Positions 1-64,000 of a DNA stretch of 64,000 bases are shown piece by piece. Below the pieces are notes generated by a model. That model was given only the letters and a program-made list of their open reading frames with translations, was not told the DNA's origin and did no database searches. The first letter of the stretch is position 1. Each line of letters begins with the position of its first letter. This DNA is from Bacteroidia bacterium (GTDB lineage: Bacteria; Bacteroidota; Bacteroidia; UBA4408), in contig JALRAS010000002.1 in NCBI GenBank assembly GCA_023262495.1, positions 2,566 through 66,565 on the forward strand, written 5' to 3'. The position numbers were made by a program, and so were the translations under genes.

Positions 1-532
1 TAATATAGTTCAGTATATCACTTTTCATAAACATATTAACCAAAGTGGCAATTACGATACCAATCAAGCCCATCATCATAATTCTTCCGAATGATGTAAG
101 ATCTGTTTTAGTGGTGTAACCCACAACTGCCATTGTACCAAACATGCCTGCAGTGATGGCAAAGGTCATAAAAACCGAACTGAGAGTGTAAGCCAACAAA
201 ATGAAACTCATGCTGATGCCCACCAAGGCAGCATAGGTCATAAAAAGTATAATTAAGGTGGTATATGAAAGTCGGTTGAATGCAAAAGACATTAACAACA
301 CAAATCCAATGGGTGCGAGCATAACCACCCATCCCAAAATTGACATCTTTCCTTCTTCGGTTACCAACATGCGAAGCAACGATAAGTCGTTGGCAAACCA
401 CCAAGCTGCCACAGAGGTTACGATTAATGCCAAAAACATCCAAGAAAATACGTTTGACATAAATGTTCTTACGTTACTTGAAGCAACGGTATAACTTTGA
501 TTTCCGGATAAGTTAAACTGATTGTTTTCCAT
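1..532 (-). CDS. Bax inhibitor-1/YccA family membrane protein (partial, runs off the window start)
   Basis: My own minus-strand translation starting at ATG 532: MENNQFNLSGNQSYTVASSNVRTFMSNVFSWMFLALIVTSVAAWWFANDLSLL...MFGTMAVVGYTTKTDLTSFGRIMMMGLIG. It is a polytopic hydrophobic protein with the BI-1/YccA-like 'TDLTSFG' region. The ORF track misses it because there is no stop inside the window. Confidence 0.6.
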   Translation of the reverse strand, partial: MENNQFNLSGNQSYTVASSNVRTFMSNVFSWMFLALIVTSVAAWWFANDLSLLRMLVTEEGKMSILGWVVMLAPIGFVLLMSFAFNRLSYTTLIILFMTYAALVGISMSFILLAYTLSSVFMTFAITAGMFGTMAVVGYTTKTDLTSFGRIMMMGLIGIVIATLVNMFMKSDILNYI

Positions 533-665
533 AGTTAAATAAATAGATTATTAATGCAAATGTATACAAATTAGAGTTTGTGTTACTTTTATTGAAAGAT
601 AATTAACAATTTATGTACCAAAAATGAAAGTATGACAAACTTTCACTTTTCATTACACTTGAGTT

Positions 666-1982
666 TTATTGAATTTCACCTAATGCTTTTTTATAGGTGC
701 TTAGTACCCTTTCTCTTGCAAATTTGTGGTCAACAATAGGTTTAATATAGTTTAATTCATCAAACTCTGGTATCCAATGTTTGATGTATTTTAATTGCGG
801 ATCGAATTTTTTGGTTTGCTCATAAGGATTAAATACCCTAAAATAAGGTGCTGCATCGCACCCACTGCTAGCACTCCACTGCCATCCGCCATTATTGCTG
901 CTAAGTTCAAAGTCGAGTAGTTTTTTAGCAAAATAGGCCTCACCCCAGCGCCAATCGATGAGCAGGTGTTTGGTTAGGAAGCTGGCTGTAATCATGCGCA
1001 CCCGGTTGTGCATAAATCCGGTTCTATTTAACTCGCGCATGCCGGCATCAACAATAGGATAGCCGGTTTTTCCCTCACACCATAGTTTGAAGTGGGTTTC
1101 GTTGTTCGACCAAGGAATGCGGTCATAGGCAGGTTTGAAAGCCTTGTTCACTACATGCGGAAAATGATACAAAATCATCATGTAAAATTCACGCCAAATA
1201 AGCTCATTGAGCCACTTTTCGTTTAGCCACTGCGCTTGGGCCACCAAACTACGAATACTTACTGTTCCAAATCGTAAATGCACGCTGAGTCGACTTGTTC
1301 CCTTGATTGATGGAATATCTCGTTGTTCGCTGTAGTGTTGAATAACAGCCGGAATAATTTCACTCCCCGGAAAATCAATACTTGAAGGTAAAAATCCAAT
1401 ATCGGCAAGTGTTGGCAACGGAATTGTCGCGGTTTGAAAGAAGTTATTGTAATAATTTTGGGTGGGGTGCGGCATCAAATGATTGGTCGTTAATTTACTC
1501 TTCCATTTTTTCATATAGGGCGTAAACACCGTATAGGGCTTTAAATCATCTTTGGTCACCTCATCTTTTTCAAAAATAACCTGGTCTTTAAAGCTATGAA
1601 ACGAAATGCCTTTAGAGCGGAGCAATTCGGCAATTTCATGGTCTCTCTTGTTGGCGTAGGGTTCATAATCATGGTTGGTGTAAACCGCCTTTATTGTATA
1701 CTGTTGGGCGAGCGATTCAAATATTTCTTTGGGCTTGCCCAACTTAACCATGATGCTGCTTCCAAGCGCACTGAGCTGCTGTTGCAAAACAGTCAATTGA
1801 TGATGAATAAAATGAACTCGGGCGTCCTGTTTATCATCGAGTTTATTTAAAATTTCTGAATCAAATAGAAAAATTGGAAGCACGTTCATGTTTTGCTTAA
1901 GCGCCTCATAGAGTCCGGCATTATCATCTAGTCTTAAGTCGCGTCTGAACCAAAACAAAACTATTGGGGTGTTACTATTCAT
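666..1982 (-). CDS. phrB: deoxyribodipyrimidine photolyase (cryptochrome/photolyase family)
   Basis: N-terminal photolyase domain (VLFWFRRDLRLDDNAGL). FAD-binding domain motifs WREFY, TGYPIVDAGMREL, GFMHNRVRMITASFL and GGWQWSASSG. Confidence 0.9.
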   Translation of the reverse strand: MNSNTPIVLFWFRRDLRLDDNAGLYEALKQNMNVLPIFLFDSEILNKLDDKQDARVHFIHHQLTVLQQQLSALGSSIMVKLGKPKEIFESLAQQYTIKAVYTNHDYEPYANKRDHEIAELLRSKGISFHSFKDQVIFEKDEVTKDDLKPYTVFTPYMKKWKSKLTTNHLMPHPTQNYYNNFFQTATIPLPTLADIGFLPSSIDFPGSEIIPAVIQHYSEQRDIPSIKGTSRLSVHLRFGTVSIRSLVAQAQWLNEKWLNELIWREFYMMILYHFPHVVNKAFKPAYDRIPWSNNETHFKLWCEGKTGYPIVDAGMRELNRTGFMHNRVRMITASFLTKHLLIDWRWGEAYFAKKLLDFELSSNNGGWQWSASSGCDAAPYFRVFNPYEQTKKFDPQLKYIKHWIPEFDELNYIKPIVDHKFARERVLSTYKKALGEIQ

Positions 1983-2276
1983 GGTTTTAAAATATTTAGT
2001 TGAGCAATTTTCCGATTACGCTTTCAATTAAGTCTGATTTTGGTATCACCTTACTGTACTAATTTCAAGCAGTATTAGCATTAAACATTGCCTAATTAAT
2101 TTTAAAAAATAGTTAGGCATTTTCATAAAACACCACTCGGTAAATTAAGTTTAAATAATACCCAAAGCAAACACCATGTAGTAGTCCAATCTAACCTATT
2201 AAATCTAGATTTTTTTGAATGGTTTTGCCGCCAAACAAGGGTCGGTAAATTGAGTTGACCCCTATTGTTTGATTCA

Positions 2277-3191
2277 TTAATTCAAAGAAAATACTTCGCC
2301 TTCTTTGGCGAGATATGTTTGTGGAAAGGTTTGACGGGCTTCATGCAACAAGGGCTCTAAATCATGATAGCGTGCCGAAAAGTGCCCAATAAGCAGCTTC
2401 TGCACCTTACACTTTTCAGCCATTTCTGCTGCTTGTTTGGCCGTTGTATGATAGGTTTCTTTGGCCCTTTTAATCATGTCGTGCAAAAATGTAGCTTCAT
2501 GATAAAGTAATTTTATACCCATCAGTTTTGCTGCATAACTTTCATCGTAAAGGGTATCTGAGCAGTAGGCATAAGACTGTGGCTCTTTTGGCGGATAAGT
2601 AAGTTCCTTACATGGAATTACTTTCCCTTGTTCGGTGATGTAATCGTTTCCTCTTTTGATGTTGGGTATATCTTGAGGTAAAATGTTATAGGCCTCAATT
2701 TTATCTTTACGTATTGATAGCATGGCGGGCTTTTCACGAAAAATAAAGCCGCAGCATGGAATGCGATGATTCAAAATGATTGTTTCAACCAATACCTTGT
2801 CATCTTCATAAATGATTTCGCTTTGGGCTTTATTTAGAAAATGATAAACAATGTTGAACTTGAGGTAGGTCTCGCTATGTTTGAATTGCACCTCTAGTAT
2901 TTCCTTTAAGGGTTCGTGACAATAAAGATGCAGATCATTGCTGCGATTCATCAGGTGTAAACTCGATAAAAACCCGGGCAAACCAAGTATATGATCGCCA
3001 TGTAAATGGCTGATAAAAATATGGTTTATTTTAGCGAATTTGATTTTGTATTTTCGCATTTGCATTTGAGCACCTTCGCCACAATCGACTAAAAAATAGC
3101 GATCGTAAATGGTTACCACTTGCGAGGATGGGTTCCTGTTGAGAGTTGGCGTAGCGGAGCTGCTGCCTAGTATGGTAATTTCGAACGACAA
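2277..3191 (-). CDS. rnz: ribonuclease Z (MBL-fold tRNA 3' processing endonuclease)
   Basis: ITILGSSSATP...LVDCGEGAQ...IFISHLHGDHILGLPG metallo-beta-lactamase motif. Length of about 304 aa is typical of short-form RNase Z. Confidence 0.8.
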   Translation of the reverse strand: MSFEITILGSSSATPTLNRNPSSQVVTIYDRYFLVDCGEGAQMQMRKYKIKFAKINHIFISHLHGDHILGLPGFLSSLHLMNRSNDLHLYCHEPLKEILEVQFKHSETYLKFNIVYHFLNKAQSEIIYEDDKVLVETIILNHRIPCCGFIFREKPAMLSIRKDKIEAYNILPQDIPNIKRGNDYITEQGKVIPCKELTYPPKEPQSYAYCSDTLYDESYAAKLMGIKLLYHEATFLHDMIKRAKETYHTTAKQAAEMAEKCKVQKLLIGHFSARYHDLEPLLHEARQTFPQTYLAKEGEVFSLN

Positions 3192-3289
3192 GTTATATTA
3201 ATGTTTGTTTGTAAAGGTAAATGCCACAAGTTTACAAGCACATCCATTGGCAAATTGTTACCAACATTTACCGTGTTATCAACTGATAT

Positions 3290-4546
3290 TTAATACCCTT
3301 TGTACTTAACACCATTGATATAAACTTGTTCTATCAAGTTGCTGCCAAAGGCATAAGGAATATAAGCCAAAGAAGGAATTTCCTTTGTAATGATAAAGTT
3401 TGCCTTTTTTCCGATTGCGATTGAGCCGTAATTTTCTGCAATGCCCATAGCAAATGCCCCGTTGAGCGTTGAAGCATTGATGGTTTGCTCAGGAGTTAGG
3501 CCATATTGAATGCATGCAATAGCGTTCATCAGATTCATATTCCCGCTGGGGCTGCTTCCCGGATTAAAATCACTGGCAATAGCTAATGGCAAACCTGCCG
3601 CAATCATTTTTTTTGCCGGAGGATAAGGTAAACTTAAAAAGAAGGCCGCACCGGGTAAAATAACAGGCATGGTATTACTTTGGAGTAGGGCTTCTATTTC
3701 GGCATCGCCCACATACTCTAAATGATCAACGCTAACTGCACCCACTTTAATACCTGCCAACACGCCACCTGAGTTGCTTAATTGCTCGGCATGCACTTTG
3801 GCTTGTAGGTTATATTTTTGGGCTGCATTTAAAATGGAAATTATTTCTTCGGGTGTAAAATAATTTCTTTCGCAAAATACATCGCAGTAATCAGCCAGTT
3901 GTTCCTGTGCAATGGCAGGGAGCATTTCATTGATGATAAGATCGATGTATGATTGTCTGTTTTCTTTATAGGCAGGAGGAATTGCATGTGCCCCTAAAAA
4001 TGTGGCCTTAATGGGAATTGGAAGCGCTTGTTTGAGTTTTTTAATTACACGCAACATCTTAATTTCAGCGTCAAGACTAAGGCCATAACCACTTTTTATT
4101 TCGATGGCGCCCGTTCCCTGTGAGATCATTTCATTGATGCGCATCAAAGCACTTTGATACAGTTGCTCTTGGGTGGCAGCCTGCATTTTTTTTGCTGAAT
4201 TAATAATACCGCCACCTCGGAGAGCAATTTCTTCATAACTTAACCCATTGATTCTGTCTACAAACTCTCCTTCTCTTGAGCCTGCAAAAACAATATGTGT
4301 GTGTGAGTCGCAATAGGTTGGCAACACAATTTTACCATCAGCATCAATTATCTCAAGGTTACTCCAGTCGCTTATTCCGGGCCAGTCTTCCATTGCTCCA
4401 TAGCCCACAATGAGATCATTTTCAACAGCAAGCCACGCATCATACAGCGATGTTACAGTGGACATATCATTGCCTTTAATAAAAGAACAATCTGGTTCTC
4501 TAACCTGTGCCAACTGTTGAATATTTTTGATTAAAATTTTATGCAT
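3290..4546 (-). CDS. hutI: imidazolonepropionase (amidohydrolase superfamily)
   Basis: CDSHTHIVFAGSR metal-binding HxH. C-terminal AAGLPLAIASDFNPGSSP motif typical of HutI. Length 418 aa. Confidence 0.8.
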   Translation of the reverse strand: MHKILIKNIQQLAQVREPDCSFIKGNDMSTVTSLYDAWLAVENDLIVGYGAMEDWPGISDWSNLEIIDADGKIVLPTYCDSHTHIVFAGSREGEFVDRINGLSYEEIALRGGGIINSAKKMQAATQEQLYQSALMRINEMISQGTGAIEIKSGYGLSLDAEIKMLRVIKKLKQALPIPIKATFLGAHAIPPAYKENRQSYIDLIINEMLPAIAQEQLADYCDVFCERNYFTPEEIISILNAAQKYNLQAKVHAEQLSNSGGVLAGIKVGAVSVDHLEYVGDAEIEALLQSNTMPVILPGAAFFLSLPYPPAKKMIAAGLPLAIASDFNPGSSPSGNMNLMNAIACIQYGLTPEQTINASTLNGAFAMGIAENYGSIAIGKKANFIITKEIPSLAYIPYAFGSNLIEQVYINGVKYKGY

Positions 4547-5047
4547 AACTTTACACTCATGAAAATAATTCTTTGGTCAAAGAAAATAGTTTTTTGCGTA
4601 ATCTTATGCTTTTTGTGTAATTCTTTGTCTGCACAAATTACTTCAACCTGTATCGATAGTTTTAATATAAGACCGGGCACACCTTGTCCTCCGGAATTTG
4701 AGCCGGTTTGCGGGTGCGATAATAAAACATATCGCAACATATGCCGCGCTACAGCAGAAGGTGTGTTGTTTTATAATATGGGCAGTTGCGAGCCCTTGGC
4801 CATTGATATCAATCCTAATCCTGCCGAACAAACATTGTTTTTAAAAGCCGTGCTAAGAAATGCAGGCAGTCTTACCATTTTTATCACAGATGTAAATGGA
4901 CAAGAATACTACAGAAGGTTTTTCAGTGGCATTACCACGCTTGATTTTCCTATTGAGGTTGGTCAGTTTAGAAACGGACTGTACTTTGTATTTGCAGTTG
5001 CAGGAGATACCATTGTTCACAAGAAGCTTATTAAATATAGCTTTTAG
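4541..5047 (+). CDS. small secreted Kazal-type protease-inhibitor domain protein with T9SS C-terminal sorting domain
   Basis: Signal peptide (likely real start at MKIILWSKKIVFCVILCF). Kazal signature CPPEFEPVCGCDNKTYRNICRA. C-terminal Por/T9SS-like CTD (LTIFITDVNGQEYY...VAGDTIVHKKLIK). Confidence 0.65.
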   Translation: MHNFTLMKIILWSKKIVFCVILCFLCNSLSAQITSTCIDSFNIRPGTPCPPEFEPVCGCDNKTYRNICRATAEGVLFYNMGSCEPLAIDINPNPAEQTLFLKAVLRNAGSLTIFITDVNGQEYYRRFFSGITTLDFPIEVGQFRNGLYFVFAVAGDTIVHKKLIKYSF

Positions 5048-5064
5048 CTATTTTTTTTTTCGCT

Positions 5065-5790
5065 TCAAGCAATCTCCTTTTCAGTAATAAATTTTTCGGC
5101 TGCTTGTTGTTCAGCAATTTTTTTAGCGTTACCAATCCCTCTCGTTTGCTTAACATCATCCACATATAAATCAATGATATAATATCTGTTGAGGCCGTTT
5201 CCTTTCTCTTCAGCCACTTCATACCTAATCGTACGTTTTTCTCTTTGACTCCACTCTACCAATTTGCTTTTAAAATCATTATCGGTAATTAATATTTCAT
5301 CAAGGTCGAGATGTAAATTGATGAGTTTTTGAATCACAAACTTGCGCGCTTCATGATACCCTTTATCTAAGTAAATGGCACCTATAAATGCTTCTAAAGC
5401 ATCGCCTCCGGCTGATTTATATACTTGCGCATGATCTCTGTTAACTTCAATCATTTCAAACAGCCCTAATTTTCGTGAGAGGGAGTTCAAGTTGTTTCGG
5501 CTAACAATACGAGAGCGAATTTTAGTTAAAAAGCCCTCGTCTTTAAAAGGAAATTTACGGAATAAATAATGTGCAACAGCTGTTCCTAATACAGCATCTC
5601 CTAAAAACTCGAGTCGTTCGTTGCTATTGTCTGACCCGTGTTTATATGTTGTGGCAGCCGAACGATGCCTCAAACACTGCTTATAAAGCACAAGATTGAG
5701 GGGATAAAACCCAAGAATATTTTTGAGTGAAAGAAATAACTTTTTGTCGGGAGAAAAGTAATTCTTTAGGATTTTAAATAATTGGAGCAA
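5065..5790 (-). CDS. rnc: ribonuclease III
   Basis: RNase III signature ERLEFLGDAVLG. C-terminal dsRBD. Conserved position next to fabF/acpP. Confidence 0.92.
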   Translation of the reverse strand: MLQLFKILKNYFSPDKKLFLSLKNILGFYPLNLVLYKQCLRHRSAATTYKHGSDNSNERLEFLGDAVLGTAVAHYLFRKFPFKDEGFLTKIRSRIVSRNNLNSLSRKLGLFEMIEVNRDHAQVYKSAGGDALEAFIGAIYLDKGYHEARKFVIQKLINLHLDLDEILITDNDFKSKLVEWSQREKRTIRYEVAEEKGNGLNRYYIIDLYVDDVKQTRGIGNAKKIAEQQAAEKFITEKEIA

Positions 5791-5808
5791 AAGTAATCGG
5801 TTGTGTTT

Positions 5809-7056
5809 TTACACTTTTCTAAGTACCACCGATGCGTTGTGACCTCCGAAACCAAAGGTGTTGCTGATAGCGGCTTTCACCTCACGATGTTGAGCTTTGT
5901 TGAAGGTTAAATTCAAGCGCGTGTCAAACACCGGATCATCGGTAAAGTGATTGATGGTTGGCGGGATAATGTTGTTTTTTATGGCCAATGTAGTGGCAAT
6001 GGCCTCAATAGCTCCGGCTGCGCCAAGCAGGTGGCCGGTCATCGATTTGGTAGAACTGATGTTGATGTTGAAGGCATGTTCACCAAATGCTTTTTCAATG
6101 GCTTTAATTTCTTGTGGATCGCCAATTGGTGTAGAAGTTCCATGAACGTTTACATAATCAATTTCATTGAATTGCATTTGCGCATCGCTCATCGCGTTTT
6201 TCATCACATTGTAAGCGCCTATTCCTTCGGGGTGTGGTGCTGTCATATGATAAGCATCGGCACTCATACCACCACCAACAACTTCGGCATAAATTTTTGC
6301 CCCTCTTTTAACGGCATGTTCGTACTCTTCCAAAATCAAACAACCTGCTCCCTCGCCCAGCACAAAACCGTCTCTGTCTAAATCGAAAGGACGTGACGCT
6401 GTTTGTGGAGAATCGTTTCTTGTACTAAGGGCCTGCAAAGCATTAAATCCACCAACACCAGCTTCGTTTACGGCAGCTTCTGAACCACCCGAAACTATAA
6501 TGTCGGCTTTATTAAGTCTAATGTAATTAAAAGCATCTATCAAGGCATTGGTTGAAGAAGCGCAAGCAGATACAGTGGTGAAATTTGGACCGCGAAGGCC
6601 ATATTTGATGGAGATGTGACCCGAAGCAATATCGGCAATCATTTTTGGAATGAAGAAGGGATTGAAACGGGGAGTTCCGTCACCTTTGGCAAAATCGAAA
6701 CATTCGTCTTGGAATGTTTGCAAACCGCCAATGCCCGAACCCCAGATAACACCAGCCCTGTCGACATCAATTTTCGTAAGGTCGATGCCGGAATCTTTCA
6801 TTGCCTCATCGGCAACTACCATCGCATAGTGGGTGAAAGGATCCATTTTTCGGGCTTCCTTTCTATCGAAAAAATTGAGGGGATCAAAACCCTTTACTTC
6901 ACAAGCGAAGCGGGTTTTGAATTTGGTGGCATCAAAACGGGTAATTGGTGCAGCACCGCTAATACCGTTGATTAAACCGTTCCAGTAGTCATTAACATTA
7001 TTACCAAGTGGAGTAAGAGCGCCAAGCCCTGTAATAACTACCCGTTTTAATACCAT
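5809..7056 (-). CDS. fabF: beta-ketoacyl-[ACP] synthase II
   Basis: KAS II layout: ITGLGALTPLG, active-site Cys region (TVSACASS), HGTSTPIGD and GHLLGAAG motifs. Confidence 0.92.
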   Translation of the reverse strand: MVLKRVVITGLGALTPLGNNVNDYWNGLINGISGAAPITRFDATKFKTRFACEVKGFDPLNFFDRKEARKMDPFTHYAMVVADEAMKDSGIDLTKIDVDRAGVIWGSGIGGLQTFQDECFDFAKGDGTPRFNPFFIPKMIADIASGHISIKYGLRGPNFTTVSACASSTNALIDAFNYIRLNKADIIVSGGSEAAVNEAGVGGFNALQALSTRNDSPQTASRPFDLDRDGFVLGEGAGCLILEEYEHAVKRGAKIYAEVVGGGMSADAYHMTAPHPEGIGAYNVMKNAMSDAQMQFNEIDYVNVHGTSTPIGDPQEIKAIEKAFGEHAFNINISSTKSMTGHLLGAAGAIEAIATTLAIKNNIIPPTINHFTDDPVFDTRLNLTFNKAQHREVKAAISNTFGFGGHNASVVLRKV

Positions 7057-7078
7057 ACAGATTTATCTTTTGAAGATT

Positions 7079-7315
7079 TTATTTTACGTTTGCTTCAATA
7101 TAAGCAATTGCCTGGCCTACAGTACCAATGTTTTCGGCCTGATCATCAGGAATGGCAATATTAAATTCCTTTTCAAATTCCATGATAAGCTCAACAGTGT
7201 CAAGTGAATCTGCACCCAGGTCGTTGGTGAAACTCGCTTCTGAGGTCACTTCCTTTTCGTCAACACCTAACTTATCTACAATTATTGCTTTTACTTTGTT
7301 TGCAATTTCTGACAT
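7079..7315 (-). CDS. acpP: acyl carrier protein
   Basis: 78 aa, [17 protein letters not shown] with the phosphopantetheine-attachment Ser. Confidence 0.95.
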
Positions 7316-7661
7316 GATTAATATTTTTTGTTGTTAATAATTGGCAAAGAAAAAAATTAAATTAAAACAAACCAAATATGTTGAAAATTTGATTTTTAAA
7401 ATAAGCACTTATTCGCTGATAAAATATTTTAATTGATTGATAATGAAACACAAAAGACCTCTAACGTGCTTTAAAAATAAATTTAGTCTTTAGGGCATGA
7501 TTTACACCTTTTACTATGCTTATAGCTTTTGCAACACTTTTTCTTCTTTTTTGTCTCTGTATCGAGCATGTTTAACAAAGACTTGATGGGACAAGGCGTA
7601 TGTTTTTGATTTTGCATGTTGCAAAAATACATTGCCGTTTGTCTATCGTTCAATACCTTGA

Positions 7662-8549
7662 TTATGGTATAATGCCTCTCATTTTTTTAATCCCGAAATT
7701 ATATGAAAGCCCAAGTGTAAACGAAGAAAGGGATATGTTTTGTGCCGGATCGGTAAGATAGCTATTTAGTGCAGCGGTATAACGCGCTTCTAAAAAAGTG
7801 TTTTTATGAATTTCGTAACTGAGTCTGCACATGTATCCATAATTGAATTGCGTAAATGCGGTTGTTTCGGTTGATTCGGTGGTGAGTGTTTGTCCATAGC
7901 CCGGAAAAGAGGAAGAAATAAGGTTATTGAATATTACCGCGACAAAACCAAGTGAATCGATGGTTGGCTTAATTAAATCAAGGAGAGGTATACGCTGATC
8001 GAGTTGCTCCTTGCTGTATGCCCTCATCACAAATCCGATGTATGGCCCTGCTGTAATTTTAAACTTGTATAGGTTAACTTCAGCCAAGAGCGGAATTTCC
8101 AAATAGGTAAGTCGATGATATCCTTTATAACTGGAATATACACCGTCATCAACAGCACCTTGAATGGGATTAAATAAACTAGGATCAATAGCTGTGCCCA
8201 ACAGGCCCGATAACAGATTAAAGAGCGAATCCCTTGTTTCAAAACTGTAAGATTTGCCTTTTTGTGTAAATAATAACTCTGTTTTTAAGGCAAATGTTTT
8301 ATTTAATTTGAATGTGGCTGATACACCGGCATCAAAACCTAATTTAAAGTTATTTTGTATTTGATTTTCAAAGTCGGGCATTAAGCTGCCTCCTGCACGC
8401 ACCCCAACAGACCATCGGGTATAATCCTTGTTGGAAGTTCCTTGTGCGAACGATAGTGATAGTGACGTAAAAAACCAAAGAAAAATTATCGCCTTTCTCA
8501 TTGTATCTATTTTTAATACAAAGATGCAAATCAAATTGAAAATTAACAC
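7662..8549 (-). CDS. outer-membrane beta-barrel protein (porin/OmpA-like barrel, function unknown)
   Basis: Signal peptide MRKAIIFLWFFTSLSLSFAQ (probable true start near 8501). Alternating amphipathic beta-strand pattern ending in an aromatic-rich C terminus. Confidence 0.45.
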   Translation of the reverse strand: MLIFNLICIFVLKIDTMRKAIIFLWFFTSLSLSFAQGTSNKDYTRWSVGVRAGGSLMPDFENQIQNNFKLGFDAGVSATFKLNKTFALKTELLFTQKGKSYSFETRDSLFNLLSGLLGTAIDPSLFNPIQGAVDDGVYSSYKGYHRLTYLEIPLLAEVNLYKFKITAGPYIGFVMRAYSKEQLDQRIPLLDLIKPTIDSLGFVAVIFNNLISSSFPGYGQTLTTESTETTAFTQFNYGYMCRLSYEIHKNTFLEARYTAALNSYLTDPAQNISLSSFTLGLSYNFGIKKMRGIIP

Positions 8550-8723
8550 ATTAATTACTTATAATCTGAAATATCGCTGCAATTACATCGTATGAAGGTA
8601 CGGAATAAAATAGGTAAAGTGATTGGTATTGTTTTATTTCTGCCGCGTGATGGTTTGATGAGATTGATGTAAGTTAAACTTTGCTGTGGTTTGTTTGTTC
8701 TAATTACTGATTTCAGCAAGTGA

Positions 8724-9272
8724 ATGCATCCTATGTTTCAATTCTTATACCATATAATTTTTATTTTAGCCATGAACAGCAGTCAAACCATTTATCAATT
8801 TAAGGTGAAAGACCTTGCCGGAGAAGCTGTTGATTTAGGCAGGTATAAGGGCAAAGTATTGTTGATTGTAAATACCGCTAGTGAGTGCGGCTTTACGGGG
8901 CAGTATGCCGAGTTGGAGCAGCTTTATCAAACCTACAAGGATCAAGGATTTTATGTGTTGGCTTTCCCGAGCAATGATTTTGGTGGGCAGGAACCACTTA
9001 ATGGCAAGGATATTCAAACTTTTTGTTCAAAAAACTACCACACCACTTTCCCGGTTTTTGATAAGATTCATGTGAAAGGCAACGCTGTTGATCCTCTTTT
9101 TCAGTACCTCAGCAATAAATCACTCAATGGCAAGGTTGACATTGCGCCAAAGTGGAACTTCCACAAATACCTGATAGATAGAAACGGAAAGGTTATCGAC
9201 TACTATTTCAGCACTACTTCGCCAACAAGTGGAAAAGTTAAAAAGGCAATTGAGACTTTGTTGAAGAAATAG
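8724..9272 (+). CDS. gpx: glutathione peroxidase
   Basis: VNTASECGFTGQYAELEQLY...LAFPSNDFGGQEP GPx signature with Cys replacing Sec. True start may be the internal Met at about 8772. Confidence 0.9.
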   Translation: MHPMFQFLYHIIFILAMNSSQTIYQFKVKDLAGEAVDLGRYKGKVLLIVNTASECGFTGQYAELEQLYQTYKDQGFYVLAFPSNDFGGQEPLNGKDIQTFCSKNYHTTFPVFDKIHVKGNAVDPLFQYLSNKSLNGKVDIAPKWNFHKYLIDRNGKVIDYYFSTTSPTSGKVKKAIETLLKK

Positions 9273-9303
9273 CTCATATTGTTTTTTTTACCAACTTTGG
9301 AGA

Positions 9304-10431
9304 ATGAAAAAATTTGTTCTTCTATCCCTTGCTTGTATGTTGCAAGTTGCCGCGCTAAAGGCACAAGGCACTTTCACCGGTAAACCGCAATATGACATAG
9401 TTACCATCCAAAACAACGATACTGTTGGTACTATTCGTGTTGAGCTTTTCCCAAATATTGCCCCCTTGCATGTAGCCAATTTTGACAGTTTGGTAAATGT
9501 TCATTTTTATGACAGTACCGCTTTTCACCGAGTAGTTCCTGGTTTTATGATTCAAGGAGGAGACCCCAACTCGCGCAGCGGACCAATTGCTACTTGGGGA
9601 TTTGGCGATCCTTCGCAGCCCACGGTAAATGCAGAATTCAGTGCAGCGCGACACCTACGTGGCATTTTATCTGCCGCTCGCGATGCCGATACGAACAGTG
9701 CCAATTCTCAGTTTTTTATTTGTGTTGCGGCTGCCGCCTGGCTTAATGGGGAATATAGTGTGTATGGCAGAGTAGTTTCAGGAATGAATTTTGCCGATAG
9801 CATTGTGCTTTCTCCAAGAGATGCCAACGACAATCCTTTACAAAAAATAGAAATGTTTATTACCTATGTTGGAAGTAACGATACAGTTCCTCAAAAACCC
9901 GTGCTGAACAGCCCTCCCGATGAGTCTTTTTCGGCTGCTACAAGCAGGTTATTGAAATGGAACGCCCAACCCGATGGCATTATATATACCGTGCAAGTGG
10001 CCACCGACAGTATATTTACCAATATTGTAAAGCAAGTAAATGTAGGAAATACGCAATACAGTGCAAGCGGTTTAACCCCTTTAACCAAATACTATTGGCG
10101 TGTAAAAACCAATAATGGCGGTCATTTTAGCGATTTCTCTGATGTGCGCACATTTTATGTATCGGCAGTTGGTATTGATGAATTGAGCACGCAAAAAAAA
10201 GCAATCGTTGTTTCGCCCAACCCGGGTAGTGGAATTTTTAAGTTTGAGCACTTGCAAGTTGGGGAGCACTTGGTGATTTATGATCTTTCGGGGAAAGTGG
10301 TAAGCAAGTTAGTTTCCGAAGGTACCACTACCCTTGTTAACATGAGTGCAATGCCCAAAGGCAGCTATTTATATCAAACCACTTATAACGGGAAGCCGGC
10401 AAGCGAAGGGGTTTTTGTGATTGGGGAGTGA
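9304..10431 (+). CDS. secreted cyclophilin-type peptidyl-prolyl isomerase fused to an FN3-like domain and T9SS C-terminal sorting domain
   Basis: Signal peptide. Cyclophilin motif FHRVVPGFMIQGGDP. FN3-like middle region (YYWRVKT). C-terminal CTD (VVSPNPGSGIFKFE...). Confidence 0.8.
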   Translation: MKKFVLLSLACMLQVAALKAQGTFTGKPQYDIVTIQNNDTVGTIRVELFPNIAPLHVANFDSLVNVHFYDSTAFHRVVPGFMIQGGDPNSRSGPIATWGFGDPSQPTVNAEFSAARHLRGILSAARDADTNSANSQFFICVAAAAWLNGEYSVYGRVVSGMNFADSIVLSPRDANDNPLQKIEMFITYVGSNDTVPQKPVLNSPPDESFSAATSRLLKWNAQPDGIIYTVQVATDSIFTNIVKQVNVGNTQYSASGLTPLTKYYWRVKTNNGGHFSDFSDVRTFYVSAVGIDELSTQKKAIVVSPNPGSGIFKFEHLQVGEHLVIYDLSGKVVSKLVSEGTTTLVNMSAMPKGSYLYQTTYNGKPASEGVFVIGE

Positions 10432-10830
10432 GGGGAAATAAGGTATATGCTAACCTCTATCGGGGCTAAGTAGATAATACGGCCTTCCTATTTAAAATCT
10501 TTTTTTTTGCATAGACAAGCATACTGGTAGCGTTTAGATTGCTCGTAAAGGCAAAGTGCAACTTGGTGTTTTATAATTGTTAGAGTTGCGCTGGGCTTTA
10601 TCGCATTGAAGAGTATTTTAACAACATCTGTTATATTATTTTTGAAGCAATAAATTGAGCATACTACATTCAAAACAAGGCATGGCCGGGTTTCAGATTG
10701 TTTGCGGAGACTGAGGGATTACTCCGGTAAGTGATCCCTGACGGGGGGAGGCAACAGTTTAACCGAATGAAGGCACTGTGTGCCTATCAATTTTTATTTG
10801 CGAGATTTCGCTCAAGCCTGCTTGGCTTAT

Positions 10831-10860
10831 CCCACAAATAAAAATTGCCCCTTACGGGGC
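10831..10860 (-). terminator. rho-independent terminator after tRNA-Ser
   Basis: On the minus strand, GCCCCGUAAGGGGC hairpin followed by AAUUUUUAUUU, immediately 3' of the tRNA. Confidence 0.6.
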
Positions 10861-10872
10861 ATTCGGTTTTAC

Positions 10873-10962
10873 TGGCGGAGACTGAGGGATTCGAACCCTC
10901 GATACACTTGCGCGTATACAAACTTTCCAGGCTTGCTCGTTCGACCACTCTGACAAGTCTCC
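10873..10962 (-). tRNA. tRNA-Ser (anticodon GGA), CCA encoded
   Basis: Minus strand reads GGAGACTTGTCAGAGTGGTCGAACGAGCAAGCCTGGAAAGTTTG...long variable arm...CGAGGGTTCGAATCCCTCAGTCTCCGCCA. Acceptor stem GGAGACU/AGUCUCC, anticodon loop CU-GGA-AA. The long variable arm makes it class II. Confidence 0.85.
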
Positions 10963-10990
10963 GTTAAAATAGGAGCACAAAGTTAGTAAA

Positions 10991-11911
10991 TTAATCTATT
11001 TGTTGAGTCATGTGCTCTTTTTCGCGTTTTCTAATCGCCACAAAAAGTATGGAAACCATAAGCAAACTTACCGGCACATAAATCACTCCATGAGCGCCCA
11101 CGCCTACAGTTTCGAGCTCCTGCGAAACATTGTTGCCTTGTACCATGTAAGCAATTAACACTGCGCCTGCATTATTCACAAAATGCCCTATCACAGGCAA
11201 CCAAATACTACCACTCCACCACAACATATATCCAAAAGCAGCGCCCATAAACATGCGCGGAAAAAAACCTAGAAACTGCATATGCAGTGCACTAAACAAG
11301 ATTGCCGAAAGCCATATCCCTAGATGTGGATTTTTTGTGAGCTTTTGCAGTAATGGCTGCAATGCTCCTCTAAATAACAATTCTTCGCCAACAGCCGGAA
11401 TAAAGCCAATCATGAGTAAATTCACCAACAAGTCGGATGAGCTGTTCATCTTTAAAAATATTTCGGTAATGCGCTCCGCATCCTGCTCTGCTTGATGCAT
11501 CCATTGGGGGGCAGGCATGTGATTGTTCATTTCTGCCATCCAGTTGATGAGTGGCTGAGCTCCCAACATAAGCAGCGCCACACAAAATGCTGAATACAAA
11601 AGTGGTTTTTTATTTAACGACAAATAAGACATTGGGCTGGCACTTTCAAGCCGTGCAAATACCAAAGCCGGAACAATAAATATTCCAAAAGCTTGCATCA
11701 CCTGCATGAGCTTGAGCGCAGGCACTACATCAGGTTGATTGGTTTGTGTAAGAATTGCCGGATTCGACAGTACGGGCAAATGAAATACTACGCTCACCAA
11801 CACAATGGAAAGAACCGAAAATATGCCCAATGAAAGCAATGCCAATCCTAATAGCACCATTACTTTTCCTGCTGTAGACTGATGTTGTAAAAAGGTTGGT
11901 TGTGAGGTCAT
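10991..11911 (-). CDS. CPBP family intramembrane glutamic endopeptidase (CAAX protease / Abi family)
   Basis: Polytopic. EELLFRG motif 1 and FSALHM...HFVNN motifs. Confidence 0.85.
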   Translation of the reverse strand: MTSQPTFLQHQSTAGKVMVLLGLALLSLGIFSVLSIVLVSVVFHLPVLSNPAILTQTNQPDVVPALKLMQVMQAFGIFIVPALVFARLESASPMSYLSLNKKPLLYSAFCVALLMLGAQPLINWMAEMNNHMPAPQWMHQAEQDAERITEIFLKMNSSSDLLVNLLMIGFIPAVGEELLFRGALQPLLQKLTKNPHLGIWLSAILFSALHMQFLGFFPRMFMGAAFGYMLWWSGSIWLPVIGHFVNNAGAVLIAYMVQGNNVSQELETVGVGAHGVIYVPVSLLMVSILFVAIRKREKEHMTQQID

Positions 11912-11938
11912 GCTATTTTGATATTTTGACTGAAAAAA

Positions 11939-12988
11939 GTGGCAGCAATTGCTTACTTTTGCGCAAAAATAGAAATTACTTTGGTTAAAATCGGAAATAT
12001 TGAGTTGGGTGATTTTCCCCTGTTGCTAGCGCCAATGGAAGATGTGAGCGATCCGCCATTTAGAGCAGTTTGTAAGCAAAACGGAGCCGATTTAATGTAT
12101 ACTGAATTTATTTCTTCCGAAGGTCTTATCAGAAGCGCTGCGAAGAGCATGCAAAAGCTCGATATTTTTGACTATGAGCGACCAATTGGTATTCAAATTT
12201 TTGGTGGTGATATCGACAGCATGCGCGAATCAGCCATTATTTCGGCTAGCGTTGGTCCCGATTTGGTTGATATTAATTACGGCTGCCCTGTAAAAAATGT
12301 GGCTTGCAGAGGTGCCGGTGCTGCAATGTTGCGCGATGTGCCCAAAATGGTTGCCATTACGGCCGAAATTGTAAAGGCAGTTAACATTCCGGTAACCGTA
12401 AAAACAAGATTGGGTTGGGATGAAAACACTAAAAATGTACCTGAGGTAGCAGAGCGTTTACAAGATATTGGCATCAAAGCGCTATCTGTGCATGGGCGCA
12501 CAAGGGTGCAAATGTATAAAGGAGAAGCCGACTGGACATTGATCAGGGAAATCAAGGAAAATCCGCGCATCACTATCCCAATCTTTGGGAATGGCGATGT
12601 TGACAGCCCTGAAAAAGCACTGCACATGAAAAATACGTATGGTGTTGATGGCATCATGATAGGTCGTGCCTCTATAGGTTATCCTTGGATTTTTAATGAG
12701 GTAAAACACTTTTTAAAAACAGGTACTCATTTGCCTAAGCCAACGGTGGCAGAGCGTGTAGAAGTATGCAGAAAACATCTTGAATTTTCAATCAGATGGA
12801 AAAAACAGGTGTTGGGTATTTTAGAAATGCGCAGGCATTATGCCAACTATTTTAAGGGTTTTCACGACTTTAAACCCTATCGTATGCGCCTTGTTACAAC
12901 AAGCAATATTGATGAAATTTATCATACCTTAGAAGAAATAAAAAACAATTACAGCGGGGCTGAAAATCCTGCCTTGCTAACCACTTAA
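11939..12988 (+). CDS. dusB: tRNA dihydrouridine synthase
   Basis: LLLAPMEDVSDPPFRAVC...TIM-barrel Dus motifs and catalytic Cys region (YGCPVKNVAC). True start may be the TTG just upstream of VKIGNIELG. Confidence 0.88.
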   Translation: MAAIAYFCAKIEITLVKIGNIELGDFPLLLAPMEDVSDPPFRAVCKQNGADLMYTEFISSEGLIRSAAKSMQKLDIFDYERPIGIQIFGGDIDSMRESAIISASVGPDLVDINYGCPVKNVACRGAGAAMLRDVPKMVAITAEIVKAVNIPVTVKTRLGWDENTKNVPEVAERLQDIGIKALSVHGRTRVQMYKGEADWTLIREIKENPRITIPIFGNGDVDSPEKALHMKNTYGVDGIMIGRASIGYPWIFNEVKHFLKTGTHLPKPTVAERVEVCRKHLEFSIRWKKQVLGILEMRRHYANYFKGFHDFKPYRMRLVTTSNIDEIYHTLEEIKNNYSGAENPALLTT

Positions 12989-13000
12989 AAATATAATTAT

Positions 13001-13693
13001 ATGAAATTTGGAGTAGTGATTTTCCCGGGTTCAAACTGCGATGCTGACATGATTTATGTGTTGCAAAACATCATGAAGCAGGAAGTAGTATCATTGTGGC
13101 ACAAGGATACAGATTTGAAAGGATGCGACTTTATTGTGCTGCCCGGTGGTTTTTCGTTTGGCGACTACTTGCGCTCCGGTGCTATTGCACGCTTTTCTCC
13201 CATCATGGAAAAGGTAATTGCCTTTGCTCATAAGGGTGGTTATGTATTTGGGGTATGCAATGGTTTTCAAATTTTGTGCGAAGCGGGATTGGTGCCGGGT
13301 GCACTGCTGCACAATAATAATCAGCGCTTCAACTGCAAAAATGTTTACATCAAAGCTGCCCAAAACAATACGCTTATCACGCAAGCTTGCCCTACTGATA
13401 AGGCATTAAAAATTCCTATCGCCCATGGCGAGGGTCGATATTTTACAGATGAGAAAACACTGGCACAAATGAAAGCAAACGGACAAATTTTGTTCAACTA
13501 TTGTGATGCCGATGGTCACCTTGCTGAACATGCCAATCCAAATGGTTCTCTGGAAAATATTGCCGGTGTTTGTAATGCACAAAAAAATGTTTTTGGGATG
13601 ATGCCACATCCTGAAAGGGCCGCTGACGCACACTTGGGAAATACTGACGGATTGTATATTTTTGAATCTATCTTAAAGCTTGTAACCGCCTAA
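13001..13693 (+). CDS. purQ: phosphoribosylformylglycinamidine synthase subunit PurQ (glutaminase)
   Basis: MKFGVVIFPGSNCD...GVCNGFQIL (catalytic Cys)...MPHPER. Length 230 aa. Confidence 0.9.
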   Translation: MKFGVVIFPGSNCDADMIYVLQNIMKQEVVSLWHKDTDLKGCDFIVLPGGFSFGDYLRSGAIARFSPIMEKVIAFAHKGGYVFGVCNGFQILCEAGLVPGALLHNNNQRFNCKNVYIKAAQNNTLITQACPTDKALKIPIAHGEGRYFTDEKTLAQMKANGQILFNYCDADGHLAEHANPNGSLENIAGVCNAQKNVFGMMPHPERAADAHLGNTDGLYIFESILKLVTA

Positions 13694-14067
13694 ACAAGGG
13701 CTTCCCCACTCAAATAGATGTTACAATAGCCATAATGTGGTCAAAGTTGAACTTATTGGCAACTTGAGGATTGTGCTTAAACACAATTTTGGCATCCTGA
13801 TGCAGTCGTATTAAACAATTCAAGATGAGCTCATCGGCTTGTTTTTTGGCGCTAAACTCTTATTAGGTTGCATTTCTTTTTTTATCTCCTATGTTGCTCA
13901 AGCAGACTTATGGACTTATTTATAATAGGTTGTGGTATTAGGGTTAATCCCAAATTAATCAATATAAGTTAGGAATGTAACGGACTAGTGATTTTATGAG
14001 GGCAATCCCGCTTAGCAGGTGTTTTCAATCTATTGGTTCAATGGATTGAATTACAGTTGTTTCAGCT

Positions 14068-14115
14068 ATTCCGCTTATACTAATGCGGAATTCTGGTTAA
14101 TTGAGGTTAACCTCA
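14068..14115. promoter_or_regulatory. pair of inverted repeats upstream of the cobalamin-rSAM operon
   Basis: attccgc-N10-gcggaat (14068-14091) and perfect 14-bp palindrome tgaggttaacctca (14102-14115), about 45 bp upstream of the probable ATG at 14158. Confidence 0.35.
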
Positions 14116-15117
14116 GCGTATTGCGAATCACGTAAAAATGTATTATGTTTGACTTGTATGAATGCTTTTTCCTCCGCCACACTTACATCAAAAGAACAAA
14201 AACTATCGCGCAGTGAAACATCTGTAATCAAGTGTTTATTGTACTTTGATGTATTTCAATATCCGCTCACAGCAGCAGAGATTTTACGTTTTAATCATGG
14301 TATTCGCCACAAGGAAGAGTTGACACAAGTAATCAGTTCTTTACAAGAAAAAAAATTAATTCAAGAGCGAGAGGCGCATTATTTCATTTATGCATCTGAA
14401 CACATTTTAGACAGGCGTAAAAAAGGAAATGCCATGGCTGCGGCAATCATGCCAAAGGCAATACGATACGGAAAATTTATTGCAAAATTTCCATTTGTTG
14501 AAACCGTTTGCATATCGGGCGGACTATCTAAAAATTATTTTGACGAGCAGGGCGATGTTGATTTTTTTATCATTACTAAACCTCATCGATTGTGGCTCTG
14601 CAGAAGTATTTTGGTTGGATTTAAAAAAATATTTTTGCTCAACTCCAGAAAGTATTTTTGCGTGAATTACTTTGTTGACAGCAACAACTTGAGCATTCCT
14701 GACCAAAATATTTTTACCGCAACTGAAATTGCAACACTTATTCCCATACACAATAATTGGGGATACCACCGATTTATGCAGGAAAATAATTGGATTGCTG
14801 CGCTTCTGCCTAATGCAAGCATAACAAATGTAAGCCCAACATCTCAGAGCCAAACAAACATTTTTAAACAAGCAGGAGAATGGCTTTTTAGAGGAAAATT
14901 AGGGCATTTTGCCGATCAACAACTGTTTACATTAACGCTTAAAGTGTGGCAAAAAAAATTCAAACATTTTAGTAAAGATGATTTTGATTTACAAATGCGC
15001 TCACGCAAAAATGTAAGCAAACACCACCCGGGAGGATTTCAGGAAAAAGTGCTAAACAGGTTATCGGCCGCACAAGAAAAATTTTGTAACACGCATCAGA
15101 TAACATTTTCCGATTGA
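14101..15117 (+). CDS. hypothetical protein; possible winged-helix N-terminus plus nucleotidyltransferase-fold-like core (GG-x10-GDVDFFII); first gene of operon
   Basis: The ORF track starts at TTG 14101, and ATG 14158 (MNAFSSATL) is the more likely start. The gene is translationally coupled (ATGA overlap) to the next gene. I recognise no family with confidence. Confidence 0.6.
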   Translation: MRLTSAYCESRKNVLCLTCMNAFSSATLTSKEQKLSRSETSVIKCLLYFDVFQYPLTAAEILRFNHGIRHKEELTQVISSLQEKKLIQEREAHYFIYASEHILDRRKKGNAMAAAIMPKAIRYGKFIAKFPFVETVCISGGLSKNYFDEQGDVDFFIITKPHRLWLCRSILVGFKKIFLLNSRKYFCVNYFVDSNNLSIPDQNIFTATEIATLIPIHNNWGYHRFMQENNWIAALLPNASITNVSPTSQSQTNIFKQAGEWLFRGKLGHFADQQLFTLTLKVWQKKFKHFSKDDFDLQMRSRKNVSKHHPGGFQEKVLNRLSAAQEKFCNTHQITFSD

Positions 15118-16571
15118 TGAAGGTACTGTTTACACATTCTTATTTTTTGCGTTTTGATGCCAAGCAGTGGGAATTGCAGCAGCCCTACGCTCCTTTAGGC
15201 ACCATGTATGCCGCAGCTGTATTACGCAGGGCGGGTTTTGAGGTGCAATTGCATGATGTGATGTTTGCTCAAACTGCTTCAGAGATACTAGAACCCCTGC
15301 AAACACATCGTCCCAATTGGTTGGTTATTTATGACGATGGTTTTAACTACCTCACCAAAATGTGCCTAACCAACATGCGCGAAGCAGCATTTGAGATGAT
15401 TCAAATTGCTAAGAGGGAAGGCTGCAAAGTTGCTGTATCAAGCTCTGACAGTACCGATCATTATGCCTCCTATTTGCAAAAAGGTGCGGATGCTATTTTA
15501 TTGGGCGAGGCAGAAGAAACCTTAGAAGAGCTTATGAGTAAAGATGCCTCAGGTGCCGATTGGACAGACATTAAGGGCATTGCTTGCATGATGAATGAGG
15601 TGCCTGTGTGCAACCCTCGTAGGCCCGTAATAAAACAATTAGATGACATTCCTTTTCCTGCTTGGGACCTTGTTGATATTGATTCATATAAAAAACGTTG
15701 GATACAATCGAGTGGATATTTTTCAATCAACATGGGCACTACAAGAGGCTGCCCGTACAAGTGCAATTGGTGCGCCAAACCTATTTACGGAAACCGCTAC
15801 AATAGCCGTTCGCCCGAAAATGCAGTAACCGAAATAAAAATGTTGTATGAAAAATATCGGTTTGATCATATATGGTTTTGCGATGATATTTTTGGGTTAA
15901 AGCCCGGATGGGTGCAAGCATTTGCCGATTTGATAGAAAAAGAGAAACTACATTTCAATTTTAAAATTCAGTCGAGGGTAGACCTTTTACTTGAAGATGA
16001 ACAAATCGCTCATCTTGCTCGAGCAGGATGTAATAATGTATGGGTGGGCGCAGAAAGCGGTTCGCAGAAGATACTTGATGCGATGGATAAAGGCACCAAA
16101 GTAGAACAAATTTATACAGCCACACGTTTATTAAAGAAAAATGGGATTAAGCCGGCCTTCTTTATTCAGTTTGGCTATCCCGGAGAAAACATGAAAGATA
16201 TTGAGCAAACAATGCGCATGATTAATGATTTGCTTCCGGAAGATATTGGGGTATCGGTTTCTTACCCGCTGCCCGGTACCAAGTTTTATGAGCAGGTAAA
16301 GCATGAGCTCAGTGGTAAGGCCAATTGGTCAGATTCAGATGATTTGGCATTGATGTTTAAACATACCTATTCGGCACAATTTTACAGGCAACTTCACCGT
16401 TATGTGCACAAAAATTACAGAAAGCAACAGGCACTTAAAACCTTTAAAGATCTATTAAAATTGCAAAAAAAATACAATTTTGGTACTTTGAAGCGTGCTT
16501 TGTCGTATATATGGTATGTACCTGCCAGTATGATTGAAAAACAAAAACTAAAACAACTGCACCATGAATAA
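15114..16571 (+). CDS. B12-binding domain-containing radical SAM protein (paralog 1)
   Basis: N-terminal Rossmann-like cobalamin-binding domain (KVLFTHSYF...PLGTMYAAAVL). Radical-SAM CX3CX2C motif (GCPYKCNWC). Start overlaps the upstream stop (ATGA). Confidence 0.85.
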   Translation: MMKVLFTHSYFLRFDAKQWELQQPYAPLGTMYAAAVLRRAGFEVQLHDVMFAQTASEILEPLQTHRPNWLVIYDDGFNYLTKMCLTNMREAAFEMIQIAKREGCKVAVSSSDSTDHYASYLQKGADAILLGEAEETLEELMSKDASGADWTDIKGIACMMNEVPVCNPRRPVIKQLDDIPFPAWDLVDIDSYKKRWIQSSGYFSINMGTTRGCPYKCNWCAKPIYGNRYNSRSPENAVTEIKMLYEKYRFDHIWFCDDIFGLKPGWVQAFADLIEKEKLHFNFKIQSRVDLLLEDEQIAHLARAGCNNVWVGAESGSQKILDAMDKGTKVEQIYTATRLLKKNGIKPAFFIQFGYPGENMKDIEQTMRMINDLLPEDIGVSVSYPLPGTKFYEQVKHELSGKANWSDSDDLALMFKHTYSAQFYRQLHRYVHKNYRKQQALKTFKDLLKLQKKYNFGTLKRALSYIWYVPASMIEKQKLKQLHHE

Positions 16572-17376
16572 TACCAAAGAAGCATTTAATAGGGCTGCCG
16601 TTGATTATGATATTAGTTTTACCAACACACCCATCGGCAATATGCAAAGACAGCGTGTTTGGAATTACCTTGAACAAATTTTAAAAACCCGAAAGGCCGA
16701 TGTGCTTGAAATTAATTGTGGTACAGGAGAAGATGCGCTTTGGCTATCGAAACATTGCTATAGCATAACCGCAACAGACTTGGCAGGAAGTATGATAACG
16801 GTTGCCGAAAGTAAAAAAATTATTGCGGGAGTTCAGAATGTTTCGTTTAAAGCAGTTGATTTCTTTAACCTACATAAAACATTAGCCCCTCAACAATACG
16901 ATTTTATTTTCAGCAACTTTGGCGGACTTAATTGCGCCAACGAGCCCGAGTTGGAGCTATTGACCAAGGATTTCGCAAAGCTGCTCTATCCGGGAGGAAA
17001 AATAGTAATGGTAGTTATGGGAAAGTATTGCTTGTGGGAAACACTTTACTTTATGATGAAGTTTAAGTTTGGAAAAGCATTGCGCAGGTGGGATAACAAG
17101 GGTGTTCATACCATTATTGAAGATGAAGAGTTTGAAACATGGTATTACAGCATTGGTAGTTTGAAAAAAATATTTGCTCCTTATTTCACACTCACAGATG
17201 TGAAACCTATTGCCTTTGCTGTTCCTCCGTCATACATGCAGCCATTTTTTAATAGAAAACCCAATTGGCTCGCTCGATTGAATAAATGGGATGGTTTTTT
17301 TTCAAATTGGCGCTTGTTAGCCAATTTCAGCGATCATTTGGTGTTGACTTTTGAATTGAAAAATCCGGTGGATTGA
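16564..17376 (+). CDS. class I SAM-dependent methyltransferase
   Basis: Motif I VLEINCGTGEDALWL, post-I acidic residue (TATDLAG), and Methyltransf_11/25-like architecture. Overlaps the upstream gene by 8 nt. Confidence 0.8.
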   Translation: MNNTKEAFNRAAVDYDISFTNTPIGNMQRQRVWNYLEQILKTRKADVLEINCGTGEDALWLSKHCYSITATDLAGSMITVAESKKIIAGVQNVSFKAVDFFNLHKTLAPQQYDFIFSNFGGLNCANEPELELLTKDFAKLLYPGGKIVMVVMGKYCLWETLYFMMKFKFGKALRRWDNKGVHTIIEDEEFETWYYSIGSLKKIFAPYFTLTDVKPIAFAVPPSYMQPFFNRKPNWLARLNKWDGFFSNWRLLANFSDHLVLTFELKNPVD

Positions 17377-17380
17377 GCGC

Positions 17381-18793
17381 ATGGCAAATCAACACAAAGT
17401 AGTATTTACACATGGTTATTTTTTACATGAAGACCCAAAAGAAAGGGTAATCATGAGACCTTACCCACCATTGGGTATTTTATATTTGAGTGCCTATTTA
17501 GAGCAAAACGGCATTGATAACGAGGTGTTTGATGCTACCTTTTCAACCCCTGAATTATTGAAAGCTTATTTGCTTGAAAACAAGCCCGGTATTATTGGTA
17601 TTTACACCAACTTAATGACTAAGATTAATGTTTTAAAAATTATTGATATAGTCAAATATGAGCCAACATTAAAGCATACCAAAGTGATTTTGGGTGGTCC
17701 GGAAGTACGCAATCATGCCGAAAACTTTTTGAGGTATGGTGCCGATGTGATTGTTTTGGGAGAAGGAGAGGAAACCATGCTTGAACTTGTTAATCATTTC
17801 ATTCAGGGTTCAAACGAAGGTCTTTTAAGCATTAAAAGTATTGCTTTTATGAACGAGCAAAATCAGCTGCAACTTACCGAAAGTAGACCCCTGCTCAAGC
17901 AAATTGATTTGCTTCCTATGCCCAACCGCAAAAAAATAAATATGCAACTGTACTTTGATGCGTGGAAGAAATATCATGGACAGAGTGTGGTTTCGGTAAG
18001 CACAATGCGCGGTTGTCCATATACTTGTAAATGGTGCAGCAGGGCTGTTTATGGTCAAAGTTATCGCAGAAAAAGTGCTAAGTTGGTAGTTGATGAAATG
18101 GAGTATTTAAAAAACACTTACCAAGCAGATGCTATTTGGTTTGTTGATGATGTGTTTACAGTAAGCTTCAAGTGGTTAAAGGAGTTTGCCGATGAGGTTG
18201 CTGCCAGAAAATTGGTTTTCCCCTATGAAATCATTACAAGGGCCGATCGAATGAATGAGGAGGTCATTGATTTATTGAAAGCCAGCGGTTGCTTCCGCGT
18301 ATGGATTGGTGCCGAAAGTGGCTCTCAAAAAATAATTGATGCCATGGACAGACGTGTGGATGTAACTGTTGTGCGCAACATGATTCAGCTCTCACAACAA
18401 AAAGGGATTCAGGCGGGCACTTTTATCATGTTGGGTTATCCGGGTGAAACTACGGCAGATATCAATGAAACAATCCATCATTTAAAGGTTTCCAATCCTG
18501 ATTTGTACACCATTACCATTGCCTACCCAATTAAGGGAACCCCTCTTTACCAAGAGGTTGAAGCTGATTTTACAGTTTTTCCTGAGTGGGATAAGGGCAC
18601 CGACCGCGATATTGACTTTAAGCGCACCTATAACAAAAAGTTTTATGAATATGCCGTGAGATTGGTATATAATGAGGTGCGTTACCACAAAGAAAAACTG
18701 AAGGCTAACACCAATTATTTGTTGCTTCCTTATTTAAAAGCCAAAAGCATCGCGGCTAGAGGGGCTATGTTGTATGAACGGTTAAAATCATGA
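17381..18793 (+). CDS. B12-binding domain-containing radical SAM protein (paralog 2)
   Basis: KVVFTHGYF...PLGILYLSAYL cobalamin-binding domain. GCPYTCKWC radical-SAM motif. GAESGSQKIIDAMDR parallels paralog 1. Confidence 0.85.
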   Translation: MANQHKVVFTHGYFLHEDPKERVIMRPYPPLGILYLSAYLEQNGIDNEVFDATFSTPELLKAYLLENKPGIIGIYTNLMTKINVLKIIDIVKYEPTLKHTKVILGGPEVRNHAENFLRYGADVIVLGEGEETMLELVNHFIQGSNEGLLSIKSIAFMNEQNQLQLTESRPLLKQIDLLPMPNRKKINMQLYFDAWKKYHGQSVVSVSTMRGCPYTCKWCSRAVYGQSYRRKSAKLVVDEMEYLKNTYQADAIWFVDDVFTVSFKWLKEFADEVAARKLVFPYEIITRADRMNEEVIDLLKASGCFRVWIGAESGSQKIIDAMDRRVDVTVVRNMIQLSQQKGIQAGTFIMLGYPGETTADINETIHHLKVSNPDLYTITIAYPIKGTPLYQEVEADFTVFPEWDKGTDRDIDFKRTYNKKFYEYAVRLVYNEVRYHKEKLKANTNYLLLPYLKAKSIAARGAMLYERLKS

Positions 18794-20103
18794 AAGAAAT
18801 TTCTTTCCCAAAGCTGATTATCGCCACACTGGCAGTTACTTCGTTGGTGTTTTTTCTTAGCTTTAAATGGGTGAATAATCAGTGGCGCTATAATATTGCT
18901 GGTGATGGAAAAGGTTATTACATCTATTTACCGGCAGCATTTATCTATCATGATTTCAGTTATGAATTTACTAAACAAACAGAGTTGCAACATTATTCAG
19001 GGGATATACAACCCCCGGTAGCAACACTCTCCAACGGTGAAAAGCTCAACAAATATTTCGTTGGAGAAGCCATGTTGTTATTGCCATTTTTTTTGATTGC
19101 CTACTTGTTTTCTAATATATGTGGCGCAGCAGTTGATGGATACGGTTTTGTTTTTCAGGCAATGGTAAGTGTGGCTGCTCTTTTCTATGCGCTTGCCGGA
19201 CTTTGGCAAATGAAACGATTGCTCCAGCGTTTTCTAGTATCAGAAAATATTATTGCGTTGGTTCTGCTGCTGCTGTTTGCCGGCACAAATTTACTTCATT
19301 ACACACTGATGGAACCATCCATGTCGCACGTGTACTCATTCTTTGCCATTACAAGCTTTTTGGCTGTTACCGGTGATTATTGCATTCACAAAAAAGCTAT
19401 ACAGTTGTTTACTATGGCAAGTTTGTTGGGCATTATTTGTTTGATACGACCGGTGAATGTGCTTATTGTGCTTACAGTACCTTTTATTGGGTTCATGTTG
19501 AATAAACAAGTGTTGTCTCCTTTTAGTAAACAGTCCCTTACCTATGTTGTAGCTGCCTGTGTGTTTTTATGCATTGTTTTTATTCAATTATTGATGTATA
19601 AGTTACAGGTTGGCGAATGGTTGGTTTGGGCTTATGTTGATGAGGGCTTCAATTTTCGAAACCCTCACTTTTTTGATTTTTTATGCTCTTTTAGAAAGGG
19701 TTGGTTGGTTTATACGCCTGTATGTGCGGTGTCACTGTTGGCAGCATTTTATGTTTGGAGAAAAAATATAATGCTCTTGAGTGCCTTTTTTATTCCGCTT
19801 GTAGTGATTATTTATGTATTATCTAGTTGGCACGATTGGGCATACGGAGCAAGCTTGGGCAGCAGACCAATGGTAGATTTTAGTGGCTATGCAATCATAC
19901 CGTTAGCCTTGTGCTTCAATCAAATTAAGAGTTACACATACAAACTTTTGTTGGTATTTTTGGTGTGGTGTATGTTGTTGCTCAACATCATTCAAACCTA
20001 TCAAATCAACAAGTATATTTTGCTTTGGGATGAAATGACATTTGATGCTTACAAAGCTTCGTTTTTAAAAACACATGAGCGTTATGTACACATGCTCGAT
20101 TAA
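18790..20103 (+). CDS. polytopic integral membrane protein (about 11-13 TM helices; possibly GT-C-like or another membrane transferase)
   Basis: Hydrophobic throughout with an extracytoplasmic first loop. ATGA overlap with the upstream rSAM gene. Last gene of the operon. Confidence 0.55.
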   Translation: MKEISFPKLIIATLAVTSLVFFLSFKWVNNQWRYNIAGDGKGYYIYLPAAFIYHDFSYEFTKQTELQHYSGDIQPPVATLSNGEKLNKYFVGEAMLLLPFFLIAYLFSNICGAAVDGYGFVFQAMVSVAALFYALAGLWQMKRLLQRFLVSENIIALVLLLLFAGTNLLHYTLMEPSMSHVYSFFAITSFLAVTGDYCIHKKAIQLFTMASLLGIICLIRPVNVLIVLTVPFIGFMLNKQVLSPFSKQSLTYVVAACVFLCIVFIQLLMYKLQVGEWLVWAYVDEGFNFRNPHFFDFLCSFRKGWLVYTPVCAVSLLAAFYVWRKNIMLLSAFFIPLVVIIYVLSSWHDWAYGASLGSRPMVDFSGYAIIPLALCFNQIKSYTYKLLLVFLVWCMLLLNIIQTYQINKYILLWDEMTFDAYKASFLKTHERYVHMLD

Positions 20104-20186
20104 TGCATTTGAAATGGAAGATTAATTATTTCTTATCTTCGAACTGATTTAACTATTTTCGACATCATATATAGCTAATAGGGCCT

Positions 20187-22109
20187 ATGAAGAAATTTTT
20201 TCAGTTGTGTTTTTTGTTGCTGATTAGCTTTCAGGTATACGGCCAAAAGCTAAAAACACTGATTGCAGAAGGCAATAAGGCCATGGAAGATAAGGAATAT
20301 TATCTGGCCGAAAACTATTTTAAAAAAGCCATAGCCACCGACTCCAATAGCATTGCCTTACAATACCTGTATGCAGAGGCCTGCAGACTCGATTTAAATT
20401 ACACCGTTGCAGAGCGCTGGTATAACAAGGTGTATAAAAAAGACAATGGAAAGTTATATCCCGATGCCTTACTGTACTTAGCCATATGTAAAAAAAGCAA
20501 CGGCAAATACAAGGATGCCATTAAAATGTTTGACAAATACGCCAAAAGAAACACTAAAAAACATCCCGAAAAATCAGCTGTTGCAGCGCAGGAGTCAAAA
20601 AATTGCAGCTATGCCTTGATGCTGATGAAAAACCCAATGTCCATACAAGTGAATCATATCGACAGCATGGTAAACAGCAAAGGCGGGGAGTATGCTCCTT
20701 TTGAAAAAGACAGTGTGCTTTACTTTACAGGAATTAAAACTGCGGGAAATAAAATTGATAGCAGAATTTATTACTCAAAGGTTAGCGGTTACCGATTCAG
20801 CAAATTGGTTGAGCTCGACTCACTATTACGCAAAGAGGGCGTAACAATGAGCAATGTGGTACTTACGCCTGACGGAAAACAACTGTATTGTACCCGCTGC
20901 GAATCGAATACTGACACCAAAAATAATTGTGGCATCTATTCATACCGCTTGGTTGAGGGTAAGTATACCGCGGCAACGCCACTACCTGCTGAAATTAACC
21001 AAGCGGGCACGCTAAACACACATCCCTCCTTGCATATCGTTAACGGCAATACAATCCTCTATTTTTCGAGCAACCGTAAAGGTGGAGAAGGGGGCATGGA
21101 TATTTGGTACAGCAAACAAAATAAAGATGGCAGTTGGCAAACACCTGTAAATGCGGGAAAACAGGTAAACAGCCCCGAGGACGAAATCACTCCGTTTTTC
21201 TGTAACCCCTGTCAAATATTGTATTTCAGCAGTACTTTTCATCAAGGAATGGGAGGTTTTGATATTTTTAAATCGCGTTGGCAAAACGGACAATTCTCCT
21301 CTCCTGAAAATGCAGGATACCCAATTAACAGTCCACAAAACGACATGTATTTTAAATACAACGACAAGCGCAGCAAGGCCTATTTTATTTCTAACCGAGA
21401 AGGTTCCTATTATGAAAAATATGAAACTTGTTGTAATGATATTTATTATATCAACCTCCCACAAGTTACCGACAGCATAGTTACCGAAGAGCCCCAAAAA
21501 GACACTGTTTTTATGGCAAAATCGCGGTTACAAACATTGGTACCGCTTACCTTATATTTTAACAACGATGAGCCCGATAGTAAAACATTGAACACCACTA
21601 CCAAGAAAACATATACCGAAACAGTGAACAGTTATTTGGCGCTTAAGAATAATTACTTAAAGGCCTATGCCAAAGGGCTTGATGAAGAGCGTAAAGAAAT
21701 AGCGATGAATGAAATGAATGATTTTTTTGAAGACTCGGTTCGCGCCTCTTACGAGGAACTTGAACAATTTGCCTCGCTCATGCTGTTTGTATTGAAACAA
21801 GGAGAAAAAGTAAGTTTAACCTTGAAAGGGTATTGCAGTCCGCTCGCTTCCACCTCATACAACGTAAATTTGGCCAAGAGGCGTCTTTCGAGTCTTGTCA
21901 ACTATTTTAATACCTATGGCAATGGCGCTTTGAAGCCTTATTTAGAGGATGAAAGTAAGGTAAAAATAAACATTGAGGAGATAGGAGAATTAAAAGCATC
22001 GCCATTGGTAAGCGACAACCCCAACGATGCCACCAATGCAGTATACAGCCGCGCTGCAGCGCTCGAAAGAAAAATACAAATTATTGCTGTTTCTACTAAG
22101 GCGGAGTGA
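20187..22109 (+). CDS. TPR / TolB-like beta-propeller (PD40 repeats) / C-terminal OmpA-like domain protein
   Basis: Signal peptide. N-terminal TPR-like helices. PD40-like repeats (PDGKQLYCT, ILYFSS, AYFISNREG). C-terminal OmpA-like motif GYCSPLASTSYNVNLAKRRLSSLVNYF. Confidence 0.7.
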   Translation: MKKFFQLCFLLLISFQVYGQKLKTLIAEGNKAMEDKEYYLAENYFKKAIATDSNSIALQYLYAEACRLDLNYTVAERWYNKVYKKDNGKLYPDALLYLAICKKSNGKYKDAIKMFDKYAKRNTKKHPEKSAVAAQESKNCSYALMLMKNPMSIQVNHIDSMVNSKGGEYAPFEKDSVLYFTGIKTAGNKIDSRIYYSKVSGYRFSKLVELDSLLRKEGVTMSNVVLTPDGKQLYCTRCESNTDTKNNCGIYSYRLVEGKYTAATPLPAEINQAGTLNTHPSLHIVNGNTILYFSSNRKGGEGGMDIWYSKQNKDGSWQTPVNAGKQVNSPEDEITPFFCNPCQILYFSSTFHQGMGGFDIFKSRWQNGQFSSPENAGYPINSPQNDMYFKYNDKRSKAYFISNREGSYYEKYETCCNDIYYINLPQVTDSIVTEEPQKDTVFMAKSRLQTLVPLTLYFNNDEPDSKTLNTTTKKTYTETVNSYLALKNNYLKAYAKGLDEERKEIAMNEMNDFFEDSVRASYEELEQFASLMLFVLKQGEKVSLTLKGYCSPLASTSYNVNLAKRRLSSLVNYFNTYGNGALKPYLEDESKVKINIEEIGELKASPLVSDNPNDATNAVYSRAAALERKIQIIAVSTKAE

Positions 22110-22147
22110 ATTATGGCAATTGTTTTACGATTGATAAAATAACAAAA

Positions 22148-22171
22148 GGGCGCATTGTAAACAATGTGCCC
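22148..22171. terminator. bidirectional stem-loop between convergent genes
   Basis: gggcgcattgt-aa-acaatgtgccc hairpin between the 3' ends of 20187..22109(+) and 22208..22525(-). Confidence 0.45.
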
Positions 22172-22207
22172 TCTATTAAATCTTAATCTTAATTTATAAT
22201 CTTACTC

Positions 22208-22525
22208 TTATTTTCTTTTAGCCTTTACTTTAATCGTTTGCGTAGTTACAATTCCTCCCGTTAAACCACTGATTAAAAAATCACCCAGATTAAACCTAGT
22301 AATTACCTCACAATTTCCATCACCTGGAGTATTCACACTTGCTCTGCCTAGTGGCATAATTCCCCAAAACAACCAAATTTGCTTTCCTTTTCCATAGGTG
22401 TATTCATTTCCCTGTGTCTCTCTATATGCTCCAACGCTAGTTTTAGTAGTCATACATGATGTTAATGATGAAGCCACAAACAAGGTTAAGCAACCTGCTA
22501 AAAATAAAGTTTTAAATTTTTTCAT
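22208..22525 (-). CDS. Bor-family-like small lipoprotein
   Basis: Lipoprotein signal MKKFKTLFLAGCLTLFVASSLTSC. C-terminal ...GDFLISGLTGGIVTTQTIKVKA resembles the Bor (phage lambda serum-resistance lipoprotein) family pattern. Confidence 0.55.
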   Translation of the reverse strand: MKKFKTLFLAGCLTLFVASSLTSCMTTKTSVGAYRETQGNEYTYGKGKQIWLFWGIMPLGRASVNTPGDGNCEVITRFNLGDFLISGLTGGIVTTQTIKVKAKRK

Positions 22526-22862
22526 AGTTTTTTTTATTACTTCTCCTACTCTTTTGGATTTTCAGTTTCTCCCTGTTTTTAATGTGGTTTTCTTGACTCC
22601 ACATGTATGTTTTAGTTAATGATAAGAACAGCACCGCCTAGTTTTTAATACAACTAATTTAGGTTGGATTATTTCAAGCTTTAATTATGTCAATTTTCTT
22701 TCACTGCTCATTGGCTTATTTGGTTCCAACCCAAATCACGTTCAGATGTGAAAAGTTACCCTTGGCTGAAATTTATTTCGTGCAAACATATAATATTTTT
22801 CTTTTAAATGAGAAATTTTAAAGAATTATTTTTCTTGTTTTAATGCCGTACTTTGTAGATAA

Positions 22863-23216
22863 ATGAAGCACAAAGGCAAAATAGTTGAAAAGGCCGTTAG
22901 GGAAAGCGGAATCTCTATCACTAAGATTTGTAAAAAGCTTGGCAAAACCACCAGGTGGATGTACTATACCTTCGAGAATCCTGATGTGCCGCTTGATCAT
23001 ATCTTTCAAATAGGAAAAGTTATCAATCACGACTTTTCGGGCGACCTAACTGAAATCAATACTTTTTTTGAGAGAAAAATGAACACACCTAGCTTTAGTC
23101 CACAAGTGACCTTTTTCAAGTTGGAAAAGAATGCTGATTATTGGAAAGACAAATACCTTGATTTGCTCGAAAAATACAACACCTTGCTCACCGAGAAATT
23201 AGAGGGGAAAAGCTAA
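22863..23216 (+). CDS. small hypothetical protein with probable N-terminal helix-turn-helix
   Basis: ESGISITKICKKLGKTTRWMYY resembles an HTH recognition helix. 117 aa. Confidence 0.45.
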   Translation: MKHKGKIVEKAVRESGISITKICKKLGKTTRWMYYTFENPDVPLDHIFQIGKVINHDFSGDLTEINTFFERKMNTPSFSPQVTFFKLEKNADYWKDKYLDLLEKYNTLLTEKLEGKS

Positions 23217-23260
23217 ACATACGTGTAGTAAGTTGCCACACGATTATCATCACATTGGTT

Positions 23261-24259
23261 TTACAAACCGCTGACGATGGATAAAATAACTAGGCCCAAA
23301 GCAAGCCCACAATAAGCAAGCGTTCCTATTAATATTGGTTTTTTTCTTAACCGTATTTTCTCGCTTTTATAGCCCTCGTTATACATTTTACGATTGACAT
23401 TGTCGGGCACCTTCGCATAATTAGGAGGATCGGGGTCCATCGTGAGTACTATAGGTGCAGCAATACCCGCACAACCAATAACACCACATGCTAATAACCC
23501 ATAACCGGTAGCATTAAAATCTCTTTTTGCCTGCTCCTGCCCTTTTGTAAAGCTTTGCTCCCCATCTAACACTTCTTTCCTCGCGTTTGATTGATTATAC
23601 AGTGTTGAAAATGTTGTGCCTCTATCAATAGCATAATCGGGATACAGCGTATCTGCTCTGTTTTTTAAAGTGTCAGAGGGTTGATTGAGGTTGCCTAAAC
23701 TATCATTTTGTGTGATTGAAACTGTAACGTTTAACAAACTATCGTGCTTAATAGTGTCTGATGATCCTTTTGCCGATGCATGATTTTCTTTCTTATGCTC
23801 TGCCTTATCAGAAATATGCTCCGTTGAAAAATAAATTTTACCTTTTGTGTAGTAGTAATTTTTATCACTATACCCTTTTATTTTTAAGGTCCCCTTTTTA
23901 ACAAAATAAAAGCCACCCTTCATTACTTGGGTCACATATCCTTTCTCAAAATTAGCAAATAAGTCATAGGCTTGATACGCTATCAAAGCCTTGTTTTGAA
24001 AAACAAGCAAATACTTATCATACTCAATGCGGCTGAGTTCTGACAGGGCTATATCGTGCAAAGAGTTCGATTGCAAATACTCTACTTTTTCATTCTCAAT
24101 TTTCCAAACCTCAGCATTTTTGATGACACTGCTTTTGGTAATGATATCGCATTTTTTCTTTAGCAGCGAATCAGGAAAAGCCATTTGAGCCAAAGAGTTT
24201 TGTGTTATCAACAGCAGCACTACAAGCATAAATTTTACAACTGCTTTCATGATTGACAC
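23261..24259 (-). CDS. hypothetical exported protein with two C-terminal transmembrane helices
   Basis: N-terminal signal peptide, soluble Lys/Tyr-rich domain, and C-terminal TM segments GYGLLACGVIGCAGIAAPIVL and PILIGTLAYCGLALGLVILSIV. Confidence 0.55.
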   Translation of the reverse strand: MSIMKAVVKFMLVVLLLITQNSLAQMAFPDSLLKKKCDIITKSSVIKNAEVWKIENEKVEYLQSNSLHDIALSELSRIEYDKYLLVFQNKALIAYQAYDLFANFEKGYVTQVMKGGFYFVKKGTLKIKGYSDKNYYYTKGKIYFSTEHISDKAEHKKENHASAKGSSDTIKHDSLLNVTVSITQNDSLGNLNQPSDTLKNRADTLYPDYAIDRGTTFSTLYNQSNARKEVLDGEQSFTKGQEQAKRDFNATGYGLLACGVIGCAGIAAPIVLTMDPDPPNYAKVPDNVNRKMYNEGYKSEKIRLRKKPILIGTLAYCGLALGLVILSIVSGL

Positions 24260-25416
24260 TACTTTTGTTTGTTGATGTTAAATCCAAAAGAAATACCGTA
24301 CAAAGAGCCTGTTTTGCGCGGAGAGAAAAAGAAATTTACAGGAATGTTTAAGTAGCCCGATCTAAATGTTTTACCAACACCAATTACTAATGAAGAGGTA
24401 AGTTTAAGGTCTCCTCTTGAATCGGGTCGTGTAACAATGGTGTACGGAATTTTTGCAACAGGATTGAGGGAGTCTCCGCGCAATTCGTTCTCTAAATACC
24501 ACTTACCTACCGGTCCATAAAGCCCATTATCATCATAAAAGCCTTCGGCCACCCTACTAATCAAGAATGACGGGCCAATAGCAAACTCTATCCCGGTTTT
24601 GGAGTTTCTGAATCCGTTGAGTAAAGATAAAGAAGGCACAAATCTGCCTGTTTCAAGCCCCGAACCAAGAAAGATAAACTCTATCAAGCCCTGAAAATTT
24701 CCTGCACTGAGGTATTTAAACTCTTGCTGCCATCCAAACTGACTCATTACCGGAAACATGTCAAATCCCCCATTTTCTCTCGACTCTCTTAACCTTTTAC
24801 CATTATCGCCACCGGTAAAACCTACGCCTATTCTTGGACCATTTAATTTGAGCAAAGTTTTGGGAATTACTTGTGTTTCATTATAACTTACTAACTGATC
24901 TTCAATTTGCTTGTCGGTAGGTATATCGTGCAGCTTTTGCAGGGTAATCCTAACCATTTGCTGAATTTCTGTTTGCAGATTGATGAACTCAACCAACTGC
25001 GTTTTCTCGAACTGCTCAGTTTTAATATCATACAAGCTAAACGAAACAATTATTTTTTCAGCAATGCGTTGCACCGAACCGCTCAGTGTTTTATCACAAT
25101 TAAGCAACTTACCTGCATTAATTTGACAAGTCTTACCAAGACACTCATCAACATTAATTTTGTTTTTTACCAGTACTTCATTTTGATCATATCGATCAAT
25201 GATTTCATACCTCTTTAACTTTTCTAGTTCGACCCTTACTAATGAGTTTAGCTCGTCTTTTGTATTTACAATTCCTTTGGCATCAATACCAAGTATTGCA
25301 ATCTTTGTTTTAGTTTGTGCAAATGAATTAACGTGAAAAGCCAAGAACGCAACTAAAACTAATAGTTTTTGAAGGAGTGTATTTTTCATAGTCTTTTTTT
25401 TTACAAAGGTAAACAC
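24259..25416 (-). CDS. hypothetical secreted protein (N-terminal LpoB/CsgG-N-like fold?, C-terminal beta-rich domain)
   Basis: Signal peptide. Start overlaps the stop of the downstream gene. No VWA/MIDAS motif seen. Confidence 0.55.
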   Translation of the reverse strand: MFTFVKKKTMKNTLLQKLLVLVAFLAFHVNSFAQTKTKIAILGIDAKGIVNTKDELNSLVRVELEKLKRYEIIDRYDQNEVLVKNKINVDECLGKTCQINAGKLLNCDKTLSGSVQRIAEKIIVSFSLYDIKTEQFEKTQLVEFINLQTEIQQMVRITLQKLHDIPTDKQIEDQLVSYNETQVIPKTLLKLNGPRIGVGFTGGDNGKRLRESRENGGFDMFPVMSQFGWQQEFKYLSAGNFQGLIEFIFLGSGLETGRFVPSLSLLNGFRNSKTGIEFAIGPSFLISRVAEGFYDDNGLYGPVGKWYLENELRGDSLNPVAKIPYTIVTRPDSRGDLKLTSSLVIGVGKTFRSGYLNIPVNFFFSPRKTGSLYGISFGFNINKQK

Positions 25417-25531
25417 TTAACAAATCCGACTAACCCCCATTTTTATGATTAATATCATGCATTGGGAAGTAATTGTTTGTGCTGTATCACTTACCCAATA
25501 AAATACTCGAGGGTATGCTACCAAATAAGCA

Positions 25532-26488
25532 TCAGAGCAACGCCTCAATAATTTTTTCTACCGAATACCCATCGGCTTCAGCCTTGTAGTTTCTAACAAT
25601 ACGATGTCGCAGCACAGAAAGAGCAACCGCTTTCACATCTTCAATATCGGGCGAATATTTGCCGTTAATCATGGCATGACATTTAGCCCCTATCACCAAG
25701 TTTTGTGAGGCACGTGGTCCTGCTCCCCAAGATAGATAATCTTTTACAAGGGCCGGAGCGATATCTGAGTTAGGACGCGTTTTAACAACAAGCTTTACAG
25801 CATACTCCATCACATTATCGGGCACCGGAATTTTTCTCACCAAGTCTTGATAAAAAAGAATTTCTTGAGCGTTTAGTATTTTGTTTAATTGTGGCTTGTG
25901 GTCTTGTGTGGTGCTTTTCACAATAGCCAACTCCTCTTGAAAGCTCGGGTAATCGAGCCATACGCTGAACATAAAACGGTCTAATTGCGCTTCGGGCAAG
26001 GGATAAGTTCCCTCCTGCTCTATCGGGTTTTGTGTGGCCAACACAAAAAAGGGATTGCCCAATGCATAGCGCTTACCGGCTACTGTTACCGATTTCTCTT
26101 GCATGGCCTCGAGCAAAGCTGATTGTGTTTTTGGAGGTGTTCTGTTGATCTCATCTGCCAGTACAATATTCACAAATAAAGGCCCCTTAATGAATTTAAA
26201 ATTACGCGTGTCGTCTAAAATTTCAGAGCCAATAATATCTGAGGGCATTAAATCGGGGGTAAACTGTATACGGCTAAATTCGAGTCCAAGCGCATCACTG
26301 ATAGTATTTACGAGCAATGTTTTAGCTAAGCCGGGTACACCTATCAACAAGCAATGTCCGCGACTAAAAATAGAGATTAAAACATCTTTGATAATATCTT
26401 GCTGACCAACTATTACTTTGGCGATTTCCTGATTGAGTGCTTTGTATTTCTTTACAAATTCATCTACTGCTTCTACGTCCGATTTCAT
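25532..26488 (-). CDS. MoxR-family AAA+ ATPase
   Basis: Walker A LLIGVPGLAKT, Walker B ADEINR, and the MoxR-typical C-terminal lid. Confidence 0.9.
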   Translation of the reverse strand: MKSDVEAVDEFVKKYKALNQEIAKVIVGQQDIIKDVLISIFSRGHCLLIGVPGLAKTLLVNTISDALGLEFSRIQFTPDLMPSDIIGSEILDDTRNFKFIKGPLFVNIVLADEINRTPPKTQSALLEAMQEKSVTVAGKRYALGNPFFVLATQNPIEQEGTYPLPEAQLDRFMFSVWLDYPSFQEELAIVKSTTQDHKPQLNKILNAQEILFYQDLVRKIPVPDNVMEYAVKLVVKTRPNSDIAPALVKDYLSWGAGPRASQNLVIGAKCHAMINGKYSPDIEDVKAVALSVLRHRIVRNYKAEADGYSVEKIIEALL

Positions 26489-26511
26489 GCGTTGAATAAA
26501 TTATAAAAATA

Positions 26512-27888
26512 TTATTGTTTCTGTTGTTCCGATTTGCTCAATGGTTCATCAAACCAATCGTATTTCAATTTGCATTTTCTGAACTCGTCATCAATTTTTA
26601 CATAAGTAAGAGCTCTTCTTTTTTTAACCCAACTCTCCACCGTTTTTTGTTGCTTTTTTGCCAAAGCTACGTTCTGTAGTTTTTGATAATCCTCCTTTAA
26701 ATTGGCCTTATGCGGTTCTGTTCTTTCCTTAAGATACAGTATTCTGTAGGCTTGTTTCCCATCATTAGTTGTAAACTTTACCGGTGCTGACATTTCACCA
26801 ACCTTTAACTTATCTACCGTAAAAAACAGGCCCGCATCCATTTCACTTGTTTCAAATCTGGTAGTTCCGCTGTTTTGATTGACGAGCGTTCCGCCATTAT
26901 ATTTAGTTTCGGCATCATCCGAAAACTTATTAGCGGCATCTTTAAAATTCAGCTTTTCTTTGTCGATAACTATTTTTACCGAATCGAGATATTGTTGGGC
27001 TTTCAGCAAATCGCTATTAAGCACTTTGGGCACCATTAAAATATGGCGGAGGTTAGCTTGCTCTCCCCTTCTTTCAATCATTTGAATGATATGAAAACCA
27101 AATTGAGATTCAATCACAGGAGATACATCCTTTCCTTGTAATCCAAACCCTGCAGCGGAAAACTCAGGCACAAGTTCGTTGCGCGTTTTAAATCCCAGCT
27201 CTCCACCGTAAGCGGCAGAGCCATCTTCGGAATACAATACGGCCAAAGCAGCAAAGTCTTCACCGGCTACTATACGGTCTCTTAACTTTTGAAGTTTTTC
27301 TTTTACTGCCGCCTTTACTTCTTGATTAACTGGCGGGCGTTTCACAATGTGGCAAATTTCTACCTCGCTATTAACCATTGGTAAACTATCTTTGGGAATG
27401 GTGTTATAAAATGCGCGCACATCAGCTGGCGTAACTTTTACATCTTGCGTAATTTTTCCCTGCATGGTTTTGGCCAGTAAAATCTTTTTTAAGTCCTCTT
27501 TGTATTCGGCCTTGAGCTCTGCAATACTTTTGCCCATAAACTCTTCCAATTTTTTTTCGGAACCGGCTTGTGCAATGTAATAGCGCATGCGCTGATCCAA
27601 CTCCCCTTCAACTTGTCCTTCACTTACCGTAACGCTATCGAGCTCGGCTTGATGCACCAGTAGCTTTTGAAACAATAATTCTTCCAAAATAGTGCACTCA
27701 TCAATGGGTAACGAATCGTTTCCTTGTGATTTTAATTGCTGTAATTGATTGTCAATATCTGACTGAAGAATGAGGTTATTGCCCACCACCGCAACCACCT
27801 GATCGATAATTTTCCCCTTAGGCTGGCCGTATGCGGTAAAAGTACCACACATCACTAATGCAACAAAAAATAACCTTATCAGCGTCAT
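26512..27888 (-). CDS. periplasmic peptidyl-prolyl isomerase, SurA-like (parvulin/PpiC domain)
   Basis: Signal peptide. SurA-N-like chaperone region. Parvulin motif FGFHIIQM. Confidence 0.8.
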   Translation of the reverse strand: MTLIRLFFVALVMCGTFTAYGQPKGKIIDQVVAVVGNNLILQSDIDNQLQQLKSQGNDSLPIDECTILEELLFQKLLVHQAELDSVTVSEGQVEGELDQRMRYYIAQAGSEKKLEEFMGKSIAELKAEYKEDLKKILLAKTMQGKITQDVKVTPADVRAFYNTIPKDSLPMVNSEVEICHIVKRPPVNQEVKAAVKEKLQKLRDRIVAGEDFAALAVLYSEDGSAAYGGELGFKTRNELVPEFSAAGFGLQGKDVSPVIESQFGFHIIQMIERRGEQANLRHILMVPKVLNSDLLKAQQYLDSVKIVIDKEKLNFKDAANKFSDDAETKYNGGTLVNQNSGTTRFETSEMDAGLFFTVDKLKVGEMSAPVKFTTNDGKQAYRILYLKERTEPHKANLKEDYQKLQNVALAKKQQKTVESWVKKRRALTYVKIDDEFRKCKLKYDWFDEPLSKSEQQKQ

Positions 27889-28130
27889 GTATCTTTATAA
27901 AAGAGCGGTAAAGATACATTTAGCAGTCGATTTTTAGTAATTTCAAATGTAAAATATGCTAAATGAGGCTGAGGTTATGTATTTACCGACTAGTAATCAT
28001 CCCATTATCTTCCGCTATACTATTGAAAGCGTAGCTGGTTTAGTAAAATATTGGGGCAATTACAGCTCCACTGCTGCTGTTGTGTTTTTGTGTAAAGAAA
28101 AGCGTATGATTAGTCACACATTTTGGCGCA

Positions 28131-28874
28131 CTATCCCTTGAAAATCTTTGTGCTCATTAATCCCCGCTTATTTAAAAAATACTGCATGGCTGTAATCATG
28201 CAACCGGTACCGTAGGTTACGCTTCTGCGGAAGTTAATCGAACTTGATTCCTTTTCATATTTGGTGGGGCAAGTTACCTCTGCAATGGTATATCCTTCAT
28301 AGCAAAGTTGGGCTAGCATTTGGTTATCAAAAACAAAATCATCGCTATTGTGGTGATAGTTAATTTTCTTGAGTGCATCTGCACTAAAAGCCCTGTAGCC
28401 GGTGTGATACTCTGATAACTTTTGACCCATCAACAAGTTTTGTGTAAAGGTCATTAACCTGTTAAAAACATATTTGTACAAGGGCATACCGCCCTGTAAA
28501 GCACCTTTCCCTAAAATACGCGAGGCCAATACTACTTCATACACGCCCTCGGCAATTACTGAGCTCATGGCACGTATCAGTTTAGGTGTGTACTGATAAT
28601 CGGGATGGAGCATGACAACAATATCTGCATTGAGCGTTAAAGCGTAGTCATAGCATGTTTTTTGATTGCCTCCATAGCCTCTGTTTTTTTGATGTTGCAA
28701 CACGTGTTTGATGCCTAATATTTTTGCAGTTTCAACAGTATTATCTGTACTTGCATCATCGGTTATCACCACCTCATCAACAATATCCATAGGAATTTCA
28801 TAATAGGTTTTTTCCAAGGTTTTTGCGGCATTGTAAGCAGGTAACACCACTACAATTTTTTTATTGTTTAACAT
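28131..28874 (-). CDS. GT2 family glycosyltransferase, polyprenyl-phosphate sugar synthase (Dpm1/GtrB-like)
   Basis: VVVLPAYNAAKTL...VITDDASTDNT GT-A DxD-type motifs. Confidence 0.85.
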   Translation of the reverse strand: MLNNKKIVVVLPAYNAAKTLEKTYYEIPMDIVDEVVITDDASTDNTVETAKILGIKHVLQHQKNRGYGGNQKTCYDYALTLNADIVVMLHPDYQYTPKLIRAMSSVIAEGVYEVVLASRILGKGALQGGMPLYKYVFNRLMTFTQNLLMGQKLSEYHTGYRAFSADALKKINYHHNSDDFVFDNQMLAQLCYEGYTIAEVTCPTKYEKESSSINFRRSVTYGTGCMITAMQYFLNKRGLMSTKIFKG

Positions 28875-28880
28875 ACGCTT

Positions 28881-30377
28881 TTATTGTTTGATATACAAAT
28901 CAATATATCGGGTATCAAGTACTATTTTTTTGTAGGAGCCATCTGGCTCTTCACCCTTTAGGGTAATAATATACCGGCTTCTTTCAGTAATGTAATCTGA
29001 GCTAATATATTTGTATCTGATCAGGTAGTTCTGAAGACCCCAATTCTTTATTAATGCATTGCTTAAACCAGCTATTTCGCCAATAGGTATAATGGGTAAA
29101 ACTATATAAACATCGTGCAATAAGTCATTGTCTCTTTTGGTTTGGTTATATTGGAAAGAAGCAAAAATAAACCCTGAAACCAGGAGCGCCACACTTACTA
29201 TTTGCCATCTTAAATATATCCTCTGTTTTGCTTGTAAACGTTGAATAAATAATCTTACAAACGGTGCTATGATCAGCGCCAAAGCAATGGCAAAAAACGG
29301 TAGCGCTGTTACCAAATAAAAACCTCTTTGTTCTTTCGTTAACATCAGTGGTAATGCACCGCTGAGCCCAATCATAAAAAAACTCAATACCCCGGTCTTA
29401 TTTACCTTTTTGAACTCTTGTATTAAGTTATACTTTTTAGCAAGTACTGATACCAACACAATTATACCTATAACCGGGAGCAACTCACTAAAAAGTCTGT
29501 ATAGTAAATAAAAATGACTACCTGTGGTGTCGTGAACTCCTGTAACAAATGCCTTGCTCAGTCTGTTTTCGAGGTACAACTGCAAACTACTTAAACTATT
29601 GTCAAACATCACAAAAATGAATCCGTAAAGCATTGTAAAGGCCAACAAACCAAACATGAATAATTTGATGCCGCGCCATATTTTTTGCTTCCCCTCAAAA
29701 TAGCTGAAAATTATAATGGCCACAATGGGGAATGAGCCCTGTATACCTTTTGTAAGCGTTGACAGTACAACCGAAAGCGCAACTAATATCATCCAACCTA
29801 TTTGCTTATTGAGGTTAGGCTCGTAATGGCTTTTAACGGTGAATAAAACTGCTGCTGTGGCAAATACTACCATCACTGTTTCTTCAACAAGATTTGCATA
29901 TGCCCAAAAAACAACCGGAATAATGACATAAAAAAATATTGGAAGCCATGCCAAGGTCTTACTGTCTTCTTTTTGTGTGTGCAGGGCTTTCCAAATTTGT
30001 TGGATTAAAAAAACTTCAACACAAAGCATCACAAAACAGAAGAAACGTTCCACATATAAACTACTGCCAAACACTTTAAAAAACAATGCCATTAACCCAA
30101 AATAAAGTGGCGGCTGCTCCCTAAAAATAACCATGCCGGCTCTGCTGTAATTGGGTTCCCAAAAGGTGCCCAATCCTTGCGAAAGATTGTGACTTACGCA
30201 AACGTACAAAGAGCCATCCATAAACATACCTTCCTGAATGAGCTGAGAAACAATAAGGAACAATATGACGGAAAAAGTGATCCCGTAAAAAGGGTTGATA
30301 TTGATTTTCATAAATTTATACAAATGTATAATTTCTATATCTAAGCCATGCAAAAAATCAAAAGCATATCTTTGCAC
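28881..30377 (-). CDS. GT-C fold membrane glycosyltransferase (ArnT/PMT-like, GT39/83-type)
   Basis: Polytopic, about 498 aa, placed immediately upstream of the Dpm1-like GT2 gene, which is the classic synthase-plus-GT-C pairing. Confidence 0.6.
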   Translation of the reverse strand: MQRYAFDFLHGLDIEIIHLYKFMKININPFYGITFSVILFLIVSQLIQEGMFMDGSLYVCVSHNLSQGLGTFWEPNYSRAGMVIFREQPPLYFGLMALFFKVFGSSLYVERFFCFVMLCVEVFLIQQIWKALHTQKEDSKTLAWLPIFFYVIIPVVFWAYANLVEETVMVVFATAAVLFTVKSHYEPNLNKQIGWMILVALSVVLSTLTKGIQGSFPIVAIIIFSYFEGKQKIWRGIKLFMFGLLAFTMLYGFIFVMFDNSLSSLQLYLENRLSKAFVTGVHDTTGSHFYLLYRLFSELLPVIGIIVLVSVLAKKYNLIQEFKKVNKTGVLSFFMIGLSGALPLMLTKEQRGFYLVTALPFFAIALALIIAPFVRLFIQRLQAKQRIYLRWQIVSVALLVSGFIFASFQYNQTKRDNDLLHDVYIVLPIIPIGEIAGLSNALIKNWGLQNYLIRYKYISSDYITERSRYIITLKGEEPDGSYKKIVLDTRYIDLYIKQ

Positions 30378-30394
30378 ACTGATTAAAAAAACAC

Positions 30395-31936
30395 ATGAGC
30401 AGAAGAGTAAGACTTAGATTTGCGCCAAGCCCAACAGGTCCATTGCACATTGGCGGTGTAAGAACAGCCCTTTACAGTTATTTATATGCCAAACAAAAGG
30501 GTGGTGATTTTTTATTACGCATTGAAGATACCGACCAAACGCGGTTTGTGCCTGGTGCCGAAGAATACATTATTGAATCGCTAAACTGGTGCGGAATTAA
30601 AATTGATGAAGGAGTAAGTATAGGTGGTGTACATGCTCCTTATCGACAAAGTGAAAGAAAAGAACTAGGCATTTATAAAAAATATGCCGAACAGCTCATT
30701 GAAAGCGGTCATGCCTATTATGCGTTTGACACTGCAGAGGAGTTAGACACAGCAAGAAAAACAGCAGAGTCTCAAGGAGCATCTTTTTCATACAATGCCC
30801 AAAGTCGTGGCCAATTGCGCAACTCTTTGAGTTTGCCCGACAGTGAGGTAAAAGCTTTGTTGTCAACCAACAACTTTGTTATTCGCCTAAAAGTAAACGC
30901 TAATGAAGAAATTCATTTAAACGATTTAATCAGAGGCGATGTAAGATTTAACTCCAATATTGTTGATGATAAAGTGCTTTTAAAATCTGATGGTATGCCC
31001 ACTTATCATTTGGCTCATATTGTTGATGACTATTTAATGGAAATTACACATGCCGTTCGTGGTGAAGAGTGGTTGCCAAGTGCCCCCGCCCATGTGCTGA
31101 TTTATCAATATTTAGGTTGGACTGATTTAATGCCTCGATATGCTCATTTACCCCTATTGCTGAAGCCCGATGGCAATGGTAAGTTAAGTAAACGCGATGG
31201 CGACAGACTAGGTTTTCCGGTGTTTCCATTAGAGTGGAAAGATCCATCAACCGGAGAAATATCTAGTGGCTATCGGGAGCGTGGTTATGAACCCGAGGCC
31301 TTTGTAAACATGTTGGCTTTGTTGGGTTGGAACCCCGGAACAGAGCAGGAAATAATGAATATGAGTGAGCTGATTGAAAAATTTTCTTTTGAGCATGTGC
31401 ACAAGGCCGGAGCCAAATTCAATCCTGAAAAAACATTGTGGTTTAACACGCAATATGTGCACCACATGGATAATGATGTTTTGGGAAAAAAGCTTAAAAA
31501 ACAAGTGATTGCAGCTTTAAACACTGAGGAAGATGACGTGCGTTTACAAAACGATTATTTATTTGCCGCTGCCGCTTTAATTAAGCCGCGTGTTCATTTT
31601 ACTTATGAGCTTTTTAATACTGCGAGTTACCTATTTGAGGCTCCAATAGCATATGATAAACAGGTCATAGAAAAGCGCTGGAAACCCGAGTTGCTATCTT
31701 TTTTTACACAGCTTGGAGCTGATTTCGATGCCTTACAAGAATTTACAGCTGTAAATGCCGATGCACAGTTTAAGGCAACTGCCGCCAATGCAGGCATAAA
31801 ACCGGGTGATGTGTTGCAGTTGTTGCGTGTGATGCTCAGTGGACAGGGCAGCGGTGTTGATTTGTTTGGCATGATTGCCTTGTTGGGAAAAACAGAAGTA
31901 ATGGCAAGAATTAAAAAAGCGCTTACCACATTTTAA
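30395..31936 (+). CDS. gltX: glutamate--tRNA ligase
   Basis: RFAPSPTGPLHIGGVRTALYSY HIGH motif and KLSKR. Confidence 0.95.
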   Translation: MSRRVRLRFAPSPTGPLHIGGVRTALYSYLYAKQKGGDFLLRIEDTDQTRFVPGAEEYIIESLNWCGIKIDEGVSIGGVHAPYRQSERKELGIYKKYAEQLIESGHAYYAFDTAEELDTARKTAESQGASFSYNAQSRGQLRNSLSLPDSEVKALLSTNNFVIRLKVNANEEIHLNDLIRGDVRFNSNIVDDKVLLKSDGMPTYHLAHIVDDYLMEITHAVRGEEWLPSAPAHVLIYQYLGWTDLMPRYAHLPLLLKPDGNGKLSKRDGDRLGFPVFPLEWKDPSTGEISSGYRERGYEPEAFVNMLALLGWNPGTEQEIMNMSELIEKFSFEHVHKAGAKFNPEKTLWFNTQYVHHMDNDVLGKKLKKQVIAALNTEEDDVRLQNDYLFAAAALIKPRVHFTYELFNTASYLFEAPIAYDKQVIEKRWKPELLSFFTQLGADFDALQEFTAVNADAQFKATAANAGIKPGDVLQLLRVMLSGQGSGVDLFGMIALLGKTEVMARIKKALTTF

Positions 31937-31959
31937 ATTGAAATAAAAAATAAACCACA

Positions 31960-33612
31960 ATGATTACTGAAAAAGGTCATAACTTTCTTGAGGAAATTAT
32001 TAGCGAAGAGCTGGGTGCCGGAAAATTTCCAAACGGTATTATCACGCGCTTTCCTCCTGAACCCAATGGATATTTACACATAGGGCATGCAAAGTCCATT
32101 TGCTTAAACTTTGGATTAGCCAAGCAGTTTGGCGGCAAAACCAATTTGAGATTTGATGATACCAACCCCGTTACCGAGGACACAGAGTATGTTGAAAGCA
32201 TCATGGAAGATGTGAAATGGCTTGGCTTTGAATGGAGTCAGGTATTGTATTCCTCCGACTATTTTGAAACGCTCTACCAATACGCTGTGAAACTGATTAA
32301 AAAGGGGAAGGCCTATGTGGATGATTCAACGGCTGCCGAGATTGCCGCCTTGAAAGGAACTCCCACAGAGCCCGGAAAACCAGGCCCTTACCGCGACAGA
32401 AGCATAGAGGATAATTTAGCATTATTTGAACGCATGCGTAATGGCGAATTTGCTGATGGTGCCAAGGTGCTTCGTGCCAAGATTGATTTATCATCACCCA
32501 ACATGCACCTGCGCGACCCATTGATGTACCGTATTAAACATGCACACCATCATCGTACAGGCAACAATTGGTGTATTTACCCGATGTATGATTTTGCTCA
32601 CGGACAATGCGACTCAATTGAAGAAATTACACACTCCATTTGCACGCTCGAATTTGAGGTACATAGACCTTTATATGAATGGTTTATCAACGAATTAGAA
32701 ATTTATCCTAGCCGACAGTTTGAGTTTGCACGCCTCAACTTAAACTACACCGTGATGAGCAAGCGTAAGTTATTGCAATTGGTAAACGAAAAGCATGTAA
32801 ACGGTTGGGATGATCCGCGTATGCCTACCATTAGCGGCTTACGCAGGAGAGGTTTTACTCCTGCAAGTATTCGTCATTTTTGTGAAAAAATTGGTGTTGC
32901 CCGTAGAGAAAATGTAATCGACTTTAGTTTGTTGGAGTTTTGTATTCGTGAGGATTTAAACAAAACTGCTCATCGTGTGATGGTGGTGGAGGATCCAATC
33001 AAATTAATCATTAATAATTATCCCGATGGAAAAGTTGAGATGATGCCGGGTGAAGTGAATCCAGAGGATACCGAAAGTGGCACGCGCATGATTCCTTTTT
33101 CTAAAGAACTGCTCATTGAGCGCGAAGACTTTATGGAAAATCCTCCAAAAAAATATTTCCGCTTATTCCCCAATGGCATGGTACGTTTAAAGCATGGCTT
33201 TATTGTAAAGTGCACCGGTTTTGATAAAGATGCCAATGGTAATGTAACCGCAGTTTATTGCGATTACTTTCCTGAAAGCCGCAGCGGACACGACACAAGT
33301 GGCTTAAATGCAAAAGGTGTTTTACACTGGGTAAGCGCAGCACAAGCTATTCCTGTTGAGCTAAGAATTTACGATCGTTTATTCAGTGTTGAAAACCCAA
33401 ATGCTGAGGAGGGTGATTTTAAATCATACTTAAATCCCGACAGTTTAAAAGTTGTGGAAGGTTTTGCAGAACCAGCATTGGCAAGCGCAACGCACGAAAA
33501 TCGCTATCAGTTTTTACGTAAAGGATATTTCTGTTTGGATAAAGACAGCCAACCTCAAAGCATGATTTTTAATCGCACGGTTACCTTAAAAGATGGCTGG
33601 AAGAACAACTAA
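31960..33612 (+). CDS. glnS: glutamine--tRNA ligase
   Basis: [28 protein letters not shown] motif, VMSKR, and GlnRS anticodon-binding beta-barrels. Confidence 0.95.
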
Positions 33613-33651
33613 TCAAGATTGGATGTAATAAATCATTATTGTGCCTGTTGG

Positions 33652-34797
33652 CTAGTCATGAAAATACTCTTTCATCCTTTCGAAAAAACTCTTTTCCTTG
33701 CCCGATGGTTTAGGTTTAAAGTTTTCTGACTCGTTTAATTTTTCAAGCGCTTTCGTTTCTTCCTTGCTTAGCTTCTGAGGTATCCACACATTGATGTTTA
33801 CCAACAAATCTCCCTTTTCATAGGAGTTAACGGCAGGCAAACCTTTTCCGCGCAGGCGCAACACCTTACCCGGTTGGGTGCCGGGTTCAATTTTAATTTT
33901 AGCTTTTCCGTCTATCGTAGGCACTTCAATATGCGTGCCGAGTGCAGCATCTGCAACCGAAATATAATGCTCAACAAACAAATTATTGCCATCGCGCTTT
34001 AGCACAGGGTGTTCGGCCTCTTCAATTAAAATCAGCAAATCTCCAGGAACTCCTCCCCTTGCAGCAGCATTCCCTTTTCCACTCATCGAAAGCTGCATGC
34101 CCTCGGCCACACCTGCAGGAATATTGATTGTAATAATTTCTTCTGCTCTGACAATACCATCGCCATAACAGCTCTTGCATTTATCCTTGATCGTTTGCCC
34201 TTCTCCACCGCATGATGGACAGGTGCTAGAGGTTTGCATTTGCCCCAAAATAGTATTCATTACTTTGGTTACCTGCCCTGTACCTCTACAAGTTCCACAA
34301 GAGCTGAAAGCTGAGCCGCCCATTGCTCCCGATCCCGAACAAGTGTTGCAGCTTACATACTTATTTACTTTAATTTTCTTTTCAACCCCAGCCGCTATTT
34401 CCTCTAGTGTCAGTTTTACTTTTACTCTTAAATTGCTTCCCCTGTTGACCCTTCTGCCTTGTCCACCACCACCAAAGCCAAATCCGCCACCGCCACCAAA
34501 AATATCACCAAACTGACTAAAAATATCGTCCATATTCATGCCACCAAAGCCACCTGCACCACCTGCACCCGCTCCGGTAGCTGCATGACCGAATCGATCA
34601 TACTGCGCCTTTTTTTGCGGATTGCTTAATACATCGTATGCTTCTGCCGCTTCTTTAAACTTTTCTTCAGCGGGTTTATCTCCCGGGTTTTTATCGGGAT
34701 GGTATTTCATTGCAAGTTTTCGGTATGCCTTTTTGATCTCGTTTTCATCGGCACCTTTACTTACACCAAGTACTTCATAATAATCTCTTTTGGCCAT
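33652..34797 (-). CDS. dnaJ: molecular chaperone DnaJ
   Basis: J-domain HPDKN, Gly/Phe-rich region, and four CxxCxGxG zinc-finger repeats. Confidence 0.95.
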
Positions 34798-34823
34798 TAC
34801 GCTTTGTTTTAAATACTTAATTT

Positions 34824-35420
34824 TTAATTGCCAACTATTACCTTAGCATATCTAATCACCTTTCCATTAAGAGCATAGCCACGTTCTACCTCATCAATCA
34901 CCTTTCCTTTCATATCCTCGGATGGTGCAGGAACATTGGTGATTGCCTCATGTATATCTGCATCAAAAGTGGTGCCTATACTATTAAGTGGCTCGAGGCC
35001 TTTTGCTGTTAACGTTTTGTTGAGTTTATTATAAATAAGATCAACTCCTTCTTTTAAAGCGTTGATATCAGCCGCATCATTCATGGCCTTTAAACCTCTT
35101 TCGAAATCATCGAGCACGGGCAAAATTGATTTAAAAATATCTTCCCCTGCAGTTTTGGCAAGCTCAATGCGCTCTTTGGCAGTTCTTTTGCGATAATTAT
35201 CAAACTCGCTAAACAATCGCAAATACTTATCATTCAACTCAGCCAATTGCTCTTCTAGCTTGGCCGTAGGAGTGGTTTCTGCTTGAGGCAACTCCTCCTC
35301 AGCATGATTTTCAGGAACACTATTTTCAATCTTAGTTTCATCCTGCTCTGTGGCAGGATCAATATTTTCCTTGTTTGTTTCTTCCATTTTTCCGAATATC
35401 TTTTTAATTTTTGATCTCAT
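34824..35420 (-). CDS. grpE: nucleotide exchange factor GrpE
   Basis: GrpE coiled-coil and C-terminal beta-domain, immediately upstream of dnaJ. Confidence 0.9.
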
Positions 35421-35668
35421 GTTGAGCTTGCAAAGCTAACAAATTTGTTGCCACTGCTTATTTATAGACATTTTGGCAGTTAGTCCCTTTGGCAATAATA
35501 ATTTGGTTGAGCTTTTTACACAACTGTTTTATAACATGTTAACATGCAAAGCACTGAATTAAAGACATTAATTTTGAAATATTCAATAATAAGACTACAT
35601 TTGCACCCGCTTCAGATAAGGTTTTTCTAAAGGAGTGTTTTAAAAGTAGATTCGTTCTAAACATATAT

Positions 35669-35742
<74 letters not shown>

Positions 35743-35747
35743 TAAGA

Positions 35748-35776
35748 AAAAGCCGCAATCTTTGCGGCTTTTTTAA
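35748..35776 (+). terminator. rho-independent terminator after tRNA-Met
   Basis: aaaaagccgcaatctttgcggctttttt is a GC-rich hairpin plus a T-run. Confidence 0.75.
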
Positions 35777-36037
35777 TTGATGGAATTTGTAGTTTATATA
35801 TTGTACTCCTTAAAAAACGGTAGAAATTACACCGGTTATACAAGCTCCTTGTTAGAGAGAATCAAATCTCATAATTTTTATGGAAAAGATGGCACGGCAC
35901 ATCATCGCCCTTGGATTGTGGTGCATGTCGAGTTTTTTACAAACCAAGCAGAAGCATTGAAAAGAGAAAAGTATTTTAAGTCAGGAAGAGGAAGTATACT
36001 GAAAAATAAAATTATTAAAGATTTTATTAACGTGTAG
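35777..36037 (+). CDS. GIY-YIG nuclease family protein (small, stand-alone)
   Basis: FVVYILYSLKNGRNYTGYTSSLLERIKSHN is the GIY-x10-YIG core with Arg and His. 86 aa, inserted between the tRNA-Met and a partial tRNA repeat. Confidence 0.8.
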   Translation: MMEFVVYILYSLKNGRNYTGYTSSLLERIKSHNFYGKDGTAHHRPWIVVHVEFFTNQAEALKREKYFKSGRGSILKNKIIKDFINV

Positions 36038-36125
36038 GGCTCATACCCTTCCCTTCCCCATAGGATGGGAAGGGCGTCCGTTCGAGCATGACCTTCTTTT
36101 AGGAAGGTTCGGGCCCCCGCTACTA
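36037..36125 (+). repeat. degenerate duplicate of the tRNA-Met 3' half (anticodon stem to 3' end) with two hairpin insertions
   Basis: Shares gggctcata, cgtccgttcgag and cgggcccccgctactaa blocks with the tRNA at 35669. It is interrupted by ccttcccttcccc-atagga-tgggaaggg and ccttc-tttt-aggaagg hairpins. Confidence 0.7.
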
Positions 36126-36154
36126 AACACAAATTCTCTTGTTTTTGTGAATTT

Positions 36155-36190
36155 AAAAGCGATACAGTACTGTGTCGCTTTTTTTGCATC
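36155..36190 (+). terminator. terminator-like hairpin plus T-run (copy 1 of a repeat flanking fic)
   Basis: aaaagcgatacagtactgtgtcgctttttttgc. Confidence 0.55.
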
Positions 36191-36237
36191 CCTCATTGCT
36201 ATTGAGTTGAAGCCATAACTTAATGAAAATATACTGT

Positions 36238-37389
36238 TCACTTTTTTAGTTTAAGGGGCACAAGGCTATAATTTGTACTTCTCCCACCCTCAGGCTCTTT
36301 TTCTAGAACACCATGGAATATTAAATTTTGAATATCACGCCCAGCCGTATCTTGCGAACAGTTGGCAATTTTCGCCCATTTTGAAGATGTAAGTTTTCCG
36401 ACAAAATCCCCCAATAGCATATTCAGGAGTTTTTTTTGGCGATCATTTAAGGTCAGTTGCGACAGGCGGTTCCAATAATGCGCTTTGTATATTATGTTTG
36501 CAAGACTTTCTTCAGCGTGTGTCAATGCATTTTCAAGACATTCGAGAAACCATACTATCCAATTGGTAATGTCTAACGTTCCTTTTTGGGTTCGCTCAAG
36601 AATATCGTAATAGGCTGATCGCTGCTTACGGATTTGAGCAGACATGCTATAAAACCTATATGGAACACCATCGCTACGAGTTAACATCATATCAGCAATC
36701 GTCCTTGATATCCTACCATTGCCATCGTCAAAAGGGTGAAGCGTTACAAACCACAAGTGTGCGACCGCAGCTTTTATTATTTTATGATGCTCTTCATTTT
36801 TATTGAACCATTCCAGAAAGTTTGTCATTTCCTTGGGGATTACTTTCGCTTCTGGAGCCTGAAAATGAACTTTTTCTTTCCCTATTGCTCCTGATACAAC
36901 TTGCATCGGATCTTGCGGTTCATTATTTCGCCAGTTGCCAACGATTATTTTAGACATGCCGCTCCTACCAGTTGGAAAATGAGCGGAATGCCATGCAAAA
37001 AGGCGTTCTTCATTCAATTCATCCTGAAAATTCTTTGTAGCATCCAGCATAACCTCAACGACACCATCAACATCTCGTTCAGAAGGAACAAGACCAGCTA
37101 TATCCATGCCGAGGCGTCTTGCAATTGAAGAACGGACTTGGGCATAGTCCAAAATCTCTCCTTCGATTTCATTCGATTTAAGAATTTCCATGGTCATCGT
37201 ATTTAACGAAGCCTCATCTCGTAAAGCGAATCCTAAAGCCTCCATTTGACCTATTAAGTGACCTTGTTTATAGGTTAAATTAACAAGGGTTTGATAAAAT
37301 TTTTCTTGATCCCAAGTGAATGATGGCCAACCTGATTTTTGATATATATACATGTTAATCTCCGCAATTTGTGCGTCTAATATACGCAT
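36238..37389 (-). CDS. fic: Fic family protein (class II, N-terminal inhibitory helix SxxxEG; probable AMP-transferase) with C-terminal winged-helix
   Basis: Fic motif HPFDDGNGRISR. N-terminal SNEIEG inhibitory motif. DUF4172-like N terminus (IYQKSGWPSF). C-terminal wHTH. Confidence 0.9.
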   Translation of the reverse strand: MRILDAQIAEINMYIYQKSGWPSFTWDQEKFYQTLVNLTYKQGHLIGQMEALGFALRDEASLNTMTMEILKSNEIEGEILDYAQVRSSIARRLGMDIAGLVPSERDVDGVVEVMLDATKNFQDELNEERLFAWHSAHFPTGRSGMSKIIVGNWRNNEPQDPMQVVSGAIGKEKVHFQAPEAKVIPKEMTNFLEWFNKNEEHHKIIKAAVAHLWFVTLHPFDDGNGRISRTIADMMLTRSDGVPYRFYSMSAQIRKQRSAYYDILERTQKGTLDITNWIVWFLECLENALTHAEESLANIIYKAHYWNRLSQLTLNDRQKKLLNMLLGDFVGKLTSSKWAKIANCSQDTAGRDIQNLIFHGVLEKEPEGGRSTNYSLVPLKLKK

Positions 37390-37458
37390 TAATCTCCGCT
37401 TTGCAAATTTACTCCTTAATTATTGCGGAGATTAAGCTGCTTAATCTCCGCAATAATT
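37353..37458. promoter_or_regulatory. array of four TTAATCTCCGC(AAT) motif copies around the fic start, including a perfect 20-bp-arm palindrome
   Basis: Direct copies at 37353-37366 (inside the first codons) and 37388-37399 (overlapping the ATG). Palindrome aattattgcggagattaagc-t-gcttaatctccgcaataatt at 37418-37458. Confidence 0.5.
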
Positions 37459-37664
37459 GATTTCTATACTTATGTTGACAAGGCAAAAAGCCAACAAAAT
37501 GGATTTTCGTTTTTAGAACTCTGGTCTCAAACATGTCTTAATTTTTCTTCTAAAATTTTAAGACATTATTATTTTACAGACTTATAATTTTTAATGAATA
37601 TATAGAAATACTGGGTCAAAATTAAGTCCACTATCAGGTTCTACAGTGAGCCATCCACCGCTAA

Positions 37665-37700
37665 TTTTAGAGCGATACAAATTGTATCGCTTTTTTTGCC
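37665..37700 (+). terminator. terminator-like hairpin plus T-run (copy 2 of a repeat flanking fic)
   Basis: ttttagagcgatacaaattgtatcgctttttttgcc. It shares the stem sequence agcgataca/tgtNtcgc and the tttttttgc tail with the 36155 copy. Confidence 0.55.
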
Positions 37701-37868
37701 AATATTTAAATTTTCAAGTTCAATAATCAATAAAAATGAGCTTTGTTTGCTGCAATATCAAGCTCAAATTTCTTTTACCAGGCGGGCATACAAAATCAAC
37801 ATTGAGTTTTTACAACCACAAAAAAAACCGAAGATTACTCCCCGGCCTCTTAAAATCATGATTTAAAT

Positions 37869-38687
37869 TTAAGCACCATCGCCATCTAACAAATTGCCCA
37901 AACCGCCTAAAATACTGCCCTCCTCTTTTCTTCCTCCGGCTGAACCATATTGTAATATTCTGCTGGCTAAACGGCTAATTGGCAATGATTGAATCCAAAC
38001 GGTACCTGGGCCTGTTAATGTTGCAAAAAACAAACCTTCGCCACCAAAAATGGTGTTCTTAATTCCACCCACAAATTGGATGTCGTAGTTAATCATTGAC
38101 GTAAAAGCCACAATACAACCGGTATCAATTTTTAAAGTTTCGCCCGGCTTAAGGTTACGCTCAAGAATGGTGCCGCCTGCATGCACAAAAGCCATGCCAT
38201 CGCCTTCTAATTTTTGCATGATAAAGCCCTCACCACCAAATAATCCGGTGCCCAACTTTCTTTGAAATTCAATACCCACACTTACACCTTTTGCCGCACA
38301 TAAAAATGCATCCTTTTGACAAACTACACGGCCTTGTAATTGATACAAATCCATAGGTATGATTTTACCCGGATAGGGTGATGCAAATGATACACGTTTT
38401 TTTCCAACACCCATGTTGGTGAATGCTGTCATGAATAAACTCTCTCCGGTTAACAAGCGCTTTCCTGCCGAAAACAGTTTACCCATAAATCCACCGCCCT
38501 GCTGCTTACTGCCGTCACCAAAAATGGTTTCCATTTGTATTTCGTTGTCCATCATCATGAAGCTGCCCGACTCTGCCACAACTGTTTCCTGGGGATCAAG
38601 CTCAATTTCTACACATTGCATTTCTTCACCGAAAATGCGATAGTCTATTTCGTGATTGTTTTTCATAGTTTTAAAATTTGATGACAA
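37869..38687 (-). CDS. AIM24/TIGR00266 family protein
   Basis: About 270 aa, Gly-rich beta protein. N terminus [35 protein letters not shown] is typical of the family. C-terminal Gly-rich tail. Confidence 0.55.
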
Positions 38688-38851
38688 AATTAGTATAAAA
38701 TTAATTCAAAAATTGTTGCTCATTTAATTGAAATCTGTCGCGTCATAGAGAACACCTAATTGGGCAAGCGCACTGTTAAACAACGCTTAAAATTAAACAA
38801 TTGTGCAGGCATTACGAAAATATTTTTTAAACTTCGCATAAAATTCACATT

Positions 38852-40516
38852 ATGAAAAAATTTCGTTTGAGTATACTCACGCTTACCGTAATCGTTTCAA
38901 CAACTTTACATGCGGCAGATATTAATGTAAAACCCCAAACCAAGGAGGTACTCGTTTATCTTCAAAATGCGCAAGTAAGCGCTGTGGCAGAGGTTAGTTT
39001 AACTCCGGGAATGCACAACATTATTTTAGAAGATCTTTCGCAATACCTTGATGAAAATAGCGTACAAATTAAAGGAGATGCTGATTTTACTATTTTATCG
39101 GTGGTAACAAAAAAAAATTATTTAGGAGAAGAGCGAAAAGAGCCCAAACTGAAAGCCCTCGAAGACAGTATTGATGTGATTAATACAAAATTAACTGCTG
39201 TTAAAAATCAGCTTGATGCACTAAATGAGGAGTTGGCAATGATAAAGGCCAACCAAAGCATAACAGGCGACAATGTAGGTGTAAGCACACTTGAACTGGA
39301 AAAAATGGCCAACTTTTATCGTGGACGCATGCTCGAGATACACAACAAACAATCAGAAAATGAGCGGAAACAAGGAAAGCTGCGTGAGAAAATGCAGACA
39401 CTTCAAAATCAATATGTGCAATTAAAAAATCAACAAACTAAAGTGTTTAGTGAAATAACGCTTGCTATCAAATGTAATTCCTCCACCAAGTCAAAAATTC
39501 AATTAACGTATATGGTTGCCAATGCCGGTTGGATGCCTTTTTACGACATTAAATCTGAATCATTAAATGAACCAATAACTATTTTGGGTAAAGCCAATGT
39601 ATATCAAAATACAGGAGAGGATTGGAAAAATGTTAAGCTGTCGTTAAGCACAGGTAATCCAACTTACAGCAATGCAAAACCTAATCTATATCCTTACACG
39701 TTAATGCTTAGCAATCCTGACCAATTATATAAAAAAGGCTACAGCAGGAGCATGGAATTGCCTACCTCAAATTCAGCCGGCATTGTAATGGAAGCACCCG
39801 CTGCTGCTGACGTAAGGATACGCGGAGGCAGAAATGAAAAAGAAGAAGCATATATTGATGGAATAAGAACCAAGAATACATCGGAATACACCAATAATAC
39901 TGAAAATCAAACCAATAATATTTTTGATATTTCTATTCCATACAGCATACCCTCTGACGGTAAAGAGTATGTAGTGGCGATTCAAGAATACAAAGCACCC
40001 GCCATATATTCTTATAGTGCTATTCCAAAACTTGACAAAGATGCTTTTTTGTTGGCCAACCTCATCAATTGGGACCAAACCGGTTTGCTTCCGGGTGATG
40101 CCAACTTGTTTAACGAAGGCACCTTTGTTGGCAAATCATATTTTGAAACCCGTGTTACCAATGATACCATTCCTGTGTCGCTTGGTCGCGAAAAAAATAT
40201 CATTTTAGATCGCAAAAAAGTAAAGAGTTTTACTGAAAAAAACTTTACAGGAGGTACCAAAAAAACAACGCTAGAGTTTGAAATTACGGTACGCAACAAA
40301 AAGAAATCTGAGGTTGAAATTACGATTGAAGATCAAATACCTTTAACTAATACCGTAGAGGTTAGCATTGAGCTCATTAACGGAAGCAACGCTTCTTATG
40401 TGAAAGAAACAGGTAAACTAAAATGGGTGATAAAATTAAAACCATCTGAAAGCAATACGCTTAAGTTTGGTTATGTGATTAAGTATCCTAAAAGGTACAA
40501 TATTTCCAATTTGTAA
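38852..40516 (+). CDS. DUF4140/DUF4139 (MuiA-like) family secreted protein
   Basis: Signal peptide. N-terminal region resembles DUF4140. Long coiled-coil. About 550 aa, typical of this Bacteroidota family. Confidence 0.45.
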   Translation: MKKFRLSILTLTVIVSTTLHAADINVKPQTKEVLVYLQNAQVSAVAEVSLTPGMHNIILEDLSQYLDENSVQIKGDADFTILSVVTKKNYLGEERKEPKLKALEDSIDVINTKLTAVKNQLDALNEELAMIKANQSITGDNVGVSTLELEKMANFYRGRMLEIHNKQSENERKQGKLREKMQTLQNQYVQLKNQQTKVFSEITLAIKCNSSTKSKIQLTYMVANAGWMPFYDIKSESLNEPITILGKANVYQNTGEDWKNVKLSLSTGNPTYSNAKPNLYPYTLMLSNPDQLYKKGYSRSMELPTSNSAGIVMEAPAAADVRIRGGRNEKEEAYIDGIRTKNTSEYTNNTENQTNNIFDISIPYSIPSDGKEYVVAIQEYKAPAIYSYSAIPKLDKDAFLLANLINWDQTGLLPGDANLFNEGTFVGKSYFETRVTNDTIPVSLGREKNIILDRKKVKSFTEKNFTGGTKKTTLEFEITVRNKKKSEVEITIEDQIPLTNTVEVSIELINGSNASYVKETGKLKWVIKLKPSESNTLKFGYVIKYPKRYNISNL

Positions 40517-40588
40517 TAACGTTGCCACAGATTAAAAACTATCATCTTATATTTAAATTCATTCATTCATCTTTACAAAAAAACTAAC

Positions 40589-41042
40589 ATGGCCTACCCA
40601 AACATTTTCGATAATAACACCACTACTTTATTGATTTCTAGGCCAAATAAATTAAATGCCAACTCCATTGCTTTATGGGGAAAAATGAATATTGGACAAA
40701 TGCTGCATCATATTAACTTATGACATCACTTTTCACAAGCATGACCCTAAAACTCCGGCCTTTGTTAAGTTTATGTTGAAAACCTTTGTTAAAAGCACTG
40801 TAGTTGGAGATAAACCCTACAAAAGGAATTCTCCTACAGCCAAATATTTAGTAATGACATCGGATTTTGATTTTGAAAAAGAAAAAGAAGCATTAATTAG
40901 CAATCTTAAAGATGCTGAAGAAAAAGGTCCAACCTACTTTGAAGGCAAAGATAGCAATGGTTTTGGAAAGTTAACTTCTAAAGAATGGAGCCACATGTTG
41001 TACAAACATATCGATCATCATTTTAGTCAGTTTGGGGTGTAG
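40589..41042 (+). pseudogene. DUF1569 (DinB/YfiT-like) gene disrupted by a frameshift near 40700-40721
   Basis: Frame A 40589-40721 reads MAYPNIFDNNTTTLLISRPNKLNANSIALWGKMNIGQMLHHINL*. Frame B (ORF 40692-41042) continues ...TYDITFHKHDPKTPAFVKFMLKTFVK...HIDHHFSQFGV. Joined together they match the DUF1569 family end-to-end. Confidence 0.6.
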
Positions 41043-41187
41043 AAAAACTTTTTTAAAGTTGAACTAAAGCCGCGCAAGGGACAGCGCCATTTGTTTGAGC
41101 TCTTTTTGCGCATGAACTGTGCGCTGGCAAAAAAGCGAGTGGTCCCTCCGCAGGTTGGGACACCCCAACAGGTATATGCACTCATAT

Positions 41188-44100
41188 CTATTTAATTACA
41201 CTCACCCTTTGATGGTATACCCCACTTGATGTTTGTACGGCAACAATATAAATTCCTGCACTGAAAGATTTAGTATCTATGTACAAGGCATTGTTTAAAA
41301 TAGCTTTATTTTCAAAAACCTTAACACCTGCTGCATTAAAAATAACGATTGAGCGTATTTCATAATTCATGCTTAAAGTAACGCGTAATACATCTAAAAC
41401 GGGGTTTGGCGAAATTATTATTCCTGTGTTCTGCAGGGAAGCAGTAACATTGTTAATATTGACGGTAAATGGGTCGGAAACATTGCTGCATCCAAAATTA
41501 TTGGTTACTTGTACCCAATAATCGCCATTCACCAAGGGCACATAATCAATGCTATTGGCGCCTACAAGCAAAGTACTATCTACAAACCATTGGTAACTAT
41601 CTGCATTAGAGGAGGTAAGTGTAACACCATCAAAAGTAACGGAAGGCATAACGGGCAATGGATTCACCGCAATAAACACAGAATCAATAGCAGCGCATTG
41701 ATTGTTATCAACAACAGTTGCCGTGTACACAGTGCCCGATGTAGGACATGCTGTAGGATTAAGCAAGGTACTGTCACTAAGCGTTGAAGCAGGACTCCAA
41801 ACTATACTCTGTATGCTACCGGCCACAGAAGATGATAACGTTAAGCAATTGCTTTCACAAATTGTGGTATCGGCCGAAATTACCAGTTGAGGCAAAGGAT
41901 GGGCTTCAATCAATATACTGTCAAAAGCCACACAACCAATACTATCAGCAATAATCAAATTGTACTGAATATTTGCAGTAATAGTAGCAACAGGATTGGC
42001 AATGCTTGTATCATTAAGGCCGGTTGCAGGAAACCATTGATAACTGAAACCTACGGGGGCACTTAATTGAATACTACTATTTTCACAAACAGCCAAACTA
42101 CTATCTAAATCGAGCTGAGGTAAAGGATTTGAGTTGATGTAAATGCTATCGTTACCTGTGCATCCTGCCGCATCGGTAATGGTCAAAAAATAAGTGATAT
42201 CGTTGGTGATAAGGGCTGTTGGGTTGGCAGTATTTGCACTGCTCAATCCTGTTGGTGGCAACCAATTATAAGTATATCCGGTCGGTGCATTGAGCTGTAT
42301 GGAAGAGTTTTCGCAAACAACTGTATCATTCGCTAATGATAAAGGTAGTGCCGTAATAATATCAGCAACAAAAGTATTGGAAAACACAGGAGTAGCTGAG
42401 GCACAACTCAAATTCGATTGCATGCTCACTTGCACCAAATCGCCATCCTGAAGGCTGTTGCTTGTAAATGTTTCGGAGTTGTTATTGATTGTGTTTCCGT
42501 TCACCGTCCAAGCATATGCAGGGTTCAATCCTCCTGCAAAAGGAATGGCAGTGAAAGAAATGTTGCTTCCGGCACAAACAGCCCCATTGGCGCTATTGTT
42601 TAAGGTAATATTAGGAGTAAATGATGGCTGAATAGTTATACCAAAACCATTATCAACACCTATGGTTGAAGGGTCAGATGCAATAACCCTTATTCGGTAG
42701 TTGGTTCCGGCCGGTGTGCCGGCAGGTATTACAGCATAGATGATGCCCGATTGATAGGCAAATGGTGTTGCAGTATAAGTTCCAATCGAAACGGGATTGG
42801 CAAAACTACCCGAAGCATTACTCAGTTGTGCGGTAAATACATTGGTAGCACCATAAAAGCCTCTAGCATAATAGGCCACAAAAATGCCACTGCCAGCGCA
42901 GTATTCGTTCACTGAGGTGTAGGTTCGGTAAATCTCTCGTTGCTCGGTTTGGTGAATGACTCCGTTTAACCCTCCAACACAATAGCCATACTGCCCTCCG
43001 TTGGTCATACTAATGCTGTTCATGGTCCAGTTGTTTGCCAAGCAAGCAGTGGATAAAGATCCCACCGTTTTACAACTATCAATGGTAATGCTTTGGCTTG
43101 TTTGTTTTGCAAAGTAGCCCACACTATCATTAGCAAACCACATCTCCTCTATGGCAGCATTAGCGGTAGCATTATTGGTTTGAAACCAGCTTTGCCCGCA
43201 ATCATAGGTAAATAATATTTTACCAAAAGAGCCTGCACAATATCCTAATGAGTCGTTTGTAAATACAATATCTTGCAAACTACTTGCAAGGGCCGAGGTA
43301 TAAACCGACCATGTTAAACCTCCATCATAAGTTCTCTGAATTTTATTAACTCCGGCTAAAAAACCTGTATCGGCATTGATAAACCAAATAGCTCTGAATA
43401 CATTCGGATCGGCAGTTGTAATCGAATCCCAAGTTTCACCGGCATCAGTCGTTTTAAAAACAAGTCCTCCGCTTGCCGAGGCAAAGCCTTGACTAGGATT
43501 AATAAAACTCATGTCGGTAAATCCGCGTGTTGTATTGGTTGGCTTGAGTATCCAATTTTTTCCGCCATCGGTAGTTTTTAATATTCTACCGCTATCGCTG
43601 CAGGCAAAACCAATATTGTTGCTTGTAAACAGTAGCTTGTTGATGATTGAAGGAAATGCTTTTGTTTGCTGAAAATAGGTAACACCTCCATTTTCTGTTT
43701 TAAAAATTTTTCCTTCTTTTCCACCGGCATAAGCGGTATCGCTGTGTGTAGCGTGTACAGTAAACAACTCAGTACCAAGGCCGCTTGTCATGTTTTGCCA
43801 AGTTGCTCCGCCATCAATGGTTTTATTTATTTTGCCAAGGTTTCCGCCAACAAATCCCACCTGATTATCCAAGAAATACATGGCATAAAAAGTATCATAC
43901 AAACCATTCATTGTTGTTGTAAGTGTCCATGATAAACCTCCGTTTAATGTTTTATAAATTCCTTCACCGTCAACTGAAATATATCCAACGTTGGGTGTTG
44001 TAAAGAATATCCTTAATATTGGATTAATAGCTCCTGTGGCTATTGGAGCCCAAGTAAGGCCTCCGTCTGTAGTTTTAAATAAATTATTGCTGCTCGATAA

Positions 44101-44742
44101 GTAGCCAATATTACTATCGGCAAAGAAAATATCATTGATTCCTCCTGCGCCCGTAGTAACAATATTCCAAGAGGTTCCTCCATTGGTGGTACGCAAAATT
44201 TGCCCATTGCCACACGCTACAAATCCCAAATTGTTTCCTACAAAAAATATTCTTCGCAACGCTACGGTTACTCCGCTCGATATGGTTTGCCAAGTGCTTC
44301 CGCCATTGGTAGTTCTTCTTAAAATACCATTGTTACCTATTACAAATCCGTTGTTTAAATCTTTGAACCATATATCATTGTTGCCCGAACCCACTCCTGA
44401 GCTTTGCTGCACCCAGGTGATACCTCCATCTGTTGTTTTTCTGATATCTGAATTGCCTCCGGTAATCCAACCTGTTGTTTGATTTACAAAATGCACTGCA
44501 TTAATTACACTTGTGTTGCCGGTATTCATCCTCACCCAATCTTTTCCCGAGTTAATTGTTTTAAACAAGCCATGGGTGACAGAGCAATTTCCTATACCAC
44601 TGGACTGATGCACTGCGTATCCGTTATATCTATCGGTAAAGGTGATATCGTTGATATTGGTTCCCATCGGGGAAATAGTGCGCCATTGTGCGTTTGCAAG
44701 GCCGGTAGTAAGCAGCCACAACAGAAATATTTTAAATTTCAT
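41188..44742 (-). CDS. large T9SS cargo protein: N-terminal Ycf48/BNR-like repeat beta-propeller(s), Ig/PKD-like repeats, T9SS type-A C-terminal sorting domain
   Basis: More than 10 repeats of TxDGGxTW. Repeated CENSSIQL...GxxYxW modules. CTD IISPNPVLDVLRVTL...GIYIVAVQTSSGVYHQRVSVIK. Confidence 0.8.
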   Translation of the reverse strand: MKFKIFLLWLLTTGLANAQWRTISPMGTNINDITFTDRYNGYAVHQSSGIGNCSVTHGLFKTINSGKDWVRMNTGNTSVINAVHFVNQTTGWITGGNSDIRKTTDGGITWVQQSSGVGSGNNDIWFKDLNNGFVIGNNGILRRTTNGGSTWQTISSGVTVALRRIFFVGNNLGFVACGNGQILRTTNGGTSWNIVTTGAGGINDIFFADSNIGYLSSSNNLFKTTDGGLTWAPIATGAINPILRIFFTTPNVGYISVDGEGIYKTLNGGLSWTLTTTMNGLYDTFYAMYFLDNQVGFVGGNLGKINKTIDGGATWQNMTSGLGTELFTVHATHSDTAYAGGKEGKIFKTENGGVTYFQQTKAFPSIINKLLFTSNNIGFACSDSGRILKTTDGGKNWILKPTNTTRGFTDMSFINPSQGFASASGGLVFKTTDAGETWDSITTADPNVFRAIWFINADTGFLAGVNKIQRTYDGGLTWSVYTSALASSLQDIVFTNDSLGYCAGSFGKILFTYDCGQSWFQTNNATANAAIEEMWFANDSVGYFAKQTSQSITIDSCKTVGSLSTACLANNWTMNSISMTNGGQYGYCVGGLNGVIHQTEQREIYRTYTSVNEYCAGSGIFVAYYARGFYGATNVFTAQLSNASGSFANPVSIGTYTATPFAYQSGIIYAVIPAGTPAGTNYRIRVIASDPSTIGVDNGFGITIQPSFTPNITLNNSANGAVCAGSNISFTAIPFAGGLNPAYAWTVNGNTINNNSETFTSNSLQDGDLVQVSMQSNLSCASATPVFSNTFVADIITALPLSLANDTVVCENSSIQLNAPTGYTYNWLPPTGLSSANTANPTALITNDITYFLTITDAAGCTGNDSIYINSNPLPQLDLDSSLAVCENSSIQLSAPVGFSYQWFPATGLNDTSIANPVATITANIQYNLIIADSIGCVAFDSILIEAHPLPQLVISADTTICESNCLTLSSSVAGSIQSIVWSPASTLSDSTLLNPTACPTSGTVYTATVVDNNQCAAIDSVFIAVNPLPVMPSVTFDGVTLTSSNADSYQWFVDSTLLVGANSIDYVPLVNGDYWVQVTNNFGCSNVSDPFTVNINNVTASLQNTGIIISPNPVLDVLRVTLSMNYEIRSIVIFNAAGVKVFENKAILNNALYIDTKSFSAGIYIVAVQTSSGVYHQRVSVIK

Positions 44743-44798
44743 ATTTATAATTAATCTTAAAACGGTGCAAATATGATTATTTTGGGAACATGTTAACC

Positions 44799-44832
44799 AA
44801 AAAAAAGGCCTTCAAAATTTTGAAGGCCTTTT
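44799..44832 (-). terminator. rho-independent terminator downstream of the 44854..46302 gene
   Basis: Minus strand reads ggccttcaaaattttgaaggcc followed by tttttttt. Confidence 0.7.
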
Positions 44833-44853
44833 AACAATAGGTTAATGGCGATA

Positions 44854-46302
44854 TTACTTATTGATGATCAATTTTGTAATTACATGATGCTGATTATTTT
44901 GAACAGCTATCATGTAAACGCCATCATTTAAGTCACTGGTTGAAATTATTTGATTGGTATTTAATGATCTTGTTTGCTTCACTACACGACCTGACAAATC
45001 GGTAATCGTAATTAAGCTATTTTCGTTAAGGTGATTAATGGAGATAAACTCTTTGGCAGGATTGGGGAATATGACAATTTCTTTTTGCGCTGATTGTACG
45101 ATTCCTGTTACTGTAGGATCAAATGAAATAACATATTCTCTGACTGTGGTAGCCACTGGAGTGCCATTGTCTGTTGCTGTTACAGTCAACACCAAATCGT
45201 TTACGGCATTGGTTGGTGTATACACATCAACCAAGTATTTGTGATTGCCCATACTGTAGAGTGTAGTAACTGTATAATTAGAAAATCCGCCCATGTTAAA
45301 GGTTGCCCAAGCATCTTGATTGGTTTGTCCTGAAAGTACCATCATGGCATATTGCACGGTATCGCCTGGCAAAAGCACAATGGTATCGCACATATTACTT
45401 ACTAGAATAGGGTCAACATTGGTATTGTTGGTATCGGTGCAAGCACTGAAGTAAAACTGTTGATCATCGAGCCAATTAATACCATCTGACGTTGAAAAAG
45501 GTCCATCATACACATTGGTGGAGTCGCCAAATCTTCCCATTTGAATGAAAGAACTTCCATCTCCCTCATTGGCGCCAACTGTACTTGGGGTACCGCCAAA
45601 ACCATTGACACCACCCGAGGCGCTGCCCGTTGTCCATTGCATATCATTATAGCAGTATCCAACGTTTGTACCGGGAGGTAAAATAGGATCGTTGCCGTCT
45701 GTAATGATTAATTGAAAATCATTGATTTTATCTGATGCCATTGGGAAATAACCAACATTATGCCATCTAACGATTAAACTTGTAGGTGTAATTTTATAGT
45801 ACACCAAACCGCTGGCACTGTCTCTTGTATCAACATCTCCCCAAAAAGGTGCTACCATGATGTATGAAGCACTTGGGAAAGAATCTGATGTAAAAGTAAA
45901 GTAAGGGAAGGCAAAAGAAATATTCCCATTGTTGTTGATATACACCGAGTCATAGGTTGTTCCGTATAAACAAAAACTGAAAGGTAGGGTTATCGCAGGT
46001 GAACTTAAATCATCGTTTCTAAACTCTGGGGGAGTAGCACCTGAAAAAGGAACCACACTAAAAGTGCTGTCAAGCGGTACAATGCAATCGCAAGCTGCAT
46101 TGGCTTTCATTTGTGGAGCTCCCTGGTAAGCGTAATTTGTTTGTAAGTTGTTACCTGAGGGAGGAGCGATTACAGTGTAATTCCCTAATTGATTTTGCAT
46201 TTTCAGCTGCTGATACTGCTGAGAATTTAAGTAAACTGAATTTTGCTGAGCAAAGCCGCAAAAAGAAAGCAAACTAATGGAAAGTGTAAAAAGTTTTTTC
46301 AT
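44854..46302 (-). CDS. secreted hypothetical protein with T9SS C-terminal sorting domain
   Basis: Signal peptide. CTD IVIFPNPAKEFISINHL...GVYMIAVQNNQHHVITKLIINK. Confidence 0.7.
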   Translation of the reverse strand: MKKLFTLSISLLSFCGFAQQNSVYLNSQQYQQLKMQNQLGNYTVIAPPSGNNLQTNYAYQGAPQMKANAACDCIVPLDSTFSVVPFSGATPPEFRNDDLSSPAITLPFSFCLYGTTYDSVYINNNGNISFAFPYFTFTSDSFPSASYIMVAPFWGDVDTRDSASGLVYYKITPTSLIVRWHNVGYFPMASDKINDFQLIITDGNDPILPPGTNVGYCYNDMQWTTGSASGGVNGFGGTPSTVGANEGDGSSFIQMGRFGDSTNVYDGPFSTSDGINWLDDQQFYFSACTDTNNTNVDPILVSNMCDTIVLLPGDTVQYAMMVLSGQTNQDAWATFNMGGFSNYTVTTLYSMGNHKYLVDVYTPTNAVNDLVLTVTATDNGTPVATTVREYVISFDPTVTGIVQSAQKEIVIFPNPAKEFISINHLNENSLITITDLSGRVVKQTRSLNTNQIISTSDLNDGVYMIAVQNNQHHVITKLIINK

Positions 46303-46408
46303 GATGTTTTTTTTTCAAATTTATAATAATTATTTAATGCTCAACAAATTATTAAGGAAATTAATTTGTTTTTAACTCAATGACCGATGGTCTCGGAAAC
46401 AATTTATT

Positions 46409-49399
46409 TTATCTGAATAAGGTAAAAAAACCTTGTTTAGATATGGCTTTTCCCTGTTTTGTTGTTGCATTCACCAAATAATAATAGGTGCCCGAAGGCA
46501 TATCCGCGCCTTGATTTGATTTACCATTCCATGAACCATTGATGTTGTCCCAGGTGTACAAGTTTAGACCCCAGCGATCGAAGATTTGAACATTTAAAGT
46601 GGACAAGTCCGCATTAACTATCTTAAATACTTCATTTTCATTGTCTCCATTAGGTGTAAACACATTAGGAACAAATAGTTCCGATGAGTCTTCACACTCA
46701 AAAAGTATATCAATATTTGCTTGCGCACTGCAAGCGTTTGTATCGATTACAATCAATAGGTATGTGCCTGCATTTTTTTCGCTCACAGGGGCAATTGTCG
46801 GATTTTGTATCGGTGATGTAAAAGACTCAGGGCCTTGCCATGAATAGCTGTTGGCAATAGCAGGAGTTAACAATTTAATGGTATCTCCAAAACAAAACTT
46901 ATTGGTAGCTTCTATTTGCGGTGTGGCAGGAGAAACATTTATGCTAATATCAATACCTGTAGAATCACTCTTACATCCACTTGCGATATCGATTATGGTA
47001 AGATAGTACATGCCTGACATTGCAGGCGTAGCTGAAGCAATAGATACGCTTGGGTTATTGCCGTTAAATCCGGAAGGGCCTGACCATGAGTATTGCATGT
47101 TGCCTAATGCTGTGCTGTTGATATTAATTAGATCTCCAGTACAAACAGGCGAATTACTGTTTAACACAGGAGCTGTAGGTGAAGTATTAACTTGCAACGG
47201 TATAGAGGTTGCAGAGGAACATCCATTGTTGTTATTGGCTGTTAAAGTTACATTATAATTTCCGGCAACAGCATAGGTATGAACAGGGCTAATTGCAGCT
47301 GAGTTGCCCCCATCTCCGAAGTTCCATGTTTGACTGTTTGATGTGCCTGTGGTAAGATTGTTGAATTGTATAGGAACTCCTTCGCAGGCATTGCCAAAAG
47401 AAAAATTAGCCACAGGAGATGGTACAACAGTAACAGTAATTTGATCGGAATTCACACAATTGTTAAGGCCAACCGCTGTAACCGTATAAACTGTATTTAC
47501 ACTTACTGAGCACACAGGATTGGCAATAGAATCATTGCTAAGTCCATTGGCAGGCGACCAAACATAATTAACTCCACCACTTGCTGTAAGCTGTATAGTG
47601 CTCCCTGAACAAAGGTTCACATCCTGACCGGCATTTACTTGAGGAAGTGGGTTAACTGTAACCGTTGAGGTAATAGCACCTGTGCATCCTGTGCTATCTG
47701 TACCTATTACGGTATAGGTAGTGGTAGCAGTTGGACTAACTGTAATGGTATTTGTTGTGGCACCTGTACTCCAAGTGTAACTGTTTGAGCCGGTAGCCGA
47801 TAACAATACCTGCTGACCCGAGCAAATAGTTGGACTATTTACAGTCATGTATAATGGCAATGAGGTAACGTTAATGGTATCTGTTGCCACGCCACACTGA
47901 TTTTGTGCTGTAACATGGTATAATCCGCTGTTATTTACGTTTATGGTTTGACCGCTGCTTCCGTCTTGCCATAAGTAATTGTTAAACCCTGCTCCGGCAT
48001 CAAGTATCAAAGGTGTTGATCCACATACTATGGTATCGTTGCCTAGGTTAATGTTAGCAGTTGGAATAATACTGAAGGTTACGCTTAGTGTATCGGTAAT
48101 TGACCCTGCGTAGGTGATAGCCGTAACAATAAAAGTGCTGTCATTAGAGTAAACATGTTCAGGAAAAAAAAGTGAAGAGGTGTTGTAAACTCCTGAGGAA
48201 ATATCGCCAAAATTCCACAAAACCGAATCTAATGCAGTTGTATCCGATAGAGAAAAGGTAGTAGTATCGCCAAAACAAATGTTGTTGTACGTTATTGATG
48301 GAGGTATAAAAAATGTTTGCAGAAAATTAGGCAACCCACTAAAACAAAGTCCTGTTGGTAATGGTACAGCAAAATCAACAAAATTACAGGCAGTTCCCAA
48401 TGCGTTGGGATTGTTAATACACACCAACTCATTAGAGTTTTTTGCTACATATATTTTACCATCAGGCGCTATTTGTAATGCTCCTAAACCGGCCGAGGCG
48501 GTTCCTACAATTGTTTCGGAGGCAATTATAGCTGCCGGTGTTCCCAAAGCTAAATTATATTGGTAAATATCGGGATGAGCCCAACATCCTACATATAGCT
48601 TTGACCCATCGGGAGAAAACTCAACACCATAGGCGAAACAACTGGTTGAAAACGAAAACTCATTGGTAATTACTCCTGTTAAATTATTAAATGTGAGAAT
48701 ATCAACAACCGAATTATTTGAAACTGCATGAGCCAATCTATTTGAACTTGAACTGGCTTTTAAATACCCTACCCCTAGGTTCCATGGGGAATTATCCACC
48801 GTACCGGTATTGCTCACTATTGGTGTAGTATTAACACCTGCGCTCGTAACAGAATAAACTAAAAATCCATTATTATCATCGTGTGCAATCACCCAAAAAT
48901 CAATATTGTTCGATTTCTTAACTCCGGTAAGTTTTTCGGTTACGGGTGAGGCAAGTTGTATATTTTTAATGGCTGTTACATCTCCTAAACCACCATCAAG
49001 AGTCATGTCCACTTCCGAATAATTTAATCCTGATGAGCCACCCGTAGCAGCAACTGTAAAAACATAATATATGTTAGGATTGCCTGGCTTTGGCACAATG
49101 ATACCCGATTGTGTGGCAGAAGGATCACCAAAGAGTCCTGTTCCATTGGGCATAGCAGTATGATTAGCATTCCACACCGTAATACCATCGGTATAAAATT
49201 TTAATGCTCCTGCGGAATTAGCAATACTGGCACAACCCTCATAGGTATTGATGGCACCATTAGATAACGGAACAGGTGAACCACTATTAAAATCTAAGCC
49301 GGCATTTTGACCAAAATACCAAATATTGGCCTCACCTTGTGCCCTTAGCGTAGTATTAAAAATACAATGAATGAAAACGATAATTAAAAATCTTTTCAT
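46409..49399 (-). CDS. large cell-surface protein with gliding-motility-associated C-terminal domain (CHU_C / T9SS type-B CTD) and PKD/Ig-like repeats
   Basis: C terminus FVPNVFTPNGDNENEVFKI...GTYYYLV...GFFTLFR is the CHU_C domain. N-terminal NIWYFGQNAGLDFNSG region is typical of this family. Confidence 0.8.
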   Translation of the reverse strand: MKRFLIIVFIHCIFNTTLRAQGEANIWYFGQNAGLDFNSGSPVPLSNGAINTYEGCASIANSAGALKFYTDGITVWNANHTAMPNGTGLFGDPSATQSGIIVPKPGNPNIYYVFTVAATGGSSGLNYSEVDMTLDGGLGDVTAIKNIQLASPVTEKLTGVKKSNNIDFWVIAHDDNNGFLVYSVTSAGVNTTPIVSNTGTVDNSPWNLGVGYLKASSSSNRLAHAVSNNSVVDILTFNNLTGVITNEFSFSTSCFAYGVEFSPDGSKLYVGCWAHPDIYQYNLALGTPAAIIASETIVGTASAGLGALQIAPDGKIYVAKNSNELVCINNPNALGTACNFVDFAVPLPTGLCFSGLPNFLQTFFIPPSITYNNICFGDTTTFSLSDTTALDSVLWNFGDISSGVYNTSSLFFPEHVYSNDSTFIVTAITYAGSITDTLSVTFSIIPTANINLGNDTIVCGSTPLILDAGAGFNNYLWQDGSSGQTINVNNSGLYHVTAQNQCGVATDTINVTSLPLYMTVNSPTICSGQQVLLSATGSNSYTWSTGATTNTITVSPTATTTYTVIGTDSTGCTGAITSTVTVNPLPQVNAGQDVNLCSGSTIQLTASGGVNYVWSPANGLSNDSIANPVCSVSVNTVYTVTAVGLNNCVNSDQITVTVVPSPVANFSFGNACEGVPIQFNNLTTGTSNSQTWNFGDGGNSAAISPVHTYAVAGNYNVTLTANNNNGCSSATSIPLQVNTSPTAPVLNSNSPVCTGDLININSTALGNMQYSWSGPSGFNGNNPSVSIASATPAMSGMYYLTIIDIASGCKSDSTGIDISINVSPATPQIEATNKFCFGDTIKLLTPAIANSYSWQGPESFTSPIQNPTIAPVSEKNAGTYLLIVIDTNACSAQANIDILFECEDSSELFVPNVFTPNGDNENEVFKIVNADLSTLNVQIFDRWGLNLYTWDNINGSWNGKSNQGADMPSGTYYYLVNATTKQGKAISKQGFFTLFR

Positions 49400-49632
49400 G
49401 ATTAAAATATTTTAATTTTGAATATAAAAACCACCTAAAGCATCAACGCGTCTGGAAAAATTGCTGGTGTAAATCTATTGCTTTAAACAAACCTAACTAA
49501 AAATAATGAAGCCACAAAATTGTAGTGGAAATAATAATGTTGTCTTAATGATTGTATTTAAACTGCTGATTATCCAAATTCATCGTTAGACAATTCGGAT
49601 TTGCGAGTGCAGCTATCATATAATTCTTACCT

Positions 49633-51213
49633 CTACTTTTCTTCTATCGGATTTTCCTCTTCCTTTACTTTGGTACCGTCAATCTTGTACTCCTTGTTAT
49701 CCTTGTAAACTATGGTTGAATACAAGGTTCCTTCGGTATCAAATTTACGCCAATTACCTTCCTTATTTCCCATCAAATATTCACCTTCTTCTTTGGTTTT
49801 TCCGTTGTAGTAATAGTAGGAAAACTTCCCGTTTTCCAATCCATCAATATAGGTGCCTTCTTCCGCAATTTTACCGTTTCCATTGTAGTAACTTTTCCAC
49901 TTGCCTGTTTTCACACCTGCCTTAAATTCTCCTTCATACTTCATATCACCGTCATTGCTAATCCATGGTCCTTCTTTTTCACCTTCTATAAATAACCCTT
50001 TTGTAACAACTTCGCTGCTATCGGTATACTCAACCATTTCGCCTTCGGGTAAACCTCTTATAAAACTTTCGGTACGCAAAATATTTCCGCTTTCATAATA
50101 CCACTTCCAATCACCTGTTGGTTTATTATTATTATCATACTTTCCTCTTTGTTCTATTTTTCCGTTTTGATGATAATAAATCCATTCACCAATCTTTTTA
50201 TCGTTGATGTACTCTCCCTCTGCCTTTAACTCACCGGTAATATAAAACTCCTTCCATTTGCCTTGTTTATAACCTCGTGCATCATAAATACCTTCACCAA
50301 TTTTATAACCATCTTTGAATAATTCACTGCCAATAATCTCACCTTCTTCACTAAATTTTCTGGTAAATCCTTCCGCTAAGCCATCTTTATAAGTACCTGA
50401 CGTTTTCTTTTTTCCCGATTCATAATAGGTTGTTTTTACATCTAACTTAACCAATTCCGCCACATTTACCTGAAGCACACCATCGACATATTTTTCGGCC
50501 TTTGCCAGGTTGCCATCCGGTTCAAATATTTTTAAATAACCATCTAATTTATCATCTCTGTAACGCATTTCCTTTTTCACTGTTCCATTAGGATAAAATT
50601 CTTTCCAAATACCTTGTTTCAAATTTAATTTATCTCTCCTATTTATTTTTTCTTCGCGGCTAATAAAACCATTTTTATAGATGGTAATGGTTTGTATTAA
50701 GCCATCGGGCAAATATTCCTTTCCTATTCCATTTTCTTTTCCTTTATCAAAAGGCACTTCTTTATAGCGTACATTATTTTTTCGGTAATATGCCTTGCCC
50801 TGTCTGGTATCTGCTACAAAAGGTTCTTCAGAAACTATATGCCCGGTTTCTACGTCATACACGGTTTTCATTCCTTGTTTTTTACCTTCCTTGTATTCAT
50901 AGGTAAGCGTTAGTTTGCCCTCTTCATTATAAAATTTCCAAAGACTGTCAAGCTGTGCATCTTTTCTATTTCCTTCCGATTTTAAAACACCCGATTCATA
51001 ATAGGTTTTCCAATATCCATCAGGTTTACCATTTTTTATAAAACCTTCACTGCTCAACCTTCCGCTAGGGTATGTATACTTGGTAAATCCATCCTTTACC
51101 TGATTTTCTTGAGCACAAATTTTACCTAACATAATAAAAAACAATAGGCCTGACATAACAAACCTAAAAATTCTAAAATTTGGCATATAAAAAAATGTTG
51201 TAGCAGTTGTCAT
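49633..51213 (-). CDS. MORN-repeat-variant (YwqK-like) repeat protein, exported
   Basis: About 12 tandem G-x-W-x-x-YY-x-NG-like repeats. Hydrophobic N terminus (probable start at MSGLLFFIMLGKICAQ). Confidence 0.65.
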   Translation of the reverse strand: MTTATTFFYMPNFRIFRFVMSGLLFFIMLGKICAQENQVKDGFTKYTYPSGRLSSEGFIKNGKPDGYWKTYYESGVLKSEGNRKDAQLDSLWKFYNEEGKLTLTYEYKEGKKQGMKTVYDVETGHIVSEEPFVADTRQGKAYYRKNNVRYKEVPFDKGKENGIGKEYLPDGLIQTITIYKNGFISREEKINRRDKLNLKQGIWKEFYPNGTVKKEMRYRDDKLDGYLKIFEPDGNLAKAEKYVDGVLQVNVAELVKLDVKTTYYESGKKKTSGTYKDGLAEGFTRKFSEEGEIIGSELFKDGYKIGEGIYDARGYKQGKWKEFYITGELKAEGEYINDKKIGEWIYYHQNGKIEQRGKYDNNNKPTGDWKWYYESGNILRTESFIRGLPEGEMVEYTDSSEVVTKGLFIEGEKEGPWISNDGDMKYEGEFKAGVKTGKWKSYYNGNGKIAEEGTYIDGLENGKFSYYYYNGKTKEEGEYLMGNKEGNWRKFDTEGTLYSTIVYKDNKEYKIDGTKVKEEENPIEEK

Positions 51214-51223
51214 AGTAGTTATT

Positions 51224-52198
51224 TTATAGACCTAGCTGAGCAGATATTTCAAGCATTTTTTTGATTGACTTTTCTGCTTGTTTTATTAACGAAGGTTCAA
51301 TGATTATTTCAGGTTTTTCATCTCTTAAACAAGCATATAATTTTTCTAAAGTATTCAATTTCATGTGCGGACAATCATTGCAAGCACAATTATTTTCAGG
51401 TGGCGCAGGTATCAACGTTTTACCTGGTGCACGCTTTGCCATTTCATGTAATATACCTGTTTCGGTTGCAACAATAAACTCTTGATGTTCACTTTTAATC
51501 ACAAAATTGAGCAGTGCTGTGGTACTTCCTATAAACTCTGCTTGATCTAATACAGGTTCTTCACATTCAGGATGTGCAATAAGCAATGCACGAGGATGAG
51601 TATGTTTGAGTAAACTTATTTTTTTTGCAGAAAAAATTTCATGAACCATACAACTACCATCCCATAACAACATATTTCTTCCTGTAACTTTATTCACATA
51701 TCTGCCTAAGTTTTTATCAGGAGCAAAAATAATAGGTTGATCTTTTGGAATACTGTTTACAATTTGAACTGCATTGCTACTGGTACAAACAATATCGGTA
51801 AGGGCTTTAATTTCGGCAGTACAATTAATATAACTGATAACAAGATGATGAGGGTGTTCATCTTTAAATTTTTTAAAAGCCAGCGGAGGGCAACTATCAG
51901 CCAAAGAACAACCTGCCTTTAAATCGGGGATTAAAACTTTTTTATCAGGACACAATATTTTTGCTGTTTCAGCCATGAAATGTACCCCTGCAAACACAAT
52001 GATGTCGGCATTTGTTTGAGCAGCCTGTTGCGACAAACCTAAGCTATCGCCAATGTAGTCGGCAACATCCTGAATATCGCCCTCTTGGTAGTAATGTGCC
52101 AATATAATGGCATTCTTTTCGGCTTTCAGCTTTTTTATATCTTCGAATATGTTTTTGGTCTGTAGGGTCATCTTTGCGGATAGCGTTTGAGGGTTCAA
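51224..52198 (-). CDS. nadA: quinolinate synthase
   Basis: AHYYQ...[16 protein letters not shown] and Cys ligands for the [4Fe-4S] cluster. 324 aa. Confidence 0.9.
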
Positions 52199-52778
52199 AT
52201 ATCAACTAAAAATTATTTCGAATCATTTTTATATTTTTCAACGCGTAGCTTTTATCTATAAAAAGAAAAATAAATTAATTTTTTAAAAAATATGTTTTTA
52301 ATATAGAGCTGTTAGTACTGTTAGTTTATTTATTGAACAACGTGTGAAAATGTGATTTATTATTTTTTAATAACAATTATTTAACTGTTTTGATTTGCTT
52401 ATTTCCTTTAATTACAAGGGTTATTCAGTTTTATTAACATCTTGTTAGTTCACTTTGTTTGGATAACTTTAGTTAATATTGATCTTTGATTTTGTGTAAA
52501 AAGTTGTGTGCATTTTTCAATAATTTGCTTGATGTTAAATTAGGATTTATCAACTTATATTGCATACAGTGCGTCTATTTAATTCTCCAAATTATTTTTT
52601 TACTTCATATCACACTTTATCAACAGCAATTAACAATTTCTTTGTTTAAAAATAGATATACGCGTAAAACCCTTTATTAACAAGCTTCTTAAACCAATTA
52701 CAAATGTAAAAATAGTAATTAAAATGTTAATACAATTCTTAAAGTGCGAGCAATGTACTTTACTAAATAGCTATTTTT

Positions 52779-53237
52779 GTGAATACATATTTCATTTACA
52801 ACTCTCCAATGAAAATTGCTATAGGTTCTGATCATGCTGGTTTTGAAGCCAAACAATTAATAATTAATTATTTCAATCAAAAGCATATCAACTATCAAGA
52901 TTTTGGTACATATTCCGATCAAAGTGTTGATTATCCTGATTTTGCTCATCCTGTTGCACATGCGGTAGAACATAAAGCATGTGAACTTGGTATATTAATT
53001 TGTGGTAGTGGGCAAGGTGTTAATATTACTGCCAACAAGCATGTTGGTATCCGCTCTGCACTTTGTTGGAACGCACAAATAGCAGCTTTAAGCAGACAGC
53101 ACAACGATGCTAACATTTTAGCAGTACCCGGAAGATTCTTAAACGAACAAGAAATCATCAATATTGTGGAAACATTTATTAATACATCTTTTGAAGGTGG
53201 GCGTCATGCCAACAGAATACAAAAAATACCATGTTGA
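52779..53237 (+). CDS. rpiB: ribose-5-phosphate isomerase B
   Basis: MKIAIGSDHAGFEAK...GILICGSGQGVNITANK RpiB/LacAB motifs. The real start is probably the Met at about 52809. Confidence 0.88.
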   Translation: MNTYFIYNSPMKIAIGSDHAGFEAKQLIINYFNQKHINYQDFGTYSDQSVDYPDFAHPVAHAVEHKACELGILICGSGQGVNITANKHVGIRSALCWNAQIAALSRQHNDANILAVPGRFLNEQEIINIVETFINTSFEGGRHANRIQKIPC

Positions 53238-54445
53238 ATAAAGAAGGAATGAAACGTCAAGAATTTATTTCTCGAGCTGAAAAATATTTAAATAGCCCCG
53301 AAAATATAAACATCAGGGCCACTGAAAATAATAAAATAAATAAGCAGGTAGCACTTGCTAAAACCTATTTTGATAAGTATGAATTAGCCATTCAAAGAAC
53401 TGCCTATCTTAAAAATAAGGCACTTGAAAATAGTGATAAGTTGCTTGCTAATTTTGAGTTTAATTTAAACAATACAAAAGTTAAAGTTATTTGGGCCACC
53501 GATGCTGTTGATGCACTTAAAGAAATAGCAGACATTAGCAAAGAACTTTCATTACCTGTTTATTTTGATGAGGTAAATGTTATCAAAGAAGTTGAGAAGG
53601 AAATTGGTAACTCGAGGCATCACATACCAAGAGCTGACAAACAAAGTAAACAATATATTGGGTTAACAAAAGCTGATTTTATTGTGGCCGACAGCAGTAG
53701 TATTGTATGCTTAAATCATGATAAGCATTCAACACAAATGCAAGGCAAAGCTAAGGCACAAATTTTTATTGCCGGTATTGATGCTTTGATACAAAGCTTT
53801 AATGATATTGAATTGATAGCATCTTTACAAAGCACCAATAAATATGGAGAACCAATACATGCTAACATTTGTATTTACAATGGCAATAAATTGAATGAAG
53901 ATGATGCCTTGAAAGAGGATTTATTTGTGATTTTACTTGATAATGGTCGAACACAAATTTTATCTGATCATGAGCAGCGATCTATTTTAAATTGTATTCA
54001 TTGTGAAGCATGCAAGAGAGCGTGTCCGGTTACCTTGTTTGCTGGTGAAAATGCCTACGGCACCATTTATTCTGGACCTCACGGGGCATTGGTTAGCCAT
54101 CATATCGAAAATAATGAAGATGCTACACACTTAGCTTTTGCTTCAACCCTGTGTTCAAAGTGCAATGATGTGTGCCCTATGAATATTGATTTATCTGCTT
54201 TCATGGCTTACAGTAGAAGAAATGCCGTTAAAAATAAACAAGTAAGTAAAACCGAAAACTTAACCATTTATTTTTGGAAAAATGCGGTAATGAAGCGCAG
54301 CAACATGGATAAAGGTGGTGCAAAAGTAAAAGCATTTATGTTTAAACAAATTCTCAGAAAAGCATGGGGTAATAAACGTGAAATGCCTGTGGTTGCTACA
54401 AAATCTTTTAATCAATTATGGCGAGAAAGAAAAGATTTTGGATAA
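53231..54445 (+). CDS. LutB-like iron-sulfur protein (LUD domain plus 4Fe-4S dicluster)
   Basis: LUD-domain motif IGLTKADFIVADSSSIV. Two Cys clusters CIHCEACKRACPV and CSKCNDVCPM. Overlaps the rpiB stop by 7 nt. Confidence 0.55.
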   Translation: MLNKEGMKRQEFISRAEKYLNSPENINIRATENNKINKQVALAKTYFDKYELAIQRTAYLKNKALENSDKLLANFEFNLNNTKVKVIWATDAVDALKEIADISKELSLPVYFDEVNVIKEVEKEIGNSRHHIPRADKQSKQYIGLTKADFIVADSSSIVCLNHDKHSTQMQGKAKAQIFIAGIDALIQSFNDIELIASLQSTNKYGEPIHANICIYNGNKLNEDDALKEDLFVILLDNGRTQILSDHEQRSILNCIHCEACKRACPVTLFAGENAYGTIYSGPHGALVSHHIENNEDATHLAFASTLCSKCNDVCPMNIDLSAFMAYSRRNAVKNKQVSKTENLTIYFWKNAVMKRSNMDKGGAKVKAFMFKQILRKAWGNKREMPVVATKSFNQLWRERKDFG

Positions 54446-54528
54446 TGATGTAAATACAATTCAACATACATTAAAACTATCTAACTACTTTTTCGTTTCT
54501 TTTAAATTATCAAACATCAATACATACG

Positions 54529-55881
54529 GTGTATTCCAGCGTTAAATATGTTGTCCTTGTGTTATTGCTTGTGCAAATTTTATTGCTTGCATGCAACAGG
54601 AAAGTGGCACCAACTTTTGAAAAAGATGTTGCAAGCATTATTTATGCTAAATGTACCAAGTGTCATAATCCAAATGGCGTTGCTCCCTTTTCGCTTACTT
54701 CATTTGATAACATAAAAAAAAGAGCTAAAACAATTGCCTTTGTAACAAAAAATAGGATAATGCCACCTTGGCCAGCCGACTATACATACACTCACTTTGT
54801 TGGCGAACAGGTTTTAAGCGATGAAGAAATTCAAATTTTGCAAGATTGGGTGCAAGCAGGTTGTTTGCCGGGTGATTTAACAAATGCTCCCAATGCACCT
54901 GTTTACCAATTTAAATCATTTCTAGGTAAGCCCGACTTGGTGCTAACGTATAGCGATACCATGTATTTAAAAGGTGATCACCTAGACCGCTTTTATTTAA
55001 TGAAGTTTCCATATCAAATGTCTCAAGATACAATAGTAAAGGCCATTGAATTTGTACCCGGAAATACCAGTGTTGTGCATCATGTCAACGGTCATATCAT
55101 ACAGTATGATGATGGGATGAAAAAAGATATCTTTTCAGGCAAAAGAGTGATTAGTTCAGATAGCATAGAAGCAGATAAAGTTTATAGTGAGTTGGATGTG
55201 GCCAATGATGATGGCAGCTATCCTGTTTTAACACAAAGCGCAGTAAACTATTTGCCCGGTGTTATGCCAACGGTTTATCCTGAAGGATTATCTGGTTTTA
55301 AATTAAAAAAACAAGGGGCTTTTTTATTTAAAGATATTCATTATGGCCCAACTTCTAGAGATACATTTGATTACAGTAGAATTAATATTTTTTTCGCTAA
55401 AAAAATGCCTGCTCGACTAACGCGAGAATTGCAAATGGGCACATTAGGAATTACGGATATTGAACCACCTTTGGTTATTCCTCCAAACCAAATTAAACGT
55501 TTTATAACCAAAGCAAAAATCAATAAAGATATTAGCATATTGACCATCAATCCACACATGCATAAGTTGGGCAAATCTTTCTGGGCCTACGCCCTACCCC
55601 CTTCAGGCGATACTATTCCATTGATTAAAATTAAGCAATGGGATTTTAATTGGCAGTTTTTTTACACCTTTAAAAAAATGGTGAGAATACCTGCAGGCAG
55701 CACCATCATTGTTGAAGGCATATTCGACAATACTATTCATAATAAAAATAATCCTTTTCACCCTCCGCGAGAAATTGCAGAAAGAGCAGGTAGTATGCGG
55801 GCATCAGATGAAATGTTTCAGTTCATTATCACCCTCATGGATTATCAGCCCGGTGATGAAAACATTTCTCTTGAACCCTAA
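54529..55881 (+). CDS. c-type cytochrome domain fused to a PHM/DBH-like copper type II monooxygenase domain
   Basis: Signal/anchor. CTKCH heme-binding motif with downstream RIMPPW. Candidate CuH ligands VVHHVNGH plus H in IHYGP. CuM-like NPHMHKLGK (compare PHM HTHHLGK) plus downstream Met (SDEMFQF). Confidence 0.5.
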   Translation: MYSSVKYVVLVLLLVQILLLACNRKVAPTFEKDVASIIYAKCTKCHNPNGVAPFSLTSFDNIKKRAKTIAFVTKNRIMPPWPADYTYTHFVGEQVLSDEEIQILQDWVQAGCLPGDLTNAPNAPVYQFKSFLGKPDLVLTYSDTMYLKGDHLDRFYLMKFPYQMSQDTIVKAIEFVPGNTSVVHHVNGHIIQYDDGMKKDIFSGKRVISSDSIEADKVYSELDVANDDGSYPVLTQSAVNYLPGVMPTVYPEGLSGFKLKKQGAFLFKDIHYGPTSRDTFDYSRINIFFAKKMPARLTRELQMGTLGITDIEPPLVIPPNQIKRFITKAKINKDISILTINPHMHKLGKSFWAYALPPSGDTIPLIKIKQWDFNWQFFYTFKKMVRIPAGSTIIVEGIFDNTIHNKNNPFHPPREIAERAGSMRASDEMFQFIITLMDYQPGDENISLEP

Positions 55882-56141
55882 TAGGTAATTAAATCATTTT
55901 AGGAAGATTTTTTTACCAATGGAAAATATAGGAAAGTGTAAAGTTTTAAAGCGACATCCATCTTAAAAGCACTAGCTACTTTCATGCTCAGTTTCAACAG
56001 ATGAATGTGTTTTTTAAAAGCATAAAGTAAATTTGTTTTTGTTATGATGCGTAAGCTTCAGGTGCTATCTGTATAACCTATTCTATATCCTAAAGCGTTA
56101 AGGTATTCATTTCAAATACTTATTTGTTTTAACTTTGCTGC

Positions 56142-58004
56142 ATGTTTAATCATTATGATGTTATAGTAGTTGGTGCCGGTCATGCCGGATGCGAAGCAGC
56201 GGCTGCAGCAGCCAATATGGGATCAAAGGTGCTGCTGGTAACTATGAATATGCAAACCATTGCCCAAATGAGCTGCAATCCTGCTATGGGCGGTATTGCC
56301 AAAGGGCAAATAGTAAGGGAGATTGATGCATTGGGCGGATATAGTGGAATTGTGTCTGATAATTCGGCCTTGCAGTTTCGAATGCTTAATCGATCAAAAG
56401 GTGCAGCTATGTGGAGCCCGCGCACGCAAAACGACAGAGCACGCTTTGCCGAAGAATGGCGATTAATGCTGGAACAAACACCTAATATTGATTTTTGGCA
56501 AGATAATGTGAGCTCCTTGATTATCAAAAATAATAAGGTTGAGGGTGTGGTTACCGGTATGGGACTTTCTATATCATGCGGTGCTGTTATTATCACTAGC
56601 GGTACTTTTTTAAATGGAGTGATACATATTGGCGAAAAGCAATTTGGAGGTGGCAGAACGGGTGAAAAAGCTTCACATGGTATAACTGAGCAATTAGTGT
56701 CACTGGGCTTTGAAGCGGGCCGAATGAAAACAGGCACTCCACCTAGAATTGATGGTAGAAGTTTAGATTATACAAAAATGGAAGTTCAGCATGGTGATGA
56801 GCAACCATCAAAGTTTTCATTTAGCTATACTAAGCCCCTTACGCATCAATTGCCATGTCATATCACCTACACCAATCCTATTGTTCACGAAATTTTAAGA
56901 TCCGGCTTCGATAAGTCACCCATGTATCAGGGCAGAATTTTAGGCAATGGTCCACGCTACTGCCCTTCAATTGAGGATAAGGTTTCAAGATTTGCAGAGC
57001 GCGACAGACATCAATTGTTTGTTGAGCCCGAAGGTTGGAAAACAGTTGAGATTTATGTCAACGGCTTCAGCAGTTCATTGCCTGAAGAGGTACAGCAAAA
57101 GGCATTGGTTAATATACCCGGTTTTGAGCACGCAAAAATGTTTCGTCCCGGCTACGCTATCGAATATGATTACTTCCCTCCTACGCAGCTTCAGTTAACT
57201 TTAGAAACAAAAGAAATTCAAGGTTTATACTTTGCAGGGCAAATTAATGGTACAACAGGATATGAAGAAGCAGCCTGCCAAGGTTTAATGGCAGGCATAA
57301 ACGCGCATTTAAAATTAAACGAGAAAGAACCTTTCGTTCTTGATCGATCTGAAGCATATATTGGAGTGTTGATTGATGATTTGGTAACAAAAGGTACTGA
57401 TGAACCTTATCGCATGTTTACCTCTCGCGCTGAGTACAGAATTTTACTTAGACAAGATAATGCCGATACGCGTTTAACACCGCTTGGCTTTAAAATTGGT
57501 TTGGCCTCAACCGAAAGATTGAAAAGGGTAGAAGAGAAGGTGAAGCAGGTAAATGACCTAGTTAGTTTTATTAAGAGCGAGAGTATTAGTCCTGAAGAAA
57601 TAAACGAGGCCCTGTTGTCAAAAGATAGTGCAAAGATCTCTCAAAAGGTTAAGATGTTTGGAGTTTTAGCAAGACCGAATATTGATTTAATGGTATTTAA
57701 AGAACATATACCTCGTATTGCTGAAGTCTTTGAAAACTATGAAGATGATGAATTGGAGCAGGCTGAGATTTTGGTGAAGTATGAAGGTTATATTCAAAAA
57801 GAAAAGGATTTGGTGGAAAAGCAATATCGTTTAGAATCCTTGGTATTGCATGATGATTTTGATTATACAAGATTGACTTCCTTGGGCGCAGAAGCGAGAG
57901 AAAAGCTTCAAAAAGTACGGCCGAAAACGATTGGACAGGCATCACGAATTAGCGGTATTACGCCTTCCGATATTTCTATCTTAATGGTTTATTTGGGACG
58001 ATGA
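56142..58004 (+). CDS. mnmG: tRNA uridine-5-carboxymethylaminomethyl(34) synthesis enzyme MnmG
   Basis: YDVIVVGAGHAGCEAA FAD motif and GidA family layout. 620 aa. Confidence 0.95.
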   Translation: MFNHYDVIVVGAGHAGCEAAAAAANMGSKVLLVTMNMQTIAQMSCNPAMGGIAKGQIVREIDALGGYSGIVSDNSALQFRMLNRSKGAAMWSPRTQNDRARFAEEWRLMLEQTPNIDFWQDNVSSLIIKNNKVEGVVTGMGLSISCGAVIITSGTFLNGVIHIGEKQFGGGRTGEKASHGITEQLVSLGFEAGRMKTGTPPRIDGRSLDYTKMEVQHGDEQPSKFSFSYTKPLTHQLPCHITYTNPIVHEILRSGFDKSPMYQGRILGNGPRYCPSIEDKVSRFAERDRHQLFVEPEGWKTVEIYVNGFSSSLPEEVQQKALVNIPGFEHAKMFRPGYAIEYDYFPPTQLQLTLETKEIQGLYFAGQINGTTGYEEAACQGLMAGINAHLKLNEKEPFVLDRSEAYIGVLIDDLVTKGTDEPYRMFTSRAEYRILLRQDNADTRLTPLGFKIGLASTERLKRVEEKVKQVNDLVSFIKSESISPEEINEALLSKDSAKISQKVKMFGVLARPNIDLMVFKEHIPRIAEVFENYEDDELEQAEILVKYEGYIQKEKDLVEKQYRLESLVLHDDFDYTRLTSLGAEAREKLQKVRPKTIGQASRISGITPSDISILMVYLGR

Positions 58005-58011
58005 TGCATTT

Positions 58012-58101
58012 GTTTCACGTGAAACATTCAATATTCACATCTTATTTTCTACATAGAATACAGCTAATATTTACGAATTTTTACAAAGTTCCACGTGGAA
58101 C
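58012..58101. promoter_or_regulatory. two related perfect 14-bp palindromes with CACGTG cores upstream of the methyltransferase gene
   Basis: gtttcacgtgaaac (58012-58025) and gttccacgtggaac (58088-58101). The second ends 12 bp before the ATG at 58113. Confidence 0.45.
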
Positions 58102-58112
58102 ACAATTAAATT

Positions 58113-58991
58113 ATGGAACAATTAAGCGCCTGTCCAATCTGTAAAAACACTAGTTTTTCACCCTTTTTAGTTTGTAAAGACTATACAGCAACTCAAGAAA
58201 CTTTCAATATTGTTCGCTGTGGCTCTTGCGATTTTGTGTTTACTAACCCTAGACCTTCACAAGATGAAATAGCAAGATATTACCAAGTAGAAAACTATAT
58301 TTCTCATACGGGAACACAATCAGGCATCATCAATAAATTATATCATTTTGCAAGAAAATTTACACTGAAGCAAAAGTTGAATTTGGTTAACAAACTCACA
58401 TCCAAAGGTAAATTGCTAGATATTGGTTGTGGTACCGGAAATTTTTTACAGGTGGTAAAAAATGACGGGTGGGAGGTGAGCGGAGTTGAACCGGATTCAT
58501 CAGCAAGGAAGTTGGCCATAGAAATTTGTGGCAAAGAAATCTATGATGAAGAATATTTAAACAACAATCAGCAAGCACAATTTGATATCATCAGTATGTG
58601 GCATGTGCTCGAACATGTGCATGCACTCAATCACAGACTTGTACAACTTAAAAACCTATTGAAGCCCAACGGCCGTTTAATTGTGGCTGTGCCCAATTGT
58701 GCTTCATTTGATGCCGCCCACTATAAGCAATATTGGGGAGCATACGATGTGCCACGTCATTTGTATCATTTTAAACCGGCCGATATCAAAAAACTATTTG
58801 AACAAAACCTCTTTGAGGTAGAAAATATTTTACCAATGAAGCTTGATGCATTTTATGTGTCGATGCTCAGCGAGAAGTATAAGGGCGGAAATATGCTATC
58901 TGGAGTTTGGCACGGATTGCGCTCAAATATGCAGGCCGCAAGAAAAAAGGGTACCTACAGCAGTCAGATTTACATCATTAAGCACAAATAG
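58113..58991 (+). CDS. class I SAM-dependent methyltransferase with N-terminal Cys4 zinc ribbon
   Basis: CPICKN...CGSCDF zinc ribbon. Motif I LLDIGCGTGNFL. Methyltransf_11-like. Confidence 0.75.
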   Translation: MEQLSACPICKNTSFSPFLVCKDYTATQETFNIVRCGSCDFVFTNPRPSQDEIARYYQVENYISHTGTQSGIINKLYHFARKFTLKQKLNLVNKLTSKGKLLDIGCGTGNFLQVVKNDGWEVSGVEPDSSARKLAIEICGKEIYDEEYLNNNQQAQFDIISMWHVLEHVHALNHRLVQLKNLLKPNGRLIVAVPNCASFDAAHYKQYWGAYDVPRHLYHFKPADIKKLFEQNLFEVENILPMKLDAFYVSMLSEKYKGGNMLSGVWHGLRSNMQAARKKGTYSSQIYIIKHK

Positions 58992-59201
58992 CCCATTTTT
59001 GTGCGATTTAAGACACCGGCACACCTTTATGGAACTGCGGCATTAAAATTTAAAGAAAGTCAAACAGGATTCATTTTTGCAAGCGCCTTCTGCATCCCTT
59101 TACAGAGAAGAGTTTTGGCGAAATAAGGATAAAGGGTGGAGCATTTTTTAAATAAATTGCGAGTATTTTTAAGTCAGCGGTAATTCAAAAACACTTAGAA
59201 A

Positions 59202-59738
59202 ATGGACAAATTTTTCGCCAAAGTTAAGGATAAAAAATTGTTAAACCAAGCAGAGCAACGTGTTCTATCATTTGAACAAATGTCTAAAATGATACTTCCA
59301 ACTGATTATAGACATTTTCTAATTGATTTGGAAGCATACATTGATTCTAAGAGAATTGATACTGATAAGGATGAATATACCGCACTTACTGAGCATCTAG
59401 ACAATATTTTCTCTGACTACTATTTTACTTTACCTGAAATTAAGGGAGAATTCAATATTGCGGATATAGCAAATATAAGCTTAGGCTTTGCTTTGTTAGA
59501 CGAAATTCAAAAAGGAATGAACAATACCTATACTGACTTTCTAATAATAGGTGATATTTGGCATTCCAGTAATTGTCATTACTTTCTCTCTCTAAGTACA
59601 AAAAAAGACAACCTCGGAGAAGTTTATTTGCTATTAAATAAAGAAGTTAATAATGAGTTGAATCTTACAGAAACTGCACATGGTAATTTTATTTTTGTAT
59701 GTAAATCATTTGATGACTTTATGATGAAAATTTTGTAG
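59202..59738 (+). CDS. hypothetical protein, possibly SMI1/KNR4 (SUKH)-like
   Basis: FLIIGDIWHSSNCHYF resembles the SMI1/KNR4 core. AT-rich gene. Confidence 0.4.
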   Translation: MDKFFAKVKDKKLLNQAEQRVLSFEQMSKMILPTDYRHFLIDLEAYIDSKRIDTDKDEYTALTEHLDNIFSDYYFTLPEIKGEFNIADIANISLGFALLDEIQKGMNNTYTDFLIIGDIWHSSNCHYFLSLSTKKDNLGEVYLLLNKEVNNELNLTETAHGNFIFVCKSFDDFMMKIL

Positions 59739-60041
59739 TACAAACTGTAATTGGGTTGAAATTACTGCCAAAAAGGCTTTGACGACTCTGTTAACCATAA
59801 AAACTTGATTAACAATTCATCCTATACTTATCCTGTTAACTTTTCAGGTGGTCAATTTGAGCCGGTTTGCACTGGTCAGTTTAAATCGGTTTGGGGTGGT
59901 TAATTTCAGCACTTTTTGCAGTGAATTACCCGATCTGATCAAATTGCCATATGACATCATTGTTACATTAAAAAAACTACTATAACAGAAAAATTAATAC
60001 TAATTATTCCATTATAATGGAAATAATCATACTTTCGTAAT

Positions 60042-61175
60042 ATGGAAGTAATAAAAAGACATGCACAAAGCCAATTGGTAAAATGGATTGGTAGGCGAAA
60101 AGTAATCATTCTCACTGGAGCAAGACAAGTGGGTAAAACAACGCTTTTTACCACCATGTTTGGCGAAAAGCAAGGGTTACTGTGGCTTAATGCAGATGAA
60201 ACACATGTACGCGAAAGGTTGCAAATATTGAGTGTAGAAAATTTTAAAGGGATCATCGGTAAAAATACTTGGGTTGTAATAGATGAGATACAAAGAATAC
60301 CCAATGCAGGTTTGATGCTAAAGTTGCTTATTGATAACTTTAAAGATGTACAGTTTTTAGCCACAGGTTCATCAGCCCTAGATATTGCAGAAACTATTTT
60401 TGAGCCCCTCACCGGTAGGCACTTGCTCTTTCATTTGCATTCATTGATGCTTGCTGAAATGTACAACAATTTATCTGCTTTTGAAATTGAACAGAAAATC
60501 CCGTTTCATTTAGTATATGGTTGCTATCCCGATGTATATAACAACCCAAGCGATGCAGCAACTTTATTGAAAAATTTAGCCAATCAATATTTATATAAAG
60601 ATGTGTTGATGTGGAAAGACATCAGAAAACCCCAACTACTCGATAAATTGCTTCAACTTTTGGCTCATCAGATAGGTTCAGAAGTATCTATAGCAGAGCT
60701 GGCTAATCAACTAAAAGTGAAATCGGAAACTGTAGAAAGCTATATTAATTTACTAGAAAAATCATTTGTGGTGTATCGGATGCCTGCCTTTAGCAACAAC
60801 CCACGCAAAGAAATCAGCAAAATGCATAAAATATTCTTTTGGGACAATGGTATTCGCAATGCTATTATCGACAATTTTGATGATACAAGCATAAGAACAG
60901 ATGTGGGAAAACTTTGGGAAAATTTTATCATTACGGAAAGAATGAAATGGTTGGCATGGAACAATCCAGGAGCTAAAAGCTACTTTTGGCGCAACTACAA
61001 CCAAAGTGAGGTAGATTATTTAGAAGTAAATAAAAAACAGATAACGGCCTATGAAATGAAGTGGAATACCGCAAAAAAACATAAGATAACAGCTGCATTT
61101 ACCAACACCTATCCCGAAGCTCAAACCGAAATTATTACCCCAATAAACTTTGCAAGTTTTTGTGGTGTTGAGTGA
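60042..61175 (+). CDS. AAA-domain ATP-binding protein with C-terminal DUF4143
   Basis: Walker A LTGARQVGKTTL and Walker B WVVIDEIQ. C-terminal DUF4143-like region. A 16-bp perfect palindrome ttccattataatggaa sits at 60007-60022 just upstream. Confidence 0.75.
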   Translation: MEVIKRHAQSQLVKWIGRRKVIILTGARQVGKTTLFTTMFGEKQGLLWLNADETHVRERLQILSVENFKGIIGKNTWVVIDEIQRIPNAGLMLKLLIDNFKDVQFLATGSSALDIAETIFEPLTGRHLLFHLHSLMLAEMYNNLSAFEIEQKIPFHLVYGCYPDVYNNPSDAATLLKNLANQYLYKDVLMWKDIRKPQLLDKLLQLLAHQIGSEVSIAELANQLKVKSETVESYINLLEKSFVVYRMPAFSNNPRKEISKMHKIFFWDNGIRNAIIDNFDDTSIRTDVGKLWENFIITERMKWLAWNNPGAKSYFWRNYNQSEVDYLEVNKKQITAYEMKWNTAKKHKITAAFTNTYPEAQTEIITPINFASFCGVE

Positions 61176-61398
61176 TATTTATCGAAAGGGCTTGTTGCCC
61201 ACACTAGCTATGCTAAACTCCTAATAGCACAATAGCTTGGGAGAGGTAAAATCACATCACCCCATCACTTTCCAACTTATCATTACCACAGAGGCACATA
61301 TTTTCTAACCGTAAAATATGCGAAAAATTATGATGATTTTATTGCCTAATGCTAAAAGCAAATTCAAAGCCGGCTAACTTGCTAAGGTTAAGGTATGA

Positions 61399-62286
61399 CT
61401 ACTCCGTAAGCAGTATTTTTTTTGTGAATACTTGTGACCCTGAAGCACCTCTGAAAATGTAAACCCCAGGAGCAAAGGAGTCGAAATGAATAATCTGCTG
61501 TTGTTTGTTTCCACCTTGAACAGCATAAACTTCTTTTCCCATCATGTCTATGATACTGATACTTTCAGGACAATTATCTTTACAATTAACCCAAAGGTTT
61601 TTTTCATGACTCAACCAAGTAAGTTGGATGTTTTCTTCAGTTGTTGATGCTTGAATACCGGTAGGAACATTATCCGTTACTTGTATGTTGTCAACGGCAA
61701 AAGAGGGATTGGTGCCATATCCCGAGTTCACAAACGCGAAGCGGAATCGCAAATCGCTTTGATTTAATAAAGCCGGCACTTGTTGGCTTGACACTGTGGC
61801 TGTAGTCCAAGCTGATTGACTTACGTACTGTGAAACAGGGCTTGTAATTGCTGTCCAGGTGGATCCACTATTGGTACTGTATTCTAGGGTTCCGTAAGAG
61901 GCCAAAACAATTCCTGCCTGACCTACACATAACCAATCGAAGCTCAAGGTAACAGCCCCTGCACCAGTAGTATTAATGCCTGTGGTCATGGTGGCATAAG
62001 AGGTGCCCGATGAACCCATGCCAAGATATCCTGCAAAGGCACAATAGGCGGGCTCAAGGTCGTTGGCAACGTGCAGGTAGTTTCCTCCGCCTTGATCGGG
62101 AGTTGGTGTTACGCAGTTGTAGGTGTTGTTTACCACCCATAAATCGAAATTGTTGGCTTGGCTCAGCGCCCAACCGGCCGAACCGCCAGTAAAATCATTC
62201 GAGTACAAAACATTTTGTGCCAATGCGGCCGATGAAATACAAAGCGCAAGGGTTAAGCTTAAAATAGAGGAGTACATTTTTTTCAT
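61399..62286 (-). CDS. secreted protein with T9SS C-terminal sorting domain
   Basis: Signal peptide. CTD ISIIDMMGKEVYAVQGGNKQQQIIHFDSFAPGVYIFRGASGSQVFTKKILLTE. Confidence 0.7.
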   Translation of the reverse strand: MKKMYSSILSLTLALCISSAALAQNVLYSNDFTGGSAGWALSQANNFDLWVVNNTYNCVTPTPDQGGGNYLHVANDLEPAYCAFAGYLGMGSSGTSYATMTTGINTTGAGAVTLSFDWLCVGQAGIVLASYGTLEYSTNSGSTWTAITSPVSQYVSQSAWTTATVSSQQVPALLNQSDLRFRFAFVNSGYGTNPSFAVDNIQVTDNVPTGIQASTTEENIQLTWLSHEKNLWVNCKDNCPESISIIDMMGKEVYAVQGGNKQQQIIHFDSFAPGVYIFRGASGSQVFTKKILLTE

Positions 62287-62545
62287 TTGAGTGCTAAGTG
62301 TTATATTTTATTTAAGACAAACTTATTCCTGGTTCCAATGTGATATAGCAAATATAATATTGTTTTTTAAAAACAACCTAATTGTTTTGAAATTAGCGCA
62401 AAGACAATTTAATAGCACCCATAGACGCGCATTACAAAATGAAAGTGTTTGATGCATTGCAAATGCAAATAATGATGAGAGGAAGGCGCAAGATCATTGA
62501 TACATTAAAAAATAAAGTTTTAAACTCTGCAAAAGTTTTAGAAAT

Positions 62546-63964
62546 TTGCATCCCTTAAAATCAAGGAACGATATGATAGAACACACACCCATTAAGCATT
62601 TGCTAAAAGGTATGGTACCAACTCCAGCCAACATTATTGTTAAAGGTTGGGTGCGCACCATTAGAACAAGCAAAAACGTTAACTTCATTGCACTCAACGA
62701 TGGCAGCACAATTTTAAATATTCAATTAGTGATTGACAGCAATGCTCCTGCATTTGATACTTGTCAAAACATTAGCACAGGTGCTTGCATTAGGGCCGAA
62801 GGTACCTTGGTGGCTTCGCAAGGCAAAGGACAATCGGTAGAAATTCAATGTGCCAACATAGAAATTTATGGCAGTGCCGATCCTGAAAAATATCCGCTGC
62901 AAAAGAAAGGGCATACCTTGGAGTTTTTGAGAGAAATAGCACATTTGCGCCCGCGTACTAATACATTTGGCGCTGTGCTTAGAATGCGTCATCAAATGGC
63001 TTTTGCCATTCATCAGTTTTTTAATAACAAAGGGTTCTTTTACATGCACTCGCCTATTGTTACAGGCAGTGATGCTGAAGGCGCAGGAGAGATGTTTAAG
63101 GTAACTACCTTGCCTTTAGAAAATCCTCCACGGTTGCCCGATGGGTCGATTAACTATATGGAGGACTTTTTTGGTAAAGCCACCAACCTGACTGTTAGCG
63201 GACAGCTGGAGGCAGAATTGGGCGCACTCGCATTGGGTAACGTTTACACTTTTGGACCAACTTTTAGAGCCGAAAATAGTAACACACCAAGGCATTTGGC
63301 CGAATTTTGGATGATAGAACCCGAAATGGCTTTTTACGACATTCATGATAACATGGATTTGGCTGAGGAAATGCTTAAATACTTGATCAATTATGCGCTC
63401 GAAAACAGCAAGGACGATTTAGAGTTTTTGAATCAGATGTATGACAAGGAGCTGATAGCACGATTGCAAAGTGTGGTTGAGAAACCATTTGTGAGATTAA
63501 CCTACACACAAGCTGTTGATATATTAATGGGCTTTAACGATAAATTTGAATTTAAAGTAGAGTGGGGGACCGACTTGCAAAAAGAGCATGAAAACTTCCT
63601 TGTTTCACATCATGGCGGACCGGTTATTTTAACCGATTATCCTAAGCACATAAAAGCTTTTTACATGAAGCAAAATGATGATGGAAAAACCGTAAGAGCA
63701 ATGGATATTTTATTTCCGTGGATAGGTGAAATTATTGGTGGTTCGCAAAGAGAGGAGAACTATGATAAACTGCTTGCTCGTGTCACAGAAATGGGGATTG
63801 ATGAAGATGAAATTTGGTGGTATTTAGATACGCGCAGGTTTGGCACGTGCCCGCATGCAGGTTTTGGCCTGGGATTTGAGAGACTCATGTTGTTTGTAAC
63901 CGGAATGACCAATATTCGTGACGTTATTCCTTTTCCAAGAACACCAAAAAATGCAGAGTTTTAA
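62546..63964 (+). CDS. asnS: asparagine--tRNA ligase
   Basis: N-terminal OB fold ([23 protein letters not shown]). Class II motifs [21 protein letters not shown] and GGSQRE. The start may be the Met at about 62573. Confidence 0.92.
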
Positions 63965-64000
63965 AGATTAAATTTGGTTTATGCTCAAACAGTCGCTTCA

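Follow-up and report, generated by a model that had tools for sequence, protein, structure and literature searches.

A Bacteroidota gene cassette pairing a putative polymerase-beta-type nucleotidyltransferase with predicted B12-dependent radical SAM enzymes: a candidate for surface-glycan tailoring

The window, a 64,000-nucleotide stretch of DNA from a Bacteroidia bacterium, carries five tightly packed open reading frames on the plus strand (g1–g5). The first, g1 (14158–15117; ATG start, with a TTG at 14101 as a possible longer form), encodes a 319-aa protein in which a winged helix precedes a predicted nucleotidyltransferase core of polymerase-beta type, with a helical domain at the C-terminus. 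It is followed by a predicted class B (B12-binding) radical SAM enzyme, g2 (15114–16571; 485 aa, orthogroup 'a'), a class I SAM-dependent methyltransferase, g3 (16564–17376; 270 aa), a second predicted class B radical SAM enzyme, g4 (17381–18793; 470 aa, orthogroup 'b'), and a membrane glycosyltransferase of GT-C fold and polyprenyl-phosphate-sugar type, g5 (18790–20103; 437 aa). The initial annotation had described one translationally coupled unit, and the overlapping or near-abutting junctions bear this out: g2 and g3 overlap by 8 nt at 16564, a 4-nt gap (17377–17380) precedes g4, and g4 and g5 share an ATGA at 18790. The ATGA reported for g1/g2 needs correction. That junction reads TTGATGA, with g2 starting at either TTG 15114 (4-nt overlap) or ATG 15117 (1-nt TGATG overlap), and coupling is tight either way. 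The motifs GCPYKCNWC, GCPYTCKWC and GG...GDVDFF noted previously are all present in the translated ORFs. Recurrence of this gene order in dozens of distant genomes puts the arrangement well outside what chance would give, and we are nearly certain that these genes form a real co-transcribed cassette.

Two palindromes do lie upstream of g1, at 14069–14092 (ATTCCGC-N10-GCGGAAT) and 14102–14115 (TGAGGTTAACCTCA). In the upstream alignment, neither is conserved in relatives L085, L086 and L003, and the dedicated regulation proposed for them is therefore unsupported. The sole invariant upstream blocks, in an alignment with three relatives whose g1 is 59–78% identical, are TTG, AAATGTATTATGTTTG and the ATG. 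These belong to a promoter-like element on the plus strand (14121–14151), in which TTG (14121–14123) is separated by 20 nt from TATGTTTG (14144–14151). The latter fits the Bacteroidetes -7 consensus TAnnTTTG and ends 6 nt before the g1 ATG. From the published consensus, we take this element to be a Bacteroidetes sigma-A promoter, from which the operon transcript would be near-leaderless. No Rfam cobalamin riboswitch was found in the window or in seven related loci. In syntenic relatives, the gene upstream of the operon encodes PurQ-type glutamine amidotransferase domains. The downstream gene had been labelled a T9SS protein; with scores of 150 for the PorE model (curated cut-off 600) and 186 for the CHU_0125 OmpA-like family (cut-off 620), it falls so far short of both that the label is not established.

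The defining member of the cassette is g1. Residues S120, G121, D133 and D135 are invariant in an alignment of 46 sequences and sit on strands 114–120 and 135–140 of the structure model, so that the metal-binding motif, hG[GS]-x(9-13)-DxD, lies on the central sheet as in the polymerase-beta-type superfamily. Since this G[SG]...DxD motif is invariably kept, g1 is probably catalytic. The third helix of its winged helix is variable and acidic, which argues against DNA binding. The family has invariant motifs of its own (KKxFLLNSRKYFCxNY and SKHHP), no significant sequence match among PDB chains and no Foldseek match at E ≤ 1e-3; the nearest nucleotidyltransferase folds among the weak matches are kanamycin, spectinomycin and lincosamide nucleotidyltransferases, and protein AMPylators (DrrA, MNT) also appear. 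The family is large: a collection with one genome per species contains at least 515 matches, and there are 3086 clusters at 90% identity and 1427 representatives at 50% identity (E ≤ 1e-30). The cultured genera named among its carriers, which include Tenacibaculum, Aquimarina, Kordia, Winogradskyella and Flavivirga, all belong to the Bacteroidota, and three MAG labels outside this phylum (L035, L044, L055) appear to reflect mis-binning.

Both radical SAM proteins have the B12-binding domain and CX3CX2C cluster previously ascribed to them. Scores for Radical_SAM (PF04055) are 87.8 bits for g2 and 72.9 bits for g4 (cut-off 29.5), those for B12-binding (PF02310) are 35.5 bits, barely over the 32.1 cut-off, for g2 and 61.6 bits for g4, and the [4Fe-4S] motif reads CPYKCNWC and CPYTCKWC, respectively. 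By these domain matches both are predicted members of the class B (cobalamin-dependent) superfamily, 35% identical to each other across 443 aa. By sequence, 9ccb (MgmA/QCMT; E = 6e-20 for g2 and 3e-15 for g4) is the nearest solved structure, with AprD4 the second-closest solved homologue. Neither protein reached the NCBIfam cut-off for BchE, HpnJ, PhpK, MgmA, the ladderane-type lipid radical SAM enzymes, HpnR, ApyD or AprD4: g2 scored highest with BchE (144 vs 481) and HpnJ (129 vs 578), followed by MgmA (111 vs 360), and g4 with PhpK (164 vs 600), BchE (145 vs 481) and lipid radical SAM (137 vs 360). The class B group includes enzymes that are not methylases, such as BchE, HpnJ, AprD4 and OxsB, and the fact that two of these give the best profiles of g2 counts against methylation; we put action as C-methyltransferases at roughly even chances. 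The product of g3 has a Rossmann-type SAM-binding domain (Methyltransf_25, 51.7 bits vs a cut-off of 27; Methyltransf_11, 38.4 vs 21.2), and its best NCBIfam matches, CpaM and UbiE/MenG, fall far under their cut-offs.

The fifth product shows a polytopic GT-C fold, in which D39 and D55, invariant in 38 sequences, lie between helix 6–27 and helix 92–111. Conserved acidic residues in the first extracytoplasmic loop are a GT-C hallmark, and this loop would face the periplasm. No Pfam match was obtained for g5, which falls into none of the named GT-C families PMT_2, GT87 and LA_3751/2 (NCBIfam LA_3751/2, 31.5 bits vs a cut-off of 200).

Conservation across relatives revises the view of all five genes as one unit. 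In a set of 84 related loci, g2 adjoins g1 in 76 of 79, typically with an overlap of 4 or 8 nt. Among the 66 loci with enough flank, g3 was found in 62, g4 in 52, and g2, g3 and g4 together in 51. The conserved core is thus g1–g4, and g5 is a lineage-specific addition that joins the operon only in close relatives of the window, more distant g5 homologues being unlinked to radical SAM genes. In about half of the loci, the core is preceded by a third B12 radical SAM enzyme and a methyltransferase of the HemK/PrmC-like type, a type that acts as protein amide N-methylase. In the lineage of the window, the cassette occupies a stable chromosomal position between housekeeping genes. The earlier statement that the gene set matches no described pathway stands, with NCBIfam/Pfam family matches far below cut-offs; our literature search found no description of the cassette and no experiment on it.

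The neighbourhoods point to glycan assembly. Among 50 loci sampled with a full ±10 kb, 39 contain at least one clustered glycosyltransferase family and 26 a GT-C enzyme; also recurring nearby are a flippase-like polytopic protein, an ABC exporter (10 of the 50), methyltransferases including FkbM, Wzy_C, polysaccharide deacetylase and an epimerase, and Wzy and Wzz occur in loci L052, L093 and L094. In three metagenomic representatives, one for each case, g1 is fused to a PglC/WbaP-type Bac_transf phosphoglycosyltransferase (PGT), to a GT4 glycosyltransferase or to a methyltransferase (MT), in the contexts GT4-GT4-Wzy-[PGT-g1]-epimerase, Wzy-[GT4-g1]-rSAM-...-carbamoyltransferase-...-B12 rSAM, and Wzz-Wzy-[MT-g1]-B12 rSAM-MT-B12 rSAM, respectively. 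Part of the neighbourhood association could be synteny inherited within families. The operon in the lineage of the window lacks Wzy, Wzz, Wzx and a cytoplasmic glycosyltransferase, and a GT2 and PMT_2 pair lies 8 kb from the operon in the window. That g5 is the only glycan gene in this operon counts against a glycan function.

Given the GT-C fold of g5, the neighbourhoods and the gene fusions, the 'lipid, glycan or cofactor' tailoring originally suggested can be kept as tailoring and narrowed to a glycan or glycoconjugate, a link that we consider probable. Whether g1–g4 are, more specifically, a Bacteroidota-wide cassette tailoring a polyprenyl-phosphate-linked surface glycan or glycoconjugate (O-antigen, exopolysaccharide, capsule, or lipid- or protein-linked sugar) is an evenly balanced proposition, and our preferred one. 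We infer the substrate, the methylase role, the part played by g1 and the order in which the steps run as follows. At the cytoplasmic face of the membrane, g1 would use an NTP to attach a handle, nucleotidyl or phospho, to a sugar or a small substituent in a lipid- or nucleotide-linked intermediate, a role that we propose tentatively and with some doubt. Using a [4Fe-4S]/SAM-derived radical and methylcobalamin, g2 and g4 would modify unactivated carbons of the intermediate, most likely by C-methylation, and g3 would methylate a heteroatom. The modified unit would then be flipped and transferred in the periplasm by g5, or in other lineages by Wzy, a ligase or a GT-C enzyme of GT87 or PMT_2 type. 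Here, the cassette is coupled transcriptionally and translationally to its own GT-C glycosyltransferase. Counting against this scheme, a polymerase-beta-fold nucleotidyltransferase in glycan assembly is, to our knowledge, unusual outside the LicD/fukutin branch.

A lipid methylation pathway is an unlikely alternative, in which an isoprenoid or acyl lipid (polyprenyl carrier, quinone, hopanoid-like or membrane lipid) would be methylated like HpnP/HpnR hopanoids, and g5 or other glycosyltransferases would later act on a glycolipid head group. Its appeal comes from the HpnJ, HpnR and 'lipid biosynthesis B12-binding/radical SAM' (ladderane-type) models, which are among the best matches of g2, g4 and the third radical SAM enzyme, and from the neighbours: YceI-like (a polyisoprenoid-binding family) and DUF5777 genes adjoin the cassette in two arrangements (15 and 14 of the 50 loci, respectively), as do GDSL-lipase and patatin genes in some loci. 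However, these profile matches are 3–6 fold under the cut-offs, and enzymes that modify proteins or phosphonates match at least as well. Genes for squalene, hopene or another lipid scaffold are missing from the recurrent neighbours, and the fusions of g1 to PGT and GT4 beside Wzy/Wzz point to the sugar portion. Were the substrate polyprenyl-linked, this alternative would overlap with surface-glycan tailoring.

We regard as very unlikely that the substrate is a peptide or protein, C-methylated as by PoyC, ApyD, MgmA or Mmp10, recognised by the g1 winged helix and exported by the ABC transporter. The MgmA/QCMT structure nearest to the radical SAM enzymes is that of a protein glutamine C-methylase, ApyD and RiPP C-methyltransferase models are among the profile matches, and the HemK/PrmC-like methyltransferase, the ABC exporter and the weak AMPylator matches of g1 are all in keeping with such a substrate. 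Yet among 88 loci we found no conserved small ORF outside known genes, all clusters lying inside g1, g2, g3 or g4, and no RiPP precursor peptide gene beside the modifying enzymes; moreover, g1 abuts the preceding gene in many loci, with no space for a precursor, and glycosyltransferases dominate the context. The initial annotation had likewise favoured membrane or glycan tailoring over a classical natural-product cluster, and the glycosyltransferase neighbours and lack of a conserved precursor agree with it. Least probable is a diffusible secondary metabolite (an aminoglycoside-like pseudo-oligosaccharide or a phosphonate, with g1 as an ANT-type resistance or activation enzyme), for which AprD4, the antibiotic nucleotidyltransferase folds nearest to g1, the PhpK-type P-methyltransferase match of g4, the gentamicin pathway (two B12 radical SAM methylases, two class I methyltransferases and glycosyltransferases) and the pairing of cytidylyltransferases with B12 radical SAM methylases in the fosfomycin and phosphinothricin pathways all speak, but against which stand the lack of PEP mutase, 2-deoxy-scyllo-inosose synthase and an aminotransferase set among recurrent neighbours, the stable housekeeping position in the lineage of the window, and the location inside Wzy/Wzz-type loci in other lineages.

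Class B radical SAM enzymes are known to us from antibiotics, bacteriochlorophyll, hopanoids, RiPPs and methanogen enzymes, and not from bacterial surface-polysaccharide assembly. Returning to surface-glycan tailoring, its most specific form, which we would sooner doubt than accept, is that in Bacteroidota B12 radical SAM enzymes C-methylate nucleotide- or polyprenyl-linked envelope sugars into branched-chain forms, with a new polymerase-beta nucleotidyltransferase family supplying the handle. If true, surface-glycan structure, and hence recognition by phages, predators and hosts, would be B12-dependent in hundreds of marine and soil Bacteroidota. At species level, the cassette occurs at least about 500 times, with a nucleotidyltransferase family of its own that is uncurated. 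Should envelope glycans be what it modifies, radical C–H chemistry would be added to glycan biosynthesis, a function would be defined for a large 'hypothetical' family, and envelope structure would be tied to B12 availability in Bacteroidota, a group with many B12 auxotrophs. Its presence in several cultured genera makes the proposal directly testable.

Among known systems, the class B enzymes MgmA/QCMT (PDB 9ccb), TokK, CysS, TsrM, Fom3, GenK/GenD1 and PhpK share with g2 and g4 the B12-binding Rossmann domain, radical SAM core and CX3CX2C motif. The putative methylases g2 and g4 differ in lying 3–6 fold under every curated cut-off, in constituting two separate orthogroups that keep company with a nucleotidyltransferase, and in a substrate class that would apparently be surface glycan; we know of no characterised class B enzyme with such a substrate. 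Systems that transfer lipid-linked monosaccharides by a GT2 synthase and a GT-C transferase (ArnC/ArnT, Dpm1/PMT-type) lack radical SAM enzymes, unlike the cassette, and g5 differs from them in matching no Pfam GT-C family. With KNTase/ANT(4'), AAD(9), LinB and MNT, g1 shares G[SG]...DxD and, as predicted, the polymerase-beta core and the helical C-terminal domain; it differs by the extra N-terminal winged helix, its family-specific invariant motifs, and a context that is biosynthetic rather than one of resistance or toxin–antitoxin. WbdD carries out terminal O-antigen modification by kinase and methyltransferase capping, and resembles the cassette in bringing a nucleotide-using transferase and methyltransferases into polysaccharide loci with ABC exporters or Wzz/Wzy; it has no radical SAM partner and no sequence or fold relationship to the cassette, for which a similar capping role is only a possibility. 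Fom1/Fom3 (fosfomycin) and PhpF/PhpK (phosphinothricin) have in common with the cassette the obligatory pairing of a nucleotidyltransferase and a class B radical SAM enzyme: the Fom1 cytidylyltransferase domain or PhpF adds a nucleotidyl handle, and B12 radical SAM methylation by Fom3 or PhpK follows. These transferases have a MobA/GlmU-like fold, whereas g1 is predicted to be of polymerase-beta type with a winged helix, and the cassette neighbourhoods lack PEP mutase and phosphonate genes; the adjacency of g1 and g2 (76/79 loci) fits a Fom-like logic of 'nucleotidylate, then radical-methylate'.

Five plus-strand ORFs were found at 14158–20103, where the initial annotation had placed an overlapping operon: g1 (14158–15117), encoding a predicted polymerase-beta-type nucleotidyltransferase with a winged helix; g2 (15114–16571) and g4 (17381–18793), encoding B12-binding radical SAM enzymes; g3 (16564–17376), encoding a methyltransferase; and g5 (18790–20103), encoding a GT-C membrane protein. 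Three of the proposed junctions were borne out: g2 and g3 overlap by 8 nt at 16564, g3 and g4 are 4 nt apart (17377–17380), and g4 and g5 share an ATGA at 18790. The ATGA overlap proposed for g1 and g2 had to be corrected, as the sequence there is TTGATGA, which leaves TTG 15114 or ATG 15117 as the start of g2. Pfam identified g3 as a class I methyltransferase and gave both radical SAM proteins the claimed Radical_SAM domain (87.8 bits for g2, 72.9 for g4) and B12-binding domain (35.5 and 61.6 bits, cut-off 32.1); the two are 35% identical across 443 residues. The G+C content across the region was unremarkable. Overall, Pfam, NCBIfam and PADLOC scans of the gene products returned superfamily-level or sub-threshold matches only, and a role as a defence system was rejected, the PADLOC matches being weak and generic.

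By sequence, the solved structure nearest to both g2 (E 6e-20) and g4 (E 3e-15) was 9ccb, identified in the literature as the MCR glutamine C-methyltransferase MgmA/QCMT, followed by AprD4, CysS, TsrM and TokK. Every NCBIfam class B family, including BchE, HpnJ, PhpK, MgmA, HpnR, ApyD and the ladderane-type lipid enzyme, scored 3–6 fold under its curated cut-off, and on these comparisons g2 and g4 are predicted class B radical SAM enzymes outside all described families.

The g1 product had no match at default thresholds in Pfam, NCBIfam or PADLOC, and no relative in a PDB search by sequence. Its homologues formed 3086 clusters in a metagenome and genome protein collection, nearly all from Bacteroidota. 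An alignment of 46 members, 43 of which matched PF01909 weakly, contained strikingly invariant motifs: YFDxFxYP in the N-terminal domain, SG[SG]LSK...DxDFF, KKxFLLNSRKYFCxNY, IPDxNIFTATE and SRKNVSKHHPxGFQ. The winged helix has a variable, acidic recognition helix, and its conserved residues are located in helix 1 and strand 1; we therefore take this domain to serve a structural or partner-binding purpose rather than to bind DNA. The components of the g1–g4 cassette belong to known superfamilies, with g1 representing a new predicted nucleotidyltransferase family; for the gene set as a whole, searches of open-access full text yielded no paper, and no curated model was found.

In a collection with one genome per species, at least 515 matches to g1 were obtained; carriers among the matches listed included Tenacibaculum, Aquimarina, Kordia, Winogradskyella, Flavivirga and Lacinutrix, as well as MAGs of Chitinophagaceae and Saprospiraceae. 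Since cultured marine flavobacteria carry the cassette, it is a good experimental target. In 84 loci, ORFs were called and matched against the five window proteins, with loci having enough flank serving as denominators. A g2 orthologue immediately followed g1 in 76 of 79 loci, mostly with a 4- or 8-nt overlap, while a g3-type methyltransferase was present in 62/66, a g4 orthologue in 52/66, and g2, g3 and g4 together in 51/66. Directly upstream of g1, a third B12 radical SAM enzyme (25–30% identical) occurred in 29 of 73 loci and a 225-aa HemK/PrmC/MTS-like methyltransferase in 37 of 73; both are absent from the window. Three typical Bacteroidota-like cassettes (L035, L044, L055) came from MAGs labelled Bifidobacterium, Methylacidiphilales and Arenicella; L055 has the gene layout of a Lutibacter locus (L045) and matches the window proteins with almost the same scores as that locus, and these labels are probably binning errors in public MAGs.

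Across loci, conservation of the five-gene set extended to g1–g4, whereas g5 directly follows g4 only in close relatives of the window (L003–L005, L085–L088). In one further locus (L028) a g5 homologue lies ~5 kb downstream of g4, and homologues at 36–38% identity occupy other sites, where they stand by themselves or follow GT2 genes and have no radical SAM gene next to them, which rules out g5 as a core member. The conserved unit is therefore g1–g4, and the five-gene form in the window is one lineage's variant of it. A PDB search with g5 by sequence gave no match. In GT-C enzymes the catalytic acids are located in the loop that follows the first membrane-spanning helix; D39 and D55 of g5 are invariant and occupy this position, so that the 'polytopic membrane protein' of the initial annotation can be refined to a predicted GT-C glycosyltransferase of the polyprenyl-phosphate-sugar type.

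Downstream, 83 nt past the operon, a 640-aa TPR/PD40/OmpA-like protein (20187–22109, plus strand) is kept in all close relatives, including one that lacks g5 (L006), and may be co-transcribed with the operon in this lineage; it scored below the cut-offs of the CHU_0125 OmpA-like family (186 vs 620) and PorE (150 vs 600). Further along, a DUF805 RNA motif (RF03081; 22539–22607, minus strand) scored 69.3 bits against a gathering threshold of 51.1; immediately downstream of it is a lipoprotein-like ORF of 105 aa (22208–22525, minus strand), and a related DUF805b motif occurs in another locus (L094, 693–727). Adjacent class I Glu/Gln-type aminoacyl-tRNA synthetase genes, GluRS-like (513 aa) then GlnRS-like (550 aa), occupy 30395–33612 (plus strand).

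Two palindromes upstream of g1 had been put forward as dedicated regulation. Both are present, but they are not kept in an upstream alignment of the window with three relatives (g1 at 59–78% identity), which rules them out as operators. The sole invariant blocks in this alignment were TTG (14121–14123), AAATGTATTATGTTTG (14136–14151) and the ATG at 14158. TATGTTTG fits the Bacteroidetes −7 consensus TAnnTTTG, with TTG 20 nt upstream, a pattern suggestive of an ordinary promoter of the housekeeping type and a transcript whose leader is very short or absent. With just 6 nt between the −7-type box and the g1 ATG, and with a Shine-Dalgarno sequence nowhere visible at 14136–14160, the mRNA is predicted to be leaderless or nearly so, starting at about 14157–14158. 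The conserved box also supports ATG 14158 as the probable start of g1 over TTG 14101, which was rejected because the box would fall inside that extension and homologues begin near the ATG. Neither the window nor seven related loci contained a cobalamin riboswitch or any other relevant Rfam element, and riboswitch control of the operon was dismissed; a scan for consensus promoters and terminators gave fewer hits in the sequence than in its own shuffled controls.

All neighbouring ORFs were clustered, and cluster representatives were scanned. Recurrent neighbours included GT87, PMT_2 and another GT-C-like membrane protein; GT2 and GT4 enzymes, Wzy_C, polysaccharide deacetylase and NAD epimerase; a 9-TM flippase-like protein, a half-size ABC exporter and an OMP beta-barrel protein; FkbM and other methyltransferases and a SPASM radical SAM enzyme; and YceI and DUF5777. 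Among 50 loci with full ±10 kb, 26 had a GT-C enzyme and 39 at least one clustered glycosyltransferase family. When 1.84 billion representative proteins were searched with a g1 profile, 1427 relatives reached E ≤ 1e-30, and three of these are fusion proteins encoded in classic polysaccharide clusters: a PglC/WbaP-type phosphoglycosyltransferase (PGT, Bac_transf) fused to g1 (GT4-GT4-Wzy_C-[PGT-g1]-epimerase); a GT4 fusion (Bac_transf, DUF1972, Wzy_C, RgpF, Wzy_C, [GT4-g1], radical SAM, carbamoyltransferase, B12 radical SAM); and a class I methyltransferase (MT) fusion (Wzz, Wzy_C, [MT-g1], B12 radical SAM, MT, B12 radical SAM). These fusions are the strongest evidence that g1 and the cassette work on polyprenyl-phosphate-linked glycan assembly.

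Several further associations were seen. On the minus strand of the window, a co-directional pair (28131–30377) encodes a PMT_2-type GT-C glycosyltransferase (28881–30377) and a GT2 (28131–28874). The latter is 65% identical to the GT2 adjoining the cassette in 12 other loci; the neighbouring PMT_2, however, is non-orthologous to theirs, and the GT2 was not counted as a system member. The pair could form a Dpm1/PMT-like or ArnC/ArnT-like lipid-linked sugar system; according to a review, the core O-glycosylation transferase of Bacteroidota is still undiscovered. In L009–L036 type loci (e.g. L019, 4220–5353 and 5356–6528), two uncharacterised families with no Pfam or NCBIfam match recur beside the cassette, a lipoprotein of ~377 aa that carries a CXXCH (CLWCH) motif (20 loci) and a 9-TM protein of ~390 aa (17 loci). 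A Btu/Fec-type ABC importer (Peripla_BP_2, FecCD, ATPase) ~6 kb upstream of g1 in five Flavobacteriaceae loci (L032, L042, L046, L054, L064) could supply B12; with RmuC and a thioesterase intervening, it was treated as family synteny rather than a functional partner. In L027, L039, L041, L050, L061, L071 and others, the cassette is flanked by a YceI-like protein and a DUF5777 membrane beta-barrel, together with a small cytochrome-c-like protein and, in some cases, an ECF sigma/anti-sigma pair. Their position depends on the lineage, being upstream of the cassette in Flavobacteriaceae but downstream of it in others, and the occurrence of two independent arrangements hints at a functional link.

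The same YceI/DUF5777 neighbours, together with profile similarity to HpnJ, HpnR and the lipid radical SAM enzyme, would fit a lipid methylation pathway, which we consider unlikely, as these scores are all sub-threshold and lipid-scaffold genes do not recur among cassette neighbours. Modification of a RiPP or protein is more doubtful still: similarity to MgmA and ApyD speaks for it, as do the ABC exporter and the methyltransferase of HemK type, yet the g1 winged helix appears unlike a RiPP recognition element and, in agreement with the initial annotation's failure to see a precursor peptide gene, a search for conserved small ORFs returned only shadows of known genes. An aminoglycoside- or phosphonate-type metabolite, suggested by similarities to AprD4, ANT and PhpK, is the least probable, the scaffold genes being absent from the recurrent neighbours.

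We therefore rate the cassette as a probable glycan-tailoring set built on class B radical SAM chemistry. The system is probably glycan-linked, while for its radical SAM enzymes acting as C-methylases we see an even chance. Because its G[SG]...DxD site is intact, g1 would use an NTP as donor of a nucleotidyl or phospho group; g2, g4 and, where present, the third enzyme would each alter an unactivated carbon, most likely by methylcobalamin-dependent methylation, and O or N atoms would be the targets of g3 and the remaining class I methyltransferases. Once flipped, the modified unit would be transferred to its acceptor by a GT-C enzyme (g5 in the window), Wzy or a ligase. A handle role for g1 is a tentative suggestion. 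In fosfomycin biosynthesis (Fom1/Fom3), a nucleotidyl handle is followed by B12 radical SAM methylation; the near-obligatory coupling of g1 to g2 is similar in logic, although the folds differ.

What the first reader, a model, noticed from the sequence alone, without database searches (positions are those of the whole stretch)
53231..55881. c-type cytochrome fused to a PHM/DBH-like copper monooxygenase, downstream of a coupled rpiB / LutB-like Fe-S pair
The 450-aa protein has a single CxxCH heme motif (CTKCHNPNG) within a cytochrome-c/PSCyt-like N-terminal domain. Its C-terminal region carries an HH...H / H-x-H...M arrangement, and the HMHKLGK stretch closely resembles the CuM site HTHHLGK of peptidylglycine alpha-hydroxylating monooxygenase. 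PHM/DBH enzymes normally receive electrons from ascorbate, so a built-in heme domain would be an alternative electron entry route. The upstream LutB-like Fe-S protein overlaps rpiB by 7 nt, so the three genes may be co-expressed. The substrate is unknown.
Basis: partly seen in the sequence, partly recalled or inferred. Interest (0 to 1): 0.55.

Follow-up and report, generated by a model that had tools for sequence, protein, structure and literature searches.

The report
Heme-fused bacterial PHM-like copper monooxygenase
This gene encodes a bacterial lipoprotein that joins a heme (cytochrome c) module to the two-copper core of the animal enzymes that make noradrenaline and amidated peptide hormones; it belongs to a very large bacterial family for which I found no characterised member, and its neighbourhood with a lactate-utilisation-like gene is a local accident.

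Summary
ORF 54529-55881 (+) encodes a 450-aa lipoprotein with one CxxCH (C42/C45/H46), an invariant Met78, and a C-terminal region matching PHM/DBH. Pfam Cu2_monoox_C scores above its cutoff. The AlphaFold model (pLDDT 86) has PHM and DBH as its top 30 PDB matches (probability 1.00). hhalign maps all six copper ligands one-to-one: H184/H185/H271 to CuH H107/H108/H172, and H343/H345/M429 to CuM H242/H244/M314. In 133 of 134 diverse family representatives, all ten heme and copper ligands are kept. The family has about 17,000 clusters at 50% identity, mostly Bacteroidota, and I found no paper describing it. PHM's peptidylglycine-anchoring residues are not conserved, so the substrate is different and unknown. 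The cytochrome fold rests on motif and profile evidence only; the fold search was inconclusive. The proposed link to LutB-like/rpiB fails. Only the closest clade shares that synteny, most of its members have two extra genes in between, and 79 of 80 other genomes have no LutB-like gene nearby. The real conserved partner is a thioredoxin-fold lipoprotein, adjacent in 56% of loci and fused in some relatives. It is absent from this window. Verdict: a new variant of a known enzyme kind, of moderate to good interest.

The parts
54529..55881 (+). Whole gene: 450-aa lipoprotein made of a cytochrome c domain and a PHM/DBH-like two-copper core (stop codon included)
   Evidence: ORF; more than 3,849 homologues; 16,996 50%-identity clusters
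54529..54594 (+). Signal peptide with lipobox (LLAC, Cys22)
   Evidence: Read directly from the sequence. C22 is invariant in the 35-sequence alignment but present in only 28/77 distant representatives, some of which carry T9SS tails instead
54604..54864 (+). Monoheme cytochrome c-type domain (about aa 26-112), helical
   Evidence: Pfam Cytochrome_CBB3 and Haem_bd match below cutoff in the window protein. Cytochrome_CBB3 is hit by 21/35 members and above cutoff in relatives P0125 and P0139. The domain model has pLDDT 87.8 and is all-helical. Fold search was inconclusive
54652..54666 (+). CxxCH heme c attachment motif (C42-T-K-C45-H46)
   Evidence: Invariant; 141/141 representatives
54760..54762 (+). 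Met78 (MPPWPA motif), candidate sixth heme ligand
   Evidence: Invariant; 145/145. The ligand role is inferred
54904..55413 (+). PHM N-terminal-like beta-sandwich domain carrying the CuH site (about aa 126-295)
   Evidence: Foldseek matches to PHM/DBH; extended hhalign alignment; relatives P0226, P0216 and P0201 match Pfam Cu2_monooxygen PF01082
55078..55083 (+). H184-H185, aligned to PHM CuH ligands H107-H108
   Evidence: hhalign; invariant; 146/146 and 145/146
55339..55341 (+). H271 (IHYG), aligned to PHM CuH ligand H172 (VHYG)
   Evidence: hhalign; 147/148
55414..55878 (+). PHM C-terminal-like beta-sandwich domain carrying the CuM site (about aa 296-450)
   Evidence: Pfam Cu2_monoox_C, 26.8 bits against a cutoff of 23; 35/35 members; Foldseek
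55555..55563 (+). H343-M-H345 (HMHKLGK), aligned to PHM CuM ligands H242-T-H244 (HTHHLGK)
   Evidence: hhalign; 148/148 each
55813..55815 (+). M429 (SDEM), aligned to PHM CuM ligand M314 (SDEM)
   Evidence: hhalign; 142/143. M423 is not conserved (39/70)
53231..54445 (+). Upstream neighbour, judged NOT part of the system: a short LutB-like LUD + 2x[4Fe-4S] protein (true start possibly 53249)
   Evidence: Pfam and NCBIfam (TIGR00273 at 160 bits against a cutoff of 445); synteny analysis
52779..53237 (+). rpiB, paired with the LutB-like gene across this clade and not linked to the target

Best explanation
The gene encodes a periplasm-facing lipoprotein. An N-terminal monoheme c-type cytochrome domain (CxxCH plus Met78) is tethered to a PHM/DBH-type catalytic core of two beta-sandwich domains. 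The core carries two separate copper sites, CuH (H184, H185, H271) and CuM (H343, H345, M429). The most likely mechanism has four steps. (1) The heme takes single electrons from a periplasmic donor, replacing ascorbate, which reduces the animal enzymes. (2) The heme passes them to CuH. (3) CuH passes them to CuM. (4) O2 is activated at CuM and one oxygen atom is inserted into a C-H bond of a substrate. The substrate is not a glycine-extended peptide and remains unknown. What is shown: domain identity, fold, conservation of all ligands, the export signal, and the size and distribution of the family. What is inferred: that heme and copper are actually bound, the direction of electron flow, monooxygenase chemistry, and the role of the thioredoxin-fold partner found beside or fused to most relatives. 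That partner could supply reductant, mature the heme or load the copper.
For: Pfam Cu2_monoox_C scores above its gathering cutoff in the window protein (26.8 against 23 bits) and matches 35/35 family members. Distant relatives also match the PHM N-domain model PF01082, and P0226 does so above cutoff. The AF2 model has pLDDT 86 and pTM 0.75. The top 30 Foldseek PDB matches are all PHM or DBH, with probability 1.00 and E about 1e-11, and the next matches have E above 9e-5. hhalign of the family against rat PHM (sequence verified as 100% identical to 1SDW_A) aligns H184/185 to H107/108, H271 to H172, H343/345 to H242/244 and M429 to M314, with the local motifs VHH, HYG, HxHxLGK and SDEM shared. 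The predicted strands place these residues on beta-strands, as in PHM. All ten cofactor residues are invariant at 28-48% identity and in 133/134 representatives. The signal peptide and lipobox fit periplasmic heme attachment. Cytochrome_CBB3 is hit by 21/35 members and above cutoff in some relatives. The heme domain is present in every relative examined, including T9SS-secreted forms, as expected for an obligatory redox partner.
Against: There is no biochemical evidence for any family member, and eight literature searches found none. Sequence similarity to PHM is remote. hhalign gives E 9e-4 and probability 23%, and HMM searches of PDB sequences do not reach PHM. Foldseek TM-scores are modest (0.33-0.52), partly because of the extra domain and hinge differences. 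The isolated N-terminal domain model has no significant structural match; the best is cytochrome c-551 at E 1.2. PHM's substrate anchors R240, N316 and Y318 are replaced by N341, Q431 and I433, and PHM's disulfides are absent, so the chemistry cannot simply be transferred from PHM.
Confidence: 0.65

Rival explanations
1. The protein is a heme/copper redox enzyme but not a C-H hydroxylase. It would work with the thioredoxin-fold (AhpC/TSA-type) partner as a periplasmic oxidase or peroxidase or as a thiol-linked redox module. Examples are reducing O2, H2O2 or superoxide, or oxidising a thiol or a metal, with electrons moving between the thiol, the heme and the copper.
For: The only conserved neighbour is an AhpC/TSA-Redoxin-family lipoprotein with invariant Cys71-Pro72 and Cys199. 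It is adjacent in 38/68 loci and fused N-terminally in P0122, P0261, P0266 and P0139. Its nearest solved relatives are thiol-disulfide oxidoreductases, including ResA. No substrate-related gene is conserved nearby.
Against: The CuM His2-Met site and the separate CuH His3 site are the specific signature of the hydroxylating PHM/DBH family and are fully retained. Pocket-lining positions vary widely across the family, which suggests diversifying organic substrates rather than one small-molecule oxidant. The partner is missing from this window and from 44% of loci, so it is not obligatory in cis. It may simply be a ResA-like heme-maturation or copper-loading factor.
Confidence: 0.2
2. The PHM-like core is a non-catalytic scaffold or a pure electron-transfer or binding module (the PHM/PNGase F fold also occurs in non-redox proteins), and the protein acts only as a membrane-anchored cytochrome.
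For: NCBI annotates several members simply as 'cytochrome c'. Weaker Foldseek matches include PNGase and jelly-roll capsid proteins.
Against: All six copper ligands are kept in 133/134 diverse representatives. That is hard to explain without metal binding at both sites. PHM and DBH outscore every non-redox fold by more than six orders of magnitude in E-value.
Confidence: 0.07
3. One reading: rpiB, the LutB-like Fe-S protein and the heme-copper protein form one co-expressed functional unit, with the Fe-S protein feeding the monooxygenase.
For: The genes are on the same strand. The gap is 83 nt with no detectable intrinsic terminator. The closest relative (84% identity) has the same arrangement.
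Against: LutB-like has no signal peptide and would be cytoplasmic, whereas the target is an exported lipoprotein. LutB-like lies within 10 kb in only 1 of 80 genome loci. In relatives at 71-79% identity, a TonB-dependent receptor and a T9SS esterase separate the two genes, so the adjacency here comes from an indel of about 4.8 kb.
Confidence: 0.03

Closest known systems
Peptidylglycine alpha-hydroxylating monooxygenase (PHM; catalytic core of PAM; PDB 1PHM, 1SDW, 3MLL)
   Same: Both have a two-beta-sandwich core. The CuH site is His3 (HH...H) and the CuM site is His2-Met (HxH...M), all aligned in register. The local motifs VHH, HYG, HxHxLGK and SDEM are shared. Pfam PF03712 scores above cutoff.
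   Different: Overall identity is about 12-14%. The peptidylglycine carboxylate anchors R240, N316 and Y318 are replaced by N341, Q431 and I433 and are variable across the family. None of PHM's disulfides is present, since the core has no Cys. There is an insertion of about 22 residues between the HH pair and the third His. The protein is a bacterial lipoprotein. A fused c-type heme domain takes the place of soluble ascorbate as the presumed reductant.
Dopamine beta-hydroxylase (PDB 4ZEL) and its relatives tyramine beta-hydroxylase and MOXD1
   Same: The catalytic core and copper ligands are the same. DBH gives the best TM-score normalised to the query (0.42). Like DBH, this protein has an extra N-terminal domain ahead of the core. 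DOMON domains are heme- or sugar-binding modules in other proteins (my own knowledge).
   Different: The N-terminal module is a CxxCH cytochrome c domain, not DOMON. There is no dimerisation domain. The origin is bacterial.
Copper enzymes with tethered or dedicated heme donors: cytochrome c-fused copper nitrite reductases, and cellobiose dehydrogenase cytochrome domain to LPMO (functional analogy only, from my own knowledge)
   Same: A heme domain delivers single electrons to a copper centre, removing the need for a small-molecule reductant.
   Different: These enzymes have unrelated folds and copper sites (T1/T2 Cu in NiR, histidine brace in LPMO). They are not homologous to this protein.
ResA/TlpA-type thiol-disulfide oxidoreductases and the thioredoxin-like proteins 2YWI, 2CVB and 3U5R (closest to the family's conserved partner, which is not in this window)
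   Same: The partner has a thioredoxin fold, a CPx[C/S] motif, a cis-Pro (TPE) and a C-terminal GC shared with 2YWI and 2CVB.
   Different: The second Cys of CxxC is often Ser. The partner is a lipoprotein. It is genetically linked or fused to the heme-copper enzyme. Its role is untested.

Membership tests
PHM/DBH copper type II monooxygenase superfamily (Pfam PF01082 + PF03712) | C-terminal catalytic domain recognised by the curated model PF03712 above the gathering score | tested here: met
   26.8 bits against a cutoff of 23, E 4e-6; 35/35 family members match
PHM/DBH copper type II monooxygenase superfamily (Pfam PF01082 + PF03712) | N-terminal catalytic domain recognised by PF01082 | tested here: not met
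   The window protein has no PF01082 hit at E<=1. Distant relatives aligned in register do hit it: P0226 at 34.1 bits, above the cutoff of 30, and P0216 and P0201 below cutoff
PHM/DBH copper type II monooxygenase superfamily (Pfam PF01082 + PF03712) | Two-domain beta-sandwich fold | tested here: met
   The Foldseek top 30 are all PHM or DBH, probability 1.00, E 2e-11 to 4e-8, with about 330-370 aligned columns
PHM/DBH copper type II monooxygenase superfamily (Pfam PF01082 + PF03712) | CuH site: three His (HH ... H) | tested here: met
   H184/H185/H271 align to H107/H108/H172 and are invariant.
PHM/DBH copper type II monooxygenase superfamily (Pfam PF01082 + PF03712) | CuM site: HxH ... Met | tested here: met
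   H343/H345/M429 align to H242/H244/M314 and are invariant
PHM/DBH copper type II monooxygenase superfamily (Pfam PF01082 + PF03712) | Ascorbate-dependent, O2-dependent hydroxylation | not testable with these tools
   Needs biochemistry
PHM proper (peptidylglycine hydroxylase) | Substrate carboxylate-binding residues R240, Y318 and N316 | tested here: not met
   The aligned residues are N341, I433 and Q431. These positions are highly variable in the family
PHM proper (peptidylglycine hydroxylase) | Conserved intradomain disulfides | tested here: not met
   There is no Cys in residues 126-450 of the window protein (sequence)
Class I-type monoheme c-type cytochrome domain | CxxCH heme attachment motif | tested here: met
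   C42/C45/H46 are invariant: 141/141 representatives
Class I-type monoheme c-type cytochrome domain | Distal axial ligand (Met) C-terminal to the motif | tested here: inconclusive
   M78 is invariant (145/145) and is the only invariant Met or His in the domain, but ligation is inferred
Class I-type monoheme c-type cytochrome domain | Export to the periplasm, required for heme c attachment | tested here: met
   N-terminal hydrophobic signal with lipobox LLAC
Class I-type monoheme c-type cytochrome domain | Curated cytochrome c profile above the gathering score | tested here: not met
   In the window protein, Cytochrome_CBB3 scores 18.1 bits and Haem_bd 23.2 bits, both against a cutoff of 27. 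Relatives P0125 (34.1) and P0139 (37.1) pass
Class I-type monoheme c-type cytochrome domain | Cytochrome c fold | tested here: inconclusive
   The domain model has pLDDT 87.8 and four helices, with a helix running into the CxxCH. The best Foldseek matches are cytochrome c-551 (E 1.2) and KustC0563 (E 4.2), neither significant. A PDB profile search gives only weak cytochrome hits
LutABC lactate-utilisation system (for the upstream gene) | LutB equivalog score, with lutA and lutC neighbours | tested here: not met
   TIGR00273 scores 160 bits against a cutoff of 445. The protein is about 60 aa shorter than, and about 35% identical to, canonical Bacteroidia LutB. No lutA or lutC lies next to it in the window or in relatives

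The most novel reading that the evidence does not exclude
This protein represents a very large bacterial radiation (about 17,000 clusters at 50% identity) of ascorbate-independent PHM/DBH-type monooxygenases. Every member is hard-wired to a c-type heme, and most are genetically coupled or fused to a periplasmic thiol-disulfide oxidoreductase. That would define a new electron-supply route (thiol or respiratory chain to heme c to CuH to CuM) for non-coupled binuclear copper enzymes. The variable pocket residues, and the existence of lipoprotein, T9SS-secreted and PKD/Ig-decorated forms, would mean the family oxidises a range of still unknown envelope or extracellular substrates.
Probability: 0.35. 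Interest if true: 0.75.

Novelty: new variant of a known kind. Interest (0 to 1): 0.58.

Why it matters
All mechanistic knowledge of PHM/DBH-type copper monooxygenases comes from a few animal enzymes that depend on ascorbate. How electrons reach CuH and cross to CuM is still debated. A bacterial version with a covalently tethered heme donor would give a self-contained system, expressible in bacteria, for studying that electron transfer. It would also show that this chemistry is widespread in Bacteroidota cell envelopes and point to unknown hydroxylated metabolites, lipids or proteins. In practical terms, thousands of database entries labelled 'hypothetical protein' or 'cytochrome c' could be given a more informative annotation.

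Tried and rejected
(1) Sequence searches of the PDB with the single protein and with the family profile did not reach PHM. The homology is visible only through the Pfam model, hhalign and fold comparison.

(2) Modelling the N-terminal domain alone and searching the PDB gave no significant match. The cytochrome fold therefore stays unconfirmed by structure.

(3) Model coordinates are not exposed in the sandbox. Ligand distances and heme-to-CuH distances could not be measured.

(4) The sigma-70 promoter scan shows no enrichment (20 found against 20.0 expected), which is uninformative for Bacteroidota. No terminator was found in 52100-56300.

(5) Eight literature searches and reading PMC12164859 found no description of bacterial cytochrome c/PHM fusions.

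(6) M423 as the CuM methionine was rejected. It lies in the only low-confidence loop of the model (residues 420-426) and is not conserved (39/70).

(7) The window ORF 8724-9272, a weak hit to the partner HMM, is a glutathione peroxidase and not the partner.

(8) The LutB-like/rpiB functional link was rejected on synteny.
Full report
**Observation.**
- rpiB is at 52779-53237 (+).
- A LutB-like gene is at 53231-54445 (+).
- A 450-aa ORF is at 54529-55881 (+).

The 450-aa protein starts with a hydrophobic signal ending in a lipobox (LLAC, Cys22). It has exactly one CxxCH (C42-T-K-C45-H46). It also carries HH (184-185), IHYG (H271), HMHKLGK (H343, H345) and SDEM (M429). RpiB and the LUD + 2x[4Fe-4S] architecture of the upstream protein are confirmed.

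**What the 450-aa protein is.**
- Pfam's Cu2_monoox_C model (PF03712, built on PHM/DBH) matches residues 327-405 at 26.8 bits, above its curated cutoff of 23. It matches all 35 members of a family alignment.
- An AlphaFold2 model built on that alignment is confident: mean pLDDT 86.1, pTM 0.75. It shows a helical N-terminal domain followed by two beta-rich domains.
- In a Foldseek search of the PDB, the top 30 matches are all peptidylglycine alpha-hydroxylating monooxygenase or human dopamine beta-hydroxylase. They have probability 1.00 and E from 2e-11 to 4e-8. The next match is at E 9e-5 and is unrelated.
- HMM searches of PDB sequences alone do not reach PHM, so the relationship is remote.
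- hhalign of the family against that sequence (E 9e-4) gave an in-register mapping of every copper ligand:

| Window residue | PHM residue | Shared motif |
|---|---|---|
| H184/H185 | H107/H108 | VHH |
| H271 | H172 | HYG |
| H343/H345 | H242/H244 | HxHxLGK |
| M429 | M314 | SDEM |

- The model's secondary structure puts these residues on or at the ends of beta-strands.
- M423, the other candidate Met, lies in the only low-confidence loop of the model. It is not conserved in the wider family.

**Conservation.**
- In 12 divergent relatives (28-48% identity), including members that hit both Pfam PHM domain models, the invariant set still includes C42, C45, H46, M78, H184, H185, H271, H343, H345 and M429.
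- Of the 150 best 50%-identity representatives, 134 cover all ten positions, and 133 of those keep all ten.
- The positions aligned to PHM's substrate anchors are highly variable: N341 for R240, Q431 for N316, I433 for Y318. The core has no cysteines, so PHM's disulfides are absent.
- The protein is therefore a member of the PHM/DBH superfamily but not a peptidylglycine hydroxylase. The family appears to have diversified in substrate.

**The heme domain.**
- Cytochrome_CBB3 (18.1 bits) and Haem_bd (23.2 bits) are below cutoff in the window protein. Cytochrome_CBB3 is hit by 21/35 members and above cutoff in relatives P0125 and P0139.
- A separate model of residues 26-126 is confident (pLDDT 87.8) and has four helices, with a helix leading into the CxxCH.
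- Foldseek gives no significant match for that model. The best are cytochrome c-551 at E 1.2 and the KustC0563 cytochrome at E 4.2.
- A profile search of the PDB returns only weak cytochrome hits, including the heme domain of hydrazine synthase alpha.
- The evidence for a cytochrome c domain is strong on four counts: the motif, the invariant Met78, the export signal and the profile matches. The fold itself is not confirmed.

**Family size and architectures.**
- An exhaustive HMM search finds 16,996 representative clusters at E<=1e-3 and 3,022 at E<=1e-30.
- At least 596 species-level genomes carry a relative. Nearly all of the best 80 are Bacteroidota MAGs, and one is a cultured strain, Nemorincola caseinilytica.
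- Source annotations are 'hypothetical protein', 'cytochrome c' or, rarely, 'copper type II ascorbate-dependent monooxygenase-like protein'.
- Longer relatives add T9SS sorting tails, PKD/Ig, EF-hand or Kunitz domains. The lipobox Cys is present in only 28/77 representatives. The family therefore includes both lipoprotein and secreted forms, and every one aligned keeps the CxxCH.
- Eight literature searches found no paper on these proteins.

**Genomic context: the LutB-like link fails.**
- tblastn of the window's neighbours against 80 genome loci (10 kb flanks) finds LutB-like, rpiB, nadA and mnmG only in L001, the closest genome.
- In L001, and in two metagenomic relatives at 71-79% identity, the gene order is rpiB, LutB-like, TonB-dependent receptor, BD-FAE esterase with a T9SS tail, target, mnmG, methyltransferase.
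- Only the closest relative (84%) shares the window's direct adjacency. The adjacency is therefore the product of an indel of about 4.8 kb within one small clade.
- LutB-like has no export signal, whereas the target is exported.
- No terminator is detectable in the 83-nt gap. Read-through cannot be excluded, but it would not imply a functional unit.
- The 7-nt rpiB/LutB-like overlap depends on start choice. Orthologues are called at 398-399 aa and do not overlap rpiB.

**The real conserved partner.**
- Clustering all ORFs around the target in the 80 loci shows one recurrent neighbour: a roughly 200-aa AhpC/TSA-Redoxin lipoprotein.
- With an HMM, it is adjacent in 38 of 68 loci with complete flanks: 34 directly upstream on the same strand and 4 downstream.
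- It has an invariant Cys-Pro (CPx[C/S]), the thioredoxin cis-Pro, and an invariant C-terminal GC.
- Its closest solved relatives are the thioredoxin-like proteins 2YWI, 2CVB and 3U5R, followed by ResA, the cytochrome c maturation reductase.
- In P0122, P0261, P0266 and, in tandem, P0139, this domain is fused N-terminally to the cytochrome/PHM-like unit. That is independent evidence for a functional link.
- The partner is absent from the 64-kb window. The only weak hit, at 8724-9272, is a glutathione peroxidase.

**Mechanism (inferred).**
- The heme c domain most likely replaces ascorbate as the one-electron donor to CuH. CuM then activates O2 for substrate oxygenation, as in PHM and DBH.
- The partner may supply reducing equivalents, keep the apocytochrome cysteines reduced for heme attachment, or load copper. 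None of these roles was tested.
- I put 0.65 on the heme-driven monooxygenase reading and 0.2 on a non-hydroxylating oxidase, peroxidase or thiol-redox role. I put under 0.1 on a non-catalytic role and about 0.03 on the LutB-like operon idea.

**Verdict.** The operon suggestion is not supported. The protein is a new variant of a known enzyme kind and belongs to a very large family with no characterised member that I could find. Interest is 0.58.

Noticed in passing
window 53231-54445 (+), with rpiB at 52779-53237: The LutB-like protein is a short paralogue (398-404 aa). It is about 35% identical to the canonical 459-460-aa Bacteroidia LutB and scores far below the LutB equivalog cutoff. It always follows rpiB in this clade and has no lutA or lutC beside it, so an orphan LUD/Fe-S protein is paired with a pentose-phosphate isomerase and its function is unknown.
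   Followed up: partly
window 54446-54528, compared with L001 5209-9991, L081 1252-6000 and L083 1221-6000: Relatives carry a TonB-dependent receptor and a BD-FAE esterase with a T9SS tail between LutB-like and the target. The window and its closest relative (L084/L085) lack this two-gene segment of about 4.8 kb, which is a clade-level indel.
   Followed up: partly
Loci L002 5823-6440, L033 9275-9859, L077 9357-9929 and others; fused forms P0122, P0261, P0266, P0139: A thioredoxin-fold (AhpC/TSA) lipoprotein with CPx[C/S] and a C-terminal GC is the conserved neighbour of the family (38/68 loci) and is fused to it in some proteins. It is absent from this window.
   Followed up: yes
Family representatives P0125, P0163, P0201, P0216, P0226, P0270: Distant family members add EF-hand, Kunitz, PKD/Ig or InlB-B-repeat domains and T9SS sorting tails. 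This implies secreted or surface-displayed heme-copper enzymes.
   Followed up: partly
window 41188-49399 (-): There are three consecutive large T9SS cargo genes: a 1184-aa BNR/Sortilin/YCF48-like protein with a Por_Secre_tail, a 482-aa NIDO-domain protein with a Por_Secre_tail, and a 996-aa PKD/Ig protein with a CHU_C signal.
   Followed up: no
window 9304-10431 (+): A cyclophilin-type peptidyl-prolyl isomerase is fused to fn3 and a T9SS C-terminal sorting domain. This would be a secreted PPIase, which is unusual.
   Followed up: no
window 49633-51213 (-): A 526-aa protein is built almost entirely of MORN-variant repeats. It is conserved (83% identity) next to nadA in the closest genome, L001.
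   Followed up: no
window 38852-40516 (+): A DUF4140/DUF4139 protein of unknown function.
   Followed up: no
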